DNA from: Candidatus Magasanikiibacteriota bacterium
GTDB taxonomy: Bacteria > Patescibacteriota > Patescibacteriia > Magasanikbacterales > UBA922
Assembly (NCBI GenBank): GCA_016207245.1
Contig: JACQQA010000012.1
Location: 5,722 to 69,721 of the forward strand
Direction: 5' to 3'
DNA length: 64,000 nucleotides
Position numbers and translations under genes: made by a program
In this document: in pieces, positions 1 through 64,000 of the stretch
Layout of the letters: each line of letters starts with the position of its first letter
How positions within the stretch are numbered: position 1 is the stretch's first letter
Notes under the pieces: model-generated
What the model was told of the DNA's origin: nothing
Seen by the model: the letters and a program-made list of their open reading frames with translations, nothing else
Database searches by the model: none

Positions 1-2763
1 TGTGCCACCAGCAAATATTCTAGCAGACGGATTGCTGGAAGACAAAGCAACTTCTACCTGACCGCCGGCTGTGCCGACTGTGAGAGGATTGGCGCTCGCG
101 CCGCTGATTACTTCGGTGACCTGATTCTTGGTTGTTTGACCAGTACCAGTCACATCATTAGCAGTGTTTACGTCAATTTGGTGCGTGCCAGCTGTCGCGC
201 CGCCAGCAATGTTAGCGTGGATTTCCACGAGCAATTTTTTGCCGGCTTTGACAACAAATTGGTCATCGCCGCTCAAATTCCAAGTATAATCCTCGTCGTC
301 ACCGGCATCACTGTCAGAACCAGCGACAACTTCGCTTAAAGCGACCATAGTACCTGAACCGTTGTTGCTATCCCCATCCTTATCCACCCACAGACGAATA
401 TTCTGCAAATCAATTGATTTCGCGGTTGTCACCACGTTAGTGGCAATAAACTGAGAAATCTTGATATCTTCGGTGGAAGCGGAAGCATCCAACATCACTT
501 TGCTAAACAAGACATCAGTAGTTCCCGGAGCGTACGTTTTGGCTGCCGGAGTTGACAGAGTGGTCACTGTCAAAGAAGCGGTCTGCACTGTCTTGGTATT
601 AGCAGTTACCAAGGCATTAGGAGTAGCATAAGGAGTGCCGGTGCCTAAAGTGATATCCAATGAGCTGTTGACACCTCTCGCTATAAAGTTTGCAGTGTTA
701 CGCATATCAATAGACACCGAGATAGTATCGCCAGCCGCCGGAGTAGTATCAATCGTACCTTTCAAAGTCAAGACATTATCACCTGGCTGCAAAGTAAAGG
801 TATCGGTGGAAGTGGCATAGCCGGGAGATGCCGCGCCAACGCCGTCAACTCCACCAATCACCGCCTTACCAGCGGCATCATACAAGACCAAACTATCCAA
901 ACCGGTTGGTACGACTGTGCCGGTGGTAGCAATCCTGAAAACCAAAGTCCTTACGTCAATCGGCTCGCCAACGACGTTGAAATTCCAGGAAGCCAATTCA
1001 ACACCAGTCGCGTTCTTTGGAACATTACCGGCTGGAACATTGTTCACTTTAGTAACATTCAATTTACCTTGTGAAACTGTGATAGTGTTTGTCATCGCAG
1101 TCGCGCTATCAGTCGGAGTAATATACACTCCGTTGGTAACATCTTTGACAGCGGCATGAGTGGCATACTGCAAATCAAGATTGATCGTGCGGCCGGAACC
1201 AGCGGTTAAATCAGCATAAACGTCATATGTGCGATCATAACCCTTGTCAAGAATACAATCGTCTCCGCACGCGGAAAGGTCAAAGTTAACATATTTGCCA
1301 ACCATTGACGCGCTCGCAAGCGTGACATTGTTGTATTTCAACTTGAAACTTGCAATGTCGGCATCAGCCACAGTACCAGAATTATAAAGAGTCAATTTTT
1401 CCATCTGAATCTTCTTAGCATCCGAACCAGTGGTACCGTTGGTCAACTTAACGCTGGCTACCAAGACGTTGGTAGCGCCAACCTGCTTGGTAACTGAACC
1501 AACTGCTGAACCCTCGGCAAATGTCGCGCTAGATAAAGTTAAACTCTCATTGGTAGTCAAAGCATTACCTTCAACCGGCAAACCAGAAACTGTACCAGCG
1601 CCAACCAGAGTAACAGAAGTAAGAGACAATTTCGGAACATTACCGGCAACGAATGAAGTGCTTGAACCATCAGCGGCGTCCATGTTGCCTACCAAAGTAT
1701 AGGTCTTGCTGGTGCCGGCAGGAATAGTGATATTCTCAGTGAAAGTCACCTCATGGTCAGAGTTCAATGTTTTACCAGAATCATTTAAGAAATTACCCTC
1801 TGGTGTCAAAACATTAAGTGTTGAGAAATCACCATCGGTTGCTGGTGAATTAGTGCGTTTTACCTTGAATGAATCAATGGTAACATCCGCATCGCCTGCC
1901 TTAAATACAACTTTGGTAAACGGCACGCGTGAAGCGCCGGCCATCGCATAACCACTTGCTGGGGTATCCGCGGCCAAACTCACGGTCAAACTGCCAGCTA
2001 CGGTTGTACCGCCGCCAGTTGTTCCGGTGTCACCCGTCGTTTCGCTGGCTTCTACTTGACCAGCATCTTCAGTCACGCTCGCGGCAGTAACGGTAGTATC
2101 AGATACTTCTAAAGCGTCAACAACGCTCGCTGCCGGCATCTGGACATACTTTGCCACAAAAGCTGGCAAAGAGCCGTCAACCTCATGCAAAGCACCGCCT
2201 TCTACTTTGTAAGTAACTGTGCCTTTCTTCACCAACATGCCTTCGTGCGGTTTGGTGCCGTCAACTTCTCCGCTTACTTCATCGTAGGTATCAAAATAGA
2301 TATCCGGAAGATCACGGACCATTTTTGCCCAATTATTTCCGTATAAAGCTTTGGCCGCGGCCTCGCTGGAAATTTTCTTTACATCGCTATTCGGTAATAC
2401 GGCATAAACATTCGGGGAAATAACGGTCTTGACGAGCAATGAACCAGGCAGATAACTGACGCCGCCGCCTGATGGATAAGCCGCCACGCATGTGTTATCA
2501 ATCGTCACAACTCCTGAAAAGTCCTCATACCAAGTATGATAAACTTCGGAGTTGAAGAAATACATTCTTTCCATGTCAGCATTGACATAATAAACGGCGG
2601 AATTGTCGGGAACCTTAAACAGATCTCCGGCTTCCAATTCCGGGCAATCAGCCGCGACAGCGACGAGCGGTACCAAAGCGGACACGCCCACGCTCCACAG
2701 AATTGTCATGACAACGACGGACACGGTAAAGACTTTTTTACCTATTTTTAATAAGTCTGTCAT
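1..2763 (-). CDS. Very large secreted cell-surface protein, N-terminal ~920 aa present, runs off window start. Not in the ORF track because no stop codon lies in the window.
   Basis: Manual minus-strand translation from ATG at 2761-2763 (MTDLLKIGKKVFTVSVVVMTILWSVGVSALVPLVAVAADCPELEAGDLFKV...) gives an uninterrupted frame to position 1. It has a signal-peptide-like hydrophobic N-terminus, T/S/V/G-rich repetitive beta-rich composition and no enzymatic motifs. Confidence 0.55.
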   Translation of the reverse strand, partial: MTDLLKIGKKVFTVSVVVMTILWSVGVSALVPLVAVAADCPELEAGDLFKVPDNSAVYYVNADMERMYFFNSEVYHTWYEDFSGVVTIDNTCVAAYPSGGGVSYLPGSLLVKTVISPNVYAVLPNSDVKKISSEAAAKALYGNNWAKMVRDLPDIYFDTYDEVSGEVDGTKPHEGMLVKKGTVTYKVEGGALHEVDGSLPAFVAKYVQMPAASVVDALEVSDTTVTAASVTEDAGQVEASETTGDTGTTGGGTTVAGSLTVSLAADTPASGYAMAGASRVPFTKVVFKAGDADVTIDSFKVKRTNSPATDGDFSTLNVLTPEGNFLNDSGKTLNSDHEVTFTENITIPAGTSKTYTLVGNMDAADGSSTSFVAGNVPKLSLTSVTLVGAGTVSGLPVEGNALTTNESLTLSSATFAEGSAVGSVTKQVGATNVLVASVKLTNGTTGSDAKKIQMEKLTLYNSGTVADADIASFKLKYNNVTLASASMVGKYVNFDLSACGDDCILDKGYDRTYDVYADLTAGSGRTINLDLQYATHAAVKDVTNGVYITPTDSATAMTNTITVSQGKLNVTKVNNVPAGNVPKNATGVELASWNFNVVGEPIDVRTLVFRIATTGTVVPTGLDSLVLYDAAGKAVIGGVDGVGAASPGYATSTDTFTLQPGDNVLTLKGTIDTTPAAGDTISVSIDMRNTANFIARGVNSSLDITLGTGTPYATPNALVTANTKTVQTASLTVTTLSTPAAKTYAPGTTDVLFSKVMLDASASTEDIKISQFIATNVVTTAKSIDLQNIRLWVDKDGDSNNGSGTMVALSEVVAGSDSDAGDDEDYTWNLSGDDQFVVKAGKKLLVEIHANIAGGATAGTHQIDVNTANDVTGTGQTTKNQVTEVISGASANPLTVGTAGGQVEVALSSSNPSARIFAGGT

Positions 2764-3103
2764 AATGAATTTATTCACTTATTCCGTAGCGCCCCGACGT
2801 TACGTCGGGATCAACGAAATAAGCAATTTGGTTAAATGTATCTATCGACTCTCGCGAGCCTCGACCTATTTGATAGACACTGCCCTTTTCTCCGCCTTGC
2901 TTTGCCAGCCTTGGGCTGTGGGCGGAGCCAACTGTATGGCTAAATAATTTCCCCCTAGCGGGGAATCACCGGCTTTGATTTATCTAAATTTATCAGAACC
3001 GCTGATCCCCCGCCATGGCGGGACTGACCATACAATTTTTAAAGAGCATTGTTAATAATTTATCCAGCACCTTCCCGGAATACCTCGCAAGAAGGTGCTG
3101 GAT

Positions 3104-4363
3104 TTATTTAATTTCGGTTTTAATCGTTGTTGTTGTGGCAGGAATAGGAGTATTATTTAAAACCCCGCTGTTTACCGCGTCCACGGCTTTTTTAACTTCA
3201 ACCACTGTTCTCTCCGCCTGTTCCGCTGCTTGAGTGGCATCTTTCACTTTACTTATAGCCTCCAACAAATGATTGCCTTCAACCAAAACTTTTGCCTCCT
3301 CTAATGTTTTCTGGCTTTCCTGTCCTTGCGCGATTGCTTGTTTGCTTACATCGCCCAATACATCTTTAATCGTGGAAGTCGGCAAAACAATCGGAGTAGT
3401 GGAACTTACAACAACTTGAATTGAAGAAGTTGAAATCAAAATCGTTGAAGAAACACTGACCACAACATCAGAAGGCAAGTTGTTGGAAGTGACCGGGGCT
3501 GTTTCAAGCACTTTCACCGTATCCTCCGCCTTGCTTTTCATATCACCGGTGTCTTGCATGGCTACATCAATCTGCGTTTTAACAATTGTTTTAGCATCTT
3601 CATCAGAAACAACTCCGCTGTCATCTTTATTTTTTTGCACAACCGTTTGCACAATATCCAAACTGCTATCTTTGACGATTTGCTTTGTCCCGGCGACATC
3701 AACATCTTTTCCGCCCTGTTCCGCCGCCGCAGTTAATGTCTGATTGATATCTTTCGCGGTTTCTTGCATGCCTTTTACAACTTCAACAATTTTTTCCGGC
3801 TCGGTTTCCACCACTTCTTTAATTACTTCATTGGCAGTTTGAATTGACTTTTCCAATTTTACCATTGCTTCCGCCGCTCTTTGCGGAGCATCATCCTCTT
3901 TGTTTTCAACCACTTTTTTTACTTCTTTGGCTCGGCGAGTGGCAAATTCCAAATGCATCTGCGCTTGTTGGTCTTTCGCGCCGGCGACTGATGTTACCAA
4001 TTCTTGAGTTTTTTCCGCAGCCAACTTCACCCCATAACAAACCTCGCCCGGCAAACAATTTTGCGTCGCGCCCACGCTGGCAATCCAACCGCTGGTCGCT
4101 ATCGCGCCGACTAAGATAAAAATCGCCGTTGGACGCACCACGGAATAAGCTAACCGACCCGGCACAAATATATTAATCGCCTGCCAGACATAGTCAAACC
4201 TAAAACGCGGTTTGTCTTCGGAAACCGTATTATTAATTTGCGACATTAATTTCTTCCGATTTTGCGTAACCCAAGCCGAATCTGGATTTAACCGATCATT
4301 TTTTTCTTTGACTGTTTTTAATTGTGCCTTGAGAATTCGCGGCATAGCCAGTGAATTATTCAA
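3104..4363 (-). CDS. Membrane-anchored protein co-transcribed with the ECF sigma factor; putative anti-sigma factor
   Basis: 419-aa ORF overlapping the sigma factor stop by 8 bp. It has a short cytoplasmic N-terminus, a single TM helix (AIFILVGAIATSGWIASV) and a long K/E/V/T-rich extracytoplasmic region. The anti-sigma role is inferred from its position only. Confidence 0.4.
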   Translation of the reverse strand: MNNSLAMPRILKAQLKTVKEKNDRLNPDSAWVTQNRKKLMSQINNTVSEDKPRFRFDYVWQAINIFVPGRLAYSVVRPTAIFILVGAIATSGWIASVGATQNCLPGEVCYGVKLAAEKTQELVTSVAGAKDQQAQMHLEFATRRAKEVKKVVENKEDDAPQRAAEAMVKLEKSIQTANEVIKEVVETEPEKIVEVVKGMQETAKDINQTLTAAAEQGGKDVDVAGTKQIVKDSSLDIVQTVVQKNKDDSGVVSDEDAKTIVKTQIDVAMQDTGDMKSKAEDTVKVLETAPVTSNNLPSDVVVSVSSTILISTSSIQVVVSSTTPIVLPTSTIKDVLGDVSKQAIAQGQESQKTLEEAKVLVEGNHLLEAISKVKDATQAAEQAERTVVEVKKAVDAVNSGVLNNTPIPATTTTIKTEIK

Positions 4364-4970
4364 TTCTATTTTTTTCTAAAAGCTCCTTTAATTTTTTCAG
4401 CGCGCGGTGTAAAGTTACTCTGACATTTATTTGGCTTTTCCCCAAAATCCGCGCCACCTCCCCGGCTGATAATTCTTCTATATAATGCAATAACACCGCT
4501 TCTTGATATTCCAATTTCATTTTTTTTAAAGTCTTCATTATTTTTTCCACTTCTCCGCTAATCATCAGCCGATGTTCACCGCCGGCTTCTTCAACTGCCA
4601 AAGTTTCCACCACTGCGTCTAATGACGACTCCGGCAATCGTTTCGCCCGTTCACGATAAAAATCAACCACTAAATTTCTTGCTATCCGATAAATAAAACT
4701 CGCGAAACTTCTGATCTCTTGTTCGCTGTTTTCCACCAGATAATTCCAAGCTTTTAAAAATACTTCGCTGGTCAAATCCTCCGCTTCCTCACGACTGCTG
4801 ATTTTAAAGAAAATAAAACGATAAATCTTTTTCACGTATAAATCATAAAGTAATCCGTACGCTTCCGGATCTCTCTTAATTCTTACTTTATATAATAGCA
4901 ACTTCTCGTTTATCACGTCCTTCATAATATAAGACGGAGATAAGACAGAAATGTTACACCCCTTTTTCAC
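4356..4970 (-). CDS. ECF-family RNA polymerase sigma-70 factor (sigma-24-like)
   Basis: Region-2 motif LYDLYVKKIYRFIFFKISSREEAEDLTSEVFLKAW and region-4 HTH LSAGEVARILGKSQINVRVTLHRALKKL. The tracked ORF starts with GTG at 4970; the in-frame ATG at 4923-4925 (MKDVINEK...) is the more likely start. Confidence 0.85.
   Translation of the reverse strand: MKKGCNISVLSPSYIMKDVINEKLLLYKVRIKRDPEAYGLLYDLYVKKIYRFIFFKISSREEAEDLTSEVFLKAWNYLVENSEQEIRSFASFIYRIARNLVVDFYRERAKRLPESSLDAVVETLAVEEAGGEHRLMISGEVEKIMKTLKKMKLEYQEAVLLHYIEELSAGEVARILGKSQINVRVTLHRALKKLKELLEKNRIE
4926..4960 (-). promoter_or_regulatory. Possible ECF-type autoregulated promoter (GTAAC-N16-CGTCT) directly upstream of the sigma factor ATG
   Basis: Minus-strand sequence GGTGTAACatttctgtcttatctcCGTCTtatattATG resembles the AAC-N16/17-CGT ECF consensus. 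It would give a near-leaderless transcript. Confidence 0.25.
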
Positions 4971-5264
4971 TGCACCACCTTAATCACTACACCACCGCAC
5001 CACTGCGATGTTTGACTGATTTTCTACTTATCCACAGCTAAATATATAACAAAAACTAACCCCCGCGGGGGAGCCAGACACTGTAGTCAAAATAGTATAG
5101 CATAAGTTAGTGTAAAAGGCAAAAAAATTTTGAAACAGAATGCAAAACACAGATAACAGAATGCAACGAGCGGAGCGCTTGTCAGTAAAGTTAAGAAGAA
5201 AATCACAACTGTATTTTGCTATCCCTGCCTGCCGGCAGGCAGGTGTATTCTGAATTCTAAAAAT

Positions 5265-5284
5265 TGTATACAACACTCTATACT
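5265..5284. promoter_or_regulatory. 20-bp inverted-repeat operator-like site, copy 1 (TGTATACAACACTCTATACT)
   Basis: AGTATA...TATACT inverted repeat with 8-bp spacer. Nearly identical to copy 2 at 5331-5350 and related to copy 3 at 5432-5451. Confidence 0.5.
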
Positions 5285-5330
5285 TTCATAAAACAAGGCT
5301 AATTTTTAGGCTAACCTAAAACACAAAAAT

Positions 5331-5350
5331 AGTATACAACACTCTATACT
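5331..5350. promoter_or_regulatory. 20-bp inverted-repeat operator-like site, copy 2 (AGTATACAACACTCTATACT)
   Basis: 19/20 identical to copy 1. Lies in the divergent intergenic region between the sigma factor and the HTH gene. Confidence 0.5.
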
Positions 5351-5402
5351 ATTTTTTATAATCCTCTTTTAATCGCCTATTTTGAATATCCACACCTAAA
5401 CA

Positions 5403-5451
5403 TTGACATTTTTCTGTAAATAATTTACAATAGTATACACTAGTCTATACT
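5403..5451 (+). promoter_or_regulatory. Sigma70-like promoter (TTGACA-N17-TACAAT) overlapped by operator copy 3 (AGTATACACTAGTCTATACT), directly upstream of the HTH gene
   Basis: TTGACA at 5403-5408, 17-nt spacer, TACAAT at 5426-5431. The near-perfect 20-bp palindrome at 5432-5451 sits between the -10 and the ATG at 5455, as expected for autorepression. Confidence 0.5.
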
Positions 5452-5454
5452 TCT

Positions 5455-5799
5455 ATGACTGAAATACGGACAAAAAACAGCCAAAAACAGATGGTTAGGG
5501 TGTCTATTTCAGAAGCCGCGAAGTTATTTGGCTTAAATCAGCAGACAATCCGCCGCGCCATTGCTAACCAAGAATTAACCTATATTGTCGTTGGCGGACG
5601 CTATAAAGTGAACTTTGAAAGTTTGGTGCGCTGGTCTCAGGCAAAAACAGCATTAAAAAATAAGCTGGACAAACAAGGTATTGGGCAGTATGTGGATAAG
5701 TGGAAAATAAAAAACACTCTTTACTCCCCTAGCCCGAAAGTTATACCAAAGATTGATGATATTGATGGCGAGGCAATACAAAATAAATCCGCTCAATAG
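5455..5799 (+). CDS. Excisionase/MerR-superfamily helix-turn-helix DNA-binding protein (HTH_17-like)
   Basis: VSISEAAKLFGLNQQTIRRAIANQELTYIVVGGRYKV matches the excisionase-family DNA-binding domain pattern; 114 aa. Confidence 0.65.
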   Translation: MTEIRTKNSQKQMVRVSISEAAKLFGLNQQTIRRAIANQELTYIVVGGRYKVNFESLVRWSQAKTALKNKLDKQGIGQYVDKWKIKNTLYSPSPKVIPKIDDIDGEAIQNKSAQ

Positions 5800-5846
5800 G
5801 CGGATTTTGTATGTTTTGTCTTAACGAGATATAATACTAACTGCCT

Positions 5847-7700
5847 ATGCGTTTTGTTGAAACACACCTAACAAAAGATCGTTTATTCCACAAACCCCAC
5901 AAGTGGTTCTTGGCTTTTTTGTTATCGCCAATTCATTTTCTTGAACTGCATTATAAAAATAAATACCATCTCAATTTTCAACATGCCAAAAAACTTTTTG
6001 TATTTGACATGGGACTGCTTCTGTCAGTCGTTATGCTTTTGGCCGCCACTATTTTTTGGTTCACTTACAACCCAACTATTACAAATTTAATTTTTTTATC
6101 AATTAACACATCTTCTCCTGACACCAAAATTATCAGCGGCGACTACCTCACCTACACTATCACCTACCAAAATAAAAGCGATATTAAAATTGTTTCTCCG
6201 TCTTTGACAACTAATTTGCCGTCGGGCTTTGTTATTGAGACGACAGAACCGAAAGAATCTTTTAATCCAATGGAGCGCAAATTTACTCTTGTCGATTTAT
6301 CACCCGAACAACATGGCCAAGCGGTGATCAGCGGCTGGTTTTACGGCACGCCGGGTGTTGAAAACAAAATTACCGCGATTTTAGAATATACGCAAGAAGG
6401 TCGGACAAACAAAGAGATAAAATCAACTCCCTTGTTTCAATTCCAACGCGGATCGGTTTTAAAAACTGAAATCAACGCGCCGGAAAAACTTATCGCCACC
6501 GGATCAACTCCGATCAAAATAACTTTAACTAATAATGGCAAACGGACGTTAAATAATATTACTCTGCCGCTCGCACTCCCTGCCGGGCTATCTCTGGTTG
6601 GACTAAAAACCGACAAAGAGAAAATAGAAAACAAGCGGTGGCAGATAGACGAATTAAAACCAAACGAAATAGTTAATCTTTCGGCCGAGTTAAAAACGAA
6701 TTTGTCGGAACAAACTAAAGCCGCGGCATTAAAGCTGACACCGTCAATAGAAGTAAACGGCGCAAAAATCGCCCAAAACACTGTTGAAAAAAACTTTTTG
6801 GTTTTGCATCCGCGAATTTCCGTCCAGTCTTATTGGACAAATGAATCTGAAAAAACGCAACCCGGACAAACGGTTGAGCTCAATTTATCCCTCGCCAACA
6901 ATGGCGATATTGATTTAAATAATTTGGAAATAACCGTGCCAATCCAAAGCGAAATTATAAACACCGCTAAATTGACAAAGTTAAACACCGGTAATTATAA
7001 AGACAAAATCTTTACCATCAATTCCAGACATAACGCCGGACTATTGATGCTGGCTAAAAATCAGACAAAAGATTTAACAATAAAAATTCCAATTCTTGAA
7101 TCGCCGGCTGACGGCGCTGACTTAATTTTGAAACTCAATCCGGAATTAAAAGCCAATCTTAATGAACTAACTGGCGCTGCTTATCAAACCAAAATTTCGG
7201 CTCCGGAAATAAAAATCGGCACGCAATTGGACTTAACCGGCGAGGTGCGTTATTTCACCGCTGACGGCGACCAGCTGGGCCGCGGTCCGCTCCCGCCAGA
7301 AGCTGGCAAGGAAACCAAATATTGGGCGCTGTTAAAAATCACAAACACCACCAGCAAAGTTACTAATTTGATTCTAACTGGTAAACTTCCCGAATATGTC
7401 GCGTGGACTAACAAAAGCAGTGTGAGCCACGGCAGTAGCGTAAATTTCAATGAAAAAACTAAAATAATTTCCTGGTCGCTTAACTCGCTCGCGCCGCAAC
7501 AAACTGTTGGCATCTATTTTGAATTAGCTTTAACGCCAACCGCCGAACAGGTTGGAACCGCGCCGATTATTTTACAAAATATTAAACTGGAAGCAACCGA
7601 CGACTTTATTAAAGAGAAAACCTCGCATACTCTGCAGGATTTAGATACTTCTTTGACACATGATTTGATTGGGAGAGAGAAAGGGGTGAAAATAAAATAA
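5847..7700 (+). CDS. Membrane-anchored protein with multiple DUF11/CARDB-like repeat domains
   Basis: N-terminal TM helix (LLLSVVMLLAATIFWFTY) followed by repeated ~100-aa units (e.g. TLTNNGKRTLNNITLPLALPAGLSL, LNLSLANNGDIDLNNLEITVPI). The true start may be the internal M near 6007. Confidence 0.5.
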   Translation: MRFVETHLTKDRLFHKPHKWFLAFLLSPIHFLELHYKNKYHLNFQHAKKLFVFDMGLLLSVVMLLAATIFWFTYNPTITNLIFLSINTSSPDTKIISGDYLTYTITYQNKSDIKIVSPSLTTNLPSGFVIETTEPKESFNPMERKFTLVDLSPEQHGQAVISGWFYGTPGVENKITAILEYTQEGRTNKEIKSTPLFQFQRGSVLKTEINAPEKLIATGSTPIKITLTNNGKRTLNNITLPLALPAGLSLVGLKTDKEKIENKRWQIDELKPNEIVNLSAELKTNLSEQTKAAALKLTPSIEVNGAKIAQNTVEKNFLVLHPRISVQSYWTNESEKTQPGQTVELNLSLANNGDIDLNNLEITVPIQSEIINTAKLTKLNTGNYKDKIFTINSRHNAGLLMLAKNQTKDLTIKIPILESPADGADLILKLNPELKANLNELTGAAYQTKISAPEIKIGTQLDLTGEVRYFTADGDQLGRGPLPPEAGKETKYWALLKITNTTSKVTNLILTGKLPEYVAWTNKSSVSHGSSVNFNEKTKIISWSLNSLAPQQTVGIYFELALTPTAEQVGTAPIILQNIKLEATDDFIKEKTSHTLQDLDTSLTHDLIGREKGVKIK

Positions 7701-7770
7701 GAGATAGTGTGAGATAATATAGAGATAAAAGAAACAGATAAGCAGTAATCTAAGCTGAAAAACAGCATTC

Positions 7771-7804
7771 AGCCCTTGACAAGAGGGCTTTTTTGTGGTA
7801 TAAT
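7771..7804 (+). promoter_or_regulatory. Rho-independent terminator hairpin (AGCCCTTGACAAGAGGGCTTTTTT) overlapping a consensus sigma70 promoter (TTGACA-N17-TGTGGTATAAT)
   Basis: TTGACA at 7776-7781, 17-nt spacer, extended -10 TGTGGTATAAT with TATAAT at 7799-7804. The hairpin plus T-run ends the upstream DUF11 gene. Confidence 0.6.
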
Positions 7805-7933
7805 TATCTGTCAATTTATGCCCAAATCGGGTATATTGGCAAGAGGAAGGACCGACGCTCTTTACAATAGATTGGATTCGCCATGTTGGCGAGTCTTGCG
7901 ATTTTCGTAATTTCAAGAAAAGCGAGGTGCGCG

Positions 7934-10399
7934 ATGGAGACTCTGGAAAAGGTCGTGGCGGTCGCAATGCTGTTCCTGTTCGCGATTCTGTTCGTTTCTG
8001 CGGGCTGTTCTACTGGAGTCAAATGGCAGTGCAAGAAGGACTTGGACTGCGACGACGACAATCTCTGCACCAAGGATTCTTGCAGTGCTGGCATCTGCCA
8101 CTTCGCGAAAGTCAAAGGGTGCGACAACCAGCAGGTGTGCGAAGACGACACTTGCGACAAGACTAACGACGGCGAGTCCAAGGTTGACTCGTCCCCGCCT
8201 CCAGACAATCCGTACAATCCACCGCCGGACACTACCACACCTGAACCCAGTCCGGACACAACGGACACTATTGACAGTGGAACGGAGAACGAGGAAGGCG
8301 GGACGACGGAGACGACCGACACCGCCAACCACGATACGGCGGATACGGACGCGACTAATGGAGATGCGGAAGTTGAGAGTGCTGACGAAGAAGTTGCCGG
8401 ACAGGATGCGGAAACGGCGGAAGCGGAGACAACTCAACTGCCGTGTATCACTTGTGACAATGACGTTGAAGCGTCAGATGCTGGTAGTGATACTGCCGGC
8501 AATGGAGCTGAGGCGTCAATCGCTAATCCCGATTCAAGTCCGGACACTACGGACAGCGGAACGGGGAACGATGGGACGGACGGGGACGGAGATGGCGGAA
8601 AAATCGTTCTGCCACTTCAAGATACTGTCGTCGGGACTGATACTCCAACTCCAGATGTTGTGATGACTAACGACAGCAGTGTCGGTCAAAACGACGATGG
8701 CACGGCAGGACTTGTAGAAATCGGAGTTGACAGTGAATCAGAGGTTGGTCAGAACACGGAAACGACGGAAGAGATATCTCAATCGCCGTGCATCTGCGCT
8801 GACGACAACAATCCATGCACCGACGACTTCTGCAACGACGCGAACCAGTGCGTTCACGAATCAATCGTGGACTGTTGCGTCAAGAACGTTGAATGCGACG
8901 ATAGCGATGTCTGCAATGGAGTGGAAACCTGCGACGCGAACAAGTGCGTCGGTGGTGAACCTCTCGTCTGCGACGACTTCAATGTCTGCACCGACGACTA
9001 CTGCGACTCGATGGACGGCTGCGTCTACGAGCCAAACTCAAACCCCTGTGACGATGGCAATGCCTGCACGATTGGCGATGTCTGCGAACAGGGCGAGTGT
9101 GCATACACGGAAACGTGTGAGTGCATCACAAATGCCGAATGCGGAGATGGAAACAAGTGCACCACTGAATCGTGCGTTAGCAACAAATGCAAGTACGATA
9201 ACGTGGGATGCAACGATTCCGACGCTTGCACCACAGACACCTGCGCTCCGGAAATCGGCTGTGTGTTCGCACAGATCGTCGTTGACGACAACGATGCCTG
9301 CACGGACGACAGTTGTAATTCGGACACGGGCGTGGCGCACATCATCAAGGACTGCGATGACAAGAATGCTTGCACTGCGGATTCCTGCGTCGATGGCCAG
9401 TGCGTCCACACTAACACTTGCGAGTGCATCACGAACCTTCAGTGCGATGACGAAGACATTTGCAGTGGAGTGGAAACCTGTGACGACAACAAATGTGTCG
9501 CGGGACAAAAACTCATTTGCAACGACTTCAACGTCTGCACCACCGACACATGCGACCCGGACAAGGGTTGCGTGTACGAACCGGTCAGCGGCTGCTGTAA
9601 GGCAGACGTTGACTGCAACGACCTCAACGAGTGCACCGGCGACGCGTGCGTCAAGTCCAGCGGTGAGTGTGTACACTTCGGCATCATGGGCAACTGTGAT
9701 GATACCAACGAATGCACCACTAACGACGCGTGCAAGGACAGCAAGTGCGTCGGCGGGCCAGCTCCTAGCTGCAATGACAACAATGTCTGCACCGCGGACT
9801 CGTGCGATTCGGCCATCGGCTGTCAGCATTCAGCTGTCAGCGACAACACGTCGTGCGCGGACAGCACAGTCTGCAATGGCGCGGAAACGTGCCAAAGCGG
9901 ACAATGCGAATCTGGCACGCCGCTTGTCTGCGACGACGGAAATCTGTGCACCGACGACTCATGCGACATGGCAGTCGGCTGCCAGCACGCCAACAACTCC
10001 AACCCCTGCGACGATGGCAACGCCTGCACGATTGACGACAGCTGTTCGCAGGGCGCATGTGAATCCGGTGCTCTCAAAAACTGTGGCGACGGGAAGAATT
10101 GCACCCTTGACATGTGCGATGTCAAGCTGGGATGTTTCAATCCTGTCTGGGGTGTTAACCCCAATGATGACTGCGGTAAATGGGACACAGACGGCGACGG
10201 CAAACAGGACAACGGCGCTGACGTGGACTCCGATAACGACGGGGTCTGCGATCCTGGCGAGTCGCAAACCACCGGACAACCTTGCGTCGGGTCGGATAAT
10301 TGCTGGCTAAAAACAAATCCCGCCCAAACCGATACCGACAACGATGGTCTTGGCGACGCCTGCGACCCGGACAAAAATGGAGATGGCATCCCCGACTAA
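7934..10399 (+). CDS. Secreted cysteine-rich repeat protein: CTDC-type (Dictyostelium-repeat / DUF4215 / Myxococcus Cys-rich-repeat-like) repeats followed by thrombospondin-type-3-like calcium-binding repeats
   Basis: At least 13 repeats with CxDxNxCTxDxCxxxxGC spacing (NVCTDDYC, NACTIGDVC, NKCTTESC, DACTTDTC, NACTADSC, NVCTTDTC, NECTGDAC, NVCTADSC, NLCTDDSC, NACTIDDSC, NCTLDMC). The C-terminus DTDGDGKQDNGADVDSDNDGVCDP...DTDNDGLGDACDPDKNGDGIPD has DxDxDG spacing. An acidic T/D/E-rich linker lies between them. Signal peptide METLEKVVAVAMLFLFAILFVSAGC follows an RBS (GAGGTG) before the ATG at 7934; the tracked ORF starts at 7883. GC content is clearly above the window average. Confidence 0.75.
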   Translation: METLEKVVAVAMLFLFAILFVSAGCSTGVKWQCKKDLDCDDDNLCTKDSCSAGICHFAKVKGCDNQQVCEDDTCDKTNDGESKVDSSPPPDNPYNPPPDTTTPEPSPDTTDTIDSGTENEEGGTTETTDTANHDTADTDATNGDAEVESADEEVAGQDAETAEAETTQLPCITCDNDVEASDAGSDTAGNGAEASIANPDSSPDTTDSGTGNDGTDGDGDGGKIVLPLQDTVVGTDTPTPDVVMTNDSSVGQNDDGTAGLVEIGVDSESEVGQNTETTEEISQSPCICADDNNPCTDDFCNDANQCVHESIVDCCVKNVECDDSDVCNGVETCDANKCVGGEPLVCDDFNVCTDDYCDSMDGCVYEPNSNPCDDGNACTIGDVCEQGECAYTETCECITNAECGDGNKCTTESCVSNKCKYDNVGCNDSDACTTDTCAPEIGCVFAQIVVDDNDACTDDSCNSDTGVAHIIKDCDDKNACTADSCVDGQCVHTNTCECITNLQCDDEDICSGVETCDDNKCVAGQKLICNDFNVCTTDTCDPDKGCVYEPVSGCCKADVDCNDLNECTGDACVKSSGECVHFGIMGNCDDTNECTTNDACKDSKCVGGPAPSCNDNNVCTADSCDSAIGCQHSAVSDNTSCADSTVCNGAETCQSGQCESGTPLVCDDGNLCTDDSCDMAVGCQHANNSNPCDDGNACTIDDSCSQGACESGALKNCGDGKNCTLDMCDVKLGCFNPVWGVNPNDDCGKWDTDGDGKQDNGADVDSDNDGVCDPGESQTTGQPCVGSDNCWLKTNPAQTDTDNDGLGDACDPDKNGDGIPD

Positions 10400-10608
10400 A
10401 ACCAACCAGCTCTTTCATAGCCGAAGCAATCCTTCCCGCTTCGGCTCCAATCCCTTTTGTTTATTTTAAAAGTAAACAGAAGAGAACCCCGCCCTGAGCT
10501 TGCCGAAGGACGGGGTTTTATTTATACTTGACTTATTGACCAAATTATTTTATAATTTCCGCAATAAAACAATGACACGCATTCGTCTCGCTTCGCGAGC
10601 CGAAACAA

Positions 10609-10680
10609 GCCGCCATCGTCTAGTGGTTAGGACACGAGGTTTTCAACCTTGTAACAGGGGTTCGATTCCCCTTGGCGGTA
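10609..10680 (+). tRNA. tRNA-Glu (anticodon UUC)
   Basis: GCCGCCATCGTCTAGTGGTTAGGACACGAGGTTTTCAACCTTGTAACAGGGGTTCGATTCCCCTTGGCGGTA. The acceptor stem pairs (G1-U72 wobble), the anticodon loop TTTTCAA gives UUC, and the T-loop GGTTCGATTCC is canonical. CCA is not encoded. Confidence 0.85.
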
Positions 10681-10687
10681 CAACCTT

Positions 10688-11782
10688 ATGCTCATCCTCG
10701 GCATTGAATCTTCCTGCGACGACACTTCAATCGCACTGATTGACGCGTCAGCGCGCGGTTTTAAAATACTGGCGGAAAAAACCGCGAGCCAAATTGAGGT
10801 GCACAAAAAATACGGCGGGGTGGTGCCGGAAATCGCGGGGCGGTGCCATGCGGAGCAAATTTTACCCTTGATTGAGAAAGTAATGAAACCCTTCGACTCC
10901 GCTCAGGGTAAACCGGATATAATCGCTGTGACATCAGGACCTGGTTTAATCACCGGCTTAATGGTGGGAGTGGAAGCGGCGAAGACATTGTCTTATTTGT
11001 GGAATATTCCTGTTGTTGCTGTCAATCATATTGATGGCCATATTCACAGTGTGGAGATTCAAAATTCAAAGAAACAAAAAACAAACAATATCAAATATCC
11101 CTGCCTCGCCGGCAGGCAGGCAATATCAAATATCCAATATCCCGCACTTGCGTTGATTGCGAGCGGCGGGCATACGGAGTTAATTTATATAAAAAAAGAA
11201 AACCATTATAAAAAAATCGGCACGACGTTGGATGATGCGGCCGGAGAATGTTTTGACAAAGTGGCAAAGTTGTTGGGGTTTGATTATCCGGGCGGACCAA
11301 AAATTTCTAAATTTGCTGAAACCGGCAATCCGCAGGCAATTAAATTTCCGCGTCCGATGTTAGACAAAAATAATTTTGATTTCAGCTTTGCAGGATTAAA
11401 AACATCCGCGCTTTATTGGCTTAGCGACAATTCTCCTAAAACCTATCACCTAAAACCTAAAACCTTAACAGACTTCTGCGCCAGTTTTGAACAAGCAATC
11501 ATAGATGTCCTCGTAGGCAAAACTCTCAAGGCAGCGGGAAAATACCAACCAAAAACTATTATCATGGGTGGAGGAGTAGCCGCCAATAAAAAATTACGAG
11601 AAACCTTGAAAGAACAAACCAACACACTTATTCCTAATTCATTATTCCTAATTCCTCAATTCGCCTACGCCATGGACAACGCCGCCATGATCGCTGTCGC
11701 CGGATATTATCACGCTATAAAAAAAGACTTCACGCCGTGGCAAAAACTCAAAGCCGATCCGGAGTGGGAGATAACGCGATAA
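10688..11782 (+). CDS. tsaD: tRNA N6-adenosine threonylcarbamoyltransferase TsaD (Kae1/Gcp family)
   Basis: N-terminal GIESSCDDTSIALI and the metal-binding HIDGHIHS motif. Carries an in-frame insertion encoded by a repeat element at 11087-11142. Confidence 0.85.
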   Translation: MLILGIESSCDDTSIALIDASARGFKILAEKTASQIEVHKKYGGVVPEIAGRCHAEQILPLIEKVMKPFDSAQGKPDIIAVTSGPGLITGLMVGVEAAKTLSYLWNIPVVAVNHIDGHIHSVEIQNSKKQKTNNIKYPCLAGRQAISNIQYPALALIASGGHTELIYIKKENHYKKIGTTLDDAAGECFDKVAKLLGFDYPGGPKISKFAETGNPQAIKFPRPMLDKNNFDFSFAGLKTSALYWLSDNSPKTYHLKPKTLTDFCASFEQAIIDVLVGKTLKAAGKYQPKTIIMGGGVAANKKLRETLKEQTNTLIPNSLFLIPQFAYAMDNAAMIAVAGYYHAIKKDFTPWQKLKADPEWEITR

Positions 11783-11784
11783 TG

Positions 11785-14700
11785 TTACTCGTCCACTTCC
11801 ACCCTCCCCTCTCCCACCACTTTCTTCAACTCATCTTCAACATTACTATTCCAATCAATCATCGCCTGCGCGCGGATGGTGTTGTCAGCGACTTTGACGA
11901 AAACTTGATAATCTCCCGGATGTTTAAGAAAAATATTTTTTAATTCCTGCGCCTTAGTTTTCAGTTCTTCTTTGCTTAAATTTATTACCACCGCCTTATC
12001 TGCCTGATGTTGTCGGACATTGTTGCCTGAAGTCGCGCCCAGAGATAATTCACGGCATACGCGCAAAGCGTTTTCTTTGGTCAGCAACAAAACTTTTTCC
12101 ACAAATACTTTGTTATCGCCCTTTTCTTTCGGGGTTTTGCCGACCACGCAGACGATATTCCCCTCTTGCCACAAGCCTTGTGTTTGTTCATATACCTTCG
12201 GAAACACCAACAGCTCCATCAGCCCGGTAGTATCTTGAATCACGGCGAATATCATCACGCCGCCTTTTTTGGTGATTTTTTTCTTGATGGAATCAACAAT
12301 CCCGCCGATTATCACCCAGCCGTCGCGCGAAGAATCTTCAATCTGATTCAACGGCACGAGCGAGCGCGCCATTATTTTTTGAAAATGCTCAAACGGATGC
12401 GCGGAAACATACAAGCCCAGCAATTCTTTTTCCCACTTTAATTTTTCGTCCAAACTTGCCGGCGACGCTTCTTTTAGTTTAACTTTATTGTCCAACATAA
12501 TCGCTGAACCGGCGAACAAAGAATTCTGCGAAGTATTTTTGTGCTCGCGCCGTTCTCTGACAAAAGCTAAAATATTTTCCACGTTAAAAAGCAAAAGACC
12601 GCGGTCAAAACCAAAACAATCCAGCGCGCCTGACTTGGCCAAACTTTCAACGGATTTTTTATTCAAATCTTTGTCATCGACGCGCTCTAAAAAATTTTCC
12701 AACGACTGATACGGCCCGCGTTCTTTCCGTTCGCGGTAAATCACGCCGCTGATATGTTCGCCTAAATTTTTGACAGCGTTCAAACCAAAACGGATGCGGC
12801 CAGGCTCCCCTGGTTTTGATACCATGGCGAAGTTGCGGTAACTTTCATTGACATCCGGCGGTAGAACCTCAATATTCATCCGCCGACATTCCGGCACAAT
12901 TTCCGATACTTTATCAGTATCGCCGGATTCCGCCTGCAAAATCGCGGTCATATATTGCACCGGATAGTGCGCTTTCAGATAAGCGGTCTGATAGGCCACG
13001 GTGCCGTAACTTGCGGCATGGGATTTATTAAAACCGTAAGCGGCAAACGGCTCTATTGTTTCCCACAACCGATTAATTTTTTCCTCTGATAATTTACCGT
13101 TGTCGCGGCACCCTTGAAAAAATTTAATCTTTTGTTTTTCCATTTCCGCGGGAATTTTCTTGCCAATCGCTTTTCTGAATTTATCCGCTTCCGTCCAACT
13201 GTATCCGGCCAACTCAATGGCGGTTAAAATAACATCGTCCTGATAAACCAGCAGGCCGAATGAAGCGCCCAAATATTTTTCCATTCGCGGATCAAGATAA
13301 TCCACTGATTCCGGATTATGTTTGCGGCGGATATATTCTGGGATTGATTCCATGGGCCCGGGACGATACAGAGCGACCATGGCCATGATATCGTCAATCG
13401 TGGTGGGTTTAAGTTCTTTAAGCCAGCGCGTCATTCCCGAACCGCCAAGCTGAAACGTGCCCATAGTTTCTCCGCGCGCGAGCATTTCAAATGTCTCCCG
13501 GTCATCAAAAGGCAGTTTATAAATATCTATTTTTTCACCGGTAGTTTTTTCCACAAATTCAACCGCTTTCCCTAAAATTGACAGGTTGCGGATACCTAAA
13601 AAATCCATCTTCAACAAACCGGCTGATTCCACCGCGTGCATTTCATATTGAGTGATGGTCTTCTCGCCGCCGGTTTCTTTTTGTATCGGAGTAAAGTCAG
13701 TCAGCGCCGTCGGCGCGATGACCACGCCCGCGGCGTGAATGGAGGTATGACGCGCGCAGCCCTCAACTTTTCGAGCTAAATCCAGCAGACGTTTCACTTC
13801 CGGGTTGGATCCGTAAAGTTTTTTTAAATCAGGTTCTTCAGCCAAAGCGCGGTCAATCGTCATGTGAAAACCCTGCGAACCCATGGGAATCAATTTCGCG
13901 ACTTGATCACAAAAACTGTAAGAATAGCCCAACGCACGGCCAACATCCCGTACGCTCGCCCGCGCCGCCATAGTTCCGAAAGTGATAATCTGCGCCACTT
14001 TTTCTTTTCCGTATTTATTGGTAACATAATCAATCATCTCATCGCGGCGGTCATCGGCAAAATCAGTGTCAATATCCGGCGGACTGGGTCGGAATGGATT
14101 CAAAAATCGTTCAAACGGCAATTTAAATCTAATCGGATCAACGGTTGTGATACCCATCACATAAGAAACGAGGGATCCGGCCGCCGAACCTCTGGTGGTT
14201 TCAACTATTCCATGCGCTTTCGCGTAATTTACGTAATCAGCCACGCAAAGAAAATACGGCGAATATCCTTTTTCGCTGATAATTTTTAATTCGTATTCCA
14301 TCCGCGCCCTGACTTCATCAGTTATTGGCTGATAATAATCGCCGACACGCGCGCTGACGATTTTTTGCATCACTTCCGCCGCGGTTTTCCCCGCAGGCAA
14401 TTCAACCGGCGCAAAATGCCAAGCGTTTAAATCAATTTCTAAGTTTACCCGCTCCGCTATTTTAACGGTGTTTTCAATCGCCTCCGGAACATGGCGAAAA
14501 CGGGAAATAATATCTTTGGCTTTATTTAACGAGCGGTCCACTTGGCGAAAATCTTTCCGATTCATCTGGCCGACTTTCCAGCCTTCGCGAATACAGGTTA
14601 AAATATCCTGCGCTTCCGCGTCATCAGTATCCAAATAATGAACATCGCGCGTTACCACCATCGAAATTCCGGTATCTTTTGACAATTGAATAATTTTTGT

Positions 14701-15267
14701 GTTCACATCCAACTGCCCCTCAATCGCCGGATGATCTTGGAGTTCCAAATAAAAATTGTCTTGACCAAAAATCTCATTATATTCCAAAGCTATTTTTTTC
14801 GCTTTCTCATGCTCCCCTTTTTTGAGCAATGCCGGCACTTCGCCCTCAATACAACCTGTTAAAGCAATGATGCCTCTGAAATGTTTTTTTAAAACTTCTT
14901 TATCAATTCTTGATTTGCCGTTAAAAAATCCTTCCAAATGCCCGATGGACGATAAACTCATTAAATTTTTATAACCCTCGTAATTTTCCGCTAACAAAAT
15001 CAAATGATAAAGTTCTTTGTCAGTCTGCGGATCTTTATCAGTCAATTTCCGCGGCCCCAAATACGCCTCAAATCCAATAATCGGTTTAATGCCTTCCGCG
15101 CGGCAAGCCTCATAAAACTCAATCGCGCCATACAACGAACCGCTGTCAGTCAAAGCCAGCATTAAAAAACCCCGCTCTTTCGCGGCCTTAACTAACGGCT
15201 TGATTTGCGTCAAACCGTCTAAAAGAGAATAGTGGGAGTGAACATGCAAGTGAATGAATTTATCCAT
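11785..15267 (-). CDS. dnaE: DNA polymerase III alpha subunit
   Basis: 1160 aa with the PHP domain HLHVHSHYSLLDG at the N-terminus. Length and motif arrangement are typical of DnaE. Confidence 0.9.
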   Translation of the reverse strand: MDKFIHLHVHSHYSLLDGLTQIKPLVKAAKERGFLMLALTDSGSLYGAIEFYEACRAEGIKPIIGFEAYLGPRKLTDKDPQTDKELYHLILLAENYEGYKNLMSLSSIGHLEGFFNGKSRIDKEVLKKHFRGIIALTGCIEGEVPALLKKGEHEKAKKIALEYNEIFGQDNFYLELQDHPAIEGQLDVNTKIIQLSKDTGISMVVTRDVHYLDTDDAEAQDILTCIREGWKVGQMNRKDFRQVDRSLNKAKDIISRFRHVPEAIENTVKIAERVNLEIDLNAWHFAPVELPAGKTAAEVMQKIVSARVGDYYQPITDEVRARMEYELKIISEKGYSPYFLCVADYVNYAKAHGIVETTRGSAAGSLVSYVMGITTVDPIRFKLPFERFLNPFRPSPPDIDTDFADDRRDEMIDYVTNKYGKEKVAQIITFGTMAARASVRDVGRALGYSYSFCDQVAKLIPMGSQGFHMTIDRALAEEPDLKKLYGSNPEVKRLLDLARKVEGCARHTSIHAAGVVIAPTALTDFTPIQKETGGEKTITQYEMHAVESAGLLKMDFLGIRNLSILGKAVEFVEKTTGEKIDIYKLPFDDRETFEMLARGETMGTFQLGGSGMTRWLKELKPTTIDDIMAMVALYRPGPMESIPEYIRRKHNPESVDYLDPRMEKYLGASFGLLVYQDDVILTAIELAGYSWTEADKFRKAIGKKIPAEMEKQKIKFFQGCRDNGKLSEEKINRLWETIEPFAAYGFNKSHAASYGTVAYQTAYLKAHYPVQYMTAILQAESGDTDKVSEIVPECRRMNIEVLPPDVNESYRNFAMVSKPGEPGRIRFGLNAVKNLGEHISGVIYRERKERGPYQSLENFLERVDDKDLNKKSVESLAKSGALDCFGFDRGLLLFNVENILAFVRERREHKNTSQNSLFAGSAIMLDNKVKLKEASPASLDEKLKWEKELLGLYVSAHPFEHFQKIMARSLVPLNQIEDSSRDGWVIIGGIVDSIKKKITKKGGVMIFAVIQDTTGLMELLVFPKVYEQTQGLWQEGNIVCVVGKTPKEKGDNKVFVEKVLLLTKENALRVCRELSLGATSGNNVRQHQADKAVVINLSKEELKTKAQELKNIFLKHPGDYQVFVKVADNTIRAQAMIDWNSNVEDELKKVVGEGRVEVDE

Positions 15268-15413
15268 AACAGTGCTATATTATAATATCCGGCCTTTTTT
15301 GACAATGCCGCTTATCATAACACAAAATACAGATAACAAAACACAAAAACAACCTGATTATTGTCAAAAACCAACTGTAATGTTAAAATCAATTTATACT
15401 TAACAAACCTGCT

Positions 15414-16163
15414 ATGCCAAAAATAGGTATTATCGGCGGATCTGGATTGGACAGCCCCGATATATTGGAAAAAAGCCAAGAAAAAAATGCGGAAAATAAA
15501 TATGGCAAACTATCTTCCTCGTTGATTGAAGGCAAAATCAACGGCGTTGACGTGATTTTGCTTGCCAGACACGGACGCGAGCACACCATACCGCCGACAC
15601 AGGTGAATTTTCGCGCTAATATCTTGGCGCTAAAAAACGAAGGATGTACCCACATTTTAGCTACCACCGCGGTTGGATCATTGCGTGAGGAAATCGGCCG
15701 CGGGCATTTGGTGATTCTAGACCAATTTATTGATTTTACCAAACATCGCTTCTCTACTTTTTACGAAGAATTCGCTCCGCACCAACCCCAACACACGCCC
15801 ATGGCAGAGCCGTTTTCCGCGGAGCTACGCCAACTGCTTATTGATGGCTGTAAAGATTTAAATTTAACTTTTCATGAGCGAGGCACCGTGGTGACGATTG
15901 AGGGGCCGCGATTTTCCACCAAAGCGGAAAGCAAAATGTTCCGCGCCTGGGGCGCGGATGTGATAAATATGAGCATCGCGCCGGAAGCGACACTGGCAAA
16001 AGAAGCCGGCATACCATACGCCGCGATTGCCATGTCAACAGATTATGACTGCTGGAAAGAAGACGAGGAGCCTGTTTCTTGGCAAGCAATTTTGGAAATC
16101 TTTAAACAGAATGCCGAAAAAGTTACTAACCTCATTTTGCGCGCTATCCCCAACATTAAATAA
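15414..16163 (+). CDS. mtnP: S-methyl-5-prime-thioadenosine phosphorylase / purine nucleoside phosphorylase family
   Basis: [10 protein letters not shown]-terminal phosphate-binding motif; [18 protein letters not shown]; 249 aa. Confidence 0.75.
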
Positions 16164-16164
16164 T

Positions 16165-16698
16165 ATGTCAAACTCATTAAAAGAAAAAATCCGCACCATT
16201 CCCAACTGGCCAAAACAGGGCATTATGTTCCGCGATATTACTACCCTGCTTCAAGACAGCGAAGGATTTAAACATTTGCTTGATCTGCTGTATGAAAGAT
16301 ACAAAAATTTTTCCATCGGCAAGGTGGCGGGAATTGAAGCGCGCGGTTTTATCATCGGCGCCGCTTTGGCTGATCGGCTCGGCGTTGGTTTTGTTCCGGT
16401 GCGCAAAAAAGGCAAACTGCCGGCGGAAACGATTCGGGAAGAATATGAAAAAGAATACGGCCCGGATATTATTGAAATCCACAAAGACGCGATTTGCTCT
16501 GGCGAAAAAATCCTGCTGATTGATGATCTGATAGCAACCGGCGGCACCGCCCTTGCCGCGTGCAAACTGATTAAAAAAACTGGAGCTAATATCATTGAGT
16601 GCGGTTTTGTGGTTGATTTACCGGAATTGGGCGGCAGCAAAAAAATTGAAGACGCGGGATTCAAAACTTTTCATCTGGTTGAGTTTGAAGGAGAATAA
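16165..16698 (+). CDS. apt: Adenine phosphoribosyltransferase
   Basis: [26 protein letters not shown] start and PRPP-binding motif [13 protein letters not shown]. The tracked ORF (16027) is extended upstream; the ATG at 16165 directly follows the mtnP stop. Confidence 0.85.
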
Positions 16699-16702
16699 AA
16701 AA

Positions 16703-16740
16703 CAGCGGCCTTATCGCCGCTGTAATATTTTATTAATATC
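16703..16740. terminator. Bidirectional rho-independent terminator between apt (+) and a DUF948-like gene (-)
   Basis: Hairpin CAGCGGCcttatCGCCGCTG flanked by A-run and T-run. Confidence 0.55.
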
Positions 16741-16754
16741 CTTTAATATTTTCG

Positions 16755-17081
16755 TTATATTCCCATTGTTTTATTTCTTCTTTTTTTCTCTCCCCTCTCA
16801 TCCAACTTACTCGCCAGCTTGTTGACCACAAACTTTTCCACCAAATTCGCCACCATTGTGCTCACCACACCCATGCTACTGGATAGGCCGTCAACTTTCT
16901 TGCGGATAAATTCCACCGCGTCGGTGATCAATTCTAATTTTTGCGTCAGATTTTCTATAATCCGATTGGCATTTCGCAAAACCCGCGCCGCTTGATACAG
17001 GAGCCAGCACAAAAAAACCGTGAACCACAAAATACTAAACGCGGAGACAATATATAAAAGATCCGAACTTGTTTCTAACAT
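16755..17081 (-). CDS. Small membrane protein, DUF948-like (coiled-coil)
   Basis: 108 aa with an N-terminal TM helix (IVSAFSILWFTVFLCWLLY) then a coiled-coil segment. Family assignment is tentative. Confidence 0.4.
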   Translation of the reverse strand: MLETSSDLLYIVSAFSILWFTVFLCWLLYQAARVLRNANRIIENLTQKLELITDAVEFIRKKVDGLSSSMGVVSTMVANLVEKFVVNKLASKLDERGEKKRRNKTMGI

Positions 17082-17111
17082 ATTTTTCCTCCTTAAAAAT
17101 AAGTAAGTGTA

Positions 17112-19667
17112 TTATACCACACTTTTCACAATAGTGGTACGCGTCTCCGCCCCAAACTTCTTCTTCAACACTTCTCCAACTCTCACATGCGCCGCGTCAA
17201 CTTCCGCGGATTCGAGTGTCTTGCTGTCTGAACGATAAGTAATGTGATACGCCAGACTCTTTTTACCGGCCGGTAAATTCTTGCCCTCGTAAACGTCAAA
17301 TATTTCCACGCTAGCAATCAGCCGGTCAACTTTTTTAAGCTCAAAAATAATTCGCGCGTGTTCAACTTTTTTATCAACCACAAAAGCAATGTCGCGAATT
17401 ACTTCCGGATAAACCGGCAATGGTTGATAGCGCAAAGAATTTTTTAAAACCAACAATAATTTTTCTAAATCCACTTCCGCCACTACCACTCGCTCGTTAA
17501 TTCCCAAACGCTCGGAAAATGACGGGCTGATCTCGGTAATCGCACCCACGCCTTCGCCATTTACTAAAATTTGCGCCTGCCTGCCCCTGTGGATAACTTT
17601 TCCGAGTTCATGGATTGCCGGCTTTAAAACCACGACACAACCAAGACGATCCAACACACCTGTCAAAGCCGCGGAAAGCTCATAAAATGGCGTTAAAACG
17701 CCTTTACCGGCAAAAACCAGACCCAAATACAGCGGCTGGCCGGGCAATAATTCATCGCTGTTTCCGGAAACCCGCAAACCGGCGACCTCGGAATTAAACA
17801 CTCTGCCGATCTCAAACATTCTTACCGCGTCAAAACGATGCAAATTCACTTCCGCGTTTTCCAACAGGCCGGGCCACAAACTGCGGCGCAAAAACGGACG
17901 ATCTTTAGCCACCGGATTGTCCAACTCTATTAAATCAGCGGGGTCAATTCCCAATCTCTCCAATAATTGTGGCGATACGAAAGAATAGTTATACACTTCG
18001 CTGAAACTAAATTCCAGCGCCAAAATTTCTTTTATTCTTCTTTCTAAACTTCTCAACTCGTTTTTAGGCGGAGGAACAATTGGAAACTTTGGCAATGATG
18101 TTGGAATATTGCCATAACCGTAAATCCGCGCCACTTCTTCCACCAAATCTTCGGCAATGGAAATATCTTTTGTCGCGCGCCAGGTTGGAATTTTAACCAA
18201 CAAAACATCTTTTTTTTCTTTAACTTCAAAATCAAGATCGGATAAAATTTTAACCGCCTGTTTCTTTTCTATTTCCAAACCGATTTTTTTAGATAAAAAC
18301 TCCAGCGGCAATTCAATCGGGCCTTGCTGTAAATGAAAATCTTTCACGTCAATAATTTTACTGGCGATTTTCGCGCCCGGGCACAATTCCAATGTCAATT
18401 CCAGCGCTTTTCGCAAAGCCAGTTCGCAATTGTTCGGGTCCAAACTCTTTTCAAACCGCGCCGAGCTGTCAGTGCGCAAACCAAGTTTGACGGAAGTCCG
18501 GCGCACATTCGCGGCATTAAAATTCGCTGATTCATAAATTACAGCAGTCGTCTCATCTTCAACTCCGCTTTCCCGCCCGCCCATCACCCCGGCCAACGCT
18601 ATCGCCTTATCATTTGAACTAATCACCAAATTCTCCGGTGTCAACTCAAACTCTTTCCCGTCCAAACTAACAAACCTCTCTCCCCCTTCCGCCCTTCGTA
18701 CAACAATCGTGATTTTTGATTTTTGATTTTTGATTTTTGATTTATCAAATGCGTGCATCGGCTGTCCCAAATCCAACATTACATAATTGGTGATATCCAC
18801 AATATTATTTATCGGCCGCAGACCGACTGCCAGCAATTTTTTTTGCAGCCAATCCGGCGACGGCGCGACTTTAATCCCCTCAATCGCCACCGCCATATAG
18901 CGAGGACATAATTTTTTATCCTCAACTCGTACGGACAGGTCGCGACCTGTCCCTATCTTGCAATCTTTAATTTTATAATTCACTAATTTTTTATTAAACA
19001 ACGCTCCCACTTCTCTCGCCATTCCATAATGTCCCCACAAATCCGGCCGATTGGACAAACTTTTGTTGTCAATTTCAAAAATAATGTCATCCAATCCGAG
19101 GACTGCGGACAACGCCTGCCCGCCGATGAGGTGGGGACTACCGACGATTTTGTCATTCCCGTGTAAACGGGAATCCATCGCGTTCGATTTCTGGATCCCC
19201 GCCTCCGCGGGGACGACAAATGAGAGGTCTAGAATCTCTTTCTCGTCTTTTAAGGGAAACCTGTCTCCCAATCCAATCTCGGTTGACGCGCAAATCATGC
19301 CGAATGATTCCACGCCGCGGATTTTCGCTTTTGCCAATTCAACCAATTCGCCTTCGCCGTGCCAGCGCACTTTCGCGCCAATTCTGCCAAACGCGACTTT
19401 CATCCCCTCTTTCACATTTGAGCCGCCGCAAACCACTTGCCAATCTTGCGCGCCGTCATTAACTATACAAACTTTTAACTTATCCGCGTCAGGATGTTTA
19501 ACAACTTTTTTTACCAAACCAACAACAATGTTATCCAAATCTTTTCCTTGCTTAACAATTTTTTCCACCTCCACCGTGCTCATTGTCAATTTCAACGCCA
19601 ACTCTTCCGGAGTGAGAGAGTTTGGCAGATCAATGTATTGTTTGAGCCAGTTAAAACTTATTAACAT
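17112..19667 (-). CDS. pheT: Phenylalanine--tRNA ligase beta subunit
   Basis: 851 aa; N-terminus MLISFNWLKQYIDL and a B3/B4 region (DDIIFEIDNKSLSNRPDLWGHYG). Contains apparent in-frame repeat-element insertions at 19152-19217, 18950-18969 and 18711-18745. Confidence 0.9.
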   Translation of the reverse strand: MLISFNWLKQYIDLPNSLTPEELALKLTMSTVEVEKIVKQGKDLDNIVVGLVKKVVKHPDADKLKVCIVNDGAQDWQVVCGGSNVKEGMKVAFGRIGAKVRWHGEGELVELAKAKIRGVESFGMICASTEIGLGDRFPLKDEKEILDLSFVVPAEAGIQKSNAMDSRLHGNDKIVGSPHLIGGQALSAVLGLDDIIFEIDNKSLSNRPDLWGHYGMAREVGALFNKKLVNYKIKDCKIGTGRDLSVRVEDKKLCPRYMAVAIEGIKVAPSPDWLQKKLLAVGLRPINNIVDITNYVMLDLGQPMHAFDKSKIKNQKSKITIVVRRAEGGERFVSLDGKEFELTPENLVISSNDKAIALAGVMGGRESGVEDETTAVIYESANFNAANVRRTSVKLGLRTDSSARFEKSLDPNNCELALRKALELTLELCPGAKIASKIIDVKDFHLQQGPIELPLEFLSKKIGLEIEKKQAVKILSDLDFEVKEKKDVLLVKIPTWRATKDISIAEDLVEEVARIYGYGNIPTSLPKFPIVPPPKNELRSLERRIKEILALEFSFSEVYNYSFVSPQLLERLGIDPADLIELDNPVAKDRPFLRRSLWPGLLENAEVNLHRFDAVRMFEIGRVFNSEVAGLRVSGNSDELLPGQPLYLGLVFAGKGVLTPFYELSAALTGVLDRLGCVVVLKPAIHELGKVIHRGRQAQILVNGEGVGAITEISPSFSERLGINERVVVAEVDLEKLLLVLKNSLRYQPLPVYPEVIRDIAFVVDKKVEHARIIFELKKVDRLIASVEIFDVYEGKNLPAGKKSLAYHITYRSDSKTLESAEVDAAHVRVGEVLKKKFGAETRTTIVKSVV

Positions 19668-19668
19668 A

Positions 19669-20733
19669 TCAGAATTGTTTTAAAAAACGCAGATCCCCGC
19701 CCTGTAAATGTCTAATATCATCAATACAATACCTTTGCATCACCAAACGAGTCATGCCTAAGCCAAAAGCGAAACCCGTCCATTCTTTCGGATCCAAACC
19801 GCCGTATGCCAAAACTTTCGGATGCACCAGACCGCACGGCATTGTCTCAATCCAGCCTGAATGTTTGCACGCCCCACAGCCAACACCGCCGCAGATCAAA
19901 CATTTTATATCCAATTCAAAACCGGGTTCAACAAATTGAAAATGCCCGGGACGCAAACGCGTCTCAACATCGCGCTTAAACACTCCTCGCAATAATTCCT
20001 TCATCACGCCGATTAGGTGAGAGACAGAAATATTTTTATCCACAACCAAACCTTCCAATTGACAAAAAGTGTGCTCATGCGCCGCGTCAGTCGCTTCGTT
20101 GCGGAAACAACGCCCAGGCACCACCATCCGAATTGGCGCGCCATACTTCTCCAAAGCGCGCACCTGCATAGACGATGTTTGGGTGCGCATTACCCAATCA
20201 GAATGGCTTTTGATATAAAAAGTGTCTTGGGTATCGCGAGCCGGATCGTCAGATGGCATATTAAGCGTGGTAAAATTATAATACTCGCTCTCCAACTCCG
20301 GCCCATCCAGCACCATAAAACCCATGGAAGTAAATAAATCTTCCAAATTATTCTGAACTAAAGTGTTGGGATGCAAATGTCCGGCCTCTTTTGCCGGTAA
20401 CTTTGGCTGAGTAACGTCAATAGTTTCTTTTTCTAAAATATCTCCCATTTCCGACATTTTAATTTCCTCTTTTTTCTTCGCGAACACTTCTTCCAGTTCA
20501 TGTTTAACTTCATTTGCTAATTTGCCAAACTCCTGCCGCGCTTCAACAGAAAGGTCTTTCAAATTTTTCATCGCCTGCGTCAGCTCGCCGGAACGGCGGG
20601 AAAAAAATCTTTGTTCCAATTCTTCCAACTGCAAGACATTCTTAATCTCCACCAAACTCTTCAAAAAATCCTTTTTAATTTTTTCTAATTGTTCCTTCAT
20701 AAATAAAGATACTAATGCTTTTTTATTTGTCAT
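19669..20733 (-). CDS. pheS: Phenylalanine--tRNA ligase alpha subunit
   Basis: Class II motifs FRNEATDAAHEHTFCQLEG and GFAFGLGMTRL. The tracked start at 20733 lies inside a tandem repeat element; the ATG at 20698-20700 (MKEQLEKIKKDF...) is the more likely start. Confidence 0.9.
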   Translation of the reverse strand: MTNKKALVSLFMKEQLEKIKKDFLKSLVEIKNVLQLEELEQRFFSRRSGELTQAMKNLKDLSVEARQEFGKLANEVKHELEEVFAKKKEEIKMSEMGDILEKETIDVTQPKLPAKEAGHLHPNTLVQNNLEDLFTSMGFMVLDGPELESEYYNFTTLNMPSDDPARDTQDTFYIKSHSDWVMRTQTSSMQVRALEKYGAPIRMVVPGRCFRNEATDAAHEHTFCQLEGLVVDKNISVSHLIGVMKELLRGVFKRDVETRLRPGHFQFVEPGFELDIKCLICGGVGCGACKHSGWIETMPCGLVHPKVLAYGGLDPKEWTGFAFGLGMTRLVMQRYCIDDIRHLQGGDLRFLKQF

Positions 20734-20798
20734 TCCCGCGAAAGCGGGAACCCAGAAATCGCGTTGTCATTCCCGCGAAAGCGGGAACCCAGAAATCG
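20729..20798. repeat. Tandem direct repeat (2 x ~37 bp) of hairpin unit GTCATTCCCGCGAAAGCGGGAACCCAGAAATCGCGTT
   Basis: Two near-identical units, each a GTCAT-led hairpin (TCCCGC-GAAA-GCGGGA). Member of the GTCAT...ATGAC hairpin element family. Confidence 0.8.
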
Positions 20799-20813
20799 TA
20801 AAAATCGCTCTCG

Positions 20814-21110
20814 TCAAATCATCTCCTCCCACAAATCATGCCAATTCAAGTTAAAATTTTCTATTAATTTTATTTTCCAAGCACGGTTCCATTTTTTTAA
20901 TTGTTTTTCTCTTTTGATCGCTTCTTTTATATCATCAAAAACTTCATAATAAACCAGATTGTGAACTTTGTATTTTTGAGTAAAACCGCGTACTATATTG
21001 TTTTTGTGTTCATACACTCTGCGTTGTAAGTCGTTGGTGACGCCGATGTATAATGTGCCGTTTCTTTGGCTGGCCATGATATATACGCAGTAATGCCGCT
21101 CCTTGAACAT
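20814..21110 (-). CDS. GIY-YIG nuclease superfamily protein (UPF0213-like)
   Basis: YCVYIMASQRNGTLYIGVTNDLQRRVYEH contains the GIY...YIG motif; 98 aa. Confidence 0.75.
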   Translation of the reverse strand: MFKERHYCVYIMASQRNGTLYIGVTNDLQRRVYEHKNNIVRGFTQKYKVHNLVYYEVFDDIKEAIKREKQLKKWNRAWKIKLIENFNLNWHDLWEEMI

Positions 21111-21130
21111 ACGATTGTGCGATTTTTTTC

Positions 21131-21162
21131 GATTTTTGGATCCCCTTTTTCAAGGGGATGAC
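21131..21162. repeat. Half-copy of the hairpin element (GATTTTTGGATCCCCTTTTTCAAGGGGATGAC)
   Basis: Reverse complement of the first half of the 29690-29755 element; ends in ATGAC. Confidence 0.7.
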
Positions 21163-21192
21163 AAGCCGCTTACTACAGTATATTTAGTATTA

Positions 21193-22335
21193 TTATTTTA
21201 TCAATCCCCATACATCTCTCCCCGTCACCACGACAATCAAAATCATAAGTAAGACAAAACCAATGGTGTGGGCGAGTTGTTCATATTTCATCGGCAAAGG
21301 CCGGCGGATTATTTTTTCAATTAAAATAAACAAAATGCGGCCGCCGTCCAGAGCCGGAATCGGCAGAATATTGATGGCGGCAAGAGATAGCGAAATCATC
21401 GCCGTCACATTGATTAAATAGCTAATACCCAACCGCGCGCTTTGGCCGACCATTACCGCGATTCCCACCGGACCGGAAACATCAAACATCAAACCCTGAC
21501 CCAAAATTAAATTTTTAATCAACAAATAAAAAGCGATAAAAATATTTATTAACCCGATACCCGCCGCAAAAAAACCTTTATACATGGCGATATACCATGG
21601 GTAGCGCACAATGCCAGCATCAGCGAGCATTACCCCAAAACGCGGACTGCCATCTCCGGGTTTTATCAAGCGCGGCGTCATTTTTAATTCCATCTTTTGC
21701 CCGCTTCTTTCAACCAACAACAACATTTCTTTGGCAAAATTCGCCTGCACATAACCAACCATGCTTTCCGAACTTTTAATTTCCTGCCCGTCTATTTTTA
21801 AAATCCGATCGCCGAATTTAATGCCAGCCTCTTCCGCGGGCGAGGCTTTATCCACTGCCTGCACCATTACCTGCGCCGGTTCAACTATTATCGCGTATTT
21901 CCCCGGATCAACCGACAGGTCAGTCGGCAAACCGATCATAAAACCAACAGACAAAAGCGCGCCGGCCAAAATCACATTCATGGTCACGCCGGCGGCTAAA
22001 ACCACGGCCCGTTTCCAAGCTTTTTGAAAACCAAAACTGTCAGGCTCATTCGCTTGCCCGCCGTCTTCGCCTTTGATACGAACAAACCCGCCCAGTGGCA
22101 ATAAGTTTAAAGAATATATAGTAGCCGGAATTTCTTCCTCATCTTTTTTCTTTCTAAATTTCCAAACCAACTTTTTTGTCGCTTGATCGCGATAGACACC
22201 CAACACTCGCGGCGGAAAACCAAAACCAAACTCAAAAACCCTCATTCCCGACTTGCGGGCAGTGATGAAATGGCCAAACTCATGTGCTAAAACAAGGAGG
22301 CCGAGAATTAATATGAAGATAATGATAGTTACCAT
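21193..22335 (-). CDS. rseP: RIP metalloprotease RseP (site-2 protease, M50 family, with PDZ domain)
   Basis: HEFGHF zinc motif inside the first TM helix; 380 aa with multiple TM segments and a central PDZ-like region. Confidence 0.85.
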   Translation of the reverse strand: MVTIIIFILILGLLVLAHEFGHFITARKSGMRVFEFGFGFPPRVLGVYRDQATKKLVWKFRKKKDEEEIPATIYSLNLLPLGGFVRIKGEDGGQANEPDSFGFQKAWKRAVVLAAGVTMNVILAGALLSVGFMIGLPTDLSVDPGKYAIIVEPAQVMVQAVDKASPAEEAGIKFGDRILKIDGQEIKSSESMVGYVQANFAKEMLLLVERSGQKMELKMTPRLIKPGDGSPRFGVMLADAGIVRYPWYIAMYKGFFAAGIGLINIFIAFYLLIKNLILGQGLMFDVSGPVGIAVMVGQSARLGISYLINVTAMISLSLAAINILPIPALDGGRILFILIEKIIRRPLPMKYEQLAHTIGFVLLMILIVVVTGRDVWGLIK

Positions 22336-22466
22336 AGTATATTGCGTCCAGATAGAATAGTTGGTATAATTATCTCACAATAACACATCTTATTCAATAG
22401 GCCAAACAAAGCTCGCAAAGCCTTTTAAGCTTTTCAAGCCTTTTGAGCCTTTTAAGCCTCTAAAAT

Positions 22467-23030
22467 ATGGCACTCGGATACATCATCCTCATCGTCGTAG
22501 CCGTGCTGGTGATTTGGGTAATCACCCTCTACAACGGTCTCATCCGCCTGCGCAACCGTGTCAAGGAAGCGTGGAGCGACATTGACGTGCAATTAAAACG
22601 CCGCCATGATTTAATCCCGAATTTAATCAACAGCGTCAAGGGATACATGCAACACGAACGAGGATTGCTGGAGGATATCACAAAAGCCCGTTCGCAAGCT
22701 ATGTCAGCGCAAACCGCTGGCAATACGGTCGAATTAGCCAAAGCCGAAAGCATGCTCGGCGGCATGTTGGGCAAACTGCAAATTGCGGTGGAAGCTTATC
22801 CGGATTTGAAAGCCAACCAGAATGTCGGCCAGCTGATGGACGAACTTTCCGACACGGAAAACAAAATTCAAGCCGCCCGCAGATTCTACAATGGCATGGT
22901 GCGCGACTTTAACACCAAAATTGAAGTCTTTCCAAACAGCTTCTTTGCCAATATGTTAAAATTCACCAAGTACGAATTCTTTGAGATAGAAGACGCGAAA
23001 GAGAGGGAGAATGTGGAAGTGAAGTTGTAA
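22467..23030 (+). CDS. lemA: LemA family membrane protein
   Basis: N-terminal TM helix followed by LYNGLIRLRNRVKEAWSDIDVQLKRRHDLIPNLI, typical of LemA; 187 aa. Confidence 0.8.
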   Translation: MALGYIILIVVAVLVIWVITLYNGLIRLRNRVKEAWSDIDVQLKRRHDLIPNLINSVKGYMQHERGLLEDITKARSQAMSAQTAGNTVELAKAESMLGGMLGKLQIAVEAYPDLKANQNVGQLMDELSDTENKIQAARRFYNGMVRDFNTKIEVFPNSFFANMLKFTKYEFFEIEDAKERENVEVKL

Positions 23031-23031
23031 T

Positions 23032-23919
23032 ATGTATAGCCAGATTGACTCTAACAAACGCAAGACTGTTTTGTTAGTCGCCATTTTTCTGGTCTTCATC
23101 ATCGCCCTTGGCTGGTTTATCGGCGTGTATTTGAATTATGGCTATGGTATTTTAGTGTTCGCGGTTGTATTTTCTGTCTTGACATCGTTGACGAGCTATT
23201 ACAAAGGCGACAGTATCGCGCTGTCTTCAACCAAAGCGCAAGCAATAAAAAAAGAAGATAATCCATATGTTTACCGGATGGTGGAAAATCTTTGTATCAC
23301 CGCCGGCGCGCCGACGCCGAAAGTATATATTATTGACTCCCCCGCTTTAAACGCCTTTGCGACAGGCCGAGACCCGCAACACGCTTCCATCGCGCTGACC
23401 ACTGGAATTATCAGCGCTTTGGAAAATGAAGAACTGGAAGGCGTTATCGCGCACGAATTATCGCATATTAAAAATTACGATATTCGTCTAATGACAATCG
23501 TCGTGGTGCTGGTCGGAATGATCGCGTTGATTTCCAATTTTTTCTTCCGCGCCAGATTGTTTGGCGGCAAACGCGATTCTGACAATCGCGGCGGAGGTGG
23601 ACAGCTGGGTGGAATAATTATGATAATCGGTTTAGTCTTATTAATCTTGTCGCCGATAATCGCCGAGTTGATAAAACTCGCCATTTCCCGCAAACGCGAA
23701 TATTTGGCCGACGCTTCTGGCGCGCTATTAACCCGTTATCCGGAAGGTCTTGCGCGCGCGCTGGAAAAAATATCGCAGTCAAAAATTCCGCTCGCGACCG
23801 CTTCCTCGGCCACCGCGCATCTTTTTATTTCCAACCCGCTTAAATCCGGAACTTTTTCTAATTTATTTTCCACCCATCCGCCGATAGAAGAGCGGGTTAA
23901 GAGGTTGAGAGAAACATAA
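23032..23919 (+). CDS. htpX: Zinc metalloprotease HtpX (M48 family)
   Basis: HELSHI (HExxH) motif and multiple TM helices. The adjacent LemA-HtpX pairing is common. Confidence 0.85.
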   Translation: MYSQIDSNKRKTVLLVAIFLVFIIALGWFIGVYLNYGYGILVFAVVFSVLTSLTSYYKGDSIALSSTKAQAIKKEDNPYVYRMVENLCITAGAPTPKVYIIDSPALNAFATGRDPQHASIALTTGIISALENEELEGVIAHELSHIKNYDIRLMTIVVVLVGMIALISNFFFRARLFGGKRDSDNRGGGGQLGGIIMIIGLVLLILSPIIAELIKLAISRKREYLADASGALLTRYPEGLARALEKISQSKIPLATASSATAHLFISNPLKSGTFSNLFSTHPPIEERVKRLRET

Positions 23920-23972
23920 AGATTGAATTGTTAAATTGTAAGAATCGACAGCGTTATTTATACTTCTTAAAG

Positions 23973-24067
23973 TCATTGCGAGCCTTCGCAGGCGAAGCAA
24001 TCCACACCGTTATCGCGTTCCCGTGCGATTGCTGGATTGCTTCGTCGCGCGAGCTCCTCGCAATGAC
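23973..24067. repeat. MITE-like element with terminal inverted repeats GTCATTGCGAG...CTCGCAATGAC (~95 bp)
   Basis: GTCATTGCGAGCCTTCGCAGGCGAAGCAATCCA ... GCTGGATTGCTTCGTCGCGCGAGCTCCTCGCAATGAC. Both halves are themselves hairpins. Related copies lie at 36880-36924 and 47103-47191. Confidence 0.8.
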
Positions 24068-24160
24068 TGTTTTGCCACATAAAGCTCGTAAAAGTATAAA
24101 CAACGCGACTAATTCTTACAGCTAAATTGTTAAAAAAAATCCTTCAAAAAGGATTGATTT

Positions 24161-24195
24161 GTCCCGCCTCTTGAGAGAGGCGGGACTTTTGGTAG
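24161..24195 (+). terminator. Hairpin GTCCCGCCTCTtgagaGAGGCGGGAC followed by a T-run
   Basis: Perfect 11-bp stem plus TTTTGG; sits in the region downstream of htpX. Confidence 0.5.
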
Positions 24196-24244
24196 GACAG
24201 GGCTTGCCCGCCGCCTGCCTGCCGACGAGGCAGGATGAGGAGGG

Positions 24245-24955
24245 CTATGCTGCCTGTTTGAGAGTGAAGTTGTTGGCTGGTTCGGTTCCGAGCAGAAAAA
24301 AACTCACCAATTCGCCCCTTGCGATTTCATCCCAGGATAATAGATAAATTTTATAACCGAACCACCGGTCATAACTGATCAACGCTCTCTTGCTGTTGGG
24401 AAAAAATTCGGTTGACACCCAGCGGTCATAAGGAAGGGCAGACCGGCCCGTGAGACGGTGGTAGCGCAGCAAAAGCAAATACAGGACCAGAACGCGTCCG
24501 CGAGACACCGAATGACTGTCCGGCAGACCCCATTCTTCTTTCAGGACAGATGGGCCACAATCAGTCCGCTCGCTGAAAATCTCCAAAGGGGACCAGAAAA
24601 CGATCGTGGGTTGACTGGGCCAGATGCCGTCGGTCTGCTGACCGAAGATCTTCCGCAGTACCATCGCGTGGCCGAATTCAGCGACGAGCTCCGCGAACGT
24701 CACATTGCCTCGAAAGTACCACGCTATCGGTCCGTGGTAGTTTTTCACCAAGGCAGCTTCACGCCTGATGGTGACGATCGGCTGGAGGTGTTCCGGCACC
24801 TGACTGTCCTCCAGCGGCGTGATGATGTCATCGCCGCCCCTCTTCGCCGGCACGCAGATCCAATCAATGATGTCAAGCGCCAGCGCCGCAATCGTTCCCA
24901 GGACGAATATAGCTAACAGCCACACAGCGCGAACCAGATCCCGCAACTTATTCAT
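24245..24955 (-). CDS. Hypothetical membrane-anchored protein (GC-rich islet)
   Basis: 236-aa ORF with an N-terminal TM helix (LLAIFVLGTIAALALDII). Local GC is clearly higher than the surrounding sequence. No recognisable motif. Confidence 0.45.
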   Translation of the reverse strand: MNKLRDLVRAVWLLAIFVLGTIAALALDIIDWICVPAKRGGDDIITPLEDSQVPEHLQPIVTIRREAALVKNYHGPIAWYFRGNVTFAELVAEFGHAMVLRKIFGQQTDGIWPSQPTIVFWSPLEIFSERTDCGPSVLKEEWGLPDSHSVSRGRVLVLYLLLLRYHRLTGRSALPYDRWVSTEFFPNSKRALISYDRWFGYKIYLLSWDEIARGELVSFFLLGTEPANNFTLKQAA

Positions 24956-25042
24956 CTCTCTCCTCCTTATTAAAAAAGAACAACCCGGCCGAACTTCGGC
25001 ACGATGATTGATATGGTATAATGAACGCTAAACGGTGTCAAT

Positions 25043-25603
25043 ATGATAATTATAAAACAAAAATTACACCACCGAAAAAATAATCGCCTGCGTGGCTACG
25101 ATTATTCATCGAACGGTTTGTATTTCATAACAATTTGCGTCAAACACCGATTAAAACACCTCGGCGGTGTTTGGAACGCAAAAATGTGCGTCAATCGATT
25201 CGGTTCAATCGTTTTGCAACAATGGAATTGGTTGGCCGAACAATATCCGTATATTATATTGCACGAATTCGTCGTCATGCCAAATCACGTACACGGTATT
25301 GTGCAAATTGATTCATCATTGTTATCGTGTAGGGACAGGTCGCGACCTGTCCCTACACCGAATGCCGACACCACAATCAACCATATAACAAATAAAAAAA
25401 CGAAAATAAAACCATTGTCCGAAATCGTCGGCGCGTTCAAAACCACATCATCAAAATCAATCCATCGGAATGGTTTCCCACAATTCCAATGGCAACGATC
25501 ATTTTACGACCATATTATCCTTGACGAAAAATCATATTTTGCCATCACCAATTATATAAAACAAAATCCCGTCATTTGGTGGCGGGATAGAAATAATTTG
25601 TGA
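25043..25603 (+). CDS. REP-associated tyrosine transposase (RAYT)-like / IS200-IS605 TnpA-family HuH Y1 transposase
   Basis: GYDYSSNGLYFITICVKHR (N-terminal RAYT-like block), HuH motif VMPNHVHGIV and catalytic Tyr block YFAITNYIKQNPV. A 28-bp perfect palindrome (25329-25356) sits between the HuH and Tyr motifs. Confidence 0.7.
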   Translation: MIIIKQKLHHRKNNRLRGYDYSSNGLYFITICVKHRLKHLGGVWNAKMCVNRFGSIVLQQWNWLAEQYPYIILHEFVVMPNHVHGIVQIDSSLLSCRDRSRPVPTPNADTTINHITNKKTKIKPLSEIVGAFKTTSSKSIHRNGFPQFQWQRSFYDHIILDEKSYFAITNYIKQNPVIWWRDRNNL

Positions 25604-25609
25604 TTTCAT

Positions 25610-27043
25610 TTATTCCAACGATTCCAAATTCACGCACAATTGATCTTTCCAAATCATTTCCGGATAATATTTTAACATTTTTCTAACGTACGCCTTCCTT
25701 TCATCATACGTTGTCTGATTTTTAGCTTCAAATTTTACGGTGATATACGGACCATTCTGCGAATATCGAAACACCATCATGCCATCAGCAAAATCAATCC
25801 TGGTGCCGTCATCACCGGGAATAACTGATTCATCCGTCACTTCGCCGTTAGGAAAATCTTTCCTAAACCTTATCGCCAAATCTCGAATCACGGCGACTTT
25901 TTTATCGTCAGGACAGCCGATTTTAATTTCCGGAGAAGAAATAAATTTCGGGAAGGTTTCATAAAGTTCACCCAAATTTTTACCAGTCTCAGATAAATAT
26001 TCCAAAACCCGCAGTTCGGCATAACAGCCATCGTCATGCCCGTAAGCATTGTCGGCAAAAAAGAAATGCCCGGATAATTCGCCGCCAAACGCCGCTCGCT
26101 CTTCCGCGATTTTTGCCTTGATAAATGAATGTCCGGTTTTCCAAATTACCGGCACACCGCCGTTCTGTTTAACAACCTCCCTGACTATCTGCGAACATAA
26201 AGTATTATAGATAATTTTAGATTTTGGAAAACGAGTCAAAATTTCTTTGGCAAAAATCGCAATCAAAACATCATTCCACAGGATCCTCCCCTTCTCATCC
26301 ACCGTGCCGATACGATCGCCATCGCCATCAAATGCCACACCCATGTCTGCCTGTTCCGCCAAAACCGCCCTGCTCACCCTATCCATAACTTCTTTAGCGG
26401 TCGGGTCCGGAGTGCCCATCGGAAAATGGCCGTCCACTTTCATGTTTTTTCCGATTACTTTACAACCGGCGCGAGTAAATAATTCTTCCACGTACTTGCC
26501 GGTTGTGCCGCAACCGGAATCAATCACGATCTTAAATTTTTTATTTAATTGCACTCGTTTTAAAACATCCTCAAAATAATCTTCGGTCACGTCCTTTTTG
26601 GTTACCGCGCCTTTTTCTAAAGATTTATAATAGTTTTCTTCTTCAATAATCTTTCTAATCTCTTGAACTTCGTCAGGGCCGGTAGTTTGCGAATAACCTA
26701 CCCCCAACTTAAAACCATTAAAATTCCAAGGATTATGGGAAGCTGTAATCATTACCCCGCCATTTGTCTGATAACGATACTGCGAATAATACATCATCTG
26801 TGTCATTACCATACCCAAATCAAAAATGTTAACCCCGGTTTCCGTCATGCCTTTAATCATGGCCTTTTTATAATCCTCCCCCGTTAAACGACAATCACTA
26901 CCCACGACCGCATGGCGAATCTTGCGCCGACGCAAAAACGTAGCGTAAGCCCGGCCGATTGCTTCTACTTTTTCCGGATCCAAGTCTACGTCAACTATCC
27001 CACGGATATCATAGTTTCTAAAGACGAATGGGTTGATTTTCAT
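25610..27043 (-). CDS. Phosphomannomutase/phosphoglucomutase (alpha-D-phosphohexomutase family)
   Basis: Active-site phosphoserine loop TASHNP; 477 aa. Confidence 0.8.
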   Translation of the reverse strand: MKINPFVFRNYDIRGIVDVDLDPEKVEAIGRAYATFLRRRKIRHAVVGSDCRLTGEDYKKAMIKGMTETGVNIFDLGMVMTQMMYYSQYRYQTNGGVMITASHNPWNFNGFKLGVGYSQTTGPDEVQEIRKIIEEENYYKSLEKGAVTKKDVTEDYFEDVLKRVQLNKKFKIVIDSGCGTTGKYVEELFTRAGCKVIGKNMKVDGHFPMGTPDPTAKEVMDRVSRAVLAEQADMGVAFDGDGDRIGTVDEKGRILWNDVLIAIFAKEILTRFPKSKIIYNTLCSQIVREVVKQNGGVPVIWKTGHSFIKAKIAEERAAFGGELSGHFFFADNAYGHDDGCYAELRVLEYLSETGKNLGELYETFPKFISSPEIKIGCPDDKKVAVIRDLAIRFRKDFPNGEVTDESVIPGDDGTRIDFADGMMVFRYSQNGPYITVKFEAKNQTTYDERKAYVRKMLKYYPEMIWKDQLCVNLESLE

Positions 27044-27120
27044 ATATTGCTTGATTATGTTGCGTAAAAGATAAAAACAGTATATAATATAGACGAAAAA
27101 TACACAAACTGCAATACCGT

Positions 27121-29673
27121 TTGCGGTGTATGGCTATACCTATGTCTACCAACCCAACCCAGCTTCTGGATCGTTTTTCCACGCATTTGCGCAATGTAAT
27201 CGCCAAAGCCATGACGCTGGCAAATTCTCTTGAACATGACGAGGTGTCGCCTCTGCATCTTTTGTTATCTTTAAGCGAGGAAAAAGGCTCGGTCGGCGCG
27301 GAAGTACTAATACGGTTTAACTTTAATCAAAAATACGCCTTAAACCTGCTTTCGGAAAAACCTCAGTTGCGCCGAAATAAGGGCGACATCGCCATCGCTA
27401 ATCTGCCGGAACTTGACGCTAAAGCCAAACAAGCGGTTGAACGCGCGATTTTAATCGCTTACGAGCGCAACCACCATCATATCGGCACTGAACATTTGCT
27501 GTTTGCTTTGGTCGTCGGACATAGCCAAGAAATTGAAACCGCGCTGAAACAAAATAAAATATCTCTTGAGGATGTTAATAATCAGCTTGATGATATTTTC
27601 CAAAGCACCAGCCGCTTTCCGGAAATTGAAGACGTGTCTAGTGTGATGGAACATTTGGAAGAAATGGTGGGAAAAGAAAATATCGGCGCGCTCCCCCGCC
27701 CGCAACCGCTTGCCGCCAACAGTAAAAATAAAAAACCGCAAATCACGGCTTTGGATATTTTTACCAATAATTTAACTGACAAAGACGCGCAAAAAAATAT
27801 TGATCCGGTCATTGGCCGGGAAAATGAAATTGAGCGGGTAATCCACATTCTCTCACGCCGAACAAAAAACAATCCGGTCTTGGTCGGCGAACCGGGCGTA
27901 GGCAAAACCGCGATTGTTGAGGGATTGGCAAAAAGAATCAGCGAGGGTAATGTGCCTGACATTTTAAAAAATAAAAAAATCTTCGCGCTTGACGTTACTC
28001 TGCTTTTGGCCGGAACGATATATCGCGGTGAATTTGAAGCGCGCCTGAAACAAATCGTGGACGAAATCGCCAAATCGCCGGATTATATTCTATTTATTGA
28101 CGAACTGCACAATATTATCGGCGCCGGCTCCAGCCAAGGCGCGATGGACGCGGCGAATATTTTGAAACCGGCCTTAGCGCGCGGCAACCTGCGCTGTATC
28201 GGCGCCACCACGATTGATGAACACAAAAAATATATCGCTTCCGACCCGGCGCTGGAACGGCGTTTTCAATCGGTCATCATTGATGAGCCGACTGAAGCCG
28301 AAGCTAAAATGATAACGCGCGGAATTAAAAAATATTACGAAGATTATCATAACGTGAAAATCAGCGATGACGCCACGGACGCGGCCGTGGAATTAAGCGT
28401 CCGCTATATCCACGATAATTTTCTGCCGGACAAAGCGATAGATCTGCTTGACGAAGCCTGCGCCGCGGCGCGAACCAAACAAAAACACACGCCGATTGAG
28501 GCGCAAAGACAAAGATTTTTGGCGTTAAAAGAGCGGTGCATAAATTTAAAAATAACCGCGATCAAAAAAGAACAACTGGACGCGGCGTTGGAATTAAAAA
28601 ACGAATTGAAAGAAATAGAAGACCAGATCAGTCTTTTAAATCAAAAAACGGCTAACGCGAAAAAAACCGTCGGCAGTAAAATCACGCGCCAAGACATCGC
28701 CCGCGTGCTGGAGCGGCGGCTGAATATTGGTCTGGAAACAATATTGGCGGATGAATGGAAAAAACTGGCAGACCTGTCAGACAGATTGGAAAAACAAATC
28801 ATTGGCCAAGATGAAGTAATAGGATCAATCATCAAACACCTGCGCCAATCTTATTTGGGTTTGCGCGATCGCAAAAAACCTTTAGCATCTTTTCTTTTTG
28901 CCGGACCGAGCGGGGTTGGCAAAACCGAATTGGCAAAATTGCTGGCGCGCGAACTTTATAATGATGAAAAATCGCTGGTCAAACTTGATATGAGCGAATT
29001 TTCCGAACCGCACAGCACCGCGAAGCTCCTCGGCTCCCCGGCCGGATACATCGGCCACAAAGACCGCAATCGATTTTTGGATGATATCAAACAAAAGCCG
29101 TATTGCGTGGTATTGTTTGATGAAATTGATAAAGCCCACCGCGACGTGGTTAAGTTGCTTTTGCAGATTCTTGACGAAGGGCAGTTGACTGACAGCAATG
29201 GCAAAAAAACCTATTTTAATCACGCGATAATTATCTTAACCACCAATCTCGGCTCGGAATTCTTCAAATCCGCCGGCATCGGCTTTGGCCGGGACGCGAA
29301 AGACACAAAAAATCGCGATCAGACTGTCATTGGCAAATTAAAAGACGAATTTTCGCCGGCGTTGATCAACCGCTTGGATTCGGTGGAAATTTTCTCGCCC
29401 CTCACCCAAGCCGCGGTCGCCAAAATCGTGGAAGCAAACTTGAAGCAGGTCAATGAACAGCTGGGTAAAAATCAACAGCTTAATATCAAGTCCGACCAAA
29501 CCGCGATCGCCTCTTTGGCTTCTGAATCTTTCAGCGAAGAATTCGGCGCGCGGCAGGTGGACAAATTCATCAGAGACGTAATGCAGGAGCTGGTGGTTAA
29601 GATTATGGAAAAAGAAAAAAAGAAAAAAAATTACACTCTCAAGAGAGAAAAGACGGGGTATAGTTTGAGATAG
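27121..29673 (+). CDS. clpC: Clp/Hsp100 AAA+ chaperone (ClpC/ClpB family)
   Basis: Clp N-domain repeats at the N-terminus, two nucleotide-binding domains with Walker A GEPGVGKT and GPSGVGKT, and a short coiled-coil middle domain; 850 aa. Confidence 0.85.
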
Positions 29674-29689
29674 AGGCTTGTCATCCCCT

Positions 29690-29755
29690 TGAAAAAGGGG
29701 ATCCAAAAATCACACACGATGGATTCCCGTTTCCACGGGAATGACAATTCATAAA
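29690..29755. repeat. Complete two-hairpin MITE-like element (GTCATCCCCTTGAAAAAGGGGATCCAAAAATC ... GATTCCCGTTTCCACGGGAATGAC)
   Basis: Terminal inverted repeats GTCAT/ATGAC; each half is a GC-stem hairpin. Lies downstream of clpC. Confidence 0.8.
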
Positions 29756-29768
29756 GCATTAGTATTTT

Positions 29769-30110
29769 ATGCCCGATTTTGAGCAAAAATGGCAGTTGGC
29801 GATGCAGAAGGCAAGACAACAGCAGGTGAAACAAAAAACCGGCGCGCCTTTGGCAACGCAGGAGAAGCAAAATAAAGAAGAAATGGATTATTTTAAACAA
29901 AAAATTTTAAAATCATTCCAACGCGGCGATAAAGAAGAAACTAAAAAAACCGCGGCCGCTCTGATTAAATTGCGCGCAAAATCAGCGGCGATTAAAATCC
30001 AAAAAACCCGCGCCGAGTCCGGATTTTTAAGCGAAGCGACAATTAAAAAAATAGTCGCTAAATATACTCTGGATTGCTTAAGATTAGTCCAATCATTAGG
30101 TTATAAATAA
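29769..30110 (+). CDS. Small basic hypothetical protein, first gene of a tightly packed five-gene operon
   Basis: 113 aa, K/Q-rich, no motif. Its stop and the next start are 1 nt apart. Confidence 0.4.
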   Translation: MPDFEQKWQLAMQKARQQQVKQKTGAPLATQEKQNKEEMDYFKQKILKSFQRGDKEETKKTAAALIKLRAKSAAIKIQKTRAESGFLSEATIKKIVAKYTLDCLRLVQSLGYK

Positions 30111-30111
30111 T

Positions 30112-31443
30112 ATGCCGGAGGAAGGAGAAAAAAACGCACCTGACGTAAAAGCACCGCCGGCATCGGAATGGATGACGCAAATTGAAAATGCTTTGGAAAA
30201 AACCTTGCCGGACTTGCCGCCTGACGCGCTTCGGCAAATTAATGATATTATAAAAAAAACTGTTCAGGGAGAATTAGAAAAATTGCGGGACAGTCTTGCG
30301 GAAAATCCGCCCGAACAAAATTTAGAAGACGCGCTTGATGAATTTGAAGAAGAGGAAGAGCCCGTTAATCAAGCCCTTGATTTTGGCGATGAACTGGAAC
30401 AAGATTACGCCGAATTAGGAATAGAAAACACAGCGGAACCGGAGAATAGTCAAAAATCGCCGCCTCAACCGACCAAAAAACACATTGGGAGGAGAACACC
30501 GGAGCAAACTCCGACTGAACCAGTCGAGTCAGCCGGACAACCGTCGTTGGCAAAAGAAGAATCTACCGAACCATCGCCTGCCTATGTTCCCTCGCCGTCA
30601 ACAGAACCGCAAGAACCGACGGAAACACCACTGCAGACTGATTCAGCCGCTCAACCGAAAGAACCAAGCGGGCCGCAAGAAAAAAAATCAGAAGAAGCGC
30701 GACCAGAAGAGCAGGAAGAAAAACCGGCCGAAAAACTAACAAAAACGCCCGCTAAACAAGAGCAGTCGCAAGAAGAGGTGGAGCCAAAAGATGGGGAGGG
30801 GAAAAAACCGCCGGAGCAATCGCCTGAACAGCCGACTGACAAACAACAAAATAAACAGCCGGACGAACAACAGCCGGAAACAACGCCGGCCGAACAGGAA
30901 ACCGCGCCTCAACAGCAAGAACAGGATCAACAACCGCCTCCGCAGCAGCAAGAGCAGATTAAAGATCTGACAGAAAAACTGCAATTGGCGCAAAAAGACA
31001 CGGGAAAAAAAGTTGATAAAGCGATTAAACCGTTTCAAAAAGAAATCGCGGTTTTAAAAAACGAAATTAAATTGCTGGAAGCGAAAAAAGCCGCCGTGTA
31101 TGTTAAAATGACAATTGCCGCCGCGCGTTATTTCGCGATGCTTGTCATTGCCGCTATCGTATTTATCATCGGGGTTATTTTGAGTCTGTTCGGCATCGGC
31201 GAAGTGCTTATGGGCTGGGCCGCCAAACAAGCAATCAGCGAATCTGCGACTTTCAGCAAAAATATGTTAGAATATAATAACGAACTGCAAAAACTAAACG
31301 CGCAGATAAGAGAAAAGACAGCGAGAATTAAAATTTTGGAAAAGCAAATGATGAACATTCAGCGCGCGGCCAATATAAAATTCGCCGCTTTGCAGGGAAA
31401 AATCGCCGCACGAATTCAACAACTCCACCAGCCTAATCAATAA
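30112..31443 (+). CDS. Hypothetical membrane protein with a long acidic P/E/Q-rich disordered N-terminal region, a single TM helix and a C-terminal coiled coil
   Basis: 443 aa. Residues ~60-300 are low complexity (PEQ-rich, e.g. QQQEQDQQPPPQQQEQ), then the TM helix AMLVIAAIVFIIGVILSLFGIG, then heptad-like repeats. Confidence 0.5.
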   Translation: MPEEGEKNAPDVKAPPASEWMTQIENALEKTLPDLPPDALRQINDIIKKTVQGELEKLRDSLAENPPEQNLEDALDEFEEEEEPVNQALDFGDELEQDYAELGIENTAEPENSQKSPPQPTKKHIGRRTPEQTPTEPVESAGQPSLAKEESTEPSPAYVPSPSTEPQEPTETPLQTDSAAQPKEPSGPQEKKSEEARPEEQEEKPAEKLTKTPAKQEQSQEEVEPKDGEGKKPPEQSPEQPTDKQQNKQPDEQQPETTPAEQETAPQQQEQDQQPPPQQQEQIKDLTEKLQLAQKDTGKKVDKAIKPFQKEIAVLKNEIKLLEAKKAAVYVKMTIAAARYFAMLVIAAIVFIIGVILSLFGIGEVLMGWAAKQAISESATFSKNMLEYNNELQKLNAQIREKTARIKILEKQMMNIQRAANIKFAALQGKIAARIQQLHQPNQ

Positions 31444-31450
31444 AAATAAT

Positions 31451-32677
31451 ATGGATAAAAGAAAAATAATTTTCGCGGGCATATTTCTAGTTATCTGCGT
31501 GGCAGTCGGTTTTCTGCTTTATTGGGTATTTTTCGCTAAGAAAATACCGTCAACAACTACGGGTCAGCCGGGAACGGAAGTCCCGGTTGCCGGCCAATTC
31601 CCTACTGCCGGCGTCGGCCAGCCGACTTTGCCGACTACCAAGCCGGGCAAACTGCCGACCGCGGTAAGCAAACCGATTACGCCGAAAACCGTTACTCCAA
31701 CAGTCAAACCATCTTTCCCAATCACAAACAAAGTTGACAGCTCAATTCTTGGTAGTAGCAAAGACACGGTTGGTTCGGCAAAATTTTATAATACCACTGA
31801 CGGCAGATTTTATCGCTTAAACAAAGACGGTTCAATTGCGTCTTTAAGCGACGAAGTATTTTTTAATGTTCAAAAAGCGACCTGGTCGCCGACAAAAAAC
31901 GAATCTATTATTGAATATCCTGACGGTTCAAACATTTATTATAATTTTGACACAAAAAAACAAGTCACTTTGCCAAAACATTGGCAGGATTTTTCTTTCT
32001 CGCCTTTGGGGGATAAAATCGCCAGTAAAAGCATGGGGCTGGCAACGGAAAATCGCTGGCTCGTTACCGCTGATCCGGAAGGAAAAAGCGTTAAATTAAT
32101 CGCGCCGCTTGGGGAAAACGCTGATAAAGTAACCGTCAACTGGTCGCCGAATAAACAAATCGTAGCCACCTCCGCCACCGGAGACCCGCAGGGAGCGGAC
32201 AAACAAGAAATTTTGTTCGTCGGCTTGCAGGGAGAAAATTTCCGCTCCATTGTCGTGGAAGGCCGCGGATTTGAAAGCCAGTGGTCAACCAGCGGGAAAA
32301 AACTGCTTTACAGCGTCTATAGCGCCAGAAGCAACTTCAAACCGGAACTCTGGATCGTTAACGCCGAAGGCGACAGTATCGGCACTGGCAGAAAAATGTT
32401 AAATTTAAATACTTGGTCGGAAAAGTGCGCGTTCAGCGATGATCGCTTTATTTACTGCGCCGTACCAACGCAAATGCAAACCGGCGCCGGCTTCGCGCCC
32501 GGACTGGCAGATGCCACCAATGATAAAATTTATAAAATAGACACGGAAACCGGCATTAAAACCGAGCTGACCACTGACGGTTACCACACGGTTGACAGCA
32601 TGTTCCTCGGCGATAATAACAAAACGATTTATTTCACGGATAAAAACAGCTCCGGACTATTTAGCGTGCCAATATGA
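31451..32677 (+). CDS. Membrane-anchored TolB-like / WD40-like beta-propeller (PD40) protein with proline/threonine-rich linker
   Basis: N-terminal TM helix, PT-rich linker (TTGQPGTEVPVAGQFPTAGVGQPTLPTTKPGKLPT), then repeated ~40-aa units with DG/SP/DG patterns typical of PD40 blades (e.g. WSPTKNESIIEY, FSPLGDKIASKS, WSPNKQIVATSA). Confidence 0.45.
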   Translation: MDKRKIIFAGIFLVICVAVGFLLYWVFFAKKIPSTTTGQPGTEVPVAGQFPTAGVGQPTLPTTKPGKLPTAVSKPITPKTVTPTVKPSFPITNKVDSSILGSSKDTVGSAKFYNTTDGRFYRLNKDGSIASLSDEVFFNVQKATWSPTKNESIIEYPDGSNIYYNFDTKKQVTLPKHWQDFSFSPLGDKIASKSMGLATENRWLVTADPEGKSVKLIAPLGENADKVTVNWSPNKQIVATSATGDPQGADKQEILFVGLQGENFRSIVVEGRGFESQWSTSGKKLLYSVYSARSNFKPELWIVNAEGDSIGTGRKMLNLNTWSEKCAFSDDRFIYCAVPTQMQTGAGFAPGLADATNDKIYKIDTETGIKTELTTDGYHTVDSMFLGDNNKTIYFTDKNSSGLFSVPI

Positions 32678-33327
32678 TAAAAACCAAACTCCTCGCGGTC
32701 GTTTTTATTCCGGCAATTTTGGTTGCCGGCTTGGCGCTGTTTGTCCGCGTTATTCAATATGAACCGCTCTACCCGGAAATAGATAAAAATAAAGAGGCCG
32801 AAGTTAAAAAAGACAGTCTGATTACTATCCCCATTTATCCAACTGATCCGATTATCGGCGAGAAAAAAGCGCCGCGAACGGTCATTGCTTTTGAAGATTT
32901 CGGCTGTGAACACTGCCAAGCGCAGTTTGCGGTGATTGAAGAATTCATGGCCAAACACCCGGGCACGGTTAAAATAATTTGGAAGAGTTTGCCGGTTACT
33001 AAATTCCCCTATGCCAGCGACACGGCGAACGAATATGCTTACTGTTTGAACGAGCAAAATAAATTCATGGACTTCGCGCGGCTGGCGTTTACTAATAGCT
33101 ATCAATTAAAGCAGGATATCTTAGACGCGATTGTTAAAGAGATTAACGCCAATGAAAAAAAACTTAGCGCCTGCGTCCAATCCGGAACCGCGAAACAACA
33201 AATTGAGCGGGTTAAAGAAATCGCGCGATTGTTGAATATTCAAGCCATCCCCGCGATATTTTTAGACAACAAACAAGTCAACCCGCCGGCGACAGTGGAG
33301 GGGTGGGAGGCGATGATGAGGCTGTAA
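32674..33327 (+). CDS. DsbA-like thioredoxin-fold thiol:disulfide oxidoreductase
   Basis: N-terminal TM anchor and CEHC active-site motif (FEDFGCEHCQAQF) in a thioredoxin-like context. Overlaps the upstream gene by 4 bp. Confidence 0.6.
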   Translation: MIKTKLLAVVFIPAILVAGLALFVRVIQYEPLYPEIDKNKEAEVKKDSLITIPIYPTDPIIGEKKAPRTVIAFEDFGCEHCQAQFAVIEEFMAKHPGTVKIIWKSLPVTKFPYASDTANEYAYCLNEQNKFMDFARLAFTNSYQLKQDILDAIVKEINANEKKLSACVQSGTAKQQIERVKEIARLLNIQAIPAIFLDNKQVNPPATVEGWEAMMRL

Positions 33328-33380
33328 CGCCCGTCGCCATGGTGTCATTACTTATTTTAATGCCTCTTTCGGTATGTTAG

Positions 33381-33428
33381 AAAGGGATCCCTCGGCTCTC
33401 CCGCCATGGCGGGATCGCTCGGGATGAC
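33381..33428. repeat. Partial hairpin element containing perfect palindrome CCCGCCATGGCGGG and an ATGAC terminus
   Basis: GGGATCCCTCGGCTCTCCCGCCATGGCGGGATCGCTCGGGATGAC. Same CCCGCCATGGCGGG core as at 3008-3021, 36836-36849 and 47163-47176. Confidence 0.7.
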
Positions 33429-33443
33429 AATGCCAAGAATCTT

Positions 33444-34877
33444 ATGAAAAAAATCTTCCTCGGTATTTTTTTAGCAATGTTTTTCCTGCTCCCATCAAAC
33501 AGCGCTTCTGCCGGGACACTCTCCATTGGCTCTCCATGTGAAGGTAACGGCGAATGCGCGAGCAACCAATGCGAAAACAGCTCTAAAACCGATCCCGAGG
33601 ACAAAAAGCTGGCTTTTTGCGTTTGCGGAGAATTTGACACATCAATAATAAACCCTGCCGGCAGTCCGAACTGCAAAGAAGCTTACGGCGGTTCTGAAGA
33701 TGACTGGACATGCAAAGACGGCGCCAATATGACCTGGGACTTAAATTACTGTTTAAATAAAGATTACAGCAAAACCAAATTTGCCATTCCCGTGAAAGAA
33801 ACCGGCGCCAGCACTGAAACAATTGTTGACATGTTGCTTGATCCATCGGCGGTAACCGCGAATATGTTTAAGGAGATTGATAACATCGTGGCAAAACCGA
33901 CAGTAAAAATTTCCATTCCCGGCCTAAAATTTTCCGAACCAAAAACCGTTGAAGAATCTGGCGGAAAATTCTTATATATCCCCTTTCTCGGCGACTATAT
34001 ATCATCCCTTTATAAATATCTAATCATTGTCGCGAGTATTATCGCGACCGCGATGATAATAAAAGCCGGATTTGATTGGCTGATGTCCGGCGGCGAAGCG
34101 GAAAAAATCACTCATGCCAAAACCCGCATCGGCCAATCGCTCATGGGGCTTTTCATCGCCGTGTCTTCGTATTTTATTTTATACACCATCAACCCGAATC
34201 TGGTGGAATTTAAAAATCTGCGGGTGAGGTACGTAGAGACAATACCTTTAGCGGAAGATTCTATCACTACCGAAGAGGCCGCGGAACAGGCTGGTGGAAC
34301 AATTTCAACGCCTTCCGGGAACATTCCGATTCCCACTACAGTTGTTTGCGATAATCCAACTGCCGCAGGTACCGGATTAGTGCCGCTGGAGCCGTCCGTG
34401 GGACTAAAACTACCTGCTAAATCAACCGCTTTTCTTAACCCCCAAGCGGCTGAAGCGTTAAAAAAAGCAGGGGCGATCGCCGCCAATGAAGGATACCTGT
34501 TGCAAGTCACTTCCGCCTGCCGCACGACAGCCACCCAAGCTAAAAAAGCCGCGGAAAGCCCGAGTAGTGTTGCTGCAGGCACCATCGCGCATCCGGGTAA
34601 TTCTCCGCACGGGTTTGGCATTGCTGTTGATATTCAATTAAAAAAAGATGGCGTAGTATTGGTGCCATCTGGTGGTTCAGAATCCCAGTGTAAAATAAAT
34701 CCCGCGTATGTAAGAAAACTTTCAGAAATTATGTATACCGCGGGGTTTTACCGCTTGGGGATTGAAAATTGGCATTTTGAACTACCGCCGAAAAACAATT
34801 ATTGCCGCGTAAAAAATAAATACGATCCGGCCCCATGCCGCGTTGGCAACAATAAAGTGCCGTGCATTACCAAATAA
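33444..34877 (+). CDS. Secreted chimeric protein: Cys-rich N-domain, pilin-like TM hairpin, C-terminal M15 (VanY-type) D-Ala-D-Ala carboxypeptidase domain
   Basis: Signal peptide MKKIFLGIFLAMFFLLPSNSASA; an 8-Cys segment; two TM helices separated by a short loop (YLIIVASIIATAMIIKAGFDWLMSGGEAEKITHAKTRIGQSLMGLFIAVSSYFILYTI); then the zinc-ligand motifs SPHGFGIAVD (SxHxxGxAxD) and ENWHFE near the C-terminus. Confidence 0.6.
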   Translation: MKKIFLGIFLAMFFLLPSNSASAGTLSIGSPCEGNGECASNQCENSSKTDPEDKKLAFCVCGEFDTSIINPAGSPNCKEAYGGSEDDWTCKDGANMTWDLNYCLNKDYSKTKFAIPVKETGASTETIVDMLLDPSAVTANMFKEIDNIVAKPTVKISIPGLKFSEPKTVEESGGKFLYIPFLGDYISSLYKYLIIVASIIATAMIIKAGFDWLMSGGEAEKITHAKTRIGQSLMGLFIAVSSYFILYTINPNLVEFKNLRVRYVETIPLAEDSITTEEAAEQAGGTISTPSGNIPIPTTVVCDNPTAAGTGLVPLEPSVGLKLPAKSTAFLNPQAAEALKKAGAIAANEGYLLQVTSACRTTATQAKKAAESPSSVAAGTIAHPGNSPHGFGIAVDIQLKKDGVVLVPSGGSESQCKINPAYVRKLSEIMYTAGFYRLGIENWHFELPPKNNYCRVKNKYDPAPCRVGNNKVPCITK

Positions 34878-36247
34878 GCGATATGAAAAGCGGTAATAAT
34901 ACAATCTTCATCTGCTCCAACTGCGGCGCCCAATACCAAAAATGGACGGGTAGATGTTTAGAGTGTGGAAAATGGGGAACCGTCGTTGAACAGAATGCAG
35001 AATACAGCGAACAGAAAGCAAACGAAAAGAATTATGCACCGACTAAAACAATTAAATTATCAGAAATTAAAGGAGAAAATGTAAAAAGACAGCAGACGAA
35101 TTTGGCTGAATTTGATCGGGTGTTGGGCGGCCCTTCGACAAGCTCGGGGCAAGGCGGGATTGTGCCGGGGAGTTTAATTTTGCTGGGCGGAGAACCGGGA
35201 ATCGGCAAATCAACCTTGGCAATTCAATTGGCCGCAATAATACCAAACACGTTATATATTTCCGGCGAAGAATCCGTGGAACAAATAAAATTACGCGCTG
35301 AACGTCTACGGCTTACGGCTTCTAGCTTACGGCTGGCCAATGAAACATTGGTGGAAAAAATCTGCGCCACGATTAAAGAAACAAAATCGCCGTTGGCGAT
35401 AATTGATTCCATCCAAACAATTTATTCCGACGAAGTTCCCGGTGAACAAGGCAACATCAATCAAATTAAAGCCTGCGCGGTAAAACTTTTGGAAACCGCG
35501 AAATCAACCAACACCGCGATAGTCATTGTCGGCCACGTGACCAAAGACGGCGAGGTCGCCGGACCAAAAACCTTGGAACATTTGGTTGATGTTGTTCTTT
35601 ATCTTGAAGGCGAGCGCTATCATCAATATAGAATTTTAAGAACGGTAAAAAACCGATTTGGCCCGACTGATGAAGTGGGTATTTTTGAAATGAAAGAAAA
35701 TGGCTTGCAGGAAGTAAAGAATCCTTCCGCCAGTTTTCTTTCCGAACGCGGAGAAAATATGCCGGGAAGCGTTGTTACTTGTTTGTTGGAAGGAACGCGT
35801 CCGCTGTTGGTGGAAATTCAAGCGCTGGTAAATAAAACATCATTCGGCTATCCGGTGCGCAAAGCCAGCGGGTTTGATTTGAATCGTCTGCATGTTTTAA
35901 CCGCGGTTTTGCAAAAACGCGCCGGCTTGAATCTGGCGCAATATGATATTCATCTCAATGTTGTCGGCGGCATCACTGCCGACGAACCCGCGGCTGACTT
36001 GGCTGTTTGTCTCGCCATCGCCAGCGCTTACAAAGATAAAAAACTCGGCGCGGATTTAGCTGTCTTCGGCGAGGTCGGACTCGGCGGCGAAGTGCGCGGC
36101 GTTACGCAAATTGAAAAAAGAGTGAGAGAGTGCGAGAAGTTAGGAGTGAAGAGGGTGATTACACACCTAAATACGCAAGCACTTAAACACTTAAACATCA
36201 AAGTGACAGATGTGAAGAACATACAGGAGCTGATAAGACAGACGTAA
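34862..36247 (+). CDS. radA: DNA repair protein RadA (Sms)
   Basis: Zinc finger CSNCGAQYQKWTGRCLECGKWG, Walker A GGEPGIGKSTL and a Lon-like C-terminal domain. The probable start is M at ~34883. An in-frame repeat-derived insertion (PSTSSGQG) lies at 35133-35158. Confidence 0.85.
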   Translation: MHYQISDMKSGNNTIFICSNCGAQYQKWTGRCLECGKWGTVVEQNAEYSEQKANEKNYAPTKTIKLSEIKGENVKRQQTNLAEFDRVLGGPSTSSGQGGIVPGSLILLGGEPGIGKSTLAIQLAAIIPNTLYISGEESVEQIKLRAERLRLTASSLRLANETLVEKICATIKETKSPLAIIDSIQTIYSDEVPGEQGNINQIKACAVKLLETAKSTNTAIVIVGHVTKDGEVAGPKTLEHLVDVVLYLEGERYHQYRILRTVKNRFGPTDEVGIFEMKENGLQEVKNPSASFLSERGENMPGSVVTCLLEGTRPLLVEIQALVNKTSFGYPVRKASGFDLNRLHVLTAVLQKRAGLNLAQYDIHLNVVGGITADEPAADLAVCLAIASAYKDKKLGADLAVFGEVGLGGEVRGVTQIEKRVRECEKLGVKRVITHLNTQALKHLNIKVTDVKNIQELIRQT

Positions 36248-36377
36248 AAGTGAAGAGTTGTTAAATTGTTGAACCCCCAAAGAATTAAACCCGCAATCAT
36301 CTCAAAAAAAATTTAAGATAATTGTGGGTGGCAACGCAGTATTTTTTCCTCCTTTCTTCACCACCCACCACTTCACC

Positions 36378-36536
36378 CTACGAGGGCCACACCGGCGACA
36401 ATCCAACGGCCCCCCAGAACCAATTGCCTTCAGTTGGTGTTTGATGACCGGACTTGCCCTCCTGCTGGAAAAGATCCTCCCGGGCCGGCTCCTGCGAACC
36501 GTCCCCGCTCTGACGAACCTGTTCTTCCTGCGTCAT
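36378..36536 (-). CDS. Small acidic hypothetical protein (52 aa), second gene of a two-gene mini-operon in the GC-rich islet
   Basis: SD AAAAAGGAGGG precedes ATG (MTQEEQVRQSGDGSQEPAREDLFQQEG...). The tracked 123-aa ORF is an upstream extension in a frame overlapping the previous gene. Confidence 0.35.
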   Translation of the reverse strand: MTQEEQVRQSGDGSQEPAREDLFQQEGKSGHQTPTEGNWFWGAVGLSPVWPS

Positions 36537-36577
36537 TTCACTTCCCTCCTTTTTCATCTCTCTCTGCCAGATGACCA

Positions 36578-36781
36578 TCATCTGACCTGCTGCATCGACT
36601 TTCCGAGCGTCAGTCTCTCCACCTTCTGTCCGAACCCGTTCAGTCCCGCGAGAATTTTTTTCTGCGCTTCCGGCACGTATTCCGTGCCTTTGCCATCCAA
36701 ATGGCCTTCCTCGCAGAACCGACCGTTTGGCTGCACAGCAGCCCCGCACTTAGCGCATCTCCTCGGCCTCTTCTTTCCCAT
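36578..36781 (-). CDS. Small zinc-ribbon protein (67 aa) in a GC-rich islet
   Basis: Strong SD (AAAGGAGGGG) 5 nt upstream of the ATG. Sequence MGKKRPRRCAKCGAAVQPNGRFCEEGH fits the CxxCG...FCxxxG zinc-ribbon pattern. The tracked 91-aa ORF is an upstream extension. Confidence 0.45.
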   Translation of the reverse strand: MGKKRPRRCAKCGAAVQPNGRFCEEGHLDGKGTEYVPEAQKKILAGLNGFGQKVERLTLGKSMQQVR

Positions 36782-36835
36782 TACCCCTCCTTTTTTGTAA
36801 TTAACATATACTGCGTTGCCTCGCCACGCCGTAGT

Positions 36836-36924
36836 CCCGCCATGGCGGGACAAAAGCGGGCATTGTAAAGAACGAACGACTGGATTGCTTAGTCAACGCC
36901 TCATCGGCGACTCCTCGCAATGAC
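36836..36924. repeat. Hairpin elements: palindrome CCCGCCATGGCGGG (36836-36849) plus half-element CTGGATTGCTTAGTC...CTCCTCGCAATGAC (36880-36924)
   Basis: Related to the right half of the 23973-24067 element. A terminator-like hairpin (AAAACCCCGCTTTTTCAGCGGGGT) follows at ~36931-36958. Confidence 0.7.
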
Positions 36925-37145
36925 AGAATTAAAAACCCCGCTTTTTCAGCGGGGTATTATTCTTGGTATTATTCGCGCTTACGCACGGATATTCCTTGAA
37001 CAATTCGCCCCGCCGGATACAACGTAAAACAAACGAATCCAGTCAATACGCTTTACGGTTGTCGGACAAATTGTTCTTTGTAAGTTTTTCATACTATTTT
37101 TAGTATATCAAAAACTAGTTTTTACGCAAATCCACTTATCCACAC

Positions 37146-37754
37146 CTACTCAAGTATCCCATCCAAATTCACATCATACAAAATCTCCTCTTGCACCAAA
37201 CGATAGCTAATCAACTCTTCCGGCGCGAACCAGTGTTTGATTTCCATTTCCGCTTCAGGAACCGAACCGGAGGCGTGAATCAAATTGCGAATGGCGCGGT
37301 CGTCTACATCGCTCATTTCGTAAGAATCCAAAACATAATCGCCGCGAATTGACCCGACGTCAGACGTCAGCGGTTCTGTCCCGCCGACCAGTTTGCGGAT
37401 AATTTTCACCGCGTGCGCGCCCTCCCAAACCATCGCCACGACCGGTCCGCAAGAAAGATATTTTTTTAAATTAATTAAAAGTTTATCGGTAATTTCAAAC
37501 GGATTTTCGGTCGGCGGAGTTAAGCCTTTATCTTTGTAGCCCTTGATCGTCTTCTCACCCGTCACTTTGCGCCAATTCGAATCTAAAGTATAATGCTGTT
37601 CCACCTGCTCCGGCGTCGGCACTATCATCTTTAACGCGATCAGTTTCAAGCCGATTGATTCAAAACGTTTAATCACCTCGCCGATAAGCGAACGTTGGAT
37701 TCCGTCCGGTTTGATTATCACCAAACTTTTTTCTTTTTTGCCTGTGTAGGACAT
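37146..37754 (-). CDS. ndk: Nucleoside diphosphate kinase (with lineage-specific insertions)
   Basis: LVIIKPDGIQRSLIGEVIKRFE, GPVVAMVWEG, the active-site region NLIHASGS and the C-terminal WF. At 202 aa it is ~50 aa longer than typical Ndk. Confidence 0.8.
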   Translation of the reverse strand: MSYTGKKEKSLVIIKPDGIQRSLIGEVIKRFESIGLKLIALKMIVPTPEQVEQHYTLDSNWRKVTGEKTIKGYKDKGLTPPTENPFEITDKLLINLKKYLSCGPVVAMVWEGAHAVKIIRKLVGGTEPLTSDVGSIRGDYVLDSYEMSDVDDRAIRNLIHASGSVPEAEMEIKHWFAPEELISYRLVQEEILYDVNLDGILE

Positions 37755-37854
37755 ATTCTTAGATTAAATTTAGTTGATGAAATTATAACAAATTGACCTG
37801 AAAAGTCAAGCTGATCGCTTGCCAAACAGCTGAAATAATGTAAAATATGATTAT

Positions 37855-39360
37855 ATGCTGGAGCAAGAGGAAATCATCGGTAAAAACCCCACCATTGGGT
37901 CTTTGCTGAAAAAAGTTAAAACATACGATGCCAAAGCTGATACTGATCTTATTCGGCTTGCTTATGATTTCGCGGAAAAAGCGCATAGCGGCCAAACCAG
38001 AAAATCAGGCGAACCATACATTATTCATCCTTTGGCAACCGCTCACATTTTGGCCAACATGAGAATAGACCCGGTGATTGTTATCGCGGCGCTCCTGCAC
38101 GATGTGCCCGAAGACACCAAAGTAACCTTGGAAGAACTGGAAAAAAATTTCGGCAGCGAAGTCGCTTCAATGGTCAGAGGCATTACGAAATTGGGAAAAT
38201 TAAAATACCGCGGCGTTGAACGATATATTGAAAACCTGCGCAAAATGTTTATTTCCATGGCTGAAGACGTGCGCGTGATGATTATCAAATTCGCGGACAG
38301 AATCCACAATCTCACCACGCTTGACGCCCTTCCAGCGCCGAAACAATATCGCATCGCTTTGGAAAGTTTGGAAATCTACGCGCCGATCGCCGGACGGCTG
38401 GGTATGGATGAAATCAAAGGCTGGCTGGAAGATTTGTCTTTTAAATATGTTTATCCGAAAGAATACGCGCACATCAAACAAATCCGCGATGAACGGATGC
38501 GCGGAAAAGAAAAATTTTTGCAAGACGCGCAGGACCGCGCCTGGGATGAATTAAAAACCGCCGGCATCAAAACCATAGACCTCTACGGACGTAACAAACG
38601 GCTCTATAGTTTATACCAAAAACTACAGCGTAAAGGCAATGAAATCGCCAAAGTCCATGACATCGTCGCTCTGCGCATTATTGTCCCGACTTTAGCGGAT
38701 TGTTACGCGGCTTTGGGGATTTTGCATAAAATCTGGCGGCCAATGCCTGGCCGAATTAAAGATTATATCGCTCAGCCAAAACCAAACGGCTACCAATCTC
38801 TCCATACCACTGTATTTACGGAAACGGGGGAAATGGTTGAGTTTCAAATTAGAACTCTGGAAATGCACGAGGAGGCGGAGTTCGGCGTCGCGGCGCATTG
38901 GCATTATGATGAACGCGGGCACAAACGGCCGGCGAAAGAAATCAGCTGGGTGAAAGAACTGGCGGAAATACAAAAAGACGTATTGAGCCGACTTTCTGAT
39001 TTAGATGAAATAAAGGTTGATTTTTTGAAATCTCGCATCTTCGTTTTCACTCCTAAAGGCGACGTGATTGATCTGCCGGAAGGCGCCACACCGATTGATT
39101 TCGCCTATCACATCCACACCGCGATCGGCAACAAGTGCAACGGCTCTATAGTTAACGAACAAATGACAAGTTTGGATACCGCTTTAAAAAATGGCGATGT
39201 GGTGGAAATTATTACTGACAAAAATCGCAAAGGTCCGAACCGCGATTGGTTAAAATTCACCAAAACCCATACCGCCAGAATGAATATAAAAAATGCCCTT
39301 CGCTTGCAGGAAAAGAGCTTTATCACCGGATGGATCAAGCAGGTGGTAGGGAAGAAATAG
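37855..39360 (+). CDS. relA: (p)ppGpp synthetase/hydrolase RelA/SpoT homolog (HD, synthetase and TGS domains; no ACT domain)
   Basis: HD motif HSGQTRKSGEPYIIHPLATAHIL and LLHDVPEDT; synthetase motif RIIVPTLADCYAALGILHKIW; TGS DVIDLPEGATPIDFAYHIHT. 501 aa. Confidence 0.85.
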   Translation: MLEQEEIIGKNPTIGSLLKKVKTYDAKADTDLIRLAYDFAEKAHSGQTRKSGEPYIIHPLATAHILANMRIDPVIVIAALLHDVPEDTKVTLEELEKNFGSEVASMVRGITKLGKLKYRGVERYIENLRKMFISMAEDVRVMIIKFADRIHNLTTLDALPAPKQYRIALESLEIYAPIAGRLGMDEIKGWLEDLSFKYVYPKEYAHIKQIRDERMRGKEKFLQDAQDRAWDELKTAGIKTIDLYGRNKRLYSLYQKLQRKGNEIAKVHDIVALRIIVPTLADCYAALGILHKIWRPMPGRIKDYIAQPKPNGYQSLHTTVFTETGEMVEFQIRTLEMHEEAEFGVAAHWHYDERGHKRPAKEISWVKELAEIQKDVLSRLSDLDEIKVDFLKSRIFVFTPKGDVIDLPEGATPIDFAYHIHTAIGNKCNGSIVNEQMTSLDTALKNGDVVEIITDKNRKGPNRDWLKFTKTHTARMNIKNALRLQEKSFITGWIKQVVGKK

Positions 39361-39361
39361 T

Positions 39362-39482
39362 CCACTAATACGACGACCACCAATTACACTAATAAATAAA
39401 GATGGTAAACAGAAATTACCATCTTTTGTTTTCCTAATTGGCTTTATTGTATTAATGTCGATTAGTGGTCGCGTATTAGTGG
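39362..39482. repeat. ~121-bp MITE-like element with 18-19-bp terminal inverted repeats (CCACTAATACGACGACCAC ... GTGGTCGCGTATTAGTGG) enclosing a bidirectional terminator
   Basis: Inner hairpin GATGGTAAacagaaaTTACCATC followed by TTTTGTTTT, located between the convergent relA and parB genes. Confidence 0.6.
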
Positions 39483-39485
39483 GCT

Positions 39486-40370
39486 CTACGCCAACTCCTC
39501 TAAAATCCTCTTCAAATCACTGGACGAATAATAATCAATAATAATCCTCCCTCTCTCCCCAACTTTTGTAATCTGGACTTTGGTTCCCAATCTTTCTTCC
39601 AACATTTTTTCCTGCGCCAAGACATTCGGATCGCGGCGGACAGAACCTTTGCGGGATTTTTGCCCGTAATCCGCGACAGTACGCTCAACTTCGCGCACGG
39701 TAATATTCTGCCCGATCATGCTGTGGAATAACTTCATCATTTCTTTTTCATCTTTCAAACTCAACAGCGCACGCGCTTTCCCCGTGCTGATCCGGCCGTC
39801 AATCAGCGCTTTCTGCGCCTCTTCCGGCAAATTAAGCAAACGTAGCATGTTGCTCACGGTCGGACGCTCTTTGCCGACCTGTTCCGCGACCTCCTGGTGC
39901 GACAGGCCAAACTCCTCAATCAGACGTTTGTAAGCAAACGCTTCTTCAATCGGATTCAAATCCTGGCGCTGGATATTCTCTATCAAGGCCAATTCAAGTT
40001 TTTCCTGCTGGGTCGCGGAACGGACAATCGCCGGAATCGTAACCAGGCCGGCGATCTGCGACGCGCGCAATCTCCTTTCGCCGCTTATCAATTCATAACC
40101 GCCGTCAGCTTTTTCCGTTGCGGTAATCGGCTGTAAAATGCCGTGCTTTTTAATTGAAGCGACCAAATCTTCCAAATCCTGATGAGAAAAATTGCGCCGC
40201 GGCTGTTCCGGATTCGGCGCGATTTCCGATAGCGGAATATTCCAAACCCGCGCCCCGTCGCCTTGGCCGTTTTCCTTGTGGATAACTTTCCGCGGCTTAA
40301 TCTGCGGAATCAGCGAACTAAGTCCCTTCCCTAATGGCATAGTAATCAATTTTAATTTCCAATTTAACAA
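39486..40370 (-). CDS. parB: Chromosome partitioning protein ParB (Spo0J)
   Basis: ParB box ISGERRLRAS and an N-terminal GLSSLIP motif; 294 aa. Confidence 0.85.
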   Translation of the reverse strand: MLNWKLKLITMPLGKGLSSLIPQIKPRKVIHKENGQGDGARVWNIPLSEIAPNPEQPRRNFSHQDLEDLVASIKKHGILQPITATEKADGGYELISGERRLRASQIAGLVTIPAIVRSATQQEKLELALIENIQRQDLNPIEEAFAYKRLIEEFGLSHQEVAEQVGKERPTVSNMLRLLNLPEEAQKALIDGRISTGKARALLSLKDEKEMMKLFHSMIGQNITVREVERTVADYGQKSRKGSVRRDPNVLAQEKMLEERLGTKVQITKVGERGRIIIDYYSSSDLKRILEELA

Positions 40371-40393
40371 TTTTATAATTTAACCATAACTCA

Positions 40394-41167
40394 TCAATCC
40401 ACTCGCTGATGTTTTTCCAAAACTTCTTTCGCCAGTCGCTCGTACGCTCGTCCGCCCTTGCCATACGGGTCATAGTGCAAAATTGACTTTCCAAAACTCG
40501 GCGCTTCCGCCAAACGCACAGTGCGCGGAATAACCGTGCGGAAAATCGCGTCAGGAAAATATTTATATAATTCATTCATCACATCTTCCGATAATCTGGT
40601 GCGCTGGTCAAACATAGTTAACACCGCGCCCAAAACTTTCAACTCCGGCTTGATATGCGTTTGCACTAAATTGATTGTTTCCAAAAGCTGGCCCAATCCC
40701 TCAAGCGCGTAATATTCCGCTTGCACGGGAATTAATAATTCATCCGCCGCCACCAAACTATTAACTGTCAAAAGCCCTAACGATGGCGGACAATCAACGA
40801 TAATATAATCATAAGCGTGATTCGCTTCTGCCAATAAATCCGCCAGTTGATGCTCTCGACGCTCAACATCAATCAATTCGATATTCGCGCCAGCTAGATT
40901 CGGCGTGCTGGGAGCCAGCCGCAGTCCTTCGTGAGCGGTATTCCTCACAATATCATGCAAGCGTCTTTGCTTTGCCAGCGCTTCGTAAATTCCCTGCTCA
41001 ACTTTATCTTTACCAAAACCCAAACCACTGGAAGCGTTGCCTTGCGGGTCCATATCAACTAACAATACAAAACGACCCAGCTCTGACAAATAAGCCGCCA
41101 AATTCATCGCTGTCGTGGTCTTTCCCACCCCGCCCTTTTGATTGACAATGGAAATTATTTTCGCCAT
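40394..41167 (-). CDS. parA: Chromosome partitioning ATPase ParA (Soj)
   Basis: Deviant Walker A KGGVGKTTT beginning MAKIISIVNQKGGVGKTTTA. The tracked ORF extends to 41185. Confidence 0.85.
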   Translation of the reverse strand: MAKIISIVNQKGGVGKTTTAMNLAAYLSELGRFVLLVDMDPQGNASSGLGFGKDKVEQGIYEALAKQRRLHDIVRNTAHEGLRLAPSTPNLAGANIELIDVERREHQLADLLAEANHAYDYIIVDCPPSLGLLTVNSLVAADELLIPVQAEYYALEGLGQLLETINLVQTHIKPELKVLGAVLTMFDQRTRLSEDVMNELYKYFPDAIFRTVIPRTVRLAEAPSFGKSILHYDPYGKGGRAYERLAKEVLEKHQRVD

Positions 41168-41230
41168 GCTCACATTATACACCAAATTGACAAAAAAAAG
41201 AATATCCTATATGATATTATCAGCAAAAAT

Positions 41231-41314
41231 GCCCGAGTGGCGGAATTGGTAGACGCGCACGACTCAAAATCGTGTGGCCGTAAGGTCATGAGAGTTCGAT
41301 TCTCTCCCCGGGCA
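41231..41314 (+). tRNA. tRNA-Leu (anticodon CAA), long variable arm
   Basis: GCCCGAGTGGCGGAATTGGTAGACGC D-arm. The anticodon stem-loop CACGA-CTCAAAA-TCGTG gives CAA. Variable arm TGGCCGTAAGGTCATG; T-arm GAGAGTTCGATTCTCTC. The acceptor stem has one A6-C67 mismatch. Confidence 0.75.
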
Positions 41315-41333
41315 CTTTAACACTTACTAACAT

Positions 41334-42371
41334 TTACTCTAGCCATTTATAATTATTGAACGCCCATTCGGAGATTTTTTTTGCTTCATTAAATCTGGCC
41401 TCGTGGCTCTCCGCGCCTAAAATAACAACATCAACCACATGTCCGACACCGTCGCCAACCCGCATGGTGAAATTATAACCGGAAGCGGCAATATAACCGG
41501 TTTTTCCGCCATAAAATTCCTTAAATTGATGCGGAATCCAGCCTAAAAGCAGCCAGTCCGTATTCCACATGTGATGATTTTTTTCTCTCTCTTTTGAATA
41601 TAAATTATATTCGGTTGTCAACAGCGCCTTAGTAATTTTTTCTTTTTTCATTACTTCATTCAACAAAATCGCCGTGTCTGACGCGCTTGCCATATCTCCG
41701 GCATCCAATCCGGTGGGATCAACAAACACTGAATCAGCCATACCTAATTCGCGCGCTTTCTGATTCATGCGCTCTACAAACGCGGTTTCTGTCCAACCCA
41801 AAGCGCTCACTAATGATATGATGGCTTTGTTTGAAGAACCAATTAGACCCGCCTGCCACAATTCATCAAGCGTATACACATCACCGGCATACATATGCGC
41901 GTCTAAAGCGTCCTCTCCTATCACAATAGTTGAGGTAGCCCAGTCAGGATTATTTTCTAAAATAACCAGCGCGCTCATCAGTTTGGTGATACTGGCCAAC
42001 GGCCACTTGTCATATTCATTTTTGCGATACAACAATGCGCCAGTCTCGCGATCTTTTACCATTACGCTGTGCGCGGTAAAACTCTCCGGCGGCAAAATTT
42101 CTCCAATCAATTCCGGCAGTTGGGGTTTAACAATCGGCGGCGGAACTTCAATATCTCCGCCGATTTTAAATTTTTGCATTACTTTATTCGGTGTCAATGA
42201 TTCAATTTTTTCTAAAACCATTTGATTACCAACACCTAACTGCCTCAACAGTCCTCCGGCGCCAACCAAAACCAAAACTAATACGGCCACGACAGCGCGC
42301 CAGCGCTCGCCCTGAGCGAACGAAGTGAGTCGAAAGGGATTATTATTGTTTTCCAAAAAATTTAATGCCAT
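41334..42371 (-). CDS. D-alanyl-D-alanine carboxypeptidase (serine peptidase S11 / PBP5 family)
   Basis: SxxK (ASITKLM), SxN (GSSNKA) and KTG (GGKTGY) motifs in canonical order; N-terminal TM anchor. Confidence 0.7.
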   Translation of the reverse strand: MALNFLENNNNPFRLTSFAQGERWRAVVAVLVLVLVGAGGLLRQLGVGNQMVLEKIESLTPNKVMQKFKIGGDIEVPPPIVKPQLPELIGEILPPESFTAHSVMVKDRETGALLYRKNEYDKWPLASITKLMSALVILENNPDWATSTIVIGEDALDAHMYAGDVYTLDELWQAGLIGSSNKAIISLVSALGWTETAFVERMNQKARELGMADSVFVDPTGLDAGDMASASDTAILLNEVMKKEKITKALLTTEYNLYSKEREKNHHMWNTDWLLLGWIPHQFKEFYGGKTGYIAASGYNFTMRVGDGVGHVVDVVILGAESHEARFNEAKKISEWAFNNYKWLE

Positions 42372-42374
42372 AAG

Positions 42375-42923
42375 TCAACTCTGCTGTTCAGTGATATTAA
42401 GCGTGTTTTCCAAATGTTCGTGTTTATGCAGAGTTGAGTAATCTGGCAACTCTGACGCTGAACTGACGCCCAGATGCCGCAATGCTTCCATCGATAAACT
42501 ATAAACCGGCAGGGGTTTCTCTTGATCCTCATTCTCATCAATCAAACCACGCATTAATAAATTGCGCAAAATAATCGCGCAATTAACACCGCGGATCTGC
42601 TCCAATTCCGGCCGGGTAATCGGCCCGCGGTAAGCGATAACGGTTAGAGTTTCCAATTGCGGTTTGGTCAACTCCCCGGCCGCTTCATCTTTGATAAATA
42701 AATCGACTGCCGCGCTGTTGTCCGGATCAGTAGCCATTTGATAATTTTCGCCTTCATGCAAAATACGCAAACCGGATGCCGTTTGATTGTATCTTGCTTT
42801 CAAATCCTCCAGCGCCGATTCCACATCAACAGTTTTTTGCCCCAAGGCCTTGGCAATCTGCCGAGCGGACAGCGGCTTGGAAGCGACAAAGAGGATCGAT
42901 TCAATTTGAGAGGTCAGTGACAT
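42375..42923 (-). CDS. scpB: Segregation and condensation protein B
   Basis: SQIESILFVASKPLSARQIAKAL winged-helix N-terminus; 182 aa, immediately downstream of scpA. Confidence 0.75.
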   Translation of the reverse strand: MSLTSQIESILFVASKPLSARQIAKALGQKTVDVESALEDLKARYNQTASGLRILHEGENYQMATDPDNSAAVDLFIKDEAAGELTKPQLETLTVIAYRGPITRPELEQIRGVNCAIILRNLLMRGLIDENEDQEKPLPVYSLSMEALRHLGVSSASELPDYSTLHKHEHLENTLNITEQQS

Positions 42924-42935
42924 AAAAATAAAATG

Positions 42936-43634
42936 CTAACATGCTTTCACCCTTTCCATCATAATATCTTCAAAATTCCCCCCCTGTTTCAAAAAAATCC
43001 CTTCCTGTTTAACCAATTCCAGCAAAGCCAAAAAACTCACAATCAGTTCCGTCCGGCTTCTGCTACCCTTGAGAATGCCGAACAAACTTGCCTGCTTCGC
43101 CCTTGCCAATATTTTTTTAATCTCTTCAATTTTTTCTTTCACGGAAACAGTTTTATCAATCTGCGTCTGCGGCAATGGCGGCAGTGGCTTCAACTTCCTA
43201 ATTAGTTTCTCCAAACTTGACCGCAGATTTTCAGCGGAAAAATTTTTCGGCGGGATAAATTCAGCTGGACGGCGGGGCGGTTCCACCCTAAATACCGAAC
43301 GCCGCGGCTCGTTCCAGCGCCGATTAAACTTCTTGCTTGCTGAAATAAACGCCTGATAAAGCCGTAGTTGATCTGCCAAAGATGGTCCGTCTTCCTCATC
43401 CTTGCCCAATTGCGGCAATAATTCTCTGGATTTAATAAACAACAACCGAGTGGCCACCACTAAAAAATCGGCCAAGTCTTCCGGCCGCTTATCCTCTATT
43501 TTGGAAAGATGATCCAAAAACTGTTCCGTAACTTCCGACAGCGCCAGTTCGCTCACGCTCATTTGCTTTTCTTCTATCAAGTTAAGCAGAACATCCAATG
43601 GACCGGAAAACTTGTCTAGTTTGAAATGCATAAC
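42936..43634 (-). CDS. scpA: Segregation and condensation protein A
   Basis: Starts MHFKLDKFSGPLDVLLNLIEEKQMSV (ScpA N-terminal signature). The tracked ORF extends upstream to 43790, overlapping aspS. Confidence 0.7.
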   Translation of the reverse strand, partial: VMHFKLDKFSGPLDVLLNLIEEKQMSVSELALSEVTEQFLDHLSKIEDKRPEDLADFLVVATRLLFIKSRELLPQLGKDEEDGPSLADQLRLYQAFISASKKFNRRWNEPRRSVFRVEPPRRPAEFIPPKNFSAENLRSSLEKLIRKLKPLPPLPQTQIDKTVSVKEKIEEIKKILARAKQASLFGILKGSRSRTELIVSFLALLELVKQEGIFLKQGGNFEDIMMERVKAC

Positions 43635-43743
43635 GACAAAAAACAGAATACCGATAGCAGAATGCCACGAGTTGGCGATAGCAGTTAAAAATTCTTCGCA
43701 AATGTATTCTGTTATCTGATTTCTGTATTCTGAAAACCAATTT

Positions 43744-45108
43744 TCAATCCTTTTTTTGTTTATATTCCGGCGGAGAAATCTGCAAATCAATCCGGTTTAA
43801 GTCGCGCGGGAACAGCGTGGCGTATTTGATATTATCAATATCCAGCAGTTTGGCGGTCATGCGCTCCAAACCGATTGCCAGCCCGCCTTCCGGAGGCATG
43901 CCATATTTAAACGCCTCCAAATAAAACTCAAATTTTTCCGGCTTTAAGCCCCACTTTTTAATATTGGCAACCAACTGATCATAATCATTAATACGCTGAC
44001 CGCCGGTGGTCACCTCTACCCCGCGGAAAAGCAGATCAAAACTCTTGGTAAATTCCGGATCGGTTTCATCAGGATAAGTATACATTGGACGTTTGACGGT
44101 TGGATAATGCGTTACAAAAACAAAATCCGACTGAAATTTTTTCTTTGCATACTCACAGATCCATTTTTCTTCATTCGGTTCTAAATCAGGCTCTTTGGTG
44201 TGGTCAATTTTTGTTTCTTGTTTAATTATTTCCTGCGCCTCGCGTAATTTGAAAACCGGTATTTTTTCCGGCAATTCCGGACGAATATAATTTAATAATT
44301 TTAATTCCCGCGCGACTGTTTTATCCAGATGATCCAACAAAAAGCGCAAAAATTTTGTTTCCAATTCCATGACATCGGTATGGTCTTTTATCATGCCAAA
44401 TTCCAAATCCAAACTGGTATATTCATTTATATGACGCGTAGTGGCATGCTCCTCGGCGCGGTAAACATTGCCGACCGTGAACACGCGCTCAAACGCGCCA
44501 ACCATTATTTGCTTATAAAACTGCGGACTTTGCGCCAAATATGCTTTGGTATCAAAATATTTAATTTCAAAAACATTGGAGCCACCCTCGGTGGAATCAC
44601 CAACGATTTTTGGACACTGAAATTCAGTAAAACTTTCACCGCGCAAAAATGCCCGAAACGCTTCCACGATTTCGCTCTGCACCTTAAACACTGCACGCCA
44701 CTTTTCAGAGCGCAATGTGAGCGGTAAATTATCCAAATGCACGTCTAAACCGATTTTCTCGTCCTCTAAATCCAACGGCAGTGGCTCGGCTTTTGCCAAC
44801 ACTTTAAATCCTTTTGCCAACACCTCAATTTCGCCGGTGGCCAAATTCGGATTAATATTTTTTACCCCGCGTTTATTTACCAGACCCTTGATTTCAACTA
44901 CATACTCGCTATGAACGTCTTTAAGTAAATCATAATCCACGCCCAAATCATTTGGCACGCAAACTACCTGGACTAAACCGGCGCGGTCGCGCACATCCAA
45001 AAACACAATTTTGCCCAAATTGCGTCTAGTCTGCACCCAGCCGGCGATAGTTACTTCTTGGCCGACATGATTGACATTAAGTTCTCCGCAAGTGTTTGTA
45101 CGATTCAT
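43744..45108 (-). CDS. aspS: Aspartate--tRNA ligase, short archaeal/eukaryal-type (class IIb)
   Basis: Anticodon-binding OB fold (FLDVRDRAG), the AspRS-specific QSPQFYKQ motif and motif 3 GGLAIGLERMTAKLL. 454 aa rather than ~590. Confidence 0.8.
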   Translation of the reverse strand: MNRTNTCGELNVNHVGQEVTIAGWVQTRRNLGKIVFLDVRDRAGLVQVVCVPNDLGVDYDLLKDVHSEYVVEIKGLVNKRGVKNINPNLATGEIEVLAKGFKVLAKAEPLPLDLEDEKIGLDVHLDNLPLTLRSEKWRAVFKVQSEIVEAFRAFLRGESFTEFQCPKIVGDSTEGGSNVFEIKYFDTKAYLAQSPQFYKQIMVGAFERVFTVGNVYRAEEHATTRHINEYTSLDLEFGMIKDHTDVMELETKFLRFLLDHLDKTVARELKLLNYIRPELPEKIPVFKLREAQEIIKQETKIDHTKEPDLEPNEEKWICEYAKKKFQSDFVFVTHYPTVKRPMYTYPDETDPEFTKSFDLLFRGVEVTTGGQRINDYDQLVANIKKWGLKPEKFEFYLEAFKYGMPPEGGLAIGLERMTAKLLDIDNIKYATLFPRDLNRIDLQISPPEYKQKKD

Positions 45109-45235
45109 AACATCGATTAAAATAAACTAAAAAACAGATTCAGACAGACAACATTCAGTTTTAATCATCATCTTTATCAGTCTAAATCAATGCTTATATT
45201 CTACCAATTCTTGGCTTTTTTGGCAAGACTAAAAC

Positions 45236-45270
45236 AAAAACCCCCCGACGTAAAGTCAGGGGTCGCTCTT
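45236..45270 (-). terminator. Rho-independent terminator downstream of the Cys-rich lipoprotein gene
   Basis: On the minus strand: GACCCCTGACtttacGTCGGGGGG followed by TTTTTGTTTT. Confidence 0.5.
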
Positions 45271-45343
45271 AATATTCATCAAAAAAATAAATATTCAGAG
45301 GGATTTTGCGCGCTGGGTGTCACAGCGCGCGAGGTGGGGTAGA

Positions 45344-46399
45344 TTAATCATCGTACCAGCACAACGAATAGACATTATCGTCACTATCGTAGACTTTTTG
45401 ACAGGAGGTGTGCGGGAAGATGTTAGTTGGGCAGTCGGCGTCCGACTCGCAGTTGCAGAATGATGGATCGCCGTCATCACACCCCAGCGGGCAGATAGTT
45501 TGCGCCTTAAAGGGGTAAGTGCAGATGCTGTCCACGCACTTGCGATCTTTCATACCCGTGACGTACCAAACACCATCTTTGCATGAAGGAAGGTACGCGA
45601 CGTTCAAGTCACAGTCCTCATCGGACTCACACGGGCCCCATCCCGATGCGCAACCTCCAGTTTGGTAGTCGCACACATCGATGGTATCAGGGTCTCCATC
45701 GTTGCAGTCCGGCACATGCTCACACTGTTGGGAGACAGTACTGAAAAAGTCTACTGTGCAAGCGATGCTGTCATCGCAGTTTCCGTAGGGGTATTTCTGG
45801 CATTTAGCCGGAAAGAAGCTATCATCGTAACAATACCCATCCGGACCCAAAGCATCCTTACAGTCTTCGTACTCCACTAAATGTTCGCATTTGCCGTACA
45901 CGCATATGAACGTGTCCGACGATTCGTATGCCAGGTTGTCGCCCTGGCACCATGTAAGGTTGTTCCAGAATATATCTAACGTTCCGTTCGAATACGCAAG
46001 TTGGCAGTCGAACCCATCTTTGCACAACGTGCAGTAGGGTTCCTTGATTTTCGCGCACCCGCCCCCCTCCCATGTAGAGTGTACGCAGGCGTTGTCTTTG
46101 TACTCCTCCCCTTCTTCGCACGACCCAATGCAGTGTGGAATGGTAGCATGAGCGCAGTGTCTGTCTTGCGGATAGTATTTTTCCACAGTGCACGGATCAC
46201 CATCGTCGTCGCAGTCTTCATCAATTGTGCGTAGCCCGACATTGCTGTCAGCGTCGATGGAGGACGTCGTGTCCACATCACCGCTGTCCTCCGACGTGGA
46301 CTGGTAGGCGGTATCAACCGAGAGACTGGAACCGGAATCGGGACAGGCGGTCAGAAACAAAAACGAGAACAGGAACATGGTCGTCACGAAACGGTACAT
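45344..46399 (-). CDS. Cysteine-rich secreted lipoprotein
   Basis: Signal peptide with lipobox LFLTAC (MYRFVTTMFLFSFLFLTAC) after RBS GGGAG. An acidic S/D-rich linker, then >40 Cys in CDDGDPC / CxDxDxD-type repeats. GC content is above the window average. The tracked ORF starts upstream at 46426. Confidence 0.65.
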   Translation of the reverse strand: MYRFVTTMFLFSFLFLTACPDSGSSLSVDTAYQSTSEDSGDVDTTSSIDADSNVGLRTIDEDCDDDGDPCTVEKYYPQDRHCAHATIPHCIGSCEEGEEYKDNACVHSTWEGGGCAKIKEPYCTLCKDGFDCQLAYSNGTLDIFWNNLTWCQGDNLAYESSDTFICVYGKCEHLVEYEDCKDALGPDGYCYDDSFFPAKCQKYPYGNCDDSIACTVDFFSTVSQQCEHVPDCNDGDPDTIDVCDYQTGGCASGWGPCESDEDCDLNVAYLPSCKDGVWYVTGMKDRKCVDSICTYPFKAQTICPLGCDDGDPSFCNCESDADCPTNIFPHTSCQKVYDSDDNVYSLCWYDD

Positions 46400-46416
46400 G
46401 GTAATCTCCCTTGCGC

Positions 46417-46434
46417 GATTGCGCAATTATTGTA
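46417..46434. promoter_or_regulatory. Near-palindromic 16-bp operator-like site TTGCGCGATTGCGCAA between the putative -10 (TACAAT) and RBS of the Cys-rich lipoprotein gene
   Basis: TTGCGC..GCGCAA inverted repeat. A second inverted repeat, GGGACAccatTGTCCC (46443-46458), lies just upstream in the -35 to -10 spacer. Confidence 0.4.
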
Positions 46435-46625
46435 AAGTATGCCCGGGACACCATTGTCCCAAACACTCCATCCAACAGATCACCATATATTTACTTGATC
46501 TTCTAGATGGAATGTTTAGGAATTCCGGACTATTGTAAAAGAGCTGTTTCACTGTAAAAGTGAATAAATTATCTTAACAAAAAAATTAACTCTTGTCAAT
46601 CTTGAATTGTGGATAAACGTTCCGC

Positions 46626-47705
46626 CTAATTTTGTGCGGATTTCCTCAACTTACACACAAAAAACCCCTCAATCTCCTTTGTCGGCATTATCCGCAGGGC
46701 TTTTTTGACAACATCTGGATTTACCACCTTATTTTTCCACAACTTCACACACGACAATCGCCGAATATCTAATACTCCAATATCCAATATCTCGCCATCG
46801 CCATTCCGTTCCAAAAATTTCGTCATCTGCAATTCGTTCTCCTCCGGCGCGAAGGTGCAAGTGGAATAAACTAAAATCCCGCCGGGTTTTAGCGCGCTCC
46901 AGGCGGCGAGCAAAAGCCCCCATTGCTTATACGTCATTTCTTTTATTTTTTGCTCTTTCCAATAACCGTGGGTTTTCGGCTCGCCGGCGATAAACCGCGC
47001 TTCGGCGCTGCAGGGGGCGTCAAGCAATATCTTGTCAAAATATTCCGGATACTCGCGGCACAGAGCGCCGCCGTGCTCCATCCTCAACGAAAACCGCCAA
47101 CTGTCATTGCGAGCGACCGAAGGGAGCGCGGCAATCCAGTATCCGTCCTGGATTGCTTCGTCCCCCGCCATGGCGGGGTCCTCGCAATGACAGACGATAC
47201 CGAGCGCCTCCATATTATGCTTTAACTTAAAAAATCTAATTTTGTTATTATCATTCGCCACTAATTCACCTCTTAGCCCTCCGCCCAAGGCGGATCCGTC
47301 TGGGTCGGACATCAACGCCGCGATCTGCGAAGTTTTGCTTCCGGGCGCGGCGGTCAAATCCAAAACTTTTTCTCCGGGTTGGGGATCCAAAACCAACGGC
47401 GGAATCATACTCGCCAAACTTTGGATATAAATTTTTCCCTCATTATAAATATCCAAATCCGTTAATTCTCTTTTGCTTTTGTTTAACAAAATAAACGCGT
47501 CTTTATACCACGAAACTTGTCTGATCTTAAATCCTCGCTCAACGAGTGATGTAGTGATGATGTGATGCGGTGATTTAAGTGTATTAACGCGAAAAGTAGT
47601 AGAACGTTCAACAAAAGTTTTCTCAATCTCGCGAAACAAAGAAACGCCAAACATCTCTGTCAGGCGCTCTAAAAATTTTTCCGGCAGACTACGATCATGG
47701 AACAT
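46626..47705 (-). CDS. rRNA (cytosine-C5) methyltransferase, RsmB/RsmF (NOL1/NOP2/Sun) family
   Basis: SAM-binding DLTAAPGSKTSQIA, catalytic DAPCS and YSTCT motifs. Contains three apparent in-frame repeat-derived insertions (46764-46791, 47103-47191, 47283-47297). Confidence 0.8.
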   Translation of the reverse strand: MFHDRSLPEKFLERLTEMFGVSLFREIEKTFVERSTTFRVNTLKSPHHIITTSLVERGFKIRQVSWYKDAFILLNKSKRELTDLDIYNEGKIYIQSLASMIPPLVLDPQPGEKVLDLTAAPGSKTSQIAALMSDPDGSALGGGLRGELVANDNNKIRFFKLKHNMEALGIVCHCEDPAMAGDEAIQDGYWIAALPSVARNDSWRFSLRMEHGGALCREYPEYFDKILLDAPCSAEARFIAGEPKTHGYWKEQKIKEMTYKQWGLLLAAWSALKPGGILVYSTCTFAPEENELQMTKFLERNGDGEILDIGVLDIRRLSCVKLWKNKVVNPDVVKKALRIMPTKEIEGFFVCKLRKSAQN

Positions 47706-47719
47706 AGAACATGGAACAA

Positions 47720-48088
47720 CTACCGCCCGAGCTTCCTTCTAATACCTTCATTGGTACTATAAAGCATAGCGCTGATTTCGTTTTCTAAAGTTTTTGCCTT
47801 TTTGTATTCTTCTTCAGTGATATGTCCTAAATTCTTTGCTAAAAATTTAACATAAATTGACTCTTTCAAAGAGCCAAAAGATGTTTCGTAAAAATTCAAT
47901 TTTACCGCGTCCCGCATTCTTGCATAACCTTCCAAATAATTCAACATCACCGAGACTGACGCTCGCCGATCTTGCGAAATCAAACCGAACCGTTCATCAG
48001 GTGGATACTTCGCGCTTAATCTATAACTTAACAAAACATATTCATGAATCAAAACTTTCAATCTATCATGAAAATAATGCTCCTCCAT
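47720..48088 (-). CDS. Four-helix-bundle protein (family often encoded in 23S rRNA intervening sequences)
   Basis: LSAKYPPDERFGLISQDRRASVSVMLNYLEGYAR resembles the conserved core of the four-helix-bundle family (TIGR02436-like); 122 aa. Confidence 0.5.
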   Translation of the reverse strand: MEEHYFHDRLKVLIHEYVLLSYRLSAKYPPDERFGLISQDRRASVSVMLNYLEGYARMRDAVKLNFYETSFGSLKESIYVKFLAKNLGHITEEEYKKAKTLENEISAMLYSTNEGIRRKLGR

Positions 48089-48132
48089 AAATTTGTTAAA
48101 TGCTCAATGTTCCATTCTCCATGTTCCATCCG

Positions 48133-49452
48133 TCATGGTCTCAAACGATTAATCGTCCGCGGAAAGGGAACACACTCTCTGATGTGCTCGGCGCCGGAAA
48201 TCCAACGCACGACGCGCTCCACGCCAATACCAAAGCCGGAATGCGGCACCGAACCATATTTGCGCAAGTCTAAGTACCATTCATAATCTTTCTCGCTCAA
48301 ACCTTCGTGACCGATTCTCTCTATCAACAAATCATAATCATCCTCGCGCTGGGACCCGCCGATTAGCTCACCCGCGCCCTCAATCCCGATTAAATCATCA
48401 TTCAAAACCAAATCTGAATTTCCCGGATCTATTTTCATATAAAACGGCTTAATATTTTTAGGCCATTTTTCTATAAACACCGGCACGTCAGAATCTTTTG
48501 TTAAAAGCCCCTCGTCATCATTACCCAAATCCTCGCCATGTTTTATATCACTGCCTAATTTATTTAACTTTTTAATCGCCTCATCATAAGTATAACGAAC
48601 AAAAGGTTTATCAACCATCACCCTCAAAGCAGTCACATCGCGTTCCAAAATTTTAAATTCTTGTTGGCAATCTTCCAAACATTTTTTTACTATCGCCTTA
48701 ACTAAATTTTCTTGAATTTTCAAGTTTTCGTCATGTTCCACAAACGCGGCTTCAGCATCCATCATCCAAAACTCGGTCAAATGGCGTTTAGTCGCTGATT
48801 TTTCCGCGCGAAAAACCGGGCCAAAATCATAACACCGCCCGACTGACGCGATCGCGGCTTCAATATATAACTGGCCGGATTGAGATAAATAAGCTGTGCC
48901 TAAATCAAAATATGGCACGGGGAAAAGCGTGGTCGTGCCTTCGCAGGCATTTGGAGTAAAAATCGGCGAGTCAGTACGGATAAAATTCTCGCTGTGCAGA
49001 TATTTGTTAATCGCGGTCTCCACCGTGTCTCTAATCCGCAAAATCGCCCATTGTTTTTTTGACCGCAACCACAAATGCCGATTATCCATCAAAAATTCCG
49101 GCCCATGGTCTTTTTTGCTTATTGGGTATTCTTGCGCGAGTTGTATAATCTTGAAACTTGCTTGCCCTGAGCTTGCCGAAGGGATAATTTGCAACTCATA
49201 CACCCCTTCCTGCTTCGGATGCTTTGTGACTTTCCCCGTCACTTCAACCGATGACTCCTGCGTCGTCTTATCAATCGCTTCCCAAACTTCCGCCGGTAAA
49301 CCTTCTTTCACTGCCACGGCCTGCGCAAAACCAGAACCATCGCGGATTTCCAAAAACGCAATCTTGCCGGACGAACGTTTGTTGTTCAGCCAGCCTTTAA
49401 TTGTTACCTCCTCACCGACTTCGGTTGATAAATCTTTGATAAATGTTTGCAT
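48133..49452 (-). CDS. asnS: Asparagine--tRNA ligase (class IIb)
   Basis: OB fold FLEIRDGSG, the AsnRS-type LSQSGQLY motif (versus QSPQ in AspRS) and motif 3 GFGIGVERVVRWI; 439 aa. An in-frame repeat-derived insertion (PSASSGQAS) lies at 49168-49192. Confidence 0.65.
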   Translation of the reverse strand: MQTFIKDLSTEVGEEVTIKGWLNNKRSSGKIAFLEIRDGSGFAQAVAVKEGLPAEVWEAIDKTTQESSVEVTGKVTKHPKQEGVYELQIIPSASSGQASFKIIQLAQEYPISKKDHGPEFLMDNRHLWLRSKKQWAILRIRDTVETAINKYLHSENFIRTDSPIFTPNACEGTTTLFPVPYFDLGTAYLSQSGQLYIEAAIASVGRCYDFGPVFRAEKSATKRHLTEFWMMDAEAAFVEHDENLKIQENLVKAIVKKCLEDCQQEFKILERDVTALRVMVDKPFVRYTYDEAIKKLNKLGSDIKHGEDLGNDDEGLLTKDSDVPVFIEKWPKNIKPFYMKIDPGNSDLVLNDDLIGIEGAGELIGGSQREDDYDLLIERIGHEGLSEKDYEWYLDLRKYGSVPHSGFGIGVERVVRWISGAEHIRECVPFPRTINRLRP

Positions 49453-49690
49453 ATTTTCCAGACTTAAGACATAAGGCGTATGACGTAAGACGATAGATAA
49501 GAAAATCGTCCTAAACCCTATGCCCTACACCCTACGTCAGATTTTACCATTTTCCGCTTAAATAAGCAAGATTAAAAATGATGAAGCCCGATCGGATGAC
49601 CGGGCGAAGGTGGGTATCCGCCCAAGGCGGACAAGTTCGCGCGAGGCGAATAAGAAAAAAGAGCAACGGAGGAAGTGGCTGGCGTCGTTT

Positions 49691-50170
49691 TTATTGATCC
49701 TTCAAGACCAGAAATGCCGGATAAGAGTATCGCCATTGAATGTTGCGCCGTTCGACAAAGAGATCCCGGGTGTGGGGGCTGAACACCAACACATTCGCCC
49801 CATCGTCTTGGCCCAATGCGATTATATTGGCACTGCGCGCCATGAAATCCGTATCGCGCGGAAGGTGCGGATTAAGCGCATATCGCAACATGGCGAATGT
49901 CCCTCCCGGCGTCTGATGCCGTTTGCGCATTTCCGCCAACACTTGCATTCTCGTGACCGGCGGCTCAAAGAACACGGCGACGACATCGTCGGCAGACAGA
50001 TCGGCCTGCAGTGCCGGCAAGCGGCGCAGTAACGCTATCACCTTCTCGTCTATTGAAGGAAGATGGAGCGTCTTGAGCAGAGCGTCTAGTAGCGAATCCC
50101 ACTGCACAGCGACCACGCTGGCAGGTTCAGCGGAACTTTTCCGCTTTGTTCTGGGTACCATGACCACCAT
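49691..50170 (-). CDS. Hypothetical protein in a GC-rich islet
   Basis: 159-aa ORF with no recognisable motif. Local GC is clearly above the window average. Flanked at 49623-49637 by a TCCGCCCAAGGCGGA hairpin. Confidence 0.4.
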   Translation of the reverse strand: MVVMVPRTKRKSSAEPASVVAVQWDSLLDALLKTLHLPSIDEKVIALLRRLPALQADLSADDVVAVFFEPPVTRMQVLAEMRKRHQTPGGTFAMLRYALNPHLPRDTDFMARSANIIALGQDDGANVLVFSPHTRDLFVERRNIQWRYSYPAFLVLKDQ

Positions 50171-50221
50171 CCTTTCTATTTGTTTGTGTGGTTATATTAA
50201 AATACTAACACTAAATGTTTT

Positions 50222-50683
50222 TTATTTCAAGATAATCCCCTTTCGCAATTCTCTCCGAGATTCCCGACATTTCGGCACGGCCACCGCCAACAAATTCCAA
50301 AAATCGCGCGAGTGGTTGAATTCCCGCAAATGGCACAATTCATGCGCGATAATATACTCGGCTAATCTTTCCGGTAAAAAAATAATTTTATAATTAAAAT
50401 TCAGATTCCCCTTTTTGGAACAACTGCCCCAACGGGTCTTTTGATTCCTGATTGATATTTTTTTAAAAGAAAAATTATAAATTTTATTCATATTTTCTAC
50501 TTTCTTAAGAACAAACTCGCGCGCTTGCTCGCGGCGTTTTTTATACTCACGCTTGCCGCCGCCAATCCGCACGATTTTACCCATCACCCGCGCGTCGCAA
50601 TGCACCGCCACCCGCAACCGCTGAGCGCGGAGGCTTTTTTTAATTTGATACTCAATTTCGCGATTGTTTAGAAGCGTTTTCAT
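50222..50683 (-). CDS. YgjP-like metal-dependent hydrolase (DUF45 / M48-like)
   Basis: WGSCS...N followed by HELCHL (HExxH) and NHSRDFW, the DUF45 signature arrangement; 153 aa. Confidence 0.7.
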   Translation of the reverse strand: MKTLLNNREIEYQIKKSLRAQRLRVAVHCDARVMGKIVRIGGGKREYKKRREQAREFVLKKVENMNKIYNFSFKKISIRNQKTRWGSCSKKGNLNFNYKIIFLPERLAEYIIAHELCHLREFNHSRDFWNLLAVAVPKCRESRRELRKGIILK

Positions 50684-50705
50684 TTGATAATTATAACATA
50701 CAATT

Positions 50706-50780
50706 TGGCTCCCGGGGCTGGATTCGGACCAGCGATATCCACGTTAACAGCGTGGCGTTGTACCACTCAACTACCCGGGA
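50706..50780 (-). tRNA. tRNA-Asn (anticodon GUU), CCA encoded
   Basis: Minus strand TCCCGGGTAGTTGAGTGGTACAACGCCACGCTGTTAACGTGGATATCGCTGGTCCGAATCCAGCCCCGGGAGCCA. Perfect 7-bp acceptor stem; the anticodon loop CTGTTAA gives GUU; T-arm GCTGG-TCCGAAT-CCAGC. Confidence 0.85.
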
Positions 50781-50993
50781 TTAATTTAAACACCCACCTA
50801 TTCGGCGGGTGTAATCGGTTTTTCAATATGGAAAGCTACACTCCGCCGGCGGGTGAATTATTGTTATTATTATTTAATCGCGTAGTTTTCATATGGACAT
50901 AGTATAGCACAGAAAGAGAGCTTTGTCAAACTTTACCTTGACACCCGCCTCCCAAACCCATATAATTCTAATGTTAATTCTTAACCAACTTCT

Positions 50994-52406
50994 ATGTCAT
51001 TAATCAAAGACTCGGCGCGTAACTCGGTAATTTTACGGTTAATTTTAATTGGTGTGCTGTCGCTTTTACTCCTAATTCCTACCGGCATGATCAGCTCTAT
51101 AGTTTATGAGCGGGAATCTCGAAGCCAGGAAGCGATTAATGAGGTGAGTTCAAAATGGAGCAACGAACAAACTGTCGCCGGCCCGATTTTAACTATTCCC
51201 TACAAAAAGTATCTTAAAGACAAAGATAACCCAACCAAAGTAATTGAAACTGTTTCTTACGCGCATTTTTTGCCGGAACGTTTGGACATCAGCGGAAACA
51301 TAGAACCGAAAATGCTCAATCGCGGAATGTATGATGTCGTGGTATATAATTCCAAACTTGATTTAAGCGGCGGATTCAAAGCGCCGGATTGGGACAAATT
51401 GAATATCAACCCGACTGACACGTTTTTGGATCAAGCCACCGTATCTGTTAATATTCCGGACATGCGCGGAATAAAAGAAAAAATCGCCTTTGCCTGGAAT
51501 GGCGTGGCGATTAATTTAGAACCGGGAGTTCAGGGAGATATCGCCAAGTATTTAGATTTGACCGTGCCGATTCAATATAACGACACCGAACGATTCGACG
51601 AAGCGATGCCGACAAAAATAATGCCGCCGGACGCTGTTTCCAGGGGCGGATCCGGAGTCAGCGCCAAAGTTCCGGTTGGCAGTGATGGCGCGTATAATTT
51701 CAAATTAGTATTGGATCTAAACGGCAGCCAAAGATTAAATTTCCTGCCATTAGGCAGTGAGACTAATGTGGAAGTAAAATCAAGCTGGAATAATCCGAGT
51801 TTTGATGGAACATTTTTACCGGATGAACGTAATGTTACTAGCTCCGGCTTTACCGCGAAATGGAAAGTCCTGCAATTCAACCGAAATTATCCGCAAAGTT
51901 TCTCGGAATTATCCAACTCCAATTTAATTGGCTCGGCATTTGGCGTAAAACTGATGGTGCCGGTGGATCAATATCAAAAAACCTCCCGCGCGGTAAAATA
52001 CGCTATTTTGACCATCGCGCTGACTTTCCTGATATTTTTCTTTGTGGAAATATTCAACCGCACCCGCATTCATCCTTTCCAATATATTTTGGTTGGTCTG
52101 GCGCTGGTGCTGTTTTTCACTCTCCTGCTTTCCATTTCCGAACATTTGGGATTCAACTACGCTTATCTGACTTCCGCCGCGTCAATTTTGCTGATGACAT
52201 CTCTCTATACAAAAACCGTATTCAAAAACACCCGCGCGACAGTAATTTTATCTCTAATTCTTGTCGCTATTTACACCTTTATCTACACCATTCTGCAACT
52301 GCAAGATTACGCGCTCTTAATCGGCAGTATCGGCCTATTCTTCATCTTGGCCGCGGTGATGTTCATCTCGCGGAAGATTAATTGGTACGAAGTGGCAAAT
52401 CAGTAG
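50994..52406 (+). CDS. creD: Cell-envelope integrity inner-membrane protein CreD family
   Basis: N-terminal TM plus IVYERESRSQEAINEVSSKWSNEQTVAGPILTIPY resembles the CreD N-terminal signature. A large periplasmic region is followed by several C-terminal TM helices; 470 aa. Confidence 0.55.
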   Translation: MSLIKDSARNSVILRLILIGVLSLLLLIPTGMISSIVYERESRSQEAINEVSSKWSNEQTVAGPILTIPYKKYLKDKDNPTKVIETVSYAHFLPERLDISGNIEPKMLNRGMYDVVVYNSKLDLSGGFKAPDWDKLNINPTDTFLDQATVSVNIPDMRGIKEKIAFAWNGVAINLEPGVQGDIAKYLDLTVPIQYNDTERFDEAMPTKIMPPDAVSRGGSGVSAKVPVGSDGAYNFKLVLDLNGSQRLNFLPLGSETNVEVKSSWNNPSFDGTFLPDERNVTSSGFTAKWKVLQFNRNYPQSFSELSNSNLIGSAFGVKLMVPVDQYQKTSRAVKYAILTIALTFLIFFFVEIFNRTRIHPFQYILVGLALVLFFTLLLSISEHLGFNYAYLTSAASILLMTSLYTKTVFKNTRATVILSLILVAIYTFIYTILQLQDYALLIGSIGLFFILAAVMFISRKINWYEVANQ

Positions 52407-53023
52407 ATTGCCTCCACACCCCAATCAACCACTTTCCTTTCCAACCTCTCAACTAAAAAATTATAAATAAAATTATGTAATTCTCTGTGTTCTGTTAACT
52501 GTGTTATGTGTTTTGAAATAACCGGCCAATCTTGATTCTTCATAATTTCCAAATCACGCAAAAAGCGGAACTCAACGCCAGACGCAGTTATATCATACCC
52601 TAAACAATTTAACAATTTGACAATGAAACCATCTAATAACTTAAGATTTAAGATTGAAGATTTAAGATTGACGAACTCTAACCACGATTTTAATAAATCA
52701 AAAATTCTCTCATCCTTCTCACCAACATGCAGAATTTTATCTAAAAGCGAAACCACATAACCGGCGGCTAAACTTTTTTGCAAATCTTGTCTGATATTAA
52801 CAAAGTAATTTATCGGCTGGACTTTGGTGAGGTGGTCAATCCCCTTTCCGGGCGCGATTTCAATATCAACCAAAGAAAACGGCTCCAAATGAGCCGAGTT
52901 TTTAGAAATAATTTTTTTAACCCCGCGAGCCATCAGCTCTACTTTGCCTCTTTCTTTGGTGTAGCAACTTATGATCTGGTCGGATTCGCGGAAGTCTCGC
53001 CTAGTCAAGACAATAGCTTGCAT
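52400..53023 (-). CDS. recO: DNA repair protein RecO
   Basis: MQAIVLTRRDFRESDQIISCYTKERGKVELMARGVKK (RecO N-terminal OB-fold signature); 207 aa. Confidence 0.7.
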   Translation of the reverse strand: MQAIVLTRRDFRESDQIISCYTKERGKVELMARGVKKIISKNSAHLEPFSLVDIEIAPGKGIDHLTKVQPINYFVNIRQDLQKSLAAGYVVSLLDKILHVGEKDERIFDLLKSWLEFVNLKSSILNLKLLDGFIVKLLNCLGYDITASGVEFRFLRDLEIMKNQDWPVISKHITQLTEHRELHNFIYNFLVERLERKVVDWGVEAIY

Positions 53024-53025
53024 AA

Positions 53026-54273
53026 CTAAAATTTATAGAAGAATGAAGAAACCACCAACACCGCTGTCGCCGCAATTATCCCAACAACCGTCAGCCACGC
53101 GATAACATTCCCGATAGGTTTATTAACATGCTCACCCATGATATTTTTATTATTTATAATCTTCAAAACAAAAATTAAAATAATCGGCAGTAAAATTCCG
53201 TTGACGTCTTGCGACAACAACATTACCCTGACTAATGGCAAGCCGGGAATGAGAACCAGCAGAGCCGGCAAGGCGATTGACAACAAAATTATGCCGTAAA
53301 AAATCCGCGCTTCCCGCCATTTGCGGTCAAAACCATATTCCCAGCCGAACGCCTCGCAAATGGCATAGCCGGTGGCGACCGGCAGAATAAACGCGCCGAG
53401 CATTGACGCCACGAATAATCCGAAGCCGAATAAAAATTTAGCAAACTGGCCGGCGATTGGCGCCAAGGCCATGGCCGCGTCTTTCGCGTCAGTGATTCTA
53501 ATGCCGGCTTTATATAATGTGTAAGCAGTGCTGATAATGATAAAAAAACTGACAATATCAGTGATAAAAGCGCCAATAAATACCTCTGCCTTTTCAATTT
53601 TATAATGCCTAAGATTAAGACCCTTGTCAACCACGTATGATTGAATAAAAAACTGGCCCCAAGGTGTGATCGTGGTGCCGATTAAAGCGATCATGGTGAG
53701 CAAAAACGGAGCGCTGAATTCCAAAGTCGGCTTGATTAAAGCCAGCGCGGCCTCGCTAAAGTCCGGCTTGATGATAAAGCCGTTGATAATATACACGAGA
53801 TAAAACGCGGAAAAAACCAAAAATATTTTTTGCGTGGTTTTAAACGAACCCTTGTACAGAATAAACCACACCGCGATCGCCGACATCGGCACCGCTATAT
53901 ATTTGCTGACGCTGAAAATTGAAAAAGCCGAACCAATGCCGGCAAATTCCGCGGTCATAGTGCCGAGATTGGCGATTAGCATCACCAGCATGGCAAAAGT
54001 AGTCCAACGTACGCCAAAATTTTCGCGAATCACTCCACCCAGCCCCTGACGAGTAACCAAGCCGATGCGCACGCCCATTTCCTGCGTTACCGCCAGAGCG
54101 AAAGTAATCAAAAACAGCACCCACAGCATTTTAACGCCAAAATGCGCGCCCACGACAGAATAAGTGCTGATCCCGCCGGCGTCATTGTCCGCGTTCGCGG
54201 CAATAATGCCCGGTCCGATAACCGAGAAAAAAAACAACAACTTTAACCAAAAATGTTGTAATCTTTTCCCCAT
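53026..54273 (-). CDS. mntH: NRAMP-family divalent metal cation transporter (MntH-like)
   Basis: GPGIIAANADNDAGGISTYS near the N-terminus (NRAMP DPGN-type motif) and ~11 predicted TM helices; 415 aa. Confidence 0.65.
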   Translation of the reverse strand: MGKRLQHFWLKLLFFFSVIGPGIIAANADNDAGGISTYSVVGAHFGVKMLWVLFLITFALAVTQEMGVRIGLVTRQGLGGVIRENFGVRWTTFAMLVMLIANLGTMTAEFAGIGSAFSIFSVSKYIAVPMSAIAVWFILYKGSFKTTQKIFLVFSAFYLVYIINGFIIKPDFSEAALALIKPTLEFSAPFLLTMIALIGTTITPWGQFFIQSYVVDKGLNLRHYKIEKAEVFIGAFITDIVSFFIIISTAYTLYKAGIRITDAKDAAMALAPIAGQFAKFLFGFGLFVASMLGAFILPVATGYAICEAFGWEYGFDRKWREARIFYGIILLSIALPALLVLIPGLPLVRVMLLSQDVNGILLPIILIFVLKIINNKNIMGEHVNKPIGNVIAWLTVVGIIAATAVLVVSSFFYKF

Positions 54274-54279
54274 AATAAA

Positions 54280-55500
54280 TTACGCGTTTGGCACCAAGTG
54301 CCTCATAATATCATCAACCGTAACCACGCCCAGCAATTTTTGCTTATTGTCAACCACCGCGACTGACAGCAAATTATATTTTGTCATAATCGCCGCGACT
54401 TCCGTCACTTTTTGCGTCACATTCACAACCGGCGTGCGCCGCGAACGTTTCATAATCGATTTGATGGTCTGCGCGGGTTCGGCGATTATCAAACGCCGCA
54501 AAGACGCTACGCCTAAATAATGTTTTTTATCATCCACCACATAGACAAAGTGTATCGCCCGGTGTTGATGTGAATCCCGCTTTATTTTCTCCGCCACCTC
54601 TGACACCGTGGTGTGTGGCTGGGCGGCGATAAATTCCGTGGTCATCAAACCGCCGGCCTCGTCTTCATCATAAGACAGAATTTTTTTTACCTTGCCGATG
54701 TCTTTTTGCGGCGGCAGTTTTTCTATAATCTCCTGCGATTCGCGTGAGGGCAAGAGCTGAATCAAATCCACCAGTTCATCCATTGACATTTTTTCCAAAA
54801 TCACGGCCGCTCGTTCCGAACCCAAATGCTCAATCAGCATTTTTTGAATCCGCGGGCTGACTTCTTCCATAACTTTCGCGGCAGTTGATTTATCCAATGA
54901 ACGCAACAGCGAACTTCCTTGTTTAATGTTCAGCTTTTCCACGATGTTGGCGATATCAGCCGGATGCAGGCGGACCAGATCTTCCCGGCCGGTGCTTAAC
55001 TGCAATCTATCACCGATTAAATGCGCCTGATTCCACTCCAAGAGATGGGGCTTAAGCCAACCATCCGCCGGCGTCCGCAAACCAACGCGACGCAAAAGCC
55101 CGCTGGTGCTGACATCAATCGCCAAAAGGCAAAGATGATTTTGCACCGGTCCGAATTGCAGATCATTCACGCGCACCACTCTGATTCCGGCCAAGTCAAC
55201 AATTTGCCGGTCAACGATGTTTTTCCGCAAAAACAAAATACCCTCATTCGGCTGAACGCTTTCCGCTTCCGCGACCGAGGTGTTTAACACCAAACCATCA
55301 TGGCTCCAGGCCGCGACTTTATCAGCGCTGATATAGATATCTTGTTTTTTCTTGCGATTGCGCACCATAAGACCGACTACGGAAGGAAATTTTTTTCCTT
55401 TAGCCAGTTCAATCGCCACATCTTTCAATTTTCCGACTGGCTCGTCATTCTTGTCCTGCACCGGCGCGTTGATTATAGTGCTAAGAAAAAACATACTCAA
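54280..55500 (-). CDS. Soluble MgtE-N plus tandem CBS-domain protein (no transporter TM domain), possibly preceded by a PRC-barrel-like segment
   Basis: MgtE N-terminal helical region (DELVDLIQLLPSRESQEIIEKLP) followed by two CBS domains (ending ...GVVTVDDIMRHL). The ORF ends 6 bp before the NRAMP gene. No hydrophobic helices. Confidence 0.6.
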   Translation of the reverse strand: MSMFFLSTIINAPVQDKNDEPVGKLKDVAIELAKGKKFPSVVGLMVRNRKKKQDIYISADKVAAWSHDGLVLNTSVAEAESVQPNEGILFLRKNIVDRQIVDLAGIRVVRVNDLQFGPVQNHLCLLAIDVSTSGLLRRVGLRTPADGWLKPHLLEWNQAHLIGDRLQLSTGREDLVRLHPADIANIVEKLNIKQGSSLLRSLDKSTAAKVMEEVSPRIQKMLIEHLGSERAAVILEKMSMDELVDLIQLLPSRESQEIIEKLPPQKDIGKVKKILSYDEDEAGGLMTTEFIAAQPHTTVSEVAEKIKRDSHQHRAIHFVYVVDDKKHYLGVASLRRLIIAEPAQTIKSIMKRSRRTPVVNVTQKVTEVAAIMTKYNLLSVAVVDNKQKLLGVVTVDDIMRHLVPNA

Positions 55501-55575
55501 TTAAAAGTGTGCAAGTTAATAGGTGTATAAGTTTATAAGTTACAAAACTTACCCACTTATACACTCATATACCTA

Positions 55576-55968
55576 CTAACTTGACTTTGCCAAATAAGCT
55601 TCTAATATAATCATAGCAGACTTTTCATCTCTACTTGCCCCCACTACTCCACTATCCGTCCTATCCGCTTGCACGGAAGTGAAACGCTCGTCAACAAAAT
55701 CTACGGAAATTTTTATTTCTTTTTTCAATTCATCAGCAAATTTTCTAACCCGCCTGGTATTATCATTCTCTTTTCCATCCAACCCCAGCGGCAATCCCAC
55801 CACCAGTTTATCAATTTTTTCTTTTTTTATCAATTCCGCAACTTGGTCTTTTAATCTTCCGTTCCTTTGATCTCCAACCACTCCAAACGGCAAAACAACC
55901 TTAAGCGCTGTGTCCACCCACGCTAAGCCAATTTTCTTTGATCCATAATCCACTCCTAGTATGTTCAT
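55576..55968 (-). CDS. ruvX: Holliday junction resolvase-like RuvX/YqgF
   Basis: Starts MNILGVDYGSKKIGLAWVD (YqgF signature). The tracked ORF extends to 56046; the ATG at 55968 overlaps the map stop by 4 bp. Confidence 0.75.
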   Translation of the reverse strand: MNILGVDYGSKKIGLAWVDTALKVVLPFGVVGDQRNGRLKDQVAELIKKEKIDKLVVGLPLGLDGKENDNTRRVRKFADELKKEIKISVDFVDERFTSVQADRTDSGVVGASRDEKSAMIILEAYLAKSS

Positions 55969-56795
55969 AATTTTTCTGATGGCCGGCGAGTTACAACTAT
56001 CGGTTCTTTTTCTGTAATCACGATGGTATGTTCCTGGTGTGCGCACAAGCTGTTGTCCGCGGTTTTGACACTCCAGCCGTCATCGGCAGTAACAATATGC
56101 CAATCTCCCATTGTTATCATCGGCTCAATCGCGATAACTACACCGGGCTGTAAGACCCATTTCTCACCCTCTTTATCATAGTAATTCGGCACCCGCGGTT
56201 CTTCATGCACCGCGTGGCCAACGCCATGGCCGACTAAATCTCGCACAATGCCGTAACCCTGCGGCTCAACATATTTCTGAATCGTCCGACCTATGTCCGC
56301 CACGGTATTTCCAACTACACATTGTTTAATTCCGATTTCCAGCGCTTTTCTCGTCACATTCAACAACTGCTTCGTCCTATCCGGAATCTTCCCCACCGCC
56401 AATGTAATCGCCGTATCAGTAAAATATCCTCGCTCAGATTTGATATTGGATATTGGATATTTGATATTCTTTGTGGGATATTCCATTCCAATATCAATAC
56501 TAAAAATATCACCGTCTTTCAAAACTTTATTTTTGCTGGCAATACCATGCACCAGCTCATCATTCACGCACGCACAAATTGTGGTTGGAAACGGCGGGTC
56601 ATTTTTTTTGCCCTTATAACCCTTAAAAGCCGGTTTTCCACCAGCTTCGCGAATCAAACGCTCGGCTTCTTGATCGATTTCCAAAGCGCAAACACCAGGC
56701 TTAACCATTTTGCTTAATTTTTCTAAAATCTCACCCAAAATCAACCCGCCCTCTTGGATGAATTTGATTTCGTCGGTGGTTTTAGTGTAGGACAT
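55965..56795 (-). CDS. map: Methionine aminopeptidase type I
   Basis: Metal-binding residues in DGDIFSIDIG, GHGVGHAVHEEP and ITEKEP. Contains a ~15-aa in-frame insertion (PTKNIKYPISNIKSE) encoded by AATATC-type repeats at 56442-56469. Confidence 0.85.
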   Translation of the reverse strand: MSYTKTTDEIKFIQEGGLILGEILEKLSKMVKPGVCALEIDQEAERLIREAGGKPAFKGYKGKKNDPPFPTTICACVNDELVHGIASKNKVLKDGDIFSIDIGMEYPTKNIKYPISNIKSERGYFTDTAITLAVGKIPDRTKQLLNVTRKALEIGIKQCVVGNTVADIGRTIQKYVEPQGYGIVRDLVGHGVGHAVHEEPRVPNYYDKEGEKWVLQPGVVIAIEPMITMGDWHIVTADDGWSVKTADNSLCAHQEHTIVITEKEPIVVTRRPSEKL

Positions 56796-56830
56796 AAAAA
56801 GTTTAAAAGTGATCAGTCGGTCAGCGTTTA

Positions 56831-58042
56831 TTAGATTGAGTGGGACAAAAAATCTCTGATATTTTCTTGACGAACACCTTTATACCCGCCCTTAACCAAC
56901 AACTCGTCCATAGAAACTACTATTTTAGGATAATTATCGCGAATCGCCAGTAAATTGCCAAACTCTCTTTCTTTATTTTCTTCAGTAATCAAATAAGCCA
57001 CTTGGACATATAATCTTTGTCCGGCTTTTTCACAAACAAAGTCAACCTCCCGCCCGCCTTCCTGCTGTCCAACGGTTACTGTGTATCCGGCTACCAAAAG
57101 ATGCAAAAAAACTAAATTTTCCAGCACCTTATTAATATCCGGCTGATGGTAGCTAACTATCGCGTGGCGCAAGCCTAAATCGCCAAAATAATATTTCTCG
57201 TTGATTTCAAAAACCTTTTTTCCCTGAATATCCGAACGCCGCACTTGAAAGATAAAAAATGCTTGAGCCAGAAAAGAAAGATAATCTAAAACCACACCTG
57301 GAGAAATTTTAATTTTTTGAGATTTCAAAAAATCGCTGATTTTCTTGGCCGACACCAAACTACCCAGATTGTCAGCAAGATATTCCACTAGCCGCCCTAA
57401 AAACGCCAAATTGCGAATTTTGTGCACTGACACGACATCTTTAAACAAAATGGTGTTGTAAATATTACGCAGATAATCATAAACCACAGCGTCTTCTTTG
57501 GCCAGATGCATCAAATAAGGCAAACCGCCATATTTAATATATTGAATAAAAGCGTCATGGCTTTCTTTTAACTTATGGAATTCTAAAAATTCGGCGTAAG
57601 ATAAGCCAAACACCGGAATTTCCACTGCCCGACCGCTTAGATGGGTGGCTAATTCGCTGGAGAGAAAATAAGCGTTGCTACCTGTGCAATACAAATCATA
57701 ACCACCTTTGGCTTGCAAACCGCGCAAGGCCTTTTCAAATTTTTCTATTTCTTGTATCTCATCAATAAAAACATAATGTTTGCCGCTTTGACTGCGGGTT
57801 TTCTGCTTGATGTAAGCGAGCAAATCCCGATAATTTTTTATTCCATCAAATTCGTTTAATTCTTTATTGATGTAAATGAGATTGGGATTTTTATGGAGTC
57901 CCTTGATAATATCCATGATCTGAAACAGCAGATAGCTTTTGCCCACTCGTCTCTGACCAATAATAACCTTAATAACCTCTTTATCAATAAAGGGCGTGAT
58001 CCGTTCCAGATAGATTTTGCGTGGAATGTAGGTTTTAATCAT
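56831..58042 (-). CDS. AAA+ ATPase of the AAA_14/DUF4143 family
   Basis: Walker A IIGQRRVGKSYLL near the N-terminus, with a C-terminal DUF4143-like region; 403 aa. Confidence 0.65.
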   Translation of the reverse strand: MIKTYIPRKIYLERITPFIDKEVIKVIIGQRRVGKSYLLFQIMDIIKGLHKNPNLIYINKELNEFDGIKNYRDLLAYIKQKTRSQSGKHYVFIDEIQEIEKFEKALRGLQAKGGYDLYCTGSNAYFLSSELATHLSGRAVEIPVFGLSYAEFLEFHKLKESHDAFIQYIKYGGLPYLMHLAKEDAVVYDYLRNIYNTILFKDVVSVHKIRNLAFLGRLVEYLADNLGSLVSAKKISDFLKSQKIKISPGVVLDYLSFLAQAFFIFQVRRSDIQGKKVFEINEKYYFGDLGLRHAIVSYHQPDINKVLENLVFLHLLVAGYTVTVGQQEGGREVDFVCEKAGQRLYVQVAYLITEENKEREFGNLLAIRDNYPKIVVSMDELLVKGGYKGVRQENIRDFLSHSI

Positions 58043-58172
58043 ACTTAAAACTTTTTAGAAATTTGTTAATGTTTTAAGTATACTGAAATGATTAATTACT
58101 GTCAAGCGCCGGCTGTTTTCCTTACCCAGGCAATGTGGGGGCGGCGGTTTCAGTTAGAAATTTTAAAAAATA

Positions 58173-58225
58173 AAAACTGCGGTCGCCTCTGGTAAACCAG
58201 AGAGGACCGCAGTGGGGTTAACTGT
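58173..58225 (-). terminator. Rho-independent terminator of the radical-SAM-like gene
   Basis: Minus strand CTGCGGTCCTCTCTGGtttaCCAGAGGCGACCGCAG followed by TTTTTATTTTTT. Confidence 0.6.
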
Positions 58226-58287
58226 CTTAAGTATAACAAGCCCGCAGATGCTTGTCAAGTGCGTCAAATGCCTTGCGTGGATAAGCA

Positions 58288-58326
58288 AAATTTTTATGAG
58301 TTTGATTTCGTCGGTGGTTTTGATAT
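58288..58326 (-). pseudogene. Duplicated 5-prime fragment of map (MAYIKTTDEIKLI...)
   Basis: Minus-strand ATGGCTTATATCAAAACCACCGACGAAATCAAACTCATA matches the real map start (ATGTCCTACACTAAAACCACCGACGAAATCAAATTCATC), including a 20-nt identical core (56764-56783 vs 58295-58314). Downstream it reads into the terminator with no further map similarity. Confidence 0.55.
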
Positions 58327-58387
58327 AAGCCATATGCGGCTATTTTACCAAAACTAACCGATAAGTTCAAATTTGCTGGATAAAAAT

Positions 58388-59398
58388 TTAATTGTCTTTG
58401 CCCTTACATTCACACCTCAGTCCTTCAAATTCTTTTAAATCTTGAGTGCCATTATACCTTATAATCGCCTCAGCCACCTTTTTATCACATTTTCCGCAAT
58501 TATGAGTAAACCTATCACTCGATAAATTTTCATCATACATTCCCACCCAAATTGAATTTGGCTGGTATTCTTTCAATTTCGTTATCTTCTTAACAATCTC
58601 TATAACATTCCACAAAGTAGGAAGCTGATATTTTCCTTCTTCAAATTGTTTCTCAATCCCTGTGCCTTTGGGTATAAACATCGGTTTTATAGCAAGAAAG
58701 GCTTCTATGCCTCTGGCATTCGCGACTTCATAAGCATATCTTGCAGTTTCCACTGTATCTTCAATCACTTCCGATTCCGTCAAAGTGGGAGAACCAATCA
58801 AAATGTAAGATCTCATCCTTGAACCTGTTTCCTGGCAAATATCAGCGAAGTGTTCGTATCCAGTCTTAGTAAGGCCTTTATGCAAAACGATGTTTCTAAC
58901 TTTATCATTCGCGCTTTCCAAACCTATTGCTAATTCAAGTTTCTGATCACTTCTCAACAATTTTTGTGAATCTATTACTTTTTCTAAAGTCAAATAATCT
59001 ACTCTTGTTTCAACCATCACGTGTTTAACTTCCGGAAGTTTAGCCGCCTCCTTAAACAAGTACGCTCTTGATTTTGATGACATTTCGTTATCATTATAAA
59101 ATGATCCGGCGGTGGGAAAATCCAATTTTTTTACCCCTTTCAAATCAACGGTTTTTATACCATCCTGATATTGTTTTACAATATTTTCGTGTATGACACT
59201 ACAGCTGGCATTATTATCAAATCCGCACATGGTGCATTTATTATAAGCGCAGGGAGGTGTCCTAAATATGAACGTTAGCATCTTTGTTTCTTCGCCATAA
59301 ATATTAGCCGGCCCGCGCGCGATAAATGCCGGCTTGTTGTCCAAGCTTGTTTCTTTGGTTAACTCTGGAGCGCCACCCTTTTTGTTTTCAGTTTTCAT
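58388..59398 (-). CDS. Elp3-like radical SAM superfamily protein (TIGR01210-like, archaeal-type)
   Basis: Cx4Cx2C cluster CAYNKCTMCG as in the Elp3-type radical SAM motif, a TIM-barrel-like core with GLES, and a C-terminal Cys cluster HNCGKCDKK; 336 aa. Confidence 0.45.
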   Translation of the reverse strand: MKTENKKGGAPELTKETSLDNKPAFIARGPANIYGEETKMLTFIFRTPPCAYNKCTMCGFDNNASCSVIHENIVKQYQDGIKTVDLKGVKKLDFPTAGSFYNDNEMSSKSRAYLFKEAAKLPEVKHVMVETRVDYLTLEKVIDSQKLLRSDQKLELAIGLESANDKVRNIVLHKGLTKTGYEHFADICQETGSRMRSYILIGSPTLTESEVIEDTVETARYAYEVANARGIEAFLAIKPMFIPKGTGIEKQFEEGKYQLPTLWNVIEIVKKITKLKEYQPNSIWVGMYDENLSSDRFTHNCGKCDKKVAEAIIRYNGTQDLKEFEGLRCECKGKDN

Positions 59399-59555
59399 AG
59401 ATTTGTTCTTATTGAACCACCAAAAATCGTTTTATTTATATCTCCTATAACAATGCATTATACTTGATTTTGATAAATAAATCAATGGTTTTATAATATA
59501 AACACATATAAATTAAGCTAAAATTAACCTATTTTATATACTGCTGTCAAAAAAC

Positions 59556-59584
59556 TTGACAAATGGTGGTTTTTGTGGTATAAT
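59556..59584 (+). promoter_or_regulatory. Consensus sigma70 promoter TTGACA-N17-TGTGGTATAAT upstream of the TrmB-like gene
   Basis: TTGACA 59556-59561, 17-nt spacer ending TTTTTGTGG, TATAAT 59579-59584, ATG at 59593. Same architecture as the promoter at 7776-7804. Confidence 0.6.
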
Positions 59585-59592
59585 GGTATTAT

Positions 59593-60396
59593 ATGTTTTT
59601 AGAAGAGCACCTCAAAAAATTAGGCCTAACAGAAAAAGAGGCTAAAATATATTTAGCCGCTTTGGAGTTGGGCGCGGATACGATTCAAAATATCGCTAAA
59701 AAGGCCGAACTGAAAAGACCGACTGTGTATGTGTTAGTAGATGAATTAATCCGAAAGGGCCTCCTTTCACGCAAGCCGATGCCGAGAGGCGATATTTTTA
59801 TTCCGGAGAATCCGGAAAATCTAAAAAATATTTTAAAAGAAAAGGAGCTGGCTTTAAGCGACGCTCTCCCCTTTTTGCGGGCTATTTATAATGTGGAAAA
59901 AGGCAAACCGCAAGTGCAAGTTTATGAGGGCATAGATAATATGCGCCGCATTTATTTAGATATGATTTGGAAAAGTAAAACCGAGATTTTATTTTTCTCG
60001 TCAATCAAAAAAATCTACGAAGCGATACCGGATCTGCTGGAATCTTGGCTGGCAAATTTCAACGCGCGAAAAGACAAGCCGCTAACCGCCCGAGAATTCA
60101 TCAACCCTGATCCGACTGATATTGAGTACGGTTTGAAAGTCATTAAAACCGGATTCGCGCAAGTGCGAGTAATTCCAAAGGAATTTAAACACTTTTTTGT
60201 GGGAACAGATAATGCTATTTTTGAAGATAAACTGATAGTAGTCTCTTTTGAACAAAAATTATTCACCACTATCATCCAAAGCCGAGCCATTGCCGACACG
60301 ATGCGAGCGTTATATGAACTAGCGTGGGAAAAAGGAACACCGGTTGAAGAATTTGTTAAACAACATCCGAAAATAAAACCGAAAAACTCCCGGTAG
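59593..60396 (+). CDS. TrmB-family (archaeal-type sugar-responsive) transcriptional regulator
   Basis: N-terminal winged HTH LTEKEAKIYLAALELGADTIQNIAKKAELKRPTVYVLVDELIRKGLL typical of TrmB; a C-terminal effector-binding-like domain; 267 aa. Confidence 0.65.
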   Translation: MFLEEHLKKLGLTEKEAKIYLAALELGADTIQNIAKKAELKRPTVYVLVDELIRKGLLSRKPMPRGDIFIPENPENLKNILKEKELALSDALPFLRAIYNVEKGKPQVQVYEGIDNMRRIYLDMIWKSKTEILFFSSIKKIYEAIPDLLESWLANFNARKDKPLTAREFINPDPTDIEYGLKVIKTGFAQVRVIPKEFKHFFVGTDNAIFEDKLIVVSFEQKLFTTIIQSRAIADTMRALYELAWEKGTPVEEFVKQHPKIKPKNSR

Positions 60397-60447
60397 GGGA
60401 ATTTTACAATAGAACAATTTAACAACCTGTCTGCCGGCGAGGCAGAT

Positions 60448-61110
60448 TCAACAATTCAACACTTTCTCTATCTCTCTCTCAACATCCCCGATCTCCGGTT
60501 CGCCATCAACTCTTTTCAAAACACCCAAATTATTATAATAATCCAAAATCGGTTTAATCGCCTGATTGCCCTGCTCCACAATCCGTTTTTTGATTGTTTC
60601 CGGATTATCATCGGCGCGGACGACTAATTTACCGTTACACTCTGGACAATCCATTTTTAATTCGTTTTCCGGCGAATAAGGCAGGATGAAACCACAAATC
60701 GGACACACCTTGCGTTTGGTCAAACGGTTATAACTTGATTCATCAGATAACACGACTTCAATTACCAATACTTCATTTTCTAATTTCTTGCCAACAAAAT
60801 ATTCCTGATATTTTTTTGCTTGTTCAACATTTCTAATCGCGCCGTCCAAAACAACGCCTTTATCAGTATCAAAATATCTGTCCATTTCCGCGAAAGCAAG
60901 TTTATAAATCAATTCATCAGCGACTAATCTGCCCGCTTTCATTTCCGCCAGCTTTTTTTTATCTTCCGGATCAGCGTTCCGGTCATTATCCAGCGCGCGC
61001 AACAAATCGCCGGTGGAAATATGGCCGTAATTGTATTTTTTAGCGATTTTTTTGGCTTGCGTGCCCTTGCCGCTGCCGGGAACGCCCATCAGGATGATGA
61101 TTTTTTTCAT
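60448..61110 (-). CDS. adk: Adenylate kinase (long form with zinc-binding lid)
   Basis: P-loop GVPGSGKGTQA and lid Cys pairs CPICG...CPECNG. The likely start is MKKIIILMG at 61110; the tracked ORF extends to 61170. Confidence 0.85.
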   Translation of the reverse strand: MKKIIILMGVPGSGKGTQAKKIAKKYNYGHISTGDLLRALDNDRNADPEDKKKLAEMKAGRLVADELIYKLAFAEMDRYFDTDKGVVLDGAIRNVEQAKKYQEYFVGKKLENEVLVIEVVLSDESSYNRLTKRKVCPICGFILPYSPENELKMDCPECNGKLVVRADDNPETIKKRIVEQGNQAIKPILDYYNNLGVLKRVDGEPEIGDVEREIEKVLNC

Positions 61111-61111
61111 A

Positions 61112-62383
61112 TCACATCCGATCATACTCATACACTTCCAACTGCGCGTCAATTTGTTTGGCGGTTTCAATCGCGACCGAGACGACGATTAAGAGCGAGG
61201 TGCCGCCGATGGCGAGCGATTGGGTGCCGGTGAATGCCCGAAGTAATAAAGGCAGAATGGCAATAAGAGCGAGAAATAACGCGCCGACAAATATCAATCT
61301 GCTCATGGTGTGCGCTAAATATTTTTCGGTTTCTTTGCCCGGACGAATGCCCGGGATAAAACCGCCTTGGCGCTGTAAATTCTCGGCGATTTTTTGCGGA
61401 TGGAAAATTACCGCGGTGTAAAAATATGTGAAACCGAATACCAAGACAAAATACATGCCCGCGTAAACCGCTTGATTATTGAAAAATCCCACCACTTGGC
61501 GCGCGATTGACGCTGACAAGCCGGTGCCATTGACAAAAAACTGCGCGATCATTGACGGGAACAAAATGATTGAAATCGCGAAAATGATTGGAATCACGCC
61601 GGCCATATTCACGCGCAATGGCAAATGGGTGTTGGCCCCGCCATACACGCGATTGCCGCGAATTTGCTTAGCGTAACTCACCGGCACATTTCTCTGTCCT
61701 TCGCTGATCACCACCACGCCGACAACTGTCGCCACCGCGATTGCCGCGAATAAAACATAAGTATAAAGATCAGCCGGTGTGTAGTTTACCGCCGCTTTCT
61801 GCACCGCTTGCGGCAAGCCCGCCATAATGCCGGCAAAAATCAATAATGAAACGCCGTTGCCGATCTTGCGTTCGGTAATCAGTTCGCCAATCCACATTAA
61901 AAAAACCGTGCCCGCGGTAATCGTTAGCATCATTGCCAATAAATGATACATGTTCAAATCCGGCAAGATCCGATACTGCGACCGGTTTAATAATTGAATC
62001 ATGCCGTAGGCCTGCAATAATGCCAATGGTATCGTCGCCCAACGAGTATACATGTTAATCTTTTGCTGGCCCGCCTCGCCTTCTTTTGATAATTCTTCCA
62101 AACTCGGAACCACCATTGCCAAAAGCTGAAAGATAATGGAAGCGGTGATATACGGCGCCACGCCCAACATGATTACGGAAAAATTTTCCATGGTGCCGCC
62201 GGAAAACACATTCAATAATCCCAAAATCTGATTGCCGGCTAAAAACTTACGCAAATTTTCCGCGTCAATACCCGGCACTGGAATATGAGCCGCCAGCCGG
62301 ACAATAACCAGCATCGCCAAAACAAAAAGAACGCTGTTGCGCAGACTTTTTATTTTCCAAATTTGTCTGAATTTATCCCACAT
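61112..62383 (-). CDS. secY: Preprotein translocase subunit SecY
   Basis: 423 aa with 10 TM helices; conserved plug/TM2 region and a C-terminal cytoplasmic loop. Position between rplO and adk is canonical. Confidence 0.9.
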   Translation of the reverse strand: MWDKFRQIWKIKSLRNSVLFVLAMLVIVRLAAHIPVPGIDAENLRKFLAGNQILGLLNVFSGGTMENFSVIMLGVAPYITASIIFQLLAMVVPSLEELSKEGEAGQQKINMYTRWATIPLALLQAYGMIQLLNRSQYRILPDLNMYHLLAMMLTITAGTVFLMWIGELITERKIGNGVSLLIFAGIMAGLPQAVQKAAVNYTPADLYTYVLFAAIAVATVVGVVVISEGQRNVPVSYAKQIRGNRVYGGANTHLPLRVNMAGVIPIIFAISIILFPSMIAQFFVNGTGLSASIARQVVGFFNNQAVYAGMYFVLVFGFTYFYTAVIFHPQKIAENLQRQGGFIPGIRPGKETEKYLAHTMSRLIFVGALFLALIAILPLLLRAFTGTQSLAIGGTSLLIVVSVAIETAKQIDAQLEVYEYDRM

Positions 62384-62476
62384 AACAATTCACGGTGCAA
62401 GACACAAGTAACAAGATACAAACAAATTACAAATTTTAATTTCCAAAATACAAATTTGTAAATTTTGATTTGATTA

Positions 62477-62944
62477 TTATTTGTTTCTTGTTTCTTGATT
62501 ATTATCAATCACTTTTCCCCCCGCTTTCTCTATCAATTCTACCGCCTTTTTGCTGGCAAGACAATCTTGCAAAGTAATTGGTTTTTTAATTTCACCGGTG
62601 GCGACAACTTTAACGCCAAATTTGACATTGCCAATCAAACCGCGTGTTTTCAAAAATTTCGGCGTTATAATTTGGTTCTTTTCCGCAATCCGTTCAATGT
62701 CGCTTAAAGTGACGGTGGCTTTTTTTATTTGCAAACTTTTAAATCCGCGCAATTTTGGCACTCTAAGCAAAGCCGCTTTGAAAGCGCGAATACGGCGCCG
62801 GCTCTTGCCGCCGGAACGAGCGGTTTGGCCTTTACCGCCGCGGCCTGAATAAGTTCCCCGGCCGGAGGCATTGCCGCGTCCAACACGTTTGGTATAGCGA
62901 TGTGAACTACGGGCTGGTTTAATTGTTGCGGGTGTTAGCGTCAT
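62477..62944 (-). CDS. rplO: 50S ribosomal protein L15
   Basis: GRGNASGRGTYSGRGGKGQTARSG glycine/arginine-rich N-terminus; 155 aa. Confidence 0.85.
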   Translation of the reverse strand: MTLTPATIKPARSSHRYTKRVGRGNASGRGTYSGRGGKGQTARSGGKSRRRIRAFKAALLRVPKLRGFKSLQIKKATVTLSDIERIAEKNQIITPKFLKTRGLIGNVKFGVKVVATGEIKKPITLQDCLASKKAVELIEKAGGKVIDNNQETRNK

Positions 62945-63480
62945 ACAATTGCAGGTTCTTTTTTCTCTACCGGCTTTTCCGCCGGTTTAAACACTTTGGC
63001 CTTCACCTTAAAACAATGCAGGGCGTCAAAAGTTGCTTTTATATTATTCATTTTGTTTCCGGTGCGGCCCAATATTTTTGCTGACGCGTTTGGCACGCCG
63101 GCGATTTCCAACACCACGCGAACTGCGCCGCCAGCGATAATGCCGGAACCGCGCGGAGCGGGTTGGATGAGCACTTTGGCCGCTCCATATTTCGCCATTA
63201 CCGCGTGAGGAACAGTGTCACGGATGATGGGCACGGTAAACAAGGTTTTGTGCGCTTGATTAACCGCCTTATTAACCGCCATTTGCACGTCTTTGCCTTT
63301 ATCAACGCCAAAACCAACGCGTCCGCGATGATCGCCAATCAGGACTGTGGCGCGGAAACTCATTTGCTTGCCGCCTTTCGTAACGCGAGTAACCCGCGCT
63401 AAATCCAAAATTTGCTGATCAAATTCCGGCTTTTCCGCTTTTGGCTTGTTAGATCGATTTTTATCTTTACCTTTTGCCAT
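62941..63480 (-). CDS. rpsE: 30S ribosomal protein S5
   Basis: [37 protein letters not shown] (S5 dsRBD signature); 179 aa. Overlaps the rplO start by 4 bp, so there is no L30 gene between them. Confidence 0.85.
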   Translation of the reverse strand: [179 protein letters not shown]

Positions 63481-63494
63481 AGATTTAATAATTA

Positions 63495-63866
63495 TTAAAA
63501 TTCCAACCCGCCATCGCGCACACCGTCAGCCACTGCCGCCACTCGTCCGTGATATTTATAACCGCCGCGATCAAAAACCGCTTTGCTGACACCTGATTTC
63601 TTTGCCTTTTCCGCGATCATTTTACCGGCTAAAAAAGCTAGTGCGACTTTGCCTTTTCTATCTTTGATATCCGACTTTTTAATATCGATCTCTTTGCCAT
63701 GAACAGAAACCAGAGTCTTGCCGGCTGAATCGTCAATCAGCTGGACATATAAGCCGCGTAAACTGCGAAACACGTTCAGCCTCGGCTTTTCCGCGGTGCC
63801 AAAAACTTTCGCGCGCACGCGTTTTTGCCTTTTTGCTCTATTTTTATTTCTGATAGAATTTTTCAT
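63495..63866 (-). CDS. rplR: 50S ribosomal protein L18
   Basis: RLNVFRSLRGLYVQLIDDSAGKTLVSVHGKE plus the C-terminal GGYKYHGRVAAVADGVRDGGLEF; 123 aa. Confidence 0.85.
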   Translation of the reverse strand: MKNSIRNKNRAKRQKRVRAKVFGTAEKPRLNVFRSLRGLYVQLIDDSAGKTLVSVHGKEIDIKKSDIKDRKGKVALAFLAGKMIAEKAKKSGVSKAVFDRGGYKYHGRVAAVADGVRDGGLEF

Positions 63867-63888
63867 AAAACTTTTCTCAACTTTCTAC

Positions 63889-64000
63889 TTACGCCGCGGC
63901 TTTAGCCGCGGCTTTGCCGGCTTTATGGCGGACAACCTCGCCGACATATCTTATTCCCTTGCCTTTATACGGCTCCGGACATTTGGTATCGCGAATTTCC
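63889..64000 (-). CDS. rplF: 50S ribosomal protein L6, C-terminal end (partial; runs off the window end)
   Basis: The minus-strand translation ends ...[36 protein letters not shown]-stop, matching the L6 C-terminus ([11 protein letters not shown]). Confidence 0.7.

Follow-up and report, generated by a model that had tools for sequence, protein, structure and literature searches.

A probable RAYT gene carrying a GTAG-footed REP palindrome in frame in a Magasanikbacteria genome

The 64-kb stretch of DNA analyzed here (the window) contains a gene that very probably encodes a RAYT (TnpAREP) enzyme of TnpAY1 subclass 2.4, which corresponds to Bertels RAYT Group 4 (Quentin, Siguier, Chandler & Fichant 2018, BMC Genomics 19:475; PMC6006769), and that carries a copy of the cognate REP of this enzyme in a tolerant, disordered loop of the protein. 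Motifs, best NCBIfam family and predicted fold identify the product as a RAYT/TnpAREP-type Y1 HuH tyrosine transposase, and the palindrome is a true REP with GTAG feet, from the family associated with this RAYT clade. The features concerned are as follows, numbered from the first letter of the window.

18933..18952, within pheT (17112..19667, minus strand): second REP core, with degenerate feet GTAC and CTAT, read as IGTGRDLSVRV
25014..25022, plus strand: candidate extended -10 element TGGTATAAT, 20 nt 5' of the ATG, picked out by eye
25043..25603, plus strand: putative RAYT / TnpAREP gene, TnpAY1 subclass 2.4-like (Bertels Group 4), an ORF of 186 aa with an ATG start
25277..25303, plus strand: HuH block MPNHVHGIV (H82, H84), aligned with VVLPEHMHCI of E. 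coli TnpAREP
25310..25402, plus strand: variable loop hosting the REP, residues ~90-120, from strand beta3 (HuH) to helix alphaC, delimited from model and alignment
25327..25358: intragenic double-foot REP, perfect 32-bp palindrome GTGTAGGGACAGGTCGCGACCTGTCCCTACAC, with GTAG at 25329-25332 and CTAC at 25353-25356
25490..25522, plus strand: WQRSFYDHIIL block, equivalent to the region of E. coli TnpAREP that contacts the GTAG guide (W94, Q95 ... R104)
25553..25570, plus strand: putative catalytic tyrosine motif YIKQNP (Y171; N175 at Y+4), aligned with YIYINP of E. coli

Identity of the gene and its product

The open reading frame and the sequence blocks behind the original prediction of a 186-aa RAYT-like HuH protein, namely MPNHVHGIV, YIKQNP and the further conserved block GYDYSSNGLYFIT, are all in place. 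In an alignment of 35 homologues, H82, H84, W150, Y171, N175 and P176 are invariant, and the Y+4 residue has been described as the third metal ligand in Y1 enzymes (PMC6006769). The tyrosine motif has glutamine at Y+3; among 120 homologues variants of Y-I-x-N-N-P are the commonest, and YIKQNP is found five times. Profile searches bore out the predicted family, with REP_Tyr_transpos (NF047646) as the best NCBIfam family (E = 2.7e-16), but left the scores short of the cut-offs, at 59.8 bits against an equivalog cut-off of 80 for that family and 22.7 bits against a gathering cut-off of 23 for Pfam Y1_Tnp (PF01797), where the match is split in two by the loop insert. A precomputed PF01797 match is present in many close homologues. 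The database search returned 1439 homologues, several of which are named RayT by JGI, and the NCBI entry with 100% identity to the protein is annotated as a hypothetical protein of a Candidatus Magasanikbacteria MAG, an annotation that the present assignment would correct.

The structural evidence points the same way. An AlphaFold model computed from the 35-homologue alignment has a mean pLDDT of 85.2, and the best 30 PDB matches found by Foldseek (E 5e-7 to 3e-4) are all Y1 transposases, either TnpA of IS200/IS608/ISDra2 or the E. coli TnpAREP structure 4ER8, the last having the lowest rmsd among the PDB matches (2.8 Å over 164 columns). When the alignment profile was compared with the PDB, 4ER8 was the sole match, and the HuH, WQ...R and Y...NP elements line up. 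Residues W94, Q95 and R104 of E. coli TnpAREP are listed as contacts to GTAG (PMC6006769). In the profile alignment to 4ER8, the equivalents of the first two are kept as W150 and Q151, and the equivalent of R104 is Leu160 (25520-25522), at a position that is arginine or lysine in 108 of the 120 homologues and leucine in three, including the protein described here and its nearest relative (P0002).

Both the fold and the similarity to Pfam Y1_Tnp are common with TnpA of the IS200 family, and would also be consistent with the gene being the transposase of an autonomous IS200/IS605-type insertion sequence. We consider this most improbable. The gene is present in a single copy in the 64-kb window, as the original prediction expected of a RAYT, it has neither a tnpB neighbor nor flanking subterminal hairpins, its chromosomal context is shared with a related strain recovered from two independent samples, and the best family and the sole match of the alignment profile are REP_Tyr_transpos and 4ER8. 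A weak tblastn match at 44515-44850 (E = 0.12) was considered as a second Y1 gene and rejected because the 454-aa ORF in which it lies looks, as read from the sequence, like an aspartyl/asparaginyl-tRNA synthetase.

A consensus scan of the RAYT gene for promoters and terminators returned no convincing promoter and no terminator. The element TGGTATAAT may be an extended -10 promoter element of the gene; it was not called by the scan because it is without a -35 match, and a similar element, TGATAGAAT, lies at the same position upstream of the gene in the nearest relative (L081).

The palindrome in the gene and other repeats in the window

The 28-bp palindrome GTAGGGACAGGTCGCGACCTGTCCCTAC that had been predicted in the coding sequence at 25329-25356 is there, and it lies inside a palindrome that is perfect over 32 bp. 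As single-stranded DNA the 32-bp sequence folds with -16.4 kcal/mol (z = -7.3), a stability equaled by none of 200 shuffles. It is in frame, covering codons 95-106, and is read S-CRDRSRPVPT-P. Written with its 5' foot, the REP core is GT[AG]G-GGACAGGTCNNGACCTGTCC. The 20-bp core is found exactly twice in the window, even when three mismatches are permitted, against 0.00 copies expected by chance.

The palindrome falls in the loop that joins strand beta3, which bears the HuH motif, to helix alphaC. In the AlphaFold model, pLDDT is ~51 at residues 100-120 and secondary structure is absent over residues 93-124. The loop is ~30 aa long here and ranges from 7 to 73 aa in homologues. Between beta3 and alphaC, subclass 2.4 enzymes have an insert that varies in both length and sequence (PMC6006769), and the disordered loop corresponds to this insertion domain.

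The second copy of the core lies within pheT. The original prediction was correct that it encodes IGTGRDLSVRV, but had placed it at 18950-18969, 17 bp away from its actual position at 18933-18952. Alignment with solved PheT structures gives no net change in length at this copy. Elsewhere in the same protein, ~26 residues (VVPAEAGIQKSNAMDSRLHGNDKIVG; 19142-19217, minus strand) are extra relative to the solved PheT structures, and a copy of another hairpin repeat, GTCATTCCCGNGNAAACGGGAATCC, at 19150-19184, supplies the coding sequence of this segment. The pheT gene is therefore host to two unrelated palindromic repeats, both of them in frame.

At the RAYT locus, the gene and the 1 kb to each side of it contain a single GT[AG]G-footed hairpin, the internal one, and the locus is thus not a REPtron, an arrangement that characterizes a locus and not a protein; nor was a REPIN doublet of this REP found in the 64-kb window. 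The abundance of hairpin repeats originally claimed for this DNA is not borne out: GC-rich perfect hairpins with a stem of at least 8 bp number 13 in the window, the RAYT hairpin being the longest by far, and its own REP accounts for two copies in 64 kb. The REP/RAYT system of this Magasanikbacteria genome is minimal, with no flanking REPs and one other copy, that in pheT, in 64 kb.

Three further hairpin families are present in the window. The GTCATTCCCGCGAAAGCGGGAA family has four copies, one of them in frame in pheT; two others form a perfect tandem pair 37 bp apart (20727-20798), and a diverged copy (29678-29712) directly follows an 850-aa ORF that ends at 29673. None of the copies at 20727-20798 and 29678-29712 has a GTAG foot. 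The TCCCGCCATGGCGGGA family takes the form (T/C)CCCGCCATGGCGGG(A/G) and likewise has four copies (3008-3023, 33399-33414, 36834-36851 and 47163-47178), of which only one is preceded by GTAG, at 36831. Another small family is CCTGCCTGCCGGCAGGCAGG. It had been proposed that the RAYT mobilizes repeat families in the plural. Because the search for GT[AG]G feet on the three families yielded only the one TCCCGCCATGGCGGGA copy at 36831, we dropped the link between them and the RAYT enzyme. Repetition of another kind is seen in the gene at 8047-10042, which contains at least nine diverged repeats of a Cys/Asp-rich unit (CDDDNLCT.DSC-like), detected as the direct-repeat families D1, D2 and D14.

Homologous loci, dispersed copies and the nearest relative

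We examined 80 metagenomic loci with RAYT homologues of 33-53% protein identity, mapping the loop by separate tblastn searches with the N- and C-terminal halves of the protein and counting hairpins with a stem of at least 9 bp. Such a hairpin lies in the loop at 63 of the 80 loci, compared with elsewhere in the gene at six. The frame between the two halves of the protein is preserved across the loop at 79 of the 80 loci, and the loop contains a stop at only one. At 11 of the 80 loci the exact core is found in the loop, and frequently there is a further copy 40-170 bp 5' of the start codon. Most homologues in the 35-member alignment encode either GRDRSRPVPT or VGTGRDLSL in the loop, which are the two open readings of a single DNA palindrome. 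The codon phase of the GT[AG]G foot at the loci is uneven, with 28 feet in phase 0, seven in phase 1 and one in phase 2, the phase in which GTAG would give a TAG stop.

The stems of these hairpins vary under feet that do not. The loci contain 40 distinct double-foot hairpins with fixed GTAG/CTAC feet, among them GTAGGG-ACAGGTCGCGACCTGT-CCCTAC, GTAGGG-AACGGTCGCGACCGTT-CCCTAC, GTAGGG-GCGGGTTTCAAACCCGC-CCCTAC and GTAGGG-GCACGGCATGCCGTGC-CCCTAC. In the 39 that were aligned, 98% of cells are paired and 10 of 13 stem pairs vary on both sides; because the hairpins counted were pre-selected as palindromic, this covariation documents how diverse the stems are beneath constant feet and does not prove the structure independently, and the unbiased comparison is that of the loop with the rest of the gene (63 versus 6 of 80). 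At 24 of the 63 loci with a loop hairpin, a REP flanking the gene, at -20..-140 and/or +13..+140, is the same variant as the internal one, and these 24 loci are REPtrons whose REP matches the internal copy. At three loci the loop contains REP left arms in tandem, followed by one complete hairpin (L003 369-614, L018 2920-3105 and L052 10214-10489; the arms include GTGHDDAGTGHDDAGTGHDD..., VGNGRDGDEIIVGNGRDGNEI... and GTTNMGMTNVGMTNMG...). These left-arm arrays suggest slippage at the site or a succession of partial events.

The REP is not confined to RAYT loci. A scan of one genome per species, from which 8-kb stretches (L083-L202) were taken, detected the exact core in at least 120 genome stretches from many phyla, and the palindrome is therefore far from unique to its two sites in the window. 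Among the matches listed, Pontibacter has several loci per genome, and P. mucosus is a culturable carrier with several dispersed copies; further hosts are found in other Bacteroidota, Patescibacteria, Nitrospinota, Planctomycetota, Gammaproteobacteria, Omnitrophota, Spirochaetia, Fibrobacter and elsewhere. For most core copies among these matches there is no RAYT homologue in the 8-kb stretch, and 110 of the 138 copies in the stretches lie outside long ORFs; the remainder include in-frame copies in large unrelated proteins. In Bacteroidota, tandem arrays of the same REP were observed (L112 1890-2173, L161 4067-4923 and L119 6613-7433), with periods of ~44/88 bp and 279 bp and spanned by long open frames; in L119, several REP copies lie within and around a RAYT homologue. 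When copies from the matches listed in the genome scan, the 80 metagenomic loci and the window were pooled (n = 158), 125 were far from any RAYT gene, and among these matches 81 of the 125 dispersed copies have a single foot, the canonical form of a REP.

The regularity with which a hairpin occupies this loop could indicate that it is a selected cis element, acting as an autoregulatory or marking site, as a master copy for co-inheritance, or as an mRNA hairpin that throttles translation. Loop hairpins occur in 79% of the homologues and always in the same loop; the identical 28-mer is found there in homologues that share 45-53% protein identity, a distance at which synonymous sites would be saturated; internal copies are mostly perfect palindromes; and at the RAYT locus of the window the internal REP is the only copy kept. 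In addition, among the matches listed, double feet are commoner on copies in or beside a RAYT gene (14 of 33) than on dispersed copies (17 of 125). We nonetheless consider such an element unlikely. The loop hairpin is absent from 17 of the 80 homologue loci, and the nearest relative, described below, has deleted its REP while the rest of its gene remains under purifying selection. The repeats differ from locus to locus in number and in their place in the loop, and L003, L018 and L052 have tandem partial arms, a pattern that looks more like repeated insertion or slippage than a fixed element. The identity of the 28-mer is equally well explained by re-insertion from a pool of REPs that is kept uniform by enzyme recognition. 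We regard as more doubtful still a more specific form of the idea: that selection maintains the REP in the gene as a self-carried master copy or an autoregulatory site, through which hairpin and enzyme stay matched, and that in the streamlined Patescibacteria nothing else of the REPtron is retained. If the REP were selected, the strongly conserved enzyme would act mainly on its own locus or have a host function that is independent of REP spread.

The nearest relative was recovered from two independent samples with the same neighbors (L081 234-686 and L082 137-589) and is 93% identical to the RAYT protein over the residues that they share. It has lost, through a 108-bp in-frame deletion that keeps the ORF open, the REP, the rest of the loop and KIKPLSEIVGA, the start of helix alphaC, and with the latter the nearly invariant residues K121, I122, L125, S126, G130 and A131. 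A short TCG/TTGT-like similarity is seen at the deletion junction. Over the remaining parts of the gene, the comparison with L081 gives a pN/pS of 0.08, indicating that the RAYT protein is under purifying selection.

It is important to consider that the RAYT gene in the window may be a relic, or have been re-purposed, and no longer move REPs, in which case its two REP copies would be fossils. Consistent with this are the presence of only two copies in 64 kb, one of them, in pheT, with degenerate feet, the lack of flanking REPs at the RAYT locus, the leucine that replaces the conserved Arg/Lys at a GTAG-contact position in both the protein and its relative, and the loss from that relative of the nearly invariant residues named above. 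However, the pN/pS of 0.08 shows continuing selection on the protein, none of the catalytic residues has been lost, and the internal REP is perfect over 32 bp, which is contrary to what neutral decay predicts. On balance, we think that a defunct or re-purposed gene is somewhat unlikely.

We therefore return to the reading of the gene as a subclass 2.4 RAYT with its cognate REP in a permissive loop. If it works as E. coli TnpAREP does (Messing et al. 2012; PMC3479197), the enzyme would use the GTAG guide to bind a hairpin with a GT[AG]G foot in single-stranded DNA, and would cut and rejoin the DNA through a phosphotyrosine intermediate, with Y171 as the nucleophile and the HuH histidines and N175 coordinating the metal ion, an activity that would seed and maintain the family of REP hairpins. 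The copy in the gene lies in the disordered loop that connects the HuH strand with helix alphaC, the only region of the protein in which additional residues are tolerated, and it would be retained because its frame is one of the two in which GTAG does not give rise to a TAG stop. That the gene of the enzyme should itself be a preferred host is most likely the consequence of the enzyme acting in cis, close to where it is synthesized, combined with repeated re-insertion or conversion from the pool of REPs. Cis action together with a single permissive loop would be the simplest account of the choice of host, and the data do not call for a selected role of the hairpin in cis. To our knowledge, none of the subclass 2.4 enzymes has been the subject of biochemical evidence.

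Significance and comparison with known systems

The original prediction presented a RAYT together with abundant hairpin repeats that invade coding regions as a notable combination for a reduced genome; a RAYT with a hairpin within its gene was published for subclass 2.4 in 2018. REPs inside tnpAREP genes, with the frame preserved, are a hallmark of that subclass (PMC6006769), and the arrangement at the RAYT locus is therefore not new; the present finding of a RAYT with its REP leaves current understanding unchanged. What it does is extend to Patescibacteria, and to the diversity seen in metagenomes, an oddity already in print, that of RAYT genes with a REP of their own, and add to it the use of only the two stop-free frames, the covariation of stems beneath fixed GTAG/CTAC feet, and the match by lineage between internal and flanking REPs. 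Our literature search found no paper on RAYTs in Patescibacteria. Consisting of a single gene under strong purifying selection, its internal REP and one stray copy, the system may be a convenient one in which to ask what role a RAYT has for its host.

Subclass 2.4 is defined by NH[IFV]H, WQ and YIxNNP motifs, the lack of a C-terminal extension and, as a criterion, an 8-aa insertion at the end of helix alphaB; its REPs are of the double-foot type, with 5' GT[AG]G and 3' C[TC]AC, and its hosts are named as Cyanobacteria, Bacteroidetes and various phyla (PMC6006769). Bertels et al. (2017) found Group 4 over 17 bacterial classes, with flanking 16-mers that are only modestly repeated (PMC5581495). 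The gene described here resembles subclass 2.4 in its NHVH and WQ motifs, its length of ~190 aa, the lack of a C-terminal extension and the variable insert between beta3 and alphaC, and also in its double-foot GT[AG]G...C[TC]AC REPs, the REP in frame in its own gene and a patchy spread over multiple phyla. It differs in its host, a Magasanikbacteria MAG from Patescibacteria, which PMC6006769 does not list among its phyla, in having YIKQNP in place of YIxNNP and leucine at the equivalent of R104, and in having no flanking REPs.

With E. coli TnpAREP (YafM; 4ER8), a RAYT of subclass 2.2 and Group 2 (Messing et al. 2012; PMC3479197), the protein shares the Y1 HuH fold, the HuH, WQ and Y-x3-N motifs and a hairpin with a 5' GTAG guide, but the sequence identity between the two is ~18%, and the inhibitory C-terminal tail of the E. 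coli enzyme is missing from the protein described here. The E. coli REPs are imperfect, bulged and single-footed, and flank the gene in BIMEs rather than lying inside it. The TnpA enzymes of IS200, IS608 and ISDra2 (subclass 1.1) have in common with it the catalytic fold and a chemistry that acts on hairpins in single-stranded DNA; they belong to multicopy units with subterminal hairpins at both ends and often a tnpB, none of which is seen here. Finally, the Rickettsia RPEs and the GTAG and CGTC REPs of Di Nocera et al. (2013), of which GTAG REPs were reported inside unrelated genes (PMC3733652), offer a parallel to both the pheT copy and the RAYT copy, in that a functional protein accommodates a short in-frame palindrome in one of its surface loops. 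In those systems the hosts are unrelated genes, whereas here one host is the gene of the very enzyme that would recognize the repeat.

Follow-up and report, generated by a model that had tools for sequence, protein, structure and literature searches.

A pilin-like membrane hairpin fused to a peptidoglycan peptidase in Magasanikbacteria: a probable detached accessory module of a T4SS

The locus described here lies in a 64,000-nucleotide stretch of a Magasanikbacteria genome (the window) and comprises five genes, all on the forward strand and with the boundaries originally annotated: g1 (29769-30110, 113 aa), g2 (30112-31443, 443 aa), g3 (31451-32677, 408 aa), g4 (32674-33327, 217 aa) and g5 (33444-34877, 477 aa). 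Successive genes are separated by 1 nt and 7 nt, overlap by 4 nt (the g4 start and the g3 stop share the sequence ATGA) and are then separated by 116 nt between g4 and g5. Housekeeping genes surround the locus. The gene before g1, on the same strand, encodes a ClpC/ClpB-type AAA+ chaperone (27121-29673; Pfam domains Clp_N, AAA, AAA_2 and ClpB_D2-small); about 20 related loci have it directly 5' of g1, and the two genes abut or overlap in L005, L014, L015 and L023. Downstream, also on the forward strand, is the RadA/Sms gene (34883-36247; Zn_ribbon_LapB, AAA_25 and Lon_C), which could start at ATG 34883, 5 nt past g5, or at GTG 34862, with a 16-nt overlap; g5-radA pairs abut or overlap in relatives, and radA adjoins the module in Magasanikbacteria and in the T4SS-linked loci discussed below alike. 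The operon proposed in the initial annotation is therefore not a closed five-gene unit; the transcription unit probably starts with clpC, and the operon probably spans clpC to radA.

Two of the gaps contain palindromic repeats. Between clpC and g1 (29672-29747) lie two REP-like copies of the form TTGTCAT[C/T]CCC...GGG[A/G]ATGACAA (families D4/D5 and I1-I3), a motif that occurs 15 times against 3.0 expected; further copies of these families are located at 19150-19221, 20706-20798 and 21131-21170. The "hairpin element" previously noted before g5 turns out to be one copy (33385-33432) of a dispersed palindromic repeat with a CCCGCCATGGCGGGA core (family D7; copies at 2999, 33390, 36826 and 47154). 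Its predicted fold is no better than that of shuffled sequence (z -0.18), and the repeat is missing from the g4-g5 gap of relatives, which measures 43 nt in L001 and 4 nt in L005; in L003, the element is found in reverse orientation in the clpC-g1 gap. The repeat is not a conserved regulatory element.

The first two genes are restricted to one lineage. The g1 product is a basic, helical cytoplasmic protein (K+R 0.22) with no match in Pfam, NCBIfam or PDB. A profile of 11 homologues matches solely the ORF that follows ClpC in Magasanikbacteria loci and, in L028, the C-terminus of a 929-aa ClpC ORF, an in-frame fusion. Instead of the envelope gene it had been taken for, g1 thus looks ClpC-linked; it is Magasanikbacteria-specific and probably ClpC-associated. 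The g2 protein consists of an acidic, P/E/Q-rich disordered region (aa 1-300; D+E 0.24, P 0.14, Q 0.13) and a hydrophobic hairpin (aa 333-370, 31108-31221) flanked on both sides by coiled-coil-like segments; composition and hydrophobic segment agree with its earlier description as an acidic, disordered membrane protein with a coiled coil. Identification as TrbJ was rejected, the match being far under the cut-off. In most loci where it is readable, the slot before g3 is filled by a protein of g2-like architecture, and these positional homologues share the acidic low-complexity N-terminal part and a C-proximal hydrophobic segment. An iterative profile of the g2 C-terminal part recruited 10 Magasanikbacteria loci, and neither the g1 nor the g2 profile has detectable homology to T4SS-locus proteins. 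By these sequence comparisons, g2 is specific to Magasanikbacteria, and both genes would be lineage-specific additions to a g3-g4-g5 module.

The AlphaFold (AF2) model of g3 (pLDDT 85.8) contains a TM helix (aa 3-27), a disordered P/T linker (34-83) and a propeller (aa ~88-408) of 28 strands, that is, seven blades; the propeller is extracytoplasmic and held by the TM anchor. Foldseek retrieves generic propellers only. Of the original label "TolB-like propeller", the beta-propeller stands, whereas identity with TolB is ruled out by a TIGR02800 score of 20 bits, far short of the cut-off (343), and by the lack of the TolB N-domain. The protein is strongly conserved and apparently single-copy; it has 2050 homologues, the top 120 of which show 50-65% identity, and its C326/C336 pair is invariant. 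The next protein, g4, matches Thioredoxin_4 (3e-24, 86.5 bits) and DSBA (37.6 bits) in Pfam, carries a CEHC motif (C78-E-H-C81) in keeping with the CxxC thioredoxin fold initially assigned, and finds BdbD, DsbA-like and ScsC proteins in PDB; it is a membrane-anchored DsbA/BdbD-like thiol-disulfide oxidoreductase. No DsbB or VKOR partner for it was identified in the window.

The g5 protein begins with a signal peptide (aa 1-23) and an extracytoplasmic N-domain (33444-33773) with eight cysteines between residues 32 and 103; this domain is kept in a subset of homologues and gives just faint defensin/nodulin-like matches. It is followed by a conserved core, hereafter the pilin core (33894-34247), in which a beta-hairpin motif (KISIPGLKFS...LYIPFLGDYI) precedes a two-helix membrane hairpin (aa 182-249), and which ends with INPNLVEFKNLRV. 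The AF2 model places the helices at 182-214 and 219-249 with pLDDT of ~80, the full-length model being of low confidence (58.7). The core has no PDB sequence match, and g5 itself matches PF18895 at 3.5e-4 and 21.0 bits, under the gathering threshold of 26.6; the same family is matched in 34/44 and 65/85 relatives (best 2e-17), and a subfamily profile matches small as well as large pilins at 1e-14 to 1e-23 in L007, a genuine T4SS locus that encodes VirB4-like, TraC-like, PrgI and TrbL_3 proteins. Profile evidence thus assigns the hairpin to the Patescibacteria T4SS_pilin (VirB2-like) family, and the signal peptide together with the two-helix arrangement predicts that both hairpin termini are outside the membrane. 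In the C-terminal cassette (34232-34877), a low-complexity linker leads to a zinc peptidase domain of the VanY/LdcB-type M15 class (aa ~326-459, 34419-34820). The VanY match (6e-7, 29.7 bits) is over the gathering score of 25, the domain aligns to LdcB/YodJ 4ox3, and LdcB, VanY, Ply500 and VanX are the top Foldseek matches. The M15 motifs are intact, not degenerate (S357xxR360, H389-x6-D396 and E441xxH444), so that the combination of a Cys-rich domain, a VirB2-like hairpin and an M15 peptidase originally read from the sequence is borne out.

The enzyme attached to the pilin core varies. Partner domains among g5 relatives include VanY, M15_4, Amidase_2, SLT, M23, C39_2, CHAP, NlpC/P60, GH18 and GDSL, nearly all of them peptidoglycan hydrolases; the GDSL esterases frequently come together with SLT, an Exo_endo_phos domain and a Metallophos domain occur once each, and many loci encode two different fusions. 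The DNA homology of the window to L009 and L001 ends at 34231/34246 and restarts at 34895, at radA, and the break with these closest relatives falls precisely where the pilin core ends (34231). The closest, L009, has a C39 peptidase in place of VanY, a difference between relatives at 91% clpC nucleotide identity. L003 is more distant than L009 and L001, yet it has the VanY cassette and they do not. The breakpoints show that the enzyme domain is swapped as a cassette just after the conserved core. Pilin-core proteins also contain 6-26 cysteines each, and a DsbA-like gene lies next to the pilin-core gene in most loci examined (it is absent in L039, L041 and L043) and is found near it even at some loci without g3, which fits the earlier suggestion that the DsbA-like protein services the Cys-rich component.

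The five genes are kept together in related genomes: about 20 species of Magasanikbacteria retain the order clpC-g1-g2-g3-g4-g5-radA. In six loci of other Patescibacteria (L032, L038, L039, L040, L042 and L043), the module is embedded in a T4SS operon, with the genes on one strand in the order PrgI, TraC-like, VirB4-like, x, y, (pilin-core), g3 orthologue, (DsbA), pilin-core fusion; the final gene is fused to SLT or M15_4, and radA and/or recG often follow 3' of the module. ABY1 T4SS loci have been reported to include radA and recG (PMC12102498). At these six loci, the g3-(g4)-pilin/hydrolase trio is thus the 3' end of a T4SS operon, directly 3' of prgI(virB3), traC-like and virB4, which contradicts the statement that no described system has this composition. 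No VirB4, PrgI, TraC-like or VirB6 gene was found in the window, nor within ±9 kb of the ~20 Magasanikbacteria loci; L013, a Magasanikbacteria locus with the same clpC...radA arrangement, belongs to a genome (GW2011_GWC2_37_14) that was scored VirB4-positive. In Falkowbacteria (L041), the module lies amid housekeeping genes, in a LemA-M48 context and without T4SS genes nearby, and in L036, the trio is next to dnaA.

Given that the trio ends the T4SS operon in related ultrasmall bacteria, it is probably a detached part of a T4SS rather than an unknown system. We therefore favour, with modest confidence, the interpretation of g3-g4-g5 as an accessory module detached from the Patescibacteria (monoderm-type) T4SS. 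Under this proposal, g5 would be exported by Sec and inserted in the membrane via its VirB2-type helical hairpin; its two ends, Cys-rich N-domain and M15 peptidase, would then both face the cell wall. It would then act as the VirB1 equivalent, locally cutting or trimming peptidoglycan where a T4SS or pilus-like structure crosses the wall, the enzyme domain being an interchangeable cassette replaced by recombination just past the core. The many disulfides of g5 and the conserved pair of g3 might be formed by g4, and g3 could be a conserved scaffold or assembly partner for pilin-domain proteins. Because T4SS genes are missing from the window and the ~20 Magasanikbacteria loci, the module could work without a T4SS in this lineage; furthermore, the VanY/LdcB-type domain may be limited to stem-peptide trimming without wall opening, which speaks against the T4SS reading. 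Further points against it are the sub-threshold PF18895 score of g5, the missing PDB match of the core, the low confidence of the full g5 model, the housekeeping surroundings and the lack of homology of g1 and g2 to T4SS-locus proteins.

Several other explanations have to be considered. The pilin-hydrolase fusions could be minor subunits in or on a T4SS pilus that carry wall-degrading enzymes to the envelope of a host, with the cassette swaps tuning the enzyme to host peptidoglycan chemistry. The exchange of VanY for C39 between close relatives, the patchy distribution of the VanY cassette and the two fusions at many loci are all compatible with such a weapon, as are the predicted outside termini of the hairpin, which would permit surface display on a putative pilus; a GDSL esterase paired with SLT suits attack on O-acetylated walls, and neither this pair nor Exo_endo_phos and Metallophos domains are required for opening the own wall. 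Saccharibacteria cannot grow as epibionts without the T4SS and its pilins. We nevertheless consider this explanation unlikely: there is no evidence for polymerisation, domains of 150-400 aa at both ends of each subunit would crowd a filament, ABY1-type loci have no small major pilin beside the fusions, an immunity gene is absent, and VirB1-type enzymes that act on the producer's own wall typically show the same modular variety of hydrolases.

The surroundings of the Magasanikbacteria and Falkowbacteria modules, among housekeeping genes and away from T4SS genes, would also suit a secretion-independent autolysin locus in which the hairpin is a mere anchor, the cell uses g3-g4-g5 to remodel its own wall in growth or division, and the clpC...radA context is a stress or maintenance operon. 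LdcB and VanY are classical wall-maturation enzymes, some autolysins are needed even by small genomes, and the high conservation of the apparently single-copy g3 is in line with such a role. This is unlikely, however, given that bond specificity shifts between close relatives, as autolysins dedicated to growth or division seldom do, that the hairpin serving as anchor comes from the T4SS_pilin family in particular and is flanked by a conserved motif, and that orthologous modules lie inside T4SS operons at six loci. The genes might, finally, be five unrelated neighbours on one strand of a compact genome, conserved through general synteny, as the synteny of the whole LemA...RelA region in close relatives and the seeming tie of g1 to ClpC could suggest. 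Such a coincidence is highly improbable for the locus as a whole, because the trio stays intact in contexts as different as T4SS operons, LemA-M48 and dnaA, g3 and g4 overlap, and DsbA-like genes track pilin-core genes even without g3; it is largely refuted for g3-g4-g5 and remains for g1 and, less so, for g2.

Among known systems, the g5 peptidase domain shares with LdcB and VanY (MEROPS M15B) the fold, the zinc ligands (H-x6-D and H), the catalytic E-x-x-H and S-x-x-R, but differs in that a pilin-like anchor carries it as a C-terminal cassette, with an added Cys-rich tail (C454, C465 and C474). Like TolB of the Tol-Pal system and PilY1-type propellers, g3 is an extracytoplasmic PD40/WD-like beta-propeller encoded beside envelope machinery; unlike these, it is seven-bladed and tethered by a TM helix and P/T linker, without the TolB N-terminal domain and without Tol or Pal partners. 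In F-like T4SSs, thioredoxin-fold proteins (TraF, TrbB) parallel g4 as dedicated disulfide catalysts encoded alongside Cys-rich extracytoplasmic components of the system, and g4 matches the structures of BdbD/DsbA-like proteins, of which DsbA/BdbD are the Gram-positive counterparts. As a CEHC protein of the DsbA/BdbD type with an N-terminal membrane anchor, g4 is not a DsbC-like periplasmic isomerase.

The VirB2/TrbC conjugative pilins and the PF18895 family resemble g5 in the signal peptide, the two-helix hairpin and its short basic loop, are homologous to the g5 family at the profile level, and have g5-type counterparts inside T4SS operons. In contrast to these pilins of ~100-130 aa, g5-type proteins are enzyme-fused, span 300-900 aa and have an extra conserved beta-hairpin motif before helix 1; they occur in one or two copies per locus, versus arrays of 2-11 small pilins in a published survey, according to which most VirB2-bearing Patescibacteria are without VirB1. 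The VirB1-type hydrolases of monoderm T4SSs (PrgK of pCF10, TraG of pIP501, TcpG of pCW3 and CwlT of ICEBs1) have a different anchor, that of g5 being a VirB2-like hairpin which would allow extracytoplasmic domains on both sides, and the window enzyme differs from them in being of the VanY/LdcB-type M15 class, with its gene not beside virB4. Like g5, however, these hydrolases are membrane-anchored, modular and multi-domain, they are encoded in T4SS loci, and the g5 relatives likewise carry SLT, M23, CHAP, NlpC/P60 and amidase domains. For PrgK, a monoderm VirB1-type enzyme of LytM-SLT-CHAP architecture, the likeness extends to the domain order M23-SLT, which is also found in L029.

The five genes that the initial annotation had described as one cell-envelope operon are all confirmed as plus-strand ORFs (g1, 29769-30110; g2, 30112-31443; g3, 31451-32677; g4, 32674-33327; g5, 33444-34877), with the first two gaps measuring 1 and 7 nt, g3 and g4 sharing 4 nt, and 116 nt between g4 and g5. 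The closest matches to the window come from Candidatus Magasanikbacteria (Patescibacteria/CPR, class ABY1), and its remaining genes have housekeeping functions, e.g. those for DnaE, PheST, TsaD, ParAB, SecY, aminoacyl-tRNA synthetases and RecO. The upstream neighbor of g1, on the same strand, is the gene for ClpC (27121-29673), and the plus-strand radA gene starts either at a GTG at 34862, overlapping g5, or at an ATG at 34883, 5 nt past g5. The gene order PGM (minus strand), ClpC, g1, g2-like, g3, g4, one or two genes with the pilin core of g5, RadA recurs in approximately 20 Magasanikbacteria species, as expected if these genes belong together, and the order from clpC to radA is still kept at roughly 40-50% ClpC identity. 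The short or overlapping same-strand junctions of the five genes are as proposed, but in these relatives clpC and radA are as tightly joined to the five genes as the five are to each other. Given the tight junctions at both ends, we argue for a predicted transcription unit that spans clpC to radA rather than a closed five-gene operon. Scans for consensus promoters and terminators were uninformative, with site frequencies no higher than in shuffled sequence.

In a close relative (L001/L010), a gene for an AAA_14/DUF4143 family ATPase (11362-12777 of that locus) is inserted between the g5 homolog and radA, along with a duplicated 50-nt fragment of the radA 5' region (compare window 34895-34950); a gene of the same family is present elsewhere in the window (56831-58042). 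The gap between radA and ndk (36330-36860) contains overlapping ORFs without a family match on both strands, including, on the minus strand, one for a possibly frameshifted zinc-ribbon-like peptide (RCAKCGAAV...GRFCEEGH). The Rfam scan of the window detected only tRNAs and nothing credible in this gap.

The g5 protein consists of four parts, namely a cleavable signal peptide (aa 1-23), an 8-Cys domain, a helical hairpin and an M15 peptidase domain; in the full-length structural model (pLDDT 58.7), the hairpin and the M15 domain alone are usable. The hairpin is formed by helices 182-214 and 219-249 (AF2 pLDDT ~80), with the loop SGGEAEKITHAKTRIG containing K, K and R, and its hydropathy segments are present in all relatives; a signal peptide ahead of two hydrophobic helices with a short basic loop between them is the layout of VirB2-like pilins. 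On its own, g5 scores 21.0 bits against PF18895 (E 3.5e-4; gathering score 26.6). At E <= 1e-3, PF18895 matches 34 of the 44 syntenic relatives and 65 of the 85 cluster representatives (best 2e-17), and it also matches 16 of 18 homologs. A profile of the g5 subfamily matches pilin-domain proteins, including a plain 130-aa pilin, of a genuine type IV secretion system (T4SS) locus (L007) that encodes VirB4-like, TraC-like, PrgI and TrbL_3 proteins, with E-values from 3e-14 to 3e-23. On these sequence comparisons, we identify the g5 hairpin as a predicted T4SS_pilin (VirB2-like) module; a PDB profile search with the core returned nothing meaningful.

The g5 subfamily carries an additional conserved motif before helix 1 (KI.IPGL.FS ... 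YIPFLGEYI), and the core, which comprises this beta-hairpin motif and the membrane hairpin (nt 33894-34247), ends in INPNLVEFKNLRV. Related loci were retrieved with an alignment trimmed to this conserved core. At E <= 1e-30, the exhaustive profile search yielded 226 cluster representatives, and at the looser E <= 1e-10 it yielded 6681; of the 150 best, nearly all are 300-937 aa long and are therefore fusions. The fusion proteins contain 6-26 cysteines each (14 in g5). No second pilin-core gene was found in the window. Some family members (P0170, P0183, P0228 and P0234) contain 3-6 tandem core stretches within one polypeptide.

The M15 domain of g5 scores 29.7 bits against the VanY family (gathering score 25), and its modeled fold is of the LAS type, best matched by LdcB, VanY, Ply500 and VanX. 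The top Foldseek matches are LdcB (4mph, 4jid, 4ox3) and VanY (5hnm), with probabilities of 0.98-1.0 and E-values of only ~4e-3 from a medium-confidence model. The possibility that the M15 motifs are degenerate is dispelled by the alignment to LdcB and VanY: S357xxR is among the aligned motifs, and H389-x6-D396 (aligned to SEHQTGLAMD of YodJ/LdcB) and E441-N-W-H444 supply the zinc ligands H-x6-D ... H and the catalytic E-x-x-H. The prediction that this domain is catalytically intact is thus directly supported.

The enzyme that accompanies the core is variable. In the syntenic loci, the partner domains are SLT (10), GDSL (6), VanY (6), Amidase_2 (4), C39_2 (3), M15 (3) and M15_4 (2), along with M23, Exo_endo_phos and Metallophos; among the 85 unbiased cluster representatives, the corresponding counts are M15_4 (12), Amidase_2 (11), SLT (11), C39_2 (10), GDSL (7), VanY (7), CHAP (3), NlpC/P60 (2), M23 (2) and GH18 (1). 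The architectures include GDSL-core-SLT, core-SLT-GDSL, core-M23-SLT, Metallophos-core-VanY and core-Amidase_2. In nucleotide comparisons, two close relatives, L009 (clpC 91% identical) and L001, align with the window without interruption as far as 34231/34246, in the final codons of the core, where the alignments break off; that with L001 resumes within radA at 34895, and the L009 contig ends before radA. The cassette of L009 encodes a C39 peptidase identical to that of L011, and the VanY cassette of the window is shared with the more distant L003. Because this sharing is incongruent with the relatedness of the loci, the comparison shows that the enzyme domain has been replaced by recombination at a fixed junction.

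The g3 protein, annotated initially as TolB-like, has a predicted structure (pLDDT 85.8) in which a TM helix (3-27) and a disordered P/T linker (34-83) precede 28 strands arranged in seven blades. In contrast, TolB combines an N-terminal alpha/beta domain with a 6-bladed propeller and is encoded next to Tol/Pal genes; g3 lacks the N-domain, no tol or pal genes are located nearby, and the score against the TolB equivalog model TIGR02800 is 20.3 bits (cut-off 343). The Foldseek matches are generic propellers only (tricorn, oligogalacturonate lyase and WD40 proteins). Given the model architecture, these matches and the sub-cut-off score, we consider g3 a predicted tethered extracytoplasmic propeller, not TolB. 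It is the best conserved member of the locus (identity of 50-65% across the 120 best of 2050 homologs) and carries a conserved Cys pair; orthologs outside Magasanikbacteria share the architecture at 35-60% identity. A metagenome scan with the propeller of the related locus L032 matched a single 1.2-kb contig.

In Magasanikbacteria loci, g4 comes directly after g3, and the two genes overlap or lie a few nucleotides apart. Its thioredoxin fold with an inserted helical domain and a CxxC active site is borne out by matches to Thioredoxin_4 (86.5 bits against a gathering score of 23.2) and DSBA (37.6 bits against 25.6) and by the motif C78-E-H-C81, and the PDB matches are to BdbD and DsbA-like proteins. 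Accordingly, g4 is predicted to be a membrane-anchored DsbA/BdbD-like oxidoreductase. No re-oxidizing partner (DsbB, BdbC or VKOR) was noticed among the scanned ORFs of the window, which is part of a genome.

The g1 protein is small (113 aa), basic (K+R 0.22) and helical, and searches of profile databases and a PDB profile search gave no meaningful match. Among the relatives' loci, g1 is found only after ClpC, often abutting or overlapping it, and in L028 (1972-4761) the g1 homolog is an in-frame C-terminal extension of the ClpC ORF (929 aa). This ORF is either a true fusion or the product of a lost stop codon, and both possibilities point to a role of g1 related to ClpC; g1 is more likely a partner of ClpC than an envelope component.

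The g2 protein comprises 300 acidic P/E/Q-rich residues (D+E 0.24) and a 38-residue hydrophobic stretch (aa 333-370) flanked on both sides by coiled coils. The only family matches, to TrbJ and holin-like families, are far under the cut-off, and we rejected an assignment to TrbJ/VirB5 (TIGR02780, 24.6 bits vs 100.55, over the TM/coiled-coil part only) as a coiled-coil artefact. The gene diverges fast, and a similar architecture, with an acidic low-complexity N-terminal part and a hydrophobic segment near the C-terminus, is kept in the slot before g3 in most loci; an iterative profile of the C-terminal part ties together 10 loci and matched no protein of the T4SS loci. In a Magasanikbacteria genome that is more distantly related (L004), the position of g1 and g2 between ClpC and g3 is filled by a gene for a Y1 transposase (7444-8082), and therefore g3-g4-g5 do not need these two genes to stay together.

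The window contains short REP-like palindromes of two families, mostly between genes: the TTGTCATTCCCGCGAAAGCGGGAA-type (19150-19221, 20706-20798, 21131-21170 and 29672-29747) and repeats with a CCCGCCATGGCGGGA core (2999, 33390, 36826 and 47154). The sequence GGGAWTGACAA occurs 15 times in the window (3 expected). Given a weak Y1_Tnp (IS200/RAYT-like) ORF at 25043-25603, the repeats and this ORF may constitute a REP/RAYT pair. The hairpin element that had been noted between g4 and g5 is a copy of a dispersed repeat that folds no better than shuffled sequence and is absent in relatives, and was dismissed as a specific regulatory structure. Elsewhere in the window, an 838-aa Cys-rich protein (7883-10399) with six Dicty_CTDC repeat matches (7e-40), encoded in a locally GC-rich stretch (0.56 vs about 0.45), adjoins a 617-aa DUF11/CARDB surface-type protein (5847-7700), and the two likely form a surface or adhesin pair. 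The window further encodes two paralogous class II (Asp/Asn/Lys-type) aminoacyl-tRNA synthetases ~3 kb apart on the minus strand (43744-45108 and 48133-49452) and a full-length match to the inner-membrane protein CreD (50994-52406; 1e-154), unexpected in a reduced CPR genome.

Outside Magasanikbacteria, the module is linked to T4SS genes in six of the seven contexts with readable upstream sequence (L032, L038, L039, L040, L042, from Komeilibacteria, also ABY1, and L043). In these operons, genes on one strand encode a large membrane protein, PrgI (VirB3-like), TraC-like/TrsD and the VirB4-like ATPase, followed by a ~190-aa TM protein and a protein whose N-terminus is disordered and whose C-terminal part contains TM helices. 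The propeller is encoded next, in many cases after a pilin-core protein of 320-400 aa, and then, in most cases, DsbA, before a fusion of the pilin core to SLT or M15_4; RadA and/or RecG often come next. The exception is a Falkowbacteria locus, L041, with the order LemA-M48-g3-GDSL fusion-RadA. In all six operons, the ~190-aa protein has an N-terminal TM segment or lipobox, an N/T-rich linker and a conserved FxERYGS[FY]S...TTQR.E...W.V domain; it might be a VirB8/PrgL-like component, and the disordered protein next to it might be an analog of g2, with no homology detected between either of these proteins and g1 or g2. No T4SS core gene is present in the 64-kb window, including VirB4, PrgI/VirB3, TrsD/TraC-like and VirB6, which in one neighborhood would mark an MPF-FATA-like T4SS cluster of Patescibacteria. 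A survey of Patescibacteria T4SS reports that ABY1 loci commonly include radA and recG, makes no mention of thioredoxin/DsbA or a propeller, and scores as VirB4-positive the Magasanikbacteria genome carrying L013 (PMC12102498), a locus that is split in the way seen in the window. The most parsimonious history is that, in Magasanikbacteria, the end of the T4SS operon next to radA remained where it was, with the core genes elsewhere.

Export of g5 by Sec and a cytoplasmic location of the basic hairpin loop are directly supported predictions; with the loop in the cytoplasm, both flanking domains would be outside. We infer that g5 would serve the T4SS as its VirB1-equivalent, tethered to the machine through a VirB2-type anchor, that g4 would oxidize g5 and g3, and that g3 would scaffold or chaperone the pilin-domain proteins. 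With no core T4SS gene nearby, g5 may instead act in Magasanikbacteria as an autolysin independent of a T4SS. A minority hypothesis is that the hydrolase fusions are directed at the host bacterium, in line with the strain-level cassette swaps, the pairing of GDSL with SLT and the occasional phosphoesterase domains; however, monoderm VirB1-type enzymes (PrgK, TraG, TcpG and CwlT) typically show such a variety of hydrolase modules anyway, so that cassette diversity alone is no proof of a host-directed role. A more elaborate version, which we regard as improbable, takes the VirB2-like hairpin for a genuine pilin module and holds that the T4SS builds the fusions into an 'armed' pilus or wall-spanning conduit displaying swappable wall-degrading enzymes against the host (carboxy-/endopeptidases, amidases, lytic transglycosylases, O-acetyl esterases and, occasionally, phosphoesterases), with g3 as the assembly platform or an adhesin and cassette exchange tracking host wall chemistry. 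Such a structure, if real, would amount to a contact-dependent device for feeding or attack that has no described counterpart in any T4SS.

Under the VirB1-equivalent reading, the module bears on the function of an essential CPR machine: in the only Patescibacterium amenable to genetics, epibiotic growth requires the T4SS and its VirB2-like pilins. A published survey found few VirB1 homologs and suggested that the pilus needs none; the pilin-hydrolase fusions could explain part of this 'missing VirB1'. Pilin-like proteins of ABY1 and related lineages carry the wall-hydrolase function as a fused domain, with a dedicated DsbA and a conserved propeller traveling along, which names three previously unremarked candidate T4SS components. 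Enzyme specificity, disulfide dependence and propeller partners offer handles on how ultrasmall bacteria breach walls, their own or those of the host. The Patescibacteria T4SS, VirB2-like pilins and the radA/recG neighborhood are already described; in the literature searched, we found no report of a pilin module fused to interchangeable wall hydrolases, of the conserved propeller-DsbA pair or of the detached clpC-radA version of the module.

Follow-up and report, generated by a model that had tools for sequence, protein, structure and literature searches.

Transposition of the IS200/IS605 type, as well as the mobilisation of REPs by RAYTs, needs subterminal hairpins and a Y1 (HUH) transposase, and the association of REPs with a RAYT, i.e. 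with a Y1 transposase, is confined to the GTAG REPs. The Rickettsia element RPE-1 is a palindrome of approximately 100-150 bp, which adds 30-50 residues to the protein in which it lies. According to the work of Ogata et al. 2000, as cited in PMC3733652, Rickettsia palindromic elements (RPEs) are found in frame in housekeeping open reading frames. Intragenic REPs of the GTAG and CGTC superfamilies (Di Nocera et al. 2013, PMC3733652) are GC-rich units of 20-40 bp that occur in several phyla; as imperfect palindromes, they fold into a stable stem-loop with a stem of 5-13 bp (Table 1 of PMC3733652). In general, REPs are present in many copies, the majority outside genes, where head-to-head dimers 3' of a gene are common. 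Single units of this kind lie in frame in known proteins, often those encoded by replication and repair genes, where they add 8-9 residues, and the CGTC REPs have no known transposase (PMC3733652). Finally, MITEs such as Correia/NEMIS, RUP and Nezha are 70-300 bp long and have terminal inverted repeats and target-site duplications (PMC10969869); in comparing our repeat with them, we applied a length of 70-300 bp and terminal inverted repeats of 15-30 bp.

The repeat described here is a 24-mer. A pattern search of the window, by which we mean the whole 64-kb stretch of DNA that was analysed, gave three matches to the motif at up to 3 mismatches, as compared to none in 100 dinucleotide-preserving shuffles, and a looser search of the window added a fourth copy, a variant in tsaD (Table 1). 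Three of these four copies are intragenic. The radA and asnS segments have 22 of their 24 nt in common, and the asnS copy is the exact pan-bacterial consensus. The boundary of the radA insert is ambiguous by 3 nt, the cause being the flanking GGC, while the tsaD variant carries TCC at its centre in place of AA and is read in a frame different from that of the radA and asnS copies. The earlier note on this DNA had listed three copies, and all three exist, albeit at slightly different places: its pattern in radA, GCCCTTCGACAAGCTCGGGGCAAGG, lies at 35130-35154 rather than at 35133-35158, the asnS copy at 49160-49183 rather than at 49168-49192, and the intergenic copy, which has 3 mismatches to that pattern, at 10487-10510 on the minus strand rather than at 10488-10512. 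The peptides had been read correctly, namely RVLGG-PSTSSGQG-GIVPGS in RadA and ELQI-IPSASSGQA-SFKII in AsnRS. A sequencing adaptor or an assembly artefact was considered as the source of the segments and rejected. Namely, RadA and AsnRS with their inserts are identical in independent Logan assemblies (runs SRR12113383 to SRR12113385), a diverged copy sits at the radA site of a relative, and the family is present in finished isolate genomes.

Table 1. Positions in the window of the repeat copies, their host genes and the surroundings of the intergenic copy.
Feature	Position	Strand	Remarks
radA	34883..36247	+	Host of an insert; full length, with zinc ribbon, Walker A and Lon-like C-terminal domain
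24-mer copy CCCTTCGACAAGCTCGGGGCAAGG in radA	35131..35154	+	Encodes (G)PSTSSGQ(G)
asnS (asparagine-tRNA ligase)	48133..49452	-	Host of an insert
24-mer copy CCCTTCGGCAAGCTCAGGGCAAGC in asnS	49160..49183	-	Encodes (I)PSASSGQA
Variant family copy CCTTCGACTCCGCTCAGGGTAAA in tsaD	10890..10912	+	Encodes PFDSAQGK
Diverged intergenic copy TCCTTCGGCAAGCTCAGGGCGGGG	10487..10510	-	Loop and inner stem of the hairpin
Terminator-like hairpin	10485..10524	+	11 pairs, 11-nt loop from the repeat, then TTTTATTTAT
Cys-rich repeat gene	7883..10399		Stop codon (10399) 86 nt before the hairpin
Promoter-like site	10528..10556		
tRNA	10609..10680		Hairpin lies upstream

The two host proteins are readily recognised. 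RadA matches 8rxc and 5lkm over residues 13-459 (E = 1e-125), and a 100% identical protein is on record, named RadA of Candidatus Magasanikbacteria; AsnRS matches 5zg8 over its full length (E = 3.5e-130). We also looked up the RadA reading frame with a GTG start, which returned nothing, the start on record being the ATG at 34883. Opposite each insert, the known structures leave a gap of exactly 8 residues, both those from S. pneumoniae in the case of RadA (5lkm, 8rxc) and those from T. thermophilus and P. horikoshii in the case of AsnRS (5zg8, 1x54). The segment is absent from 110 of 120 RadA relatives and from 119 of the 120 nearest AsnRS homologs. What is more, the closest empty radA allele (L006, 88% identical) reads GGC GGC GGG, and the window has 24 extra bases between the second GGC and the GGG. 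The junction has a 3-nt GGC microhomology in radA and one of at most 1 nt in asnS. Together, these comparisons establish, at the level of sequence, the in-frame insertion into radA and asnS that the earlier note had claimed. As the asnS copy is a perfect consensus and has no counterpart in relatives, it is a gain within this lineage. That said, a clean addition of 24 nt is not true of every copy, since the tsaD variant adds a net total of only about 4 residues over the commonest loop length, its right half (GCTCAGGGTAAACC, read AQGKP) overlying the commonest native residues (xQxKP). TsaD homologs vary at this loop, with P0242 and P0244 having PFDFAKG and PFDSTQG, and the same TsaD loops gather many unrelated repeat families.

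Over 129 copies, the repeat unit, C-CCTTCGRCAAGCTCAGGGCAAG-C, ends sharply on both sides, its information content being approximately 2 bits within the 24 nt and approximately 0 outside them. We can rule out that the 24-mer is a good palindrome. Namely, the 24-mers alone fold with energies of -0.9 to -2.1 kcal/mol (z from -0.1 to +0.9 relative to shuffles), i.e. they fold no better than shuffles and form no stable hairpin, the best stem having 4 bp and an 11-nt loop; read directly, neither end is the inverted repeat of the other. In 10 cases, versus 1.5 expected, the unit is flanked by an inverted repeat of 6 bp or more. A target-site duplication, sought for k = 1-5 at nine offsets, gave no signal relative to shuffled pairings (at k = 2, for instance, 15 flank matches were observed versus 10.7 expected). 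A strict target motif was likewise rejected, for all that emerged in the flanks was a weak preference for GAC on the 5' side (14% of copies) and for CTC on the 3' side (17%). Some copies are nested, sitting after CGAC in the middle of another copy, and others lie in tandem with periods of 24 nt and 15 nt. In the two multi-copy loci L009 and L026, the 10 open reading frames of at least 110 amino acids include neither a transposase nor any other gene for mobilisation; their only matches are to housekeeping Pfam families. We know of no convincing likeness between the 24-mer and rRNA, the tRNA T-arm, tmRNA, SRP RNA, RNase P RNA or the Tn3 inverted repeat.

Judging by sequence matches, the family clearly extends past this genome. 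At least 120 genome stretches contain its exact 22-base core; they come from many phyla, cultured isolates included, and the flanks of these copies are unrelated. Members of the family are present in 17 viral contigs and on sphingomonad megaplasmids, and Novosphingobium pSA1 has an inverted pair of them 17 nt after a gene. In particular, copies in other phyla, some of them read in different frames and some outside coding DNA, agree with the radA and asnS segments at 22 of 24 nt. In other genomes, copies are in frame in GyrB, PNPase, LeuRS, DprA, NusA, Fmt, transketolase and a beta-CASP nuclease, and still others are found in hairpin repeats of unrelated kinds, where they occupy the apical loop; one such repeat is the Rfam motif Acido-Lenti-1 (RF01687). 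The 24-mer could have been a part of the Acido-Lenti-1 family itself, an idea that we rejected: at locus L050, from another phylum, it is a 24-nt increment in the apical loop of the first hairpin of that RNA, with empty copies nearby, i.e. an insertion in the first hairpin loop of the model. Rfam has no family for the motif itself, and its models returned only tRNAs and sub-threshold noise for the window and the intergenic copy, with no match to Acido-Lenti-1. A literature search with the six-frame peptides and DNA words of the 24-mer found no paper.

The Gly loop of RadA has been entered more than once. Within Magasanikbacteria, we count at least 6 or 7 separate gains of the family in this loop, all within two adjacent codons, in one orientation and in the PSTSSGQ frame, and the RadA of other Magasanikbacteria reads H/P/S/T-S-T/A-G/S/D-S-G/A/E-Q in the same place. 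The sequences that bear the insert are polyphyletic, their nearest neighbours are empty, and parsimony requires 7 gains, as opposed to 1 gain followed by 24 losses. The radA copies of P0003, P0023, P0061 and P0096 have diverged from the consensus. That of P0003 is identical to the insert in the window at 19 of 24 positions, which equals the gene-wide nucleotide identity of 81%; such drift at about the gene-wide rate fits an inherited, shared insertion, a separate gain being possible as well. In loci of relatives (L005, L129, L130 and L131, approximately 36 kb in total), the radA copy is the only copy of the family. The earlier note had proposed that PSxSSGQ segments at these positions in unrelated orthologs would speak against insertion. 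Formally, such segments do exist in RadA, but their polyphyly, together with the empty sister lineages and the still recognisable, diverged DNA of the repeat, argues for repeated insertion and not for an ancestral loop. It should still be noted that the recurrence in one frame could be a matter of targeting instead of selection, or of a history of gain and loss.

Outside genes, the intergenic copy indeed contributes to a terminator-like hairpin, as the earlier note had suggested (Table 1). As DNA, this hairpin folds with -8.5 and -9.9 kcal/mol (z = -2.5 and -3.3). On paper, it has the makings of an intrinsic terminator, namely a GC-rich hairpin with a T run directly after it and a position 3' of a gene, with a loop that is unusually large. 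It is not listed by a consensus terminator scan because its 11-nt loop exceeds the limit of 8 used in that scan.

Within proteins, both inserts are predicted to lie in surface loops. In the predicted structures, the RadA insert is a coil between the helix at 75-81 and the strand at 98-103 (its 10-residue block has a pLDDT of 58), and the AsnRS insert is a coil between the strands at 85-89 and 100-104 of the N-terminal OB fold. Furthermore, 11 of 18 coding copies, from low-GC genomes, are read in the PSTSSGQ frame (binomial P = 3e-5), which supports the selection for frame-preserving events that had been suggested from the radA and asnS copies. The 24-mer has no stop codon in any of its six frames; by our estimate, this alone is not significant, as approximately one third of random 24-mers of the same GC content share the property.

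In our opinion, these observations are likely explained by a short copy-and-paste repeat, whose copies are filtered by selection for frame, for a benign peptide and for a permissive loop. Namely, each segment would be one copy of a short interspersed repeat, the discrete 24-nt cassette defined above, and a copy-and-paste process would write new copies of this cassette into DNA. Because the cassette is 8 codons long and stop-free in all six frames, host genes would survive its landing, being neither frameshifted nor truncated. Copies that damage the protein would be purged by selection, so the survivors would be those in surface loops, mostly in the frame that gives a flexible, hydrophilic PS(T/A)SSGQ. 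Outside genes, the cassette would tend to the apex of existing hairpins and could join a terminator-like stem-loop, while the radA copy would sit in a loop that related lineages have filled repeatedly with the same family. The insertions, the family with its boundaries and its spread over phyla, the repeated gain in RadA, the bias towards one frame and the placement in predicted loops are all demonstrated, and from them we infer that the 24-nt unit is mobilised, with no target duplication, by a trans-acting enzyme that the element does not encode; our best guess is that a single-stranded intermediate takes part. Of the mobile sequence proposed in the earlier note, the insertion and the family are thus borne out, while mobility itself is deduced from the distribution of the copies, no movement having been observed. 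Counting against the copy-and-paste repeat are the poor folding of the 24-mer, which sets it apart from the DNA that known hairpin-recognising transposases act on, the absence of a mobilising gene among the 10 open reading frames tested, the absence of a target-site duplication and the weakness of the flank preference.

One could argue that no enzyme of its own is needed, and that the 24-mer is instead a patch, templated by a copy elsewhere in the genome and put in at fragile or permissive sites when replication switches templates or a break is repaired through microhomology. The GGC microhomology at the radA junction, the overlay of native residues in tsaD, the tandem and nested arrays, the gathering of unrelated families in TsaD loops and the missing target duplication and transposase (10 open reading frames, two loci) would all agree with such patching. 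We nevertheless consider it rather unlikely, since template switching is expected to produce ragged ends, yet the ends are sharp over all 129 copies, the microhomology at the asnS junction is minimal, and the occurrence of the same 24-mer in so many phyla would be left unexplained. It is also unlikely, in our view, that the 24-mer is the work of a hitherto undescribed, widely shared writing mechanism, which would place a single, fixed cassette of 24 nt in DNA that is single-stranded or broken. Candidates for it would be a reverse transcriptase, a primase-polymerase or an HUH enzyme with a fixed template, and its sites would be the apices of hairpins and certain hot spots, the Gly loop of RadA being one. 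If true, one would be dealing with a new class of ultra-short mobile elements, spread over many phyla and having no ends, hairpin or gene of their own.

We find it quite improbable that the element, or its enzyme, recognises particular DNA sites, such as the GGN-GGN-GGN of radA or the apices of hairpins, and that the recurrence in RadA reflects target specificity and not selection. The clustering of at least 6-7 independent RadA gains in one orientation and frame, the solitary radA copy in the loci of relatives, the enrichment of the unit at hairpin apices and the nested copies after CGAC do lean in this direction, as does the empty radA allele of P0002, where a weak hairpin (z = -2.0) has the site close to its apex. 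However, the asnS, radA and tsaD targets have no sequence in common, the information content of the flanks is near zero, and the empty radA allele of P0004 and the empty asnS allele have no hairpin, for which reason we do not extend the hairpin-apex idea to coding targets. In addition, the variety of families in TsaD loops hints that what the sites have in common is a permissive loop in the protein.

Very improbable, to our mind, is a functional nucleic-acid motif kept by selection, be it a protein-recognised loop, a terminator or an mRNA-stability module, with the coding copies being incidental or regulatory. Such a motif would be consistent with a 22-base core that is identical across distant phyla, with its frequent placement in hairpin loops downstream of genes and with the terminator-like intergenic copy of the window, but the lack of an Rfam family for the motif, the coding copies that have no stem at all, the divergence of the P0003, P0023, P0061 and P0096 copies and the patchy presence even in close relatives all argue otherwise. 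Lastly, we give practically no credence to the idea that nothing was inserted, the segment being either an old loop passed down vertically or a Ser/Gly linker that arose on the spot: although a similar peptide occupies this position in several RadA lineages, and the inserts of the window and P0003 are as alike as their genes, the data already contradict it, given the empty RadA and AsnRS relatives, the polyphyly with its 24 losses and the match of the radA and asnS segments to each other and to copies from other phyla in other frames or in non-coding DNA.

If short repeats are indeed being copied and pasted, very small genomes of the Candidate Phyla Radiation carry active, or recently active, ones in essential genes, those colonised in the 64-kb window being radA, asnS, tsaD and pheT. 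The repeats mark insertion-tolerant loops, which have been struck repeatedly in independent lineages. In more practical terms, the inserts distort alignments, trees and domain calls of housekeeping markers and create spurious small open reading frames. The puzzle is how an identical 24-mer comes to be found across phyla with no hairpin, terminal repeats or associated gene, a gap that the CGTC REPs share. As cultured sphingomonads carry the element, the question of its spread can be tested experimentally.

How does the 24-mer compare with the systems described at the outset? Like the IS200/IS605 elements and the RAYT-mobilised REPs, it inserts with no duplication of the target, prefers DNA that is single-stranded or in a hairpin and has a weakly favoured motif on the 5' side; unlike them, it has no hairpin of its own, and no Y1 gene is among the 10 open reading frames tested. 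Similarly to MITEs, it is non-autonomous and multi-copy, lies inside genes as well as between them and is at times read in frame with its host gene, but it has neither the length nor the terminal inverted repeats nor the target-site duplication of a MITE. The resemblance to REPs is closer. Namely, the 24-mer is short and GC-rich, spans several phyla and adds 8 residues in frame, and in sphingomonads the family forms inverted pairs just 3' of genes, as REPs do. It differs in having no stable stem-loop, which is a defining feature of a REP, and no unpaired GTAG tag or CGTC (TGTC/CCTC) tag with a CCA-like tail in the consensus or its flanks, and in often lying inside the loops of other hairpin repeats, CGTC-1 REPs and Acido-Lenti-1 among them; none of its six peptides is in the intragenic-REP catalogue of PMC3733652. 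The window also has genuine CGTC-1 REPs, one pair of which is in frame in pheT, and TTGTCATTCCCGCGAAAGCGGGAACCCAG at 20727 and 20764 fits CGTC-1. As for the RPEs, the 24-mer is like them in being tolerated in frame, in leaving open reading frames intact, in its surface positions and in its reduced-genome host; it is unlike them in being 24 nt long, non-palindromic and present in many phyla, while RPEs are confined to Rickettsia. All in all, while set apart from REPs and MITEs by the very features that define these, the 24-mer has its closest precedents in the intragenic REPs and the Rickettsia palindromic elements.

Three matches to the pattern CCCTTCGNCAAGCTCNGGGCAAG, with up to 3 mismatches, lie in the window (see table), while the same search of 100 dinucleotide-preserving shuffles of the window gave 0 matches. 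All three copies described in the earlier note, in radA, in asnS and between genes, are therefore present, although its coordinates were 2-9 bases off. A fourth copy, in tsaD, emerged when the two halves of the repeat were searched with a variable centre. The RadA and AsnRS proteins, inserts included, come in identical versions assembled independently from three sequencing runs. Names in the databases assign the organism to Candidatus Magasanikbacteria, within the Candidate Phyla Radiation (CPR).

That the coding segments are insertions is shown both by gaps against solved structures and by comparison with an empty allele. Namely, whole-protein alignment with S. pneumoniae RadA (5lkm, 8rxc) leaves a single 8-residue gap facing PSTSSGQG, and alignment with T. 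thermophilus 5zg8 and P. horikoshii 1x54 leaves an 8-residue gap facing the asnS segment, which is missing from 119 of the top 120 homologs of AsnRS. In DNA, a radA allele of 88% identity (L006) reads GTG CTG GGC GGC GGG ATT, and the window has 24 bases more, GGC GGC [CCT TCG ACA AGC TCG GGG CAA GGC] GGG, with ends that are ambiguous by 3 bases because of the flanking GGC. For asnS, removal of TC plus the 22-base core would restore ...ATT ACA AGT TTC (ELQI-TS-FKII) as the empty site, and this TS fits the T-S/D/N/G pattern at the same position in most close AsnRS homologs.

Alignment of 129 exact-core copies from other genomes (among the matches listed) defines the family unit as a 24-mer with sharp ends, C-CCTTCGRCAAGCTCAGGGCAAG-C, since the information content is approximately 2 bits over the 22-base core, 1.66 bits at the preceding C and 0.86 bits at the following C, and falls to about 0-0.2 bits elsewhere in the flanks. 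Read directly, the 24-mer contains no stop codon in any of its six frames (PSTSSGQA, PFDKLRAS, LRQAQGK, LALSLSKG, CPELVEG and LPRACRR). On its own it forms no stable hairpin, with folds of -0.9 to -2.1 kcal/mol that are not better than those of shuffles. No target-site duplication was found in the flanks, which exhibit only a weak preference (5' GAC in 14% of copies vs 5% expected; 3' CTC in 17%).

With one genome per species scanned, the exact core occurs in at least 120 stretches. The matches listed span Pseudomonadota, Acidobacteriota, Cyanobacteria, Chloroflexota, Planctomycetota, Bacteroidota, Omnitrophota, Latescibacterota and several CPR groups, include isolates in culture (Methylomicrobium sp. 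wino1, Sphingopyxis granuli NBRC 100800, Citromicrobium, Microcoleus), and have flanking DNA that is unrelated between loci. Viral contigs add another 17 matches, and further copies lie at unannotated sites on sphingomonad megaplasmids; on Novosphingobium pSA1 an inverted pair sits 17 nt past a gene end, an arrangement like that of REPs. A literature search for the DNA words and peptides found no matching paper.

Coding copies, hairpin loops and arrays are the recurring contexts. Eighteen copies lie deep within long ORFs (low-GC genomes, among the matches listed), and NCBIfam names 8 of the 18 hosts (GyrB, PNPase, LeuRS, DprA, NusA, Fmt, transketolase, beta-CASP nuclease). Their frames are skewed, with PSTSSGQ in 11, LRQAQGK in 3, PFDKLRA in 2 and antisense PELVEG in 2 (binomial P = 3e-5). 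Perfect inverted repeats of 6 bp or more flank 10 copies, compared with 1.5 expected. The intergenic copy in the window is of this hairpin-apex type: its flanks build a stem of 11 pairs (z = -2.5 and -3.3) with a T run after it, in line with the terminator-like hairpin previously proposed. The clearest such case is the Rfam motif Acido-Lenti-1, whose two full-model matches in one stretch (L050) have, in the apical loop of hairpin 1, 25 nt in place of 1 nt of the consensus, and whose two copies in another (L012) are empty. In Acidobacteria, this RNA is seen in both forms, with and without the 24-mer in that loop; the composite also occurs in L011, L077, L084, L102 and L118, and has therefore itself multiplied. 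What is more, the 24-mer lies inside the loop of CGTC-1-type REPs (L033, L053, L054, L064), forms tandem arrays with a 24-nt period (L028, L030, L126) and is nested in the middle of further copies of itself (L009, L026). In a Flavobacteriales ORF, in-frame arrays of this period encode repeated PS(T/A)SSGQA, and the 24-mer is often found within short tandem repeats, such as cyanobacterial CAACTGT heptamers or AAGGAT runs.

Location of the repeats and related features (L, stretches from other genomes; P, homologous RadA proteins; all other coordinates, window)
Feature	Location	Strand	Basis or detail
24-mer family match in radA	35131-35153	+	CCCTTCGNCAAGCTCNGGGCAAG pattern search
24-mer family match in asnS	49161-49183	-	CCCTTCGNCAAGCTCNGGGCAAG pattern search
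24-mer family match, intergenic	10488-10510	-	CCCTTCGNCAAGCTCNGGGCAAG pattern search
24-mer family copy in tsaD	10890-10912		CCTTCGACTCCGCTCAGGGTAAA, peptide PFDSAQGK
Host ORF radA	34883-36247	+	
Host ORF asnS	48133-49452	-	
RadA insert	window, P0003		GPST[S/G]SGQ
RadA insert	P0022, P0023		GHSTGSGQ
RadA insert	P0061		SSTGSEQG, one codon upstream
RadA insert	P0096		TSADSAQ, 21 nt
RadA insert	four-member clade		heavily diverged segment
Acido-Lenti-1 with 24-mer in first-hairpin apical loop	L050 6668-6737, 6875-6944		Rfam match
Acido-Lenti-1 without 24-mer	L012 4445-4490, 4707-4750		Rfam match
24-mer tandem-array or short-tandem-repeat contexts	L028 about 249-320; L030 1684-1729; L073 4719-4816; L086, L092, L040		
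tsaD	10688-11782		
Palindrome CTGCCTCGCCGGCAGGCAGGC in tsaD	around 11087-11135		peptide CLAGRQA
Direct repeat AATATCAAATATCC	11087, 11122		14 nt
pheT	17112-19667	-	
CGTC-1-type REP pair in pheT	about 19150-19220		in frame, VVPAEAGIQ...DSRLHGND, residues about 150-172
Perfect palindrome GGGACAGGTCGCGACCTGTCCC	18933-18954 (pheT); second copy 25333-25354		in pheT, peptide GTGRDLS, residue 239
Short tandem repeat in pheT coding region	18710-18740		7-nt period (TTTTTGA)
TTGTCATTCCCGCGAAAGCGGGAACCCAG-type repeats	19150, 20727, 20764, 29736		fit CGTC-1 REP consensus
Perfect palindrome CCCGCCATGGCGGG	3009, 33400, 36836, 47164		NcoI core
GTCATTGCGAG...CTCGCAATGAC repeats	23972-24067, 36914, 47103-47191		inverted pairs
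Repeat cluster	47100-47200		
23S rRNA intervening-sequence protein gene	47720-48088		four-helix bundle
Cys-rich repeat protein gene	7883-10399		large; local GC 56% vs 45% window

In RadA, one and the same Gly loop holds an insert in 10 of 120 homologs, and the DNA of the insert can still be recognised as this repeat (3-5 mismatches to consensus). With the insert masked, the bearers are polyphyletic, each with empty sisters; in particular, P0022 and P0023 each have only empty sequences as their five nearest neighbours (87-91% identical). By parsimony, either 7 gains are needed, or 1 gain and 24 losses. A single insertion may underlie the copies of the window and P0003, since their insert identity (19/24) equals the gene-wide 81%. 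In the loci analysed from relatives, the radA copy is the sole family copy, and no family-like peptide was found at other positions of the RadA or AsnRS homolog sets. The earlier note had expected PSxSSGQ segments at these sites to be absent from unrelated lineages. For RadA this formally fails, but the polyphyletic pattern with empty sisters is one of repeated acquisition, not conservation.

Why would one loop be hit repeatedly? Two TsaD loops, whose length in 120 homologs runs from 26 to 70 residues, hold different peptides by lineage (PFDSAQG, HLTPNPSPCKGEG, PLLVRGG, NIKTLKH, PASSAGRQ, IPAFAGMT, VIASHSEAI...APRND), derived from many different repeat families (IPAFAGMT is CGTC-1). This suggests that permissive loops in the protein, and not a DNA target common to one element, are what the sites share. 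Structures modelled with AlphaFold are in line with such a reading: the RadA insert (residues 84-91) is predicted to fall in the coil that links helix 75-81 to strand 98-103, its 10-residue block having a pLDDT of 58 vs 81 and 86 in adjacent blocks, and the AsnRS insert (residues 90-99) as a beta-hairpin tip of the N-terminal OB fold. It is unlikely that the RadA recurrence reflects DNA-site targeting instead of selection, given the many families in the TsaD loops and the empty coding sites, at which no DNA hairpin is consistently present.

Other repeats in the window deserve mention. The TsaD loop HIHSVEI...YPALALIASGGHTE, itself 26 to 70 residues long among the 120 homologs and home to peptides of many repeat families, contains the palindrome CTGCCTCGCCGGCAGGCAGGC, bracketed by a direct repeat, and this 14-nt duplication suggests insertion by a mechanism unlike that of the 24-mer. 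The stretch of PheRS beta that holds the REP pair lies outside the alignment to solved PheT structures. The TTGTCATTCCCGCGAAAGCGGGAACCCAG-type repeats have a TGTC tag, an 8-bp stem starting AT, a 4-nt loop and a CCA tail; CGTC-1 REPs have been described from Alphaproteobacteria, Neisseria and Rickettsia (PMC3733652), and these repeats place them in a CPR genome as well. All four CCCGCCATGGCGGG palindromes lie outside long gene-like ORFs, two of them in clusters beside GTCATTGCGAG-type repeats. The cluster at about 47 kb is just downstream of the 23S rRNA intervening-sequence protein gene, itself downstream of asnS. Spurious long ORFs in other frames overlap the Cys-rich repeat gene.

The 24-mer is a discrete unit that has been newly copied into coding as well as non-coding sequence, inserted without target duplication and carrying no gene of its own. 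We infer that it is mobilised in trans; selection would then retain in-frame, stop-free copies in loops, with the Ser/Gly-rich frame preferred, while for 24 nt frame keeping, and likewise stop freedom, would be automatic. The earlier proposal of mobile insertion followed by frame selection is supported, its second part by the frame skew. Template switching could also be invoked as the source of copies, but the sharp ends of the 24-mer argue for an enzyme-defined unit. None of 10 ORFs of at least 110 aa at the multi-copy loci L009 and L026 is a linked transposase, which, along with the absent hairpin, argues against a standard RAYT (the Y1 transposase of GTAG REPs) or IS200/IS605 route.

As for known elements, the 24-mer has neither the stable palindrome nor the tag of a REP; it lacks the terminal inverted repeats and duplication of a MITE and is too short for one; and its size and host range do not fit an RPE. 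The catalogue of intragenic REPs in PMC3733652 lists none of its peptides. That said, it behaves like intragenic REPs and Rickettsia palindromic elements and, in particular, resembles CGTC REPs, which lie inside genes in several species and for which no transposase is known (PMC3733652). In other words, the phenomenon has precedent, and the 24-mer sets itself apart by being non-palindromic and free of recognisable mobility features, by its spread across many phyla, by its frequent position within loops that belong to other repeats, and by its recurrent hot spot in one RadA loop.
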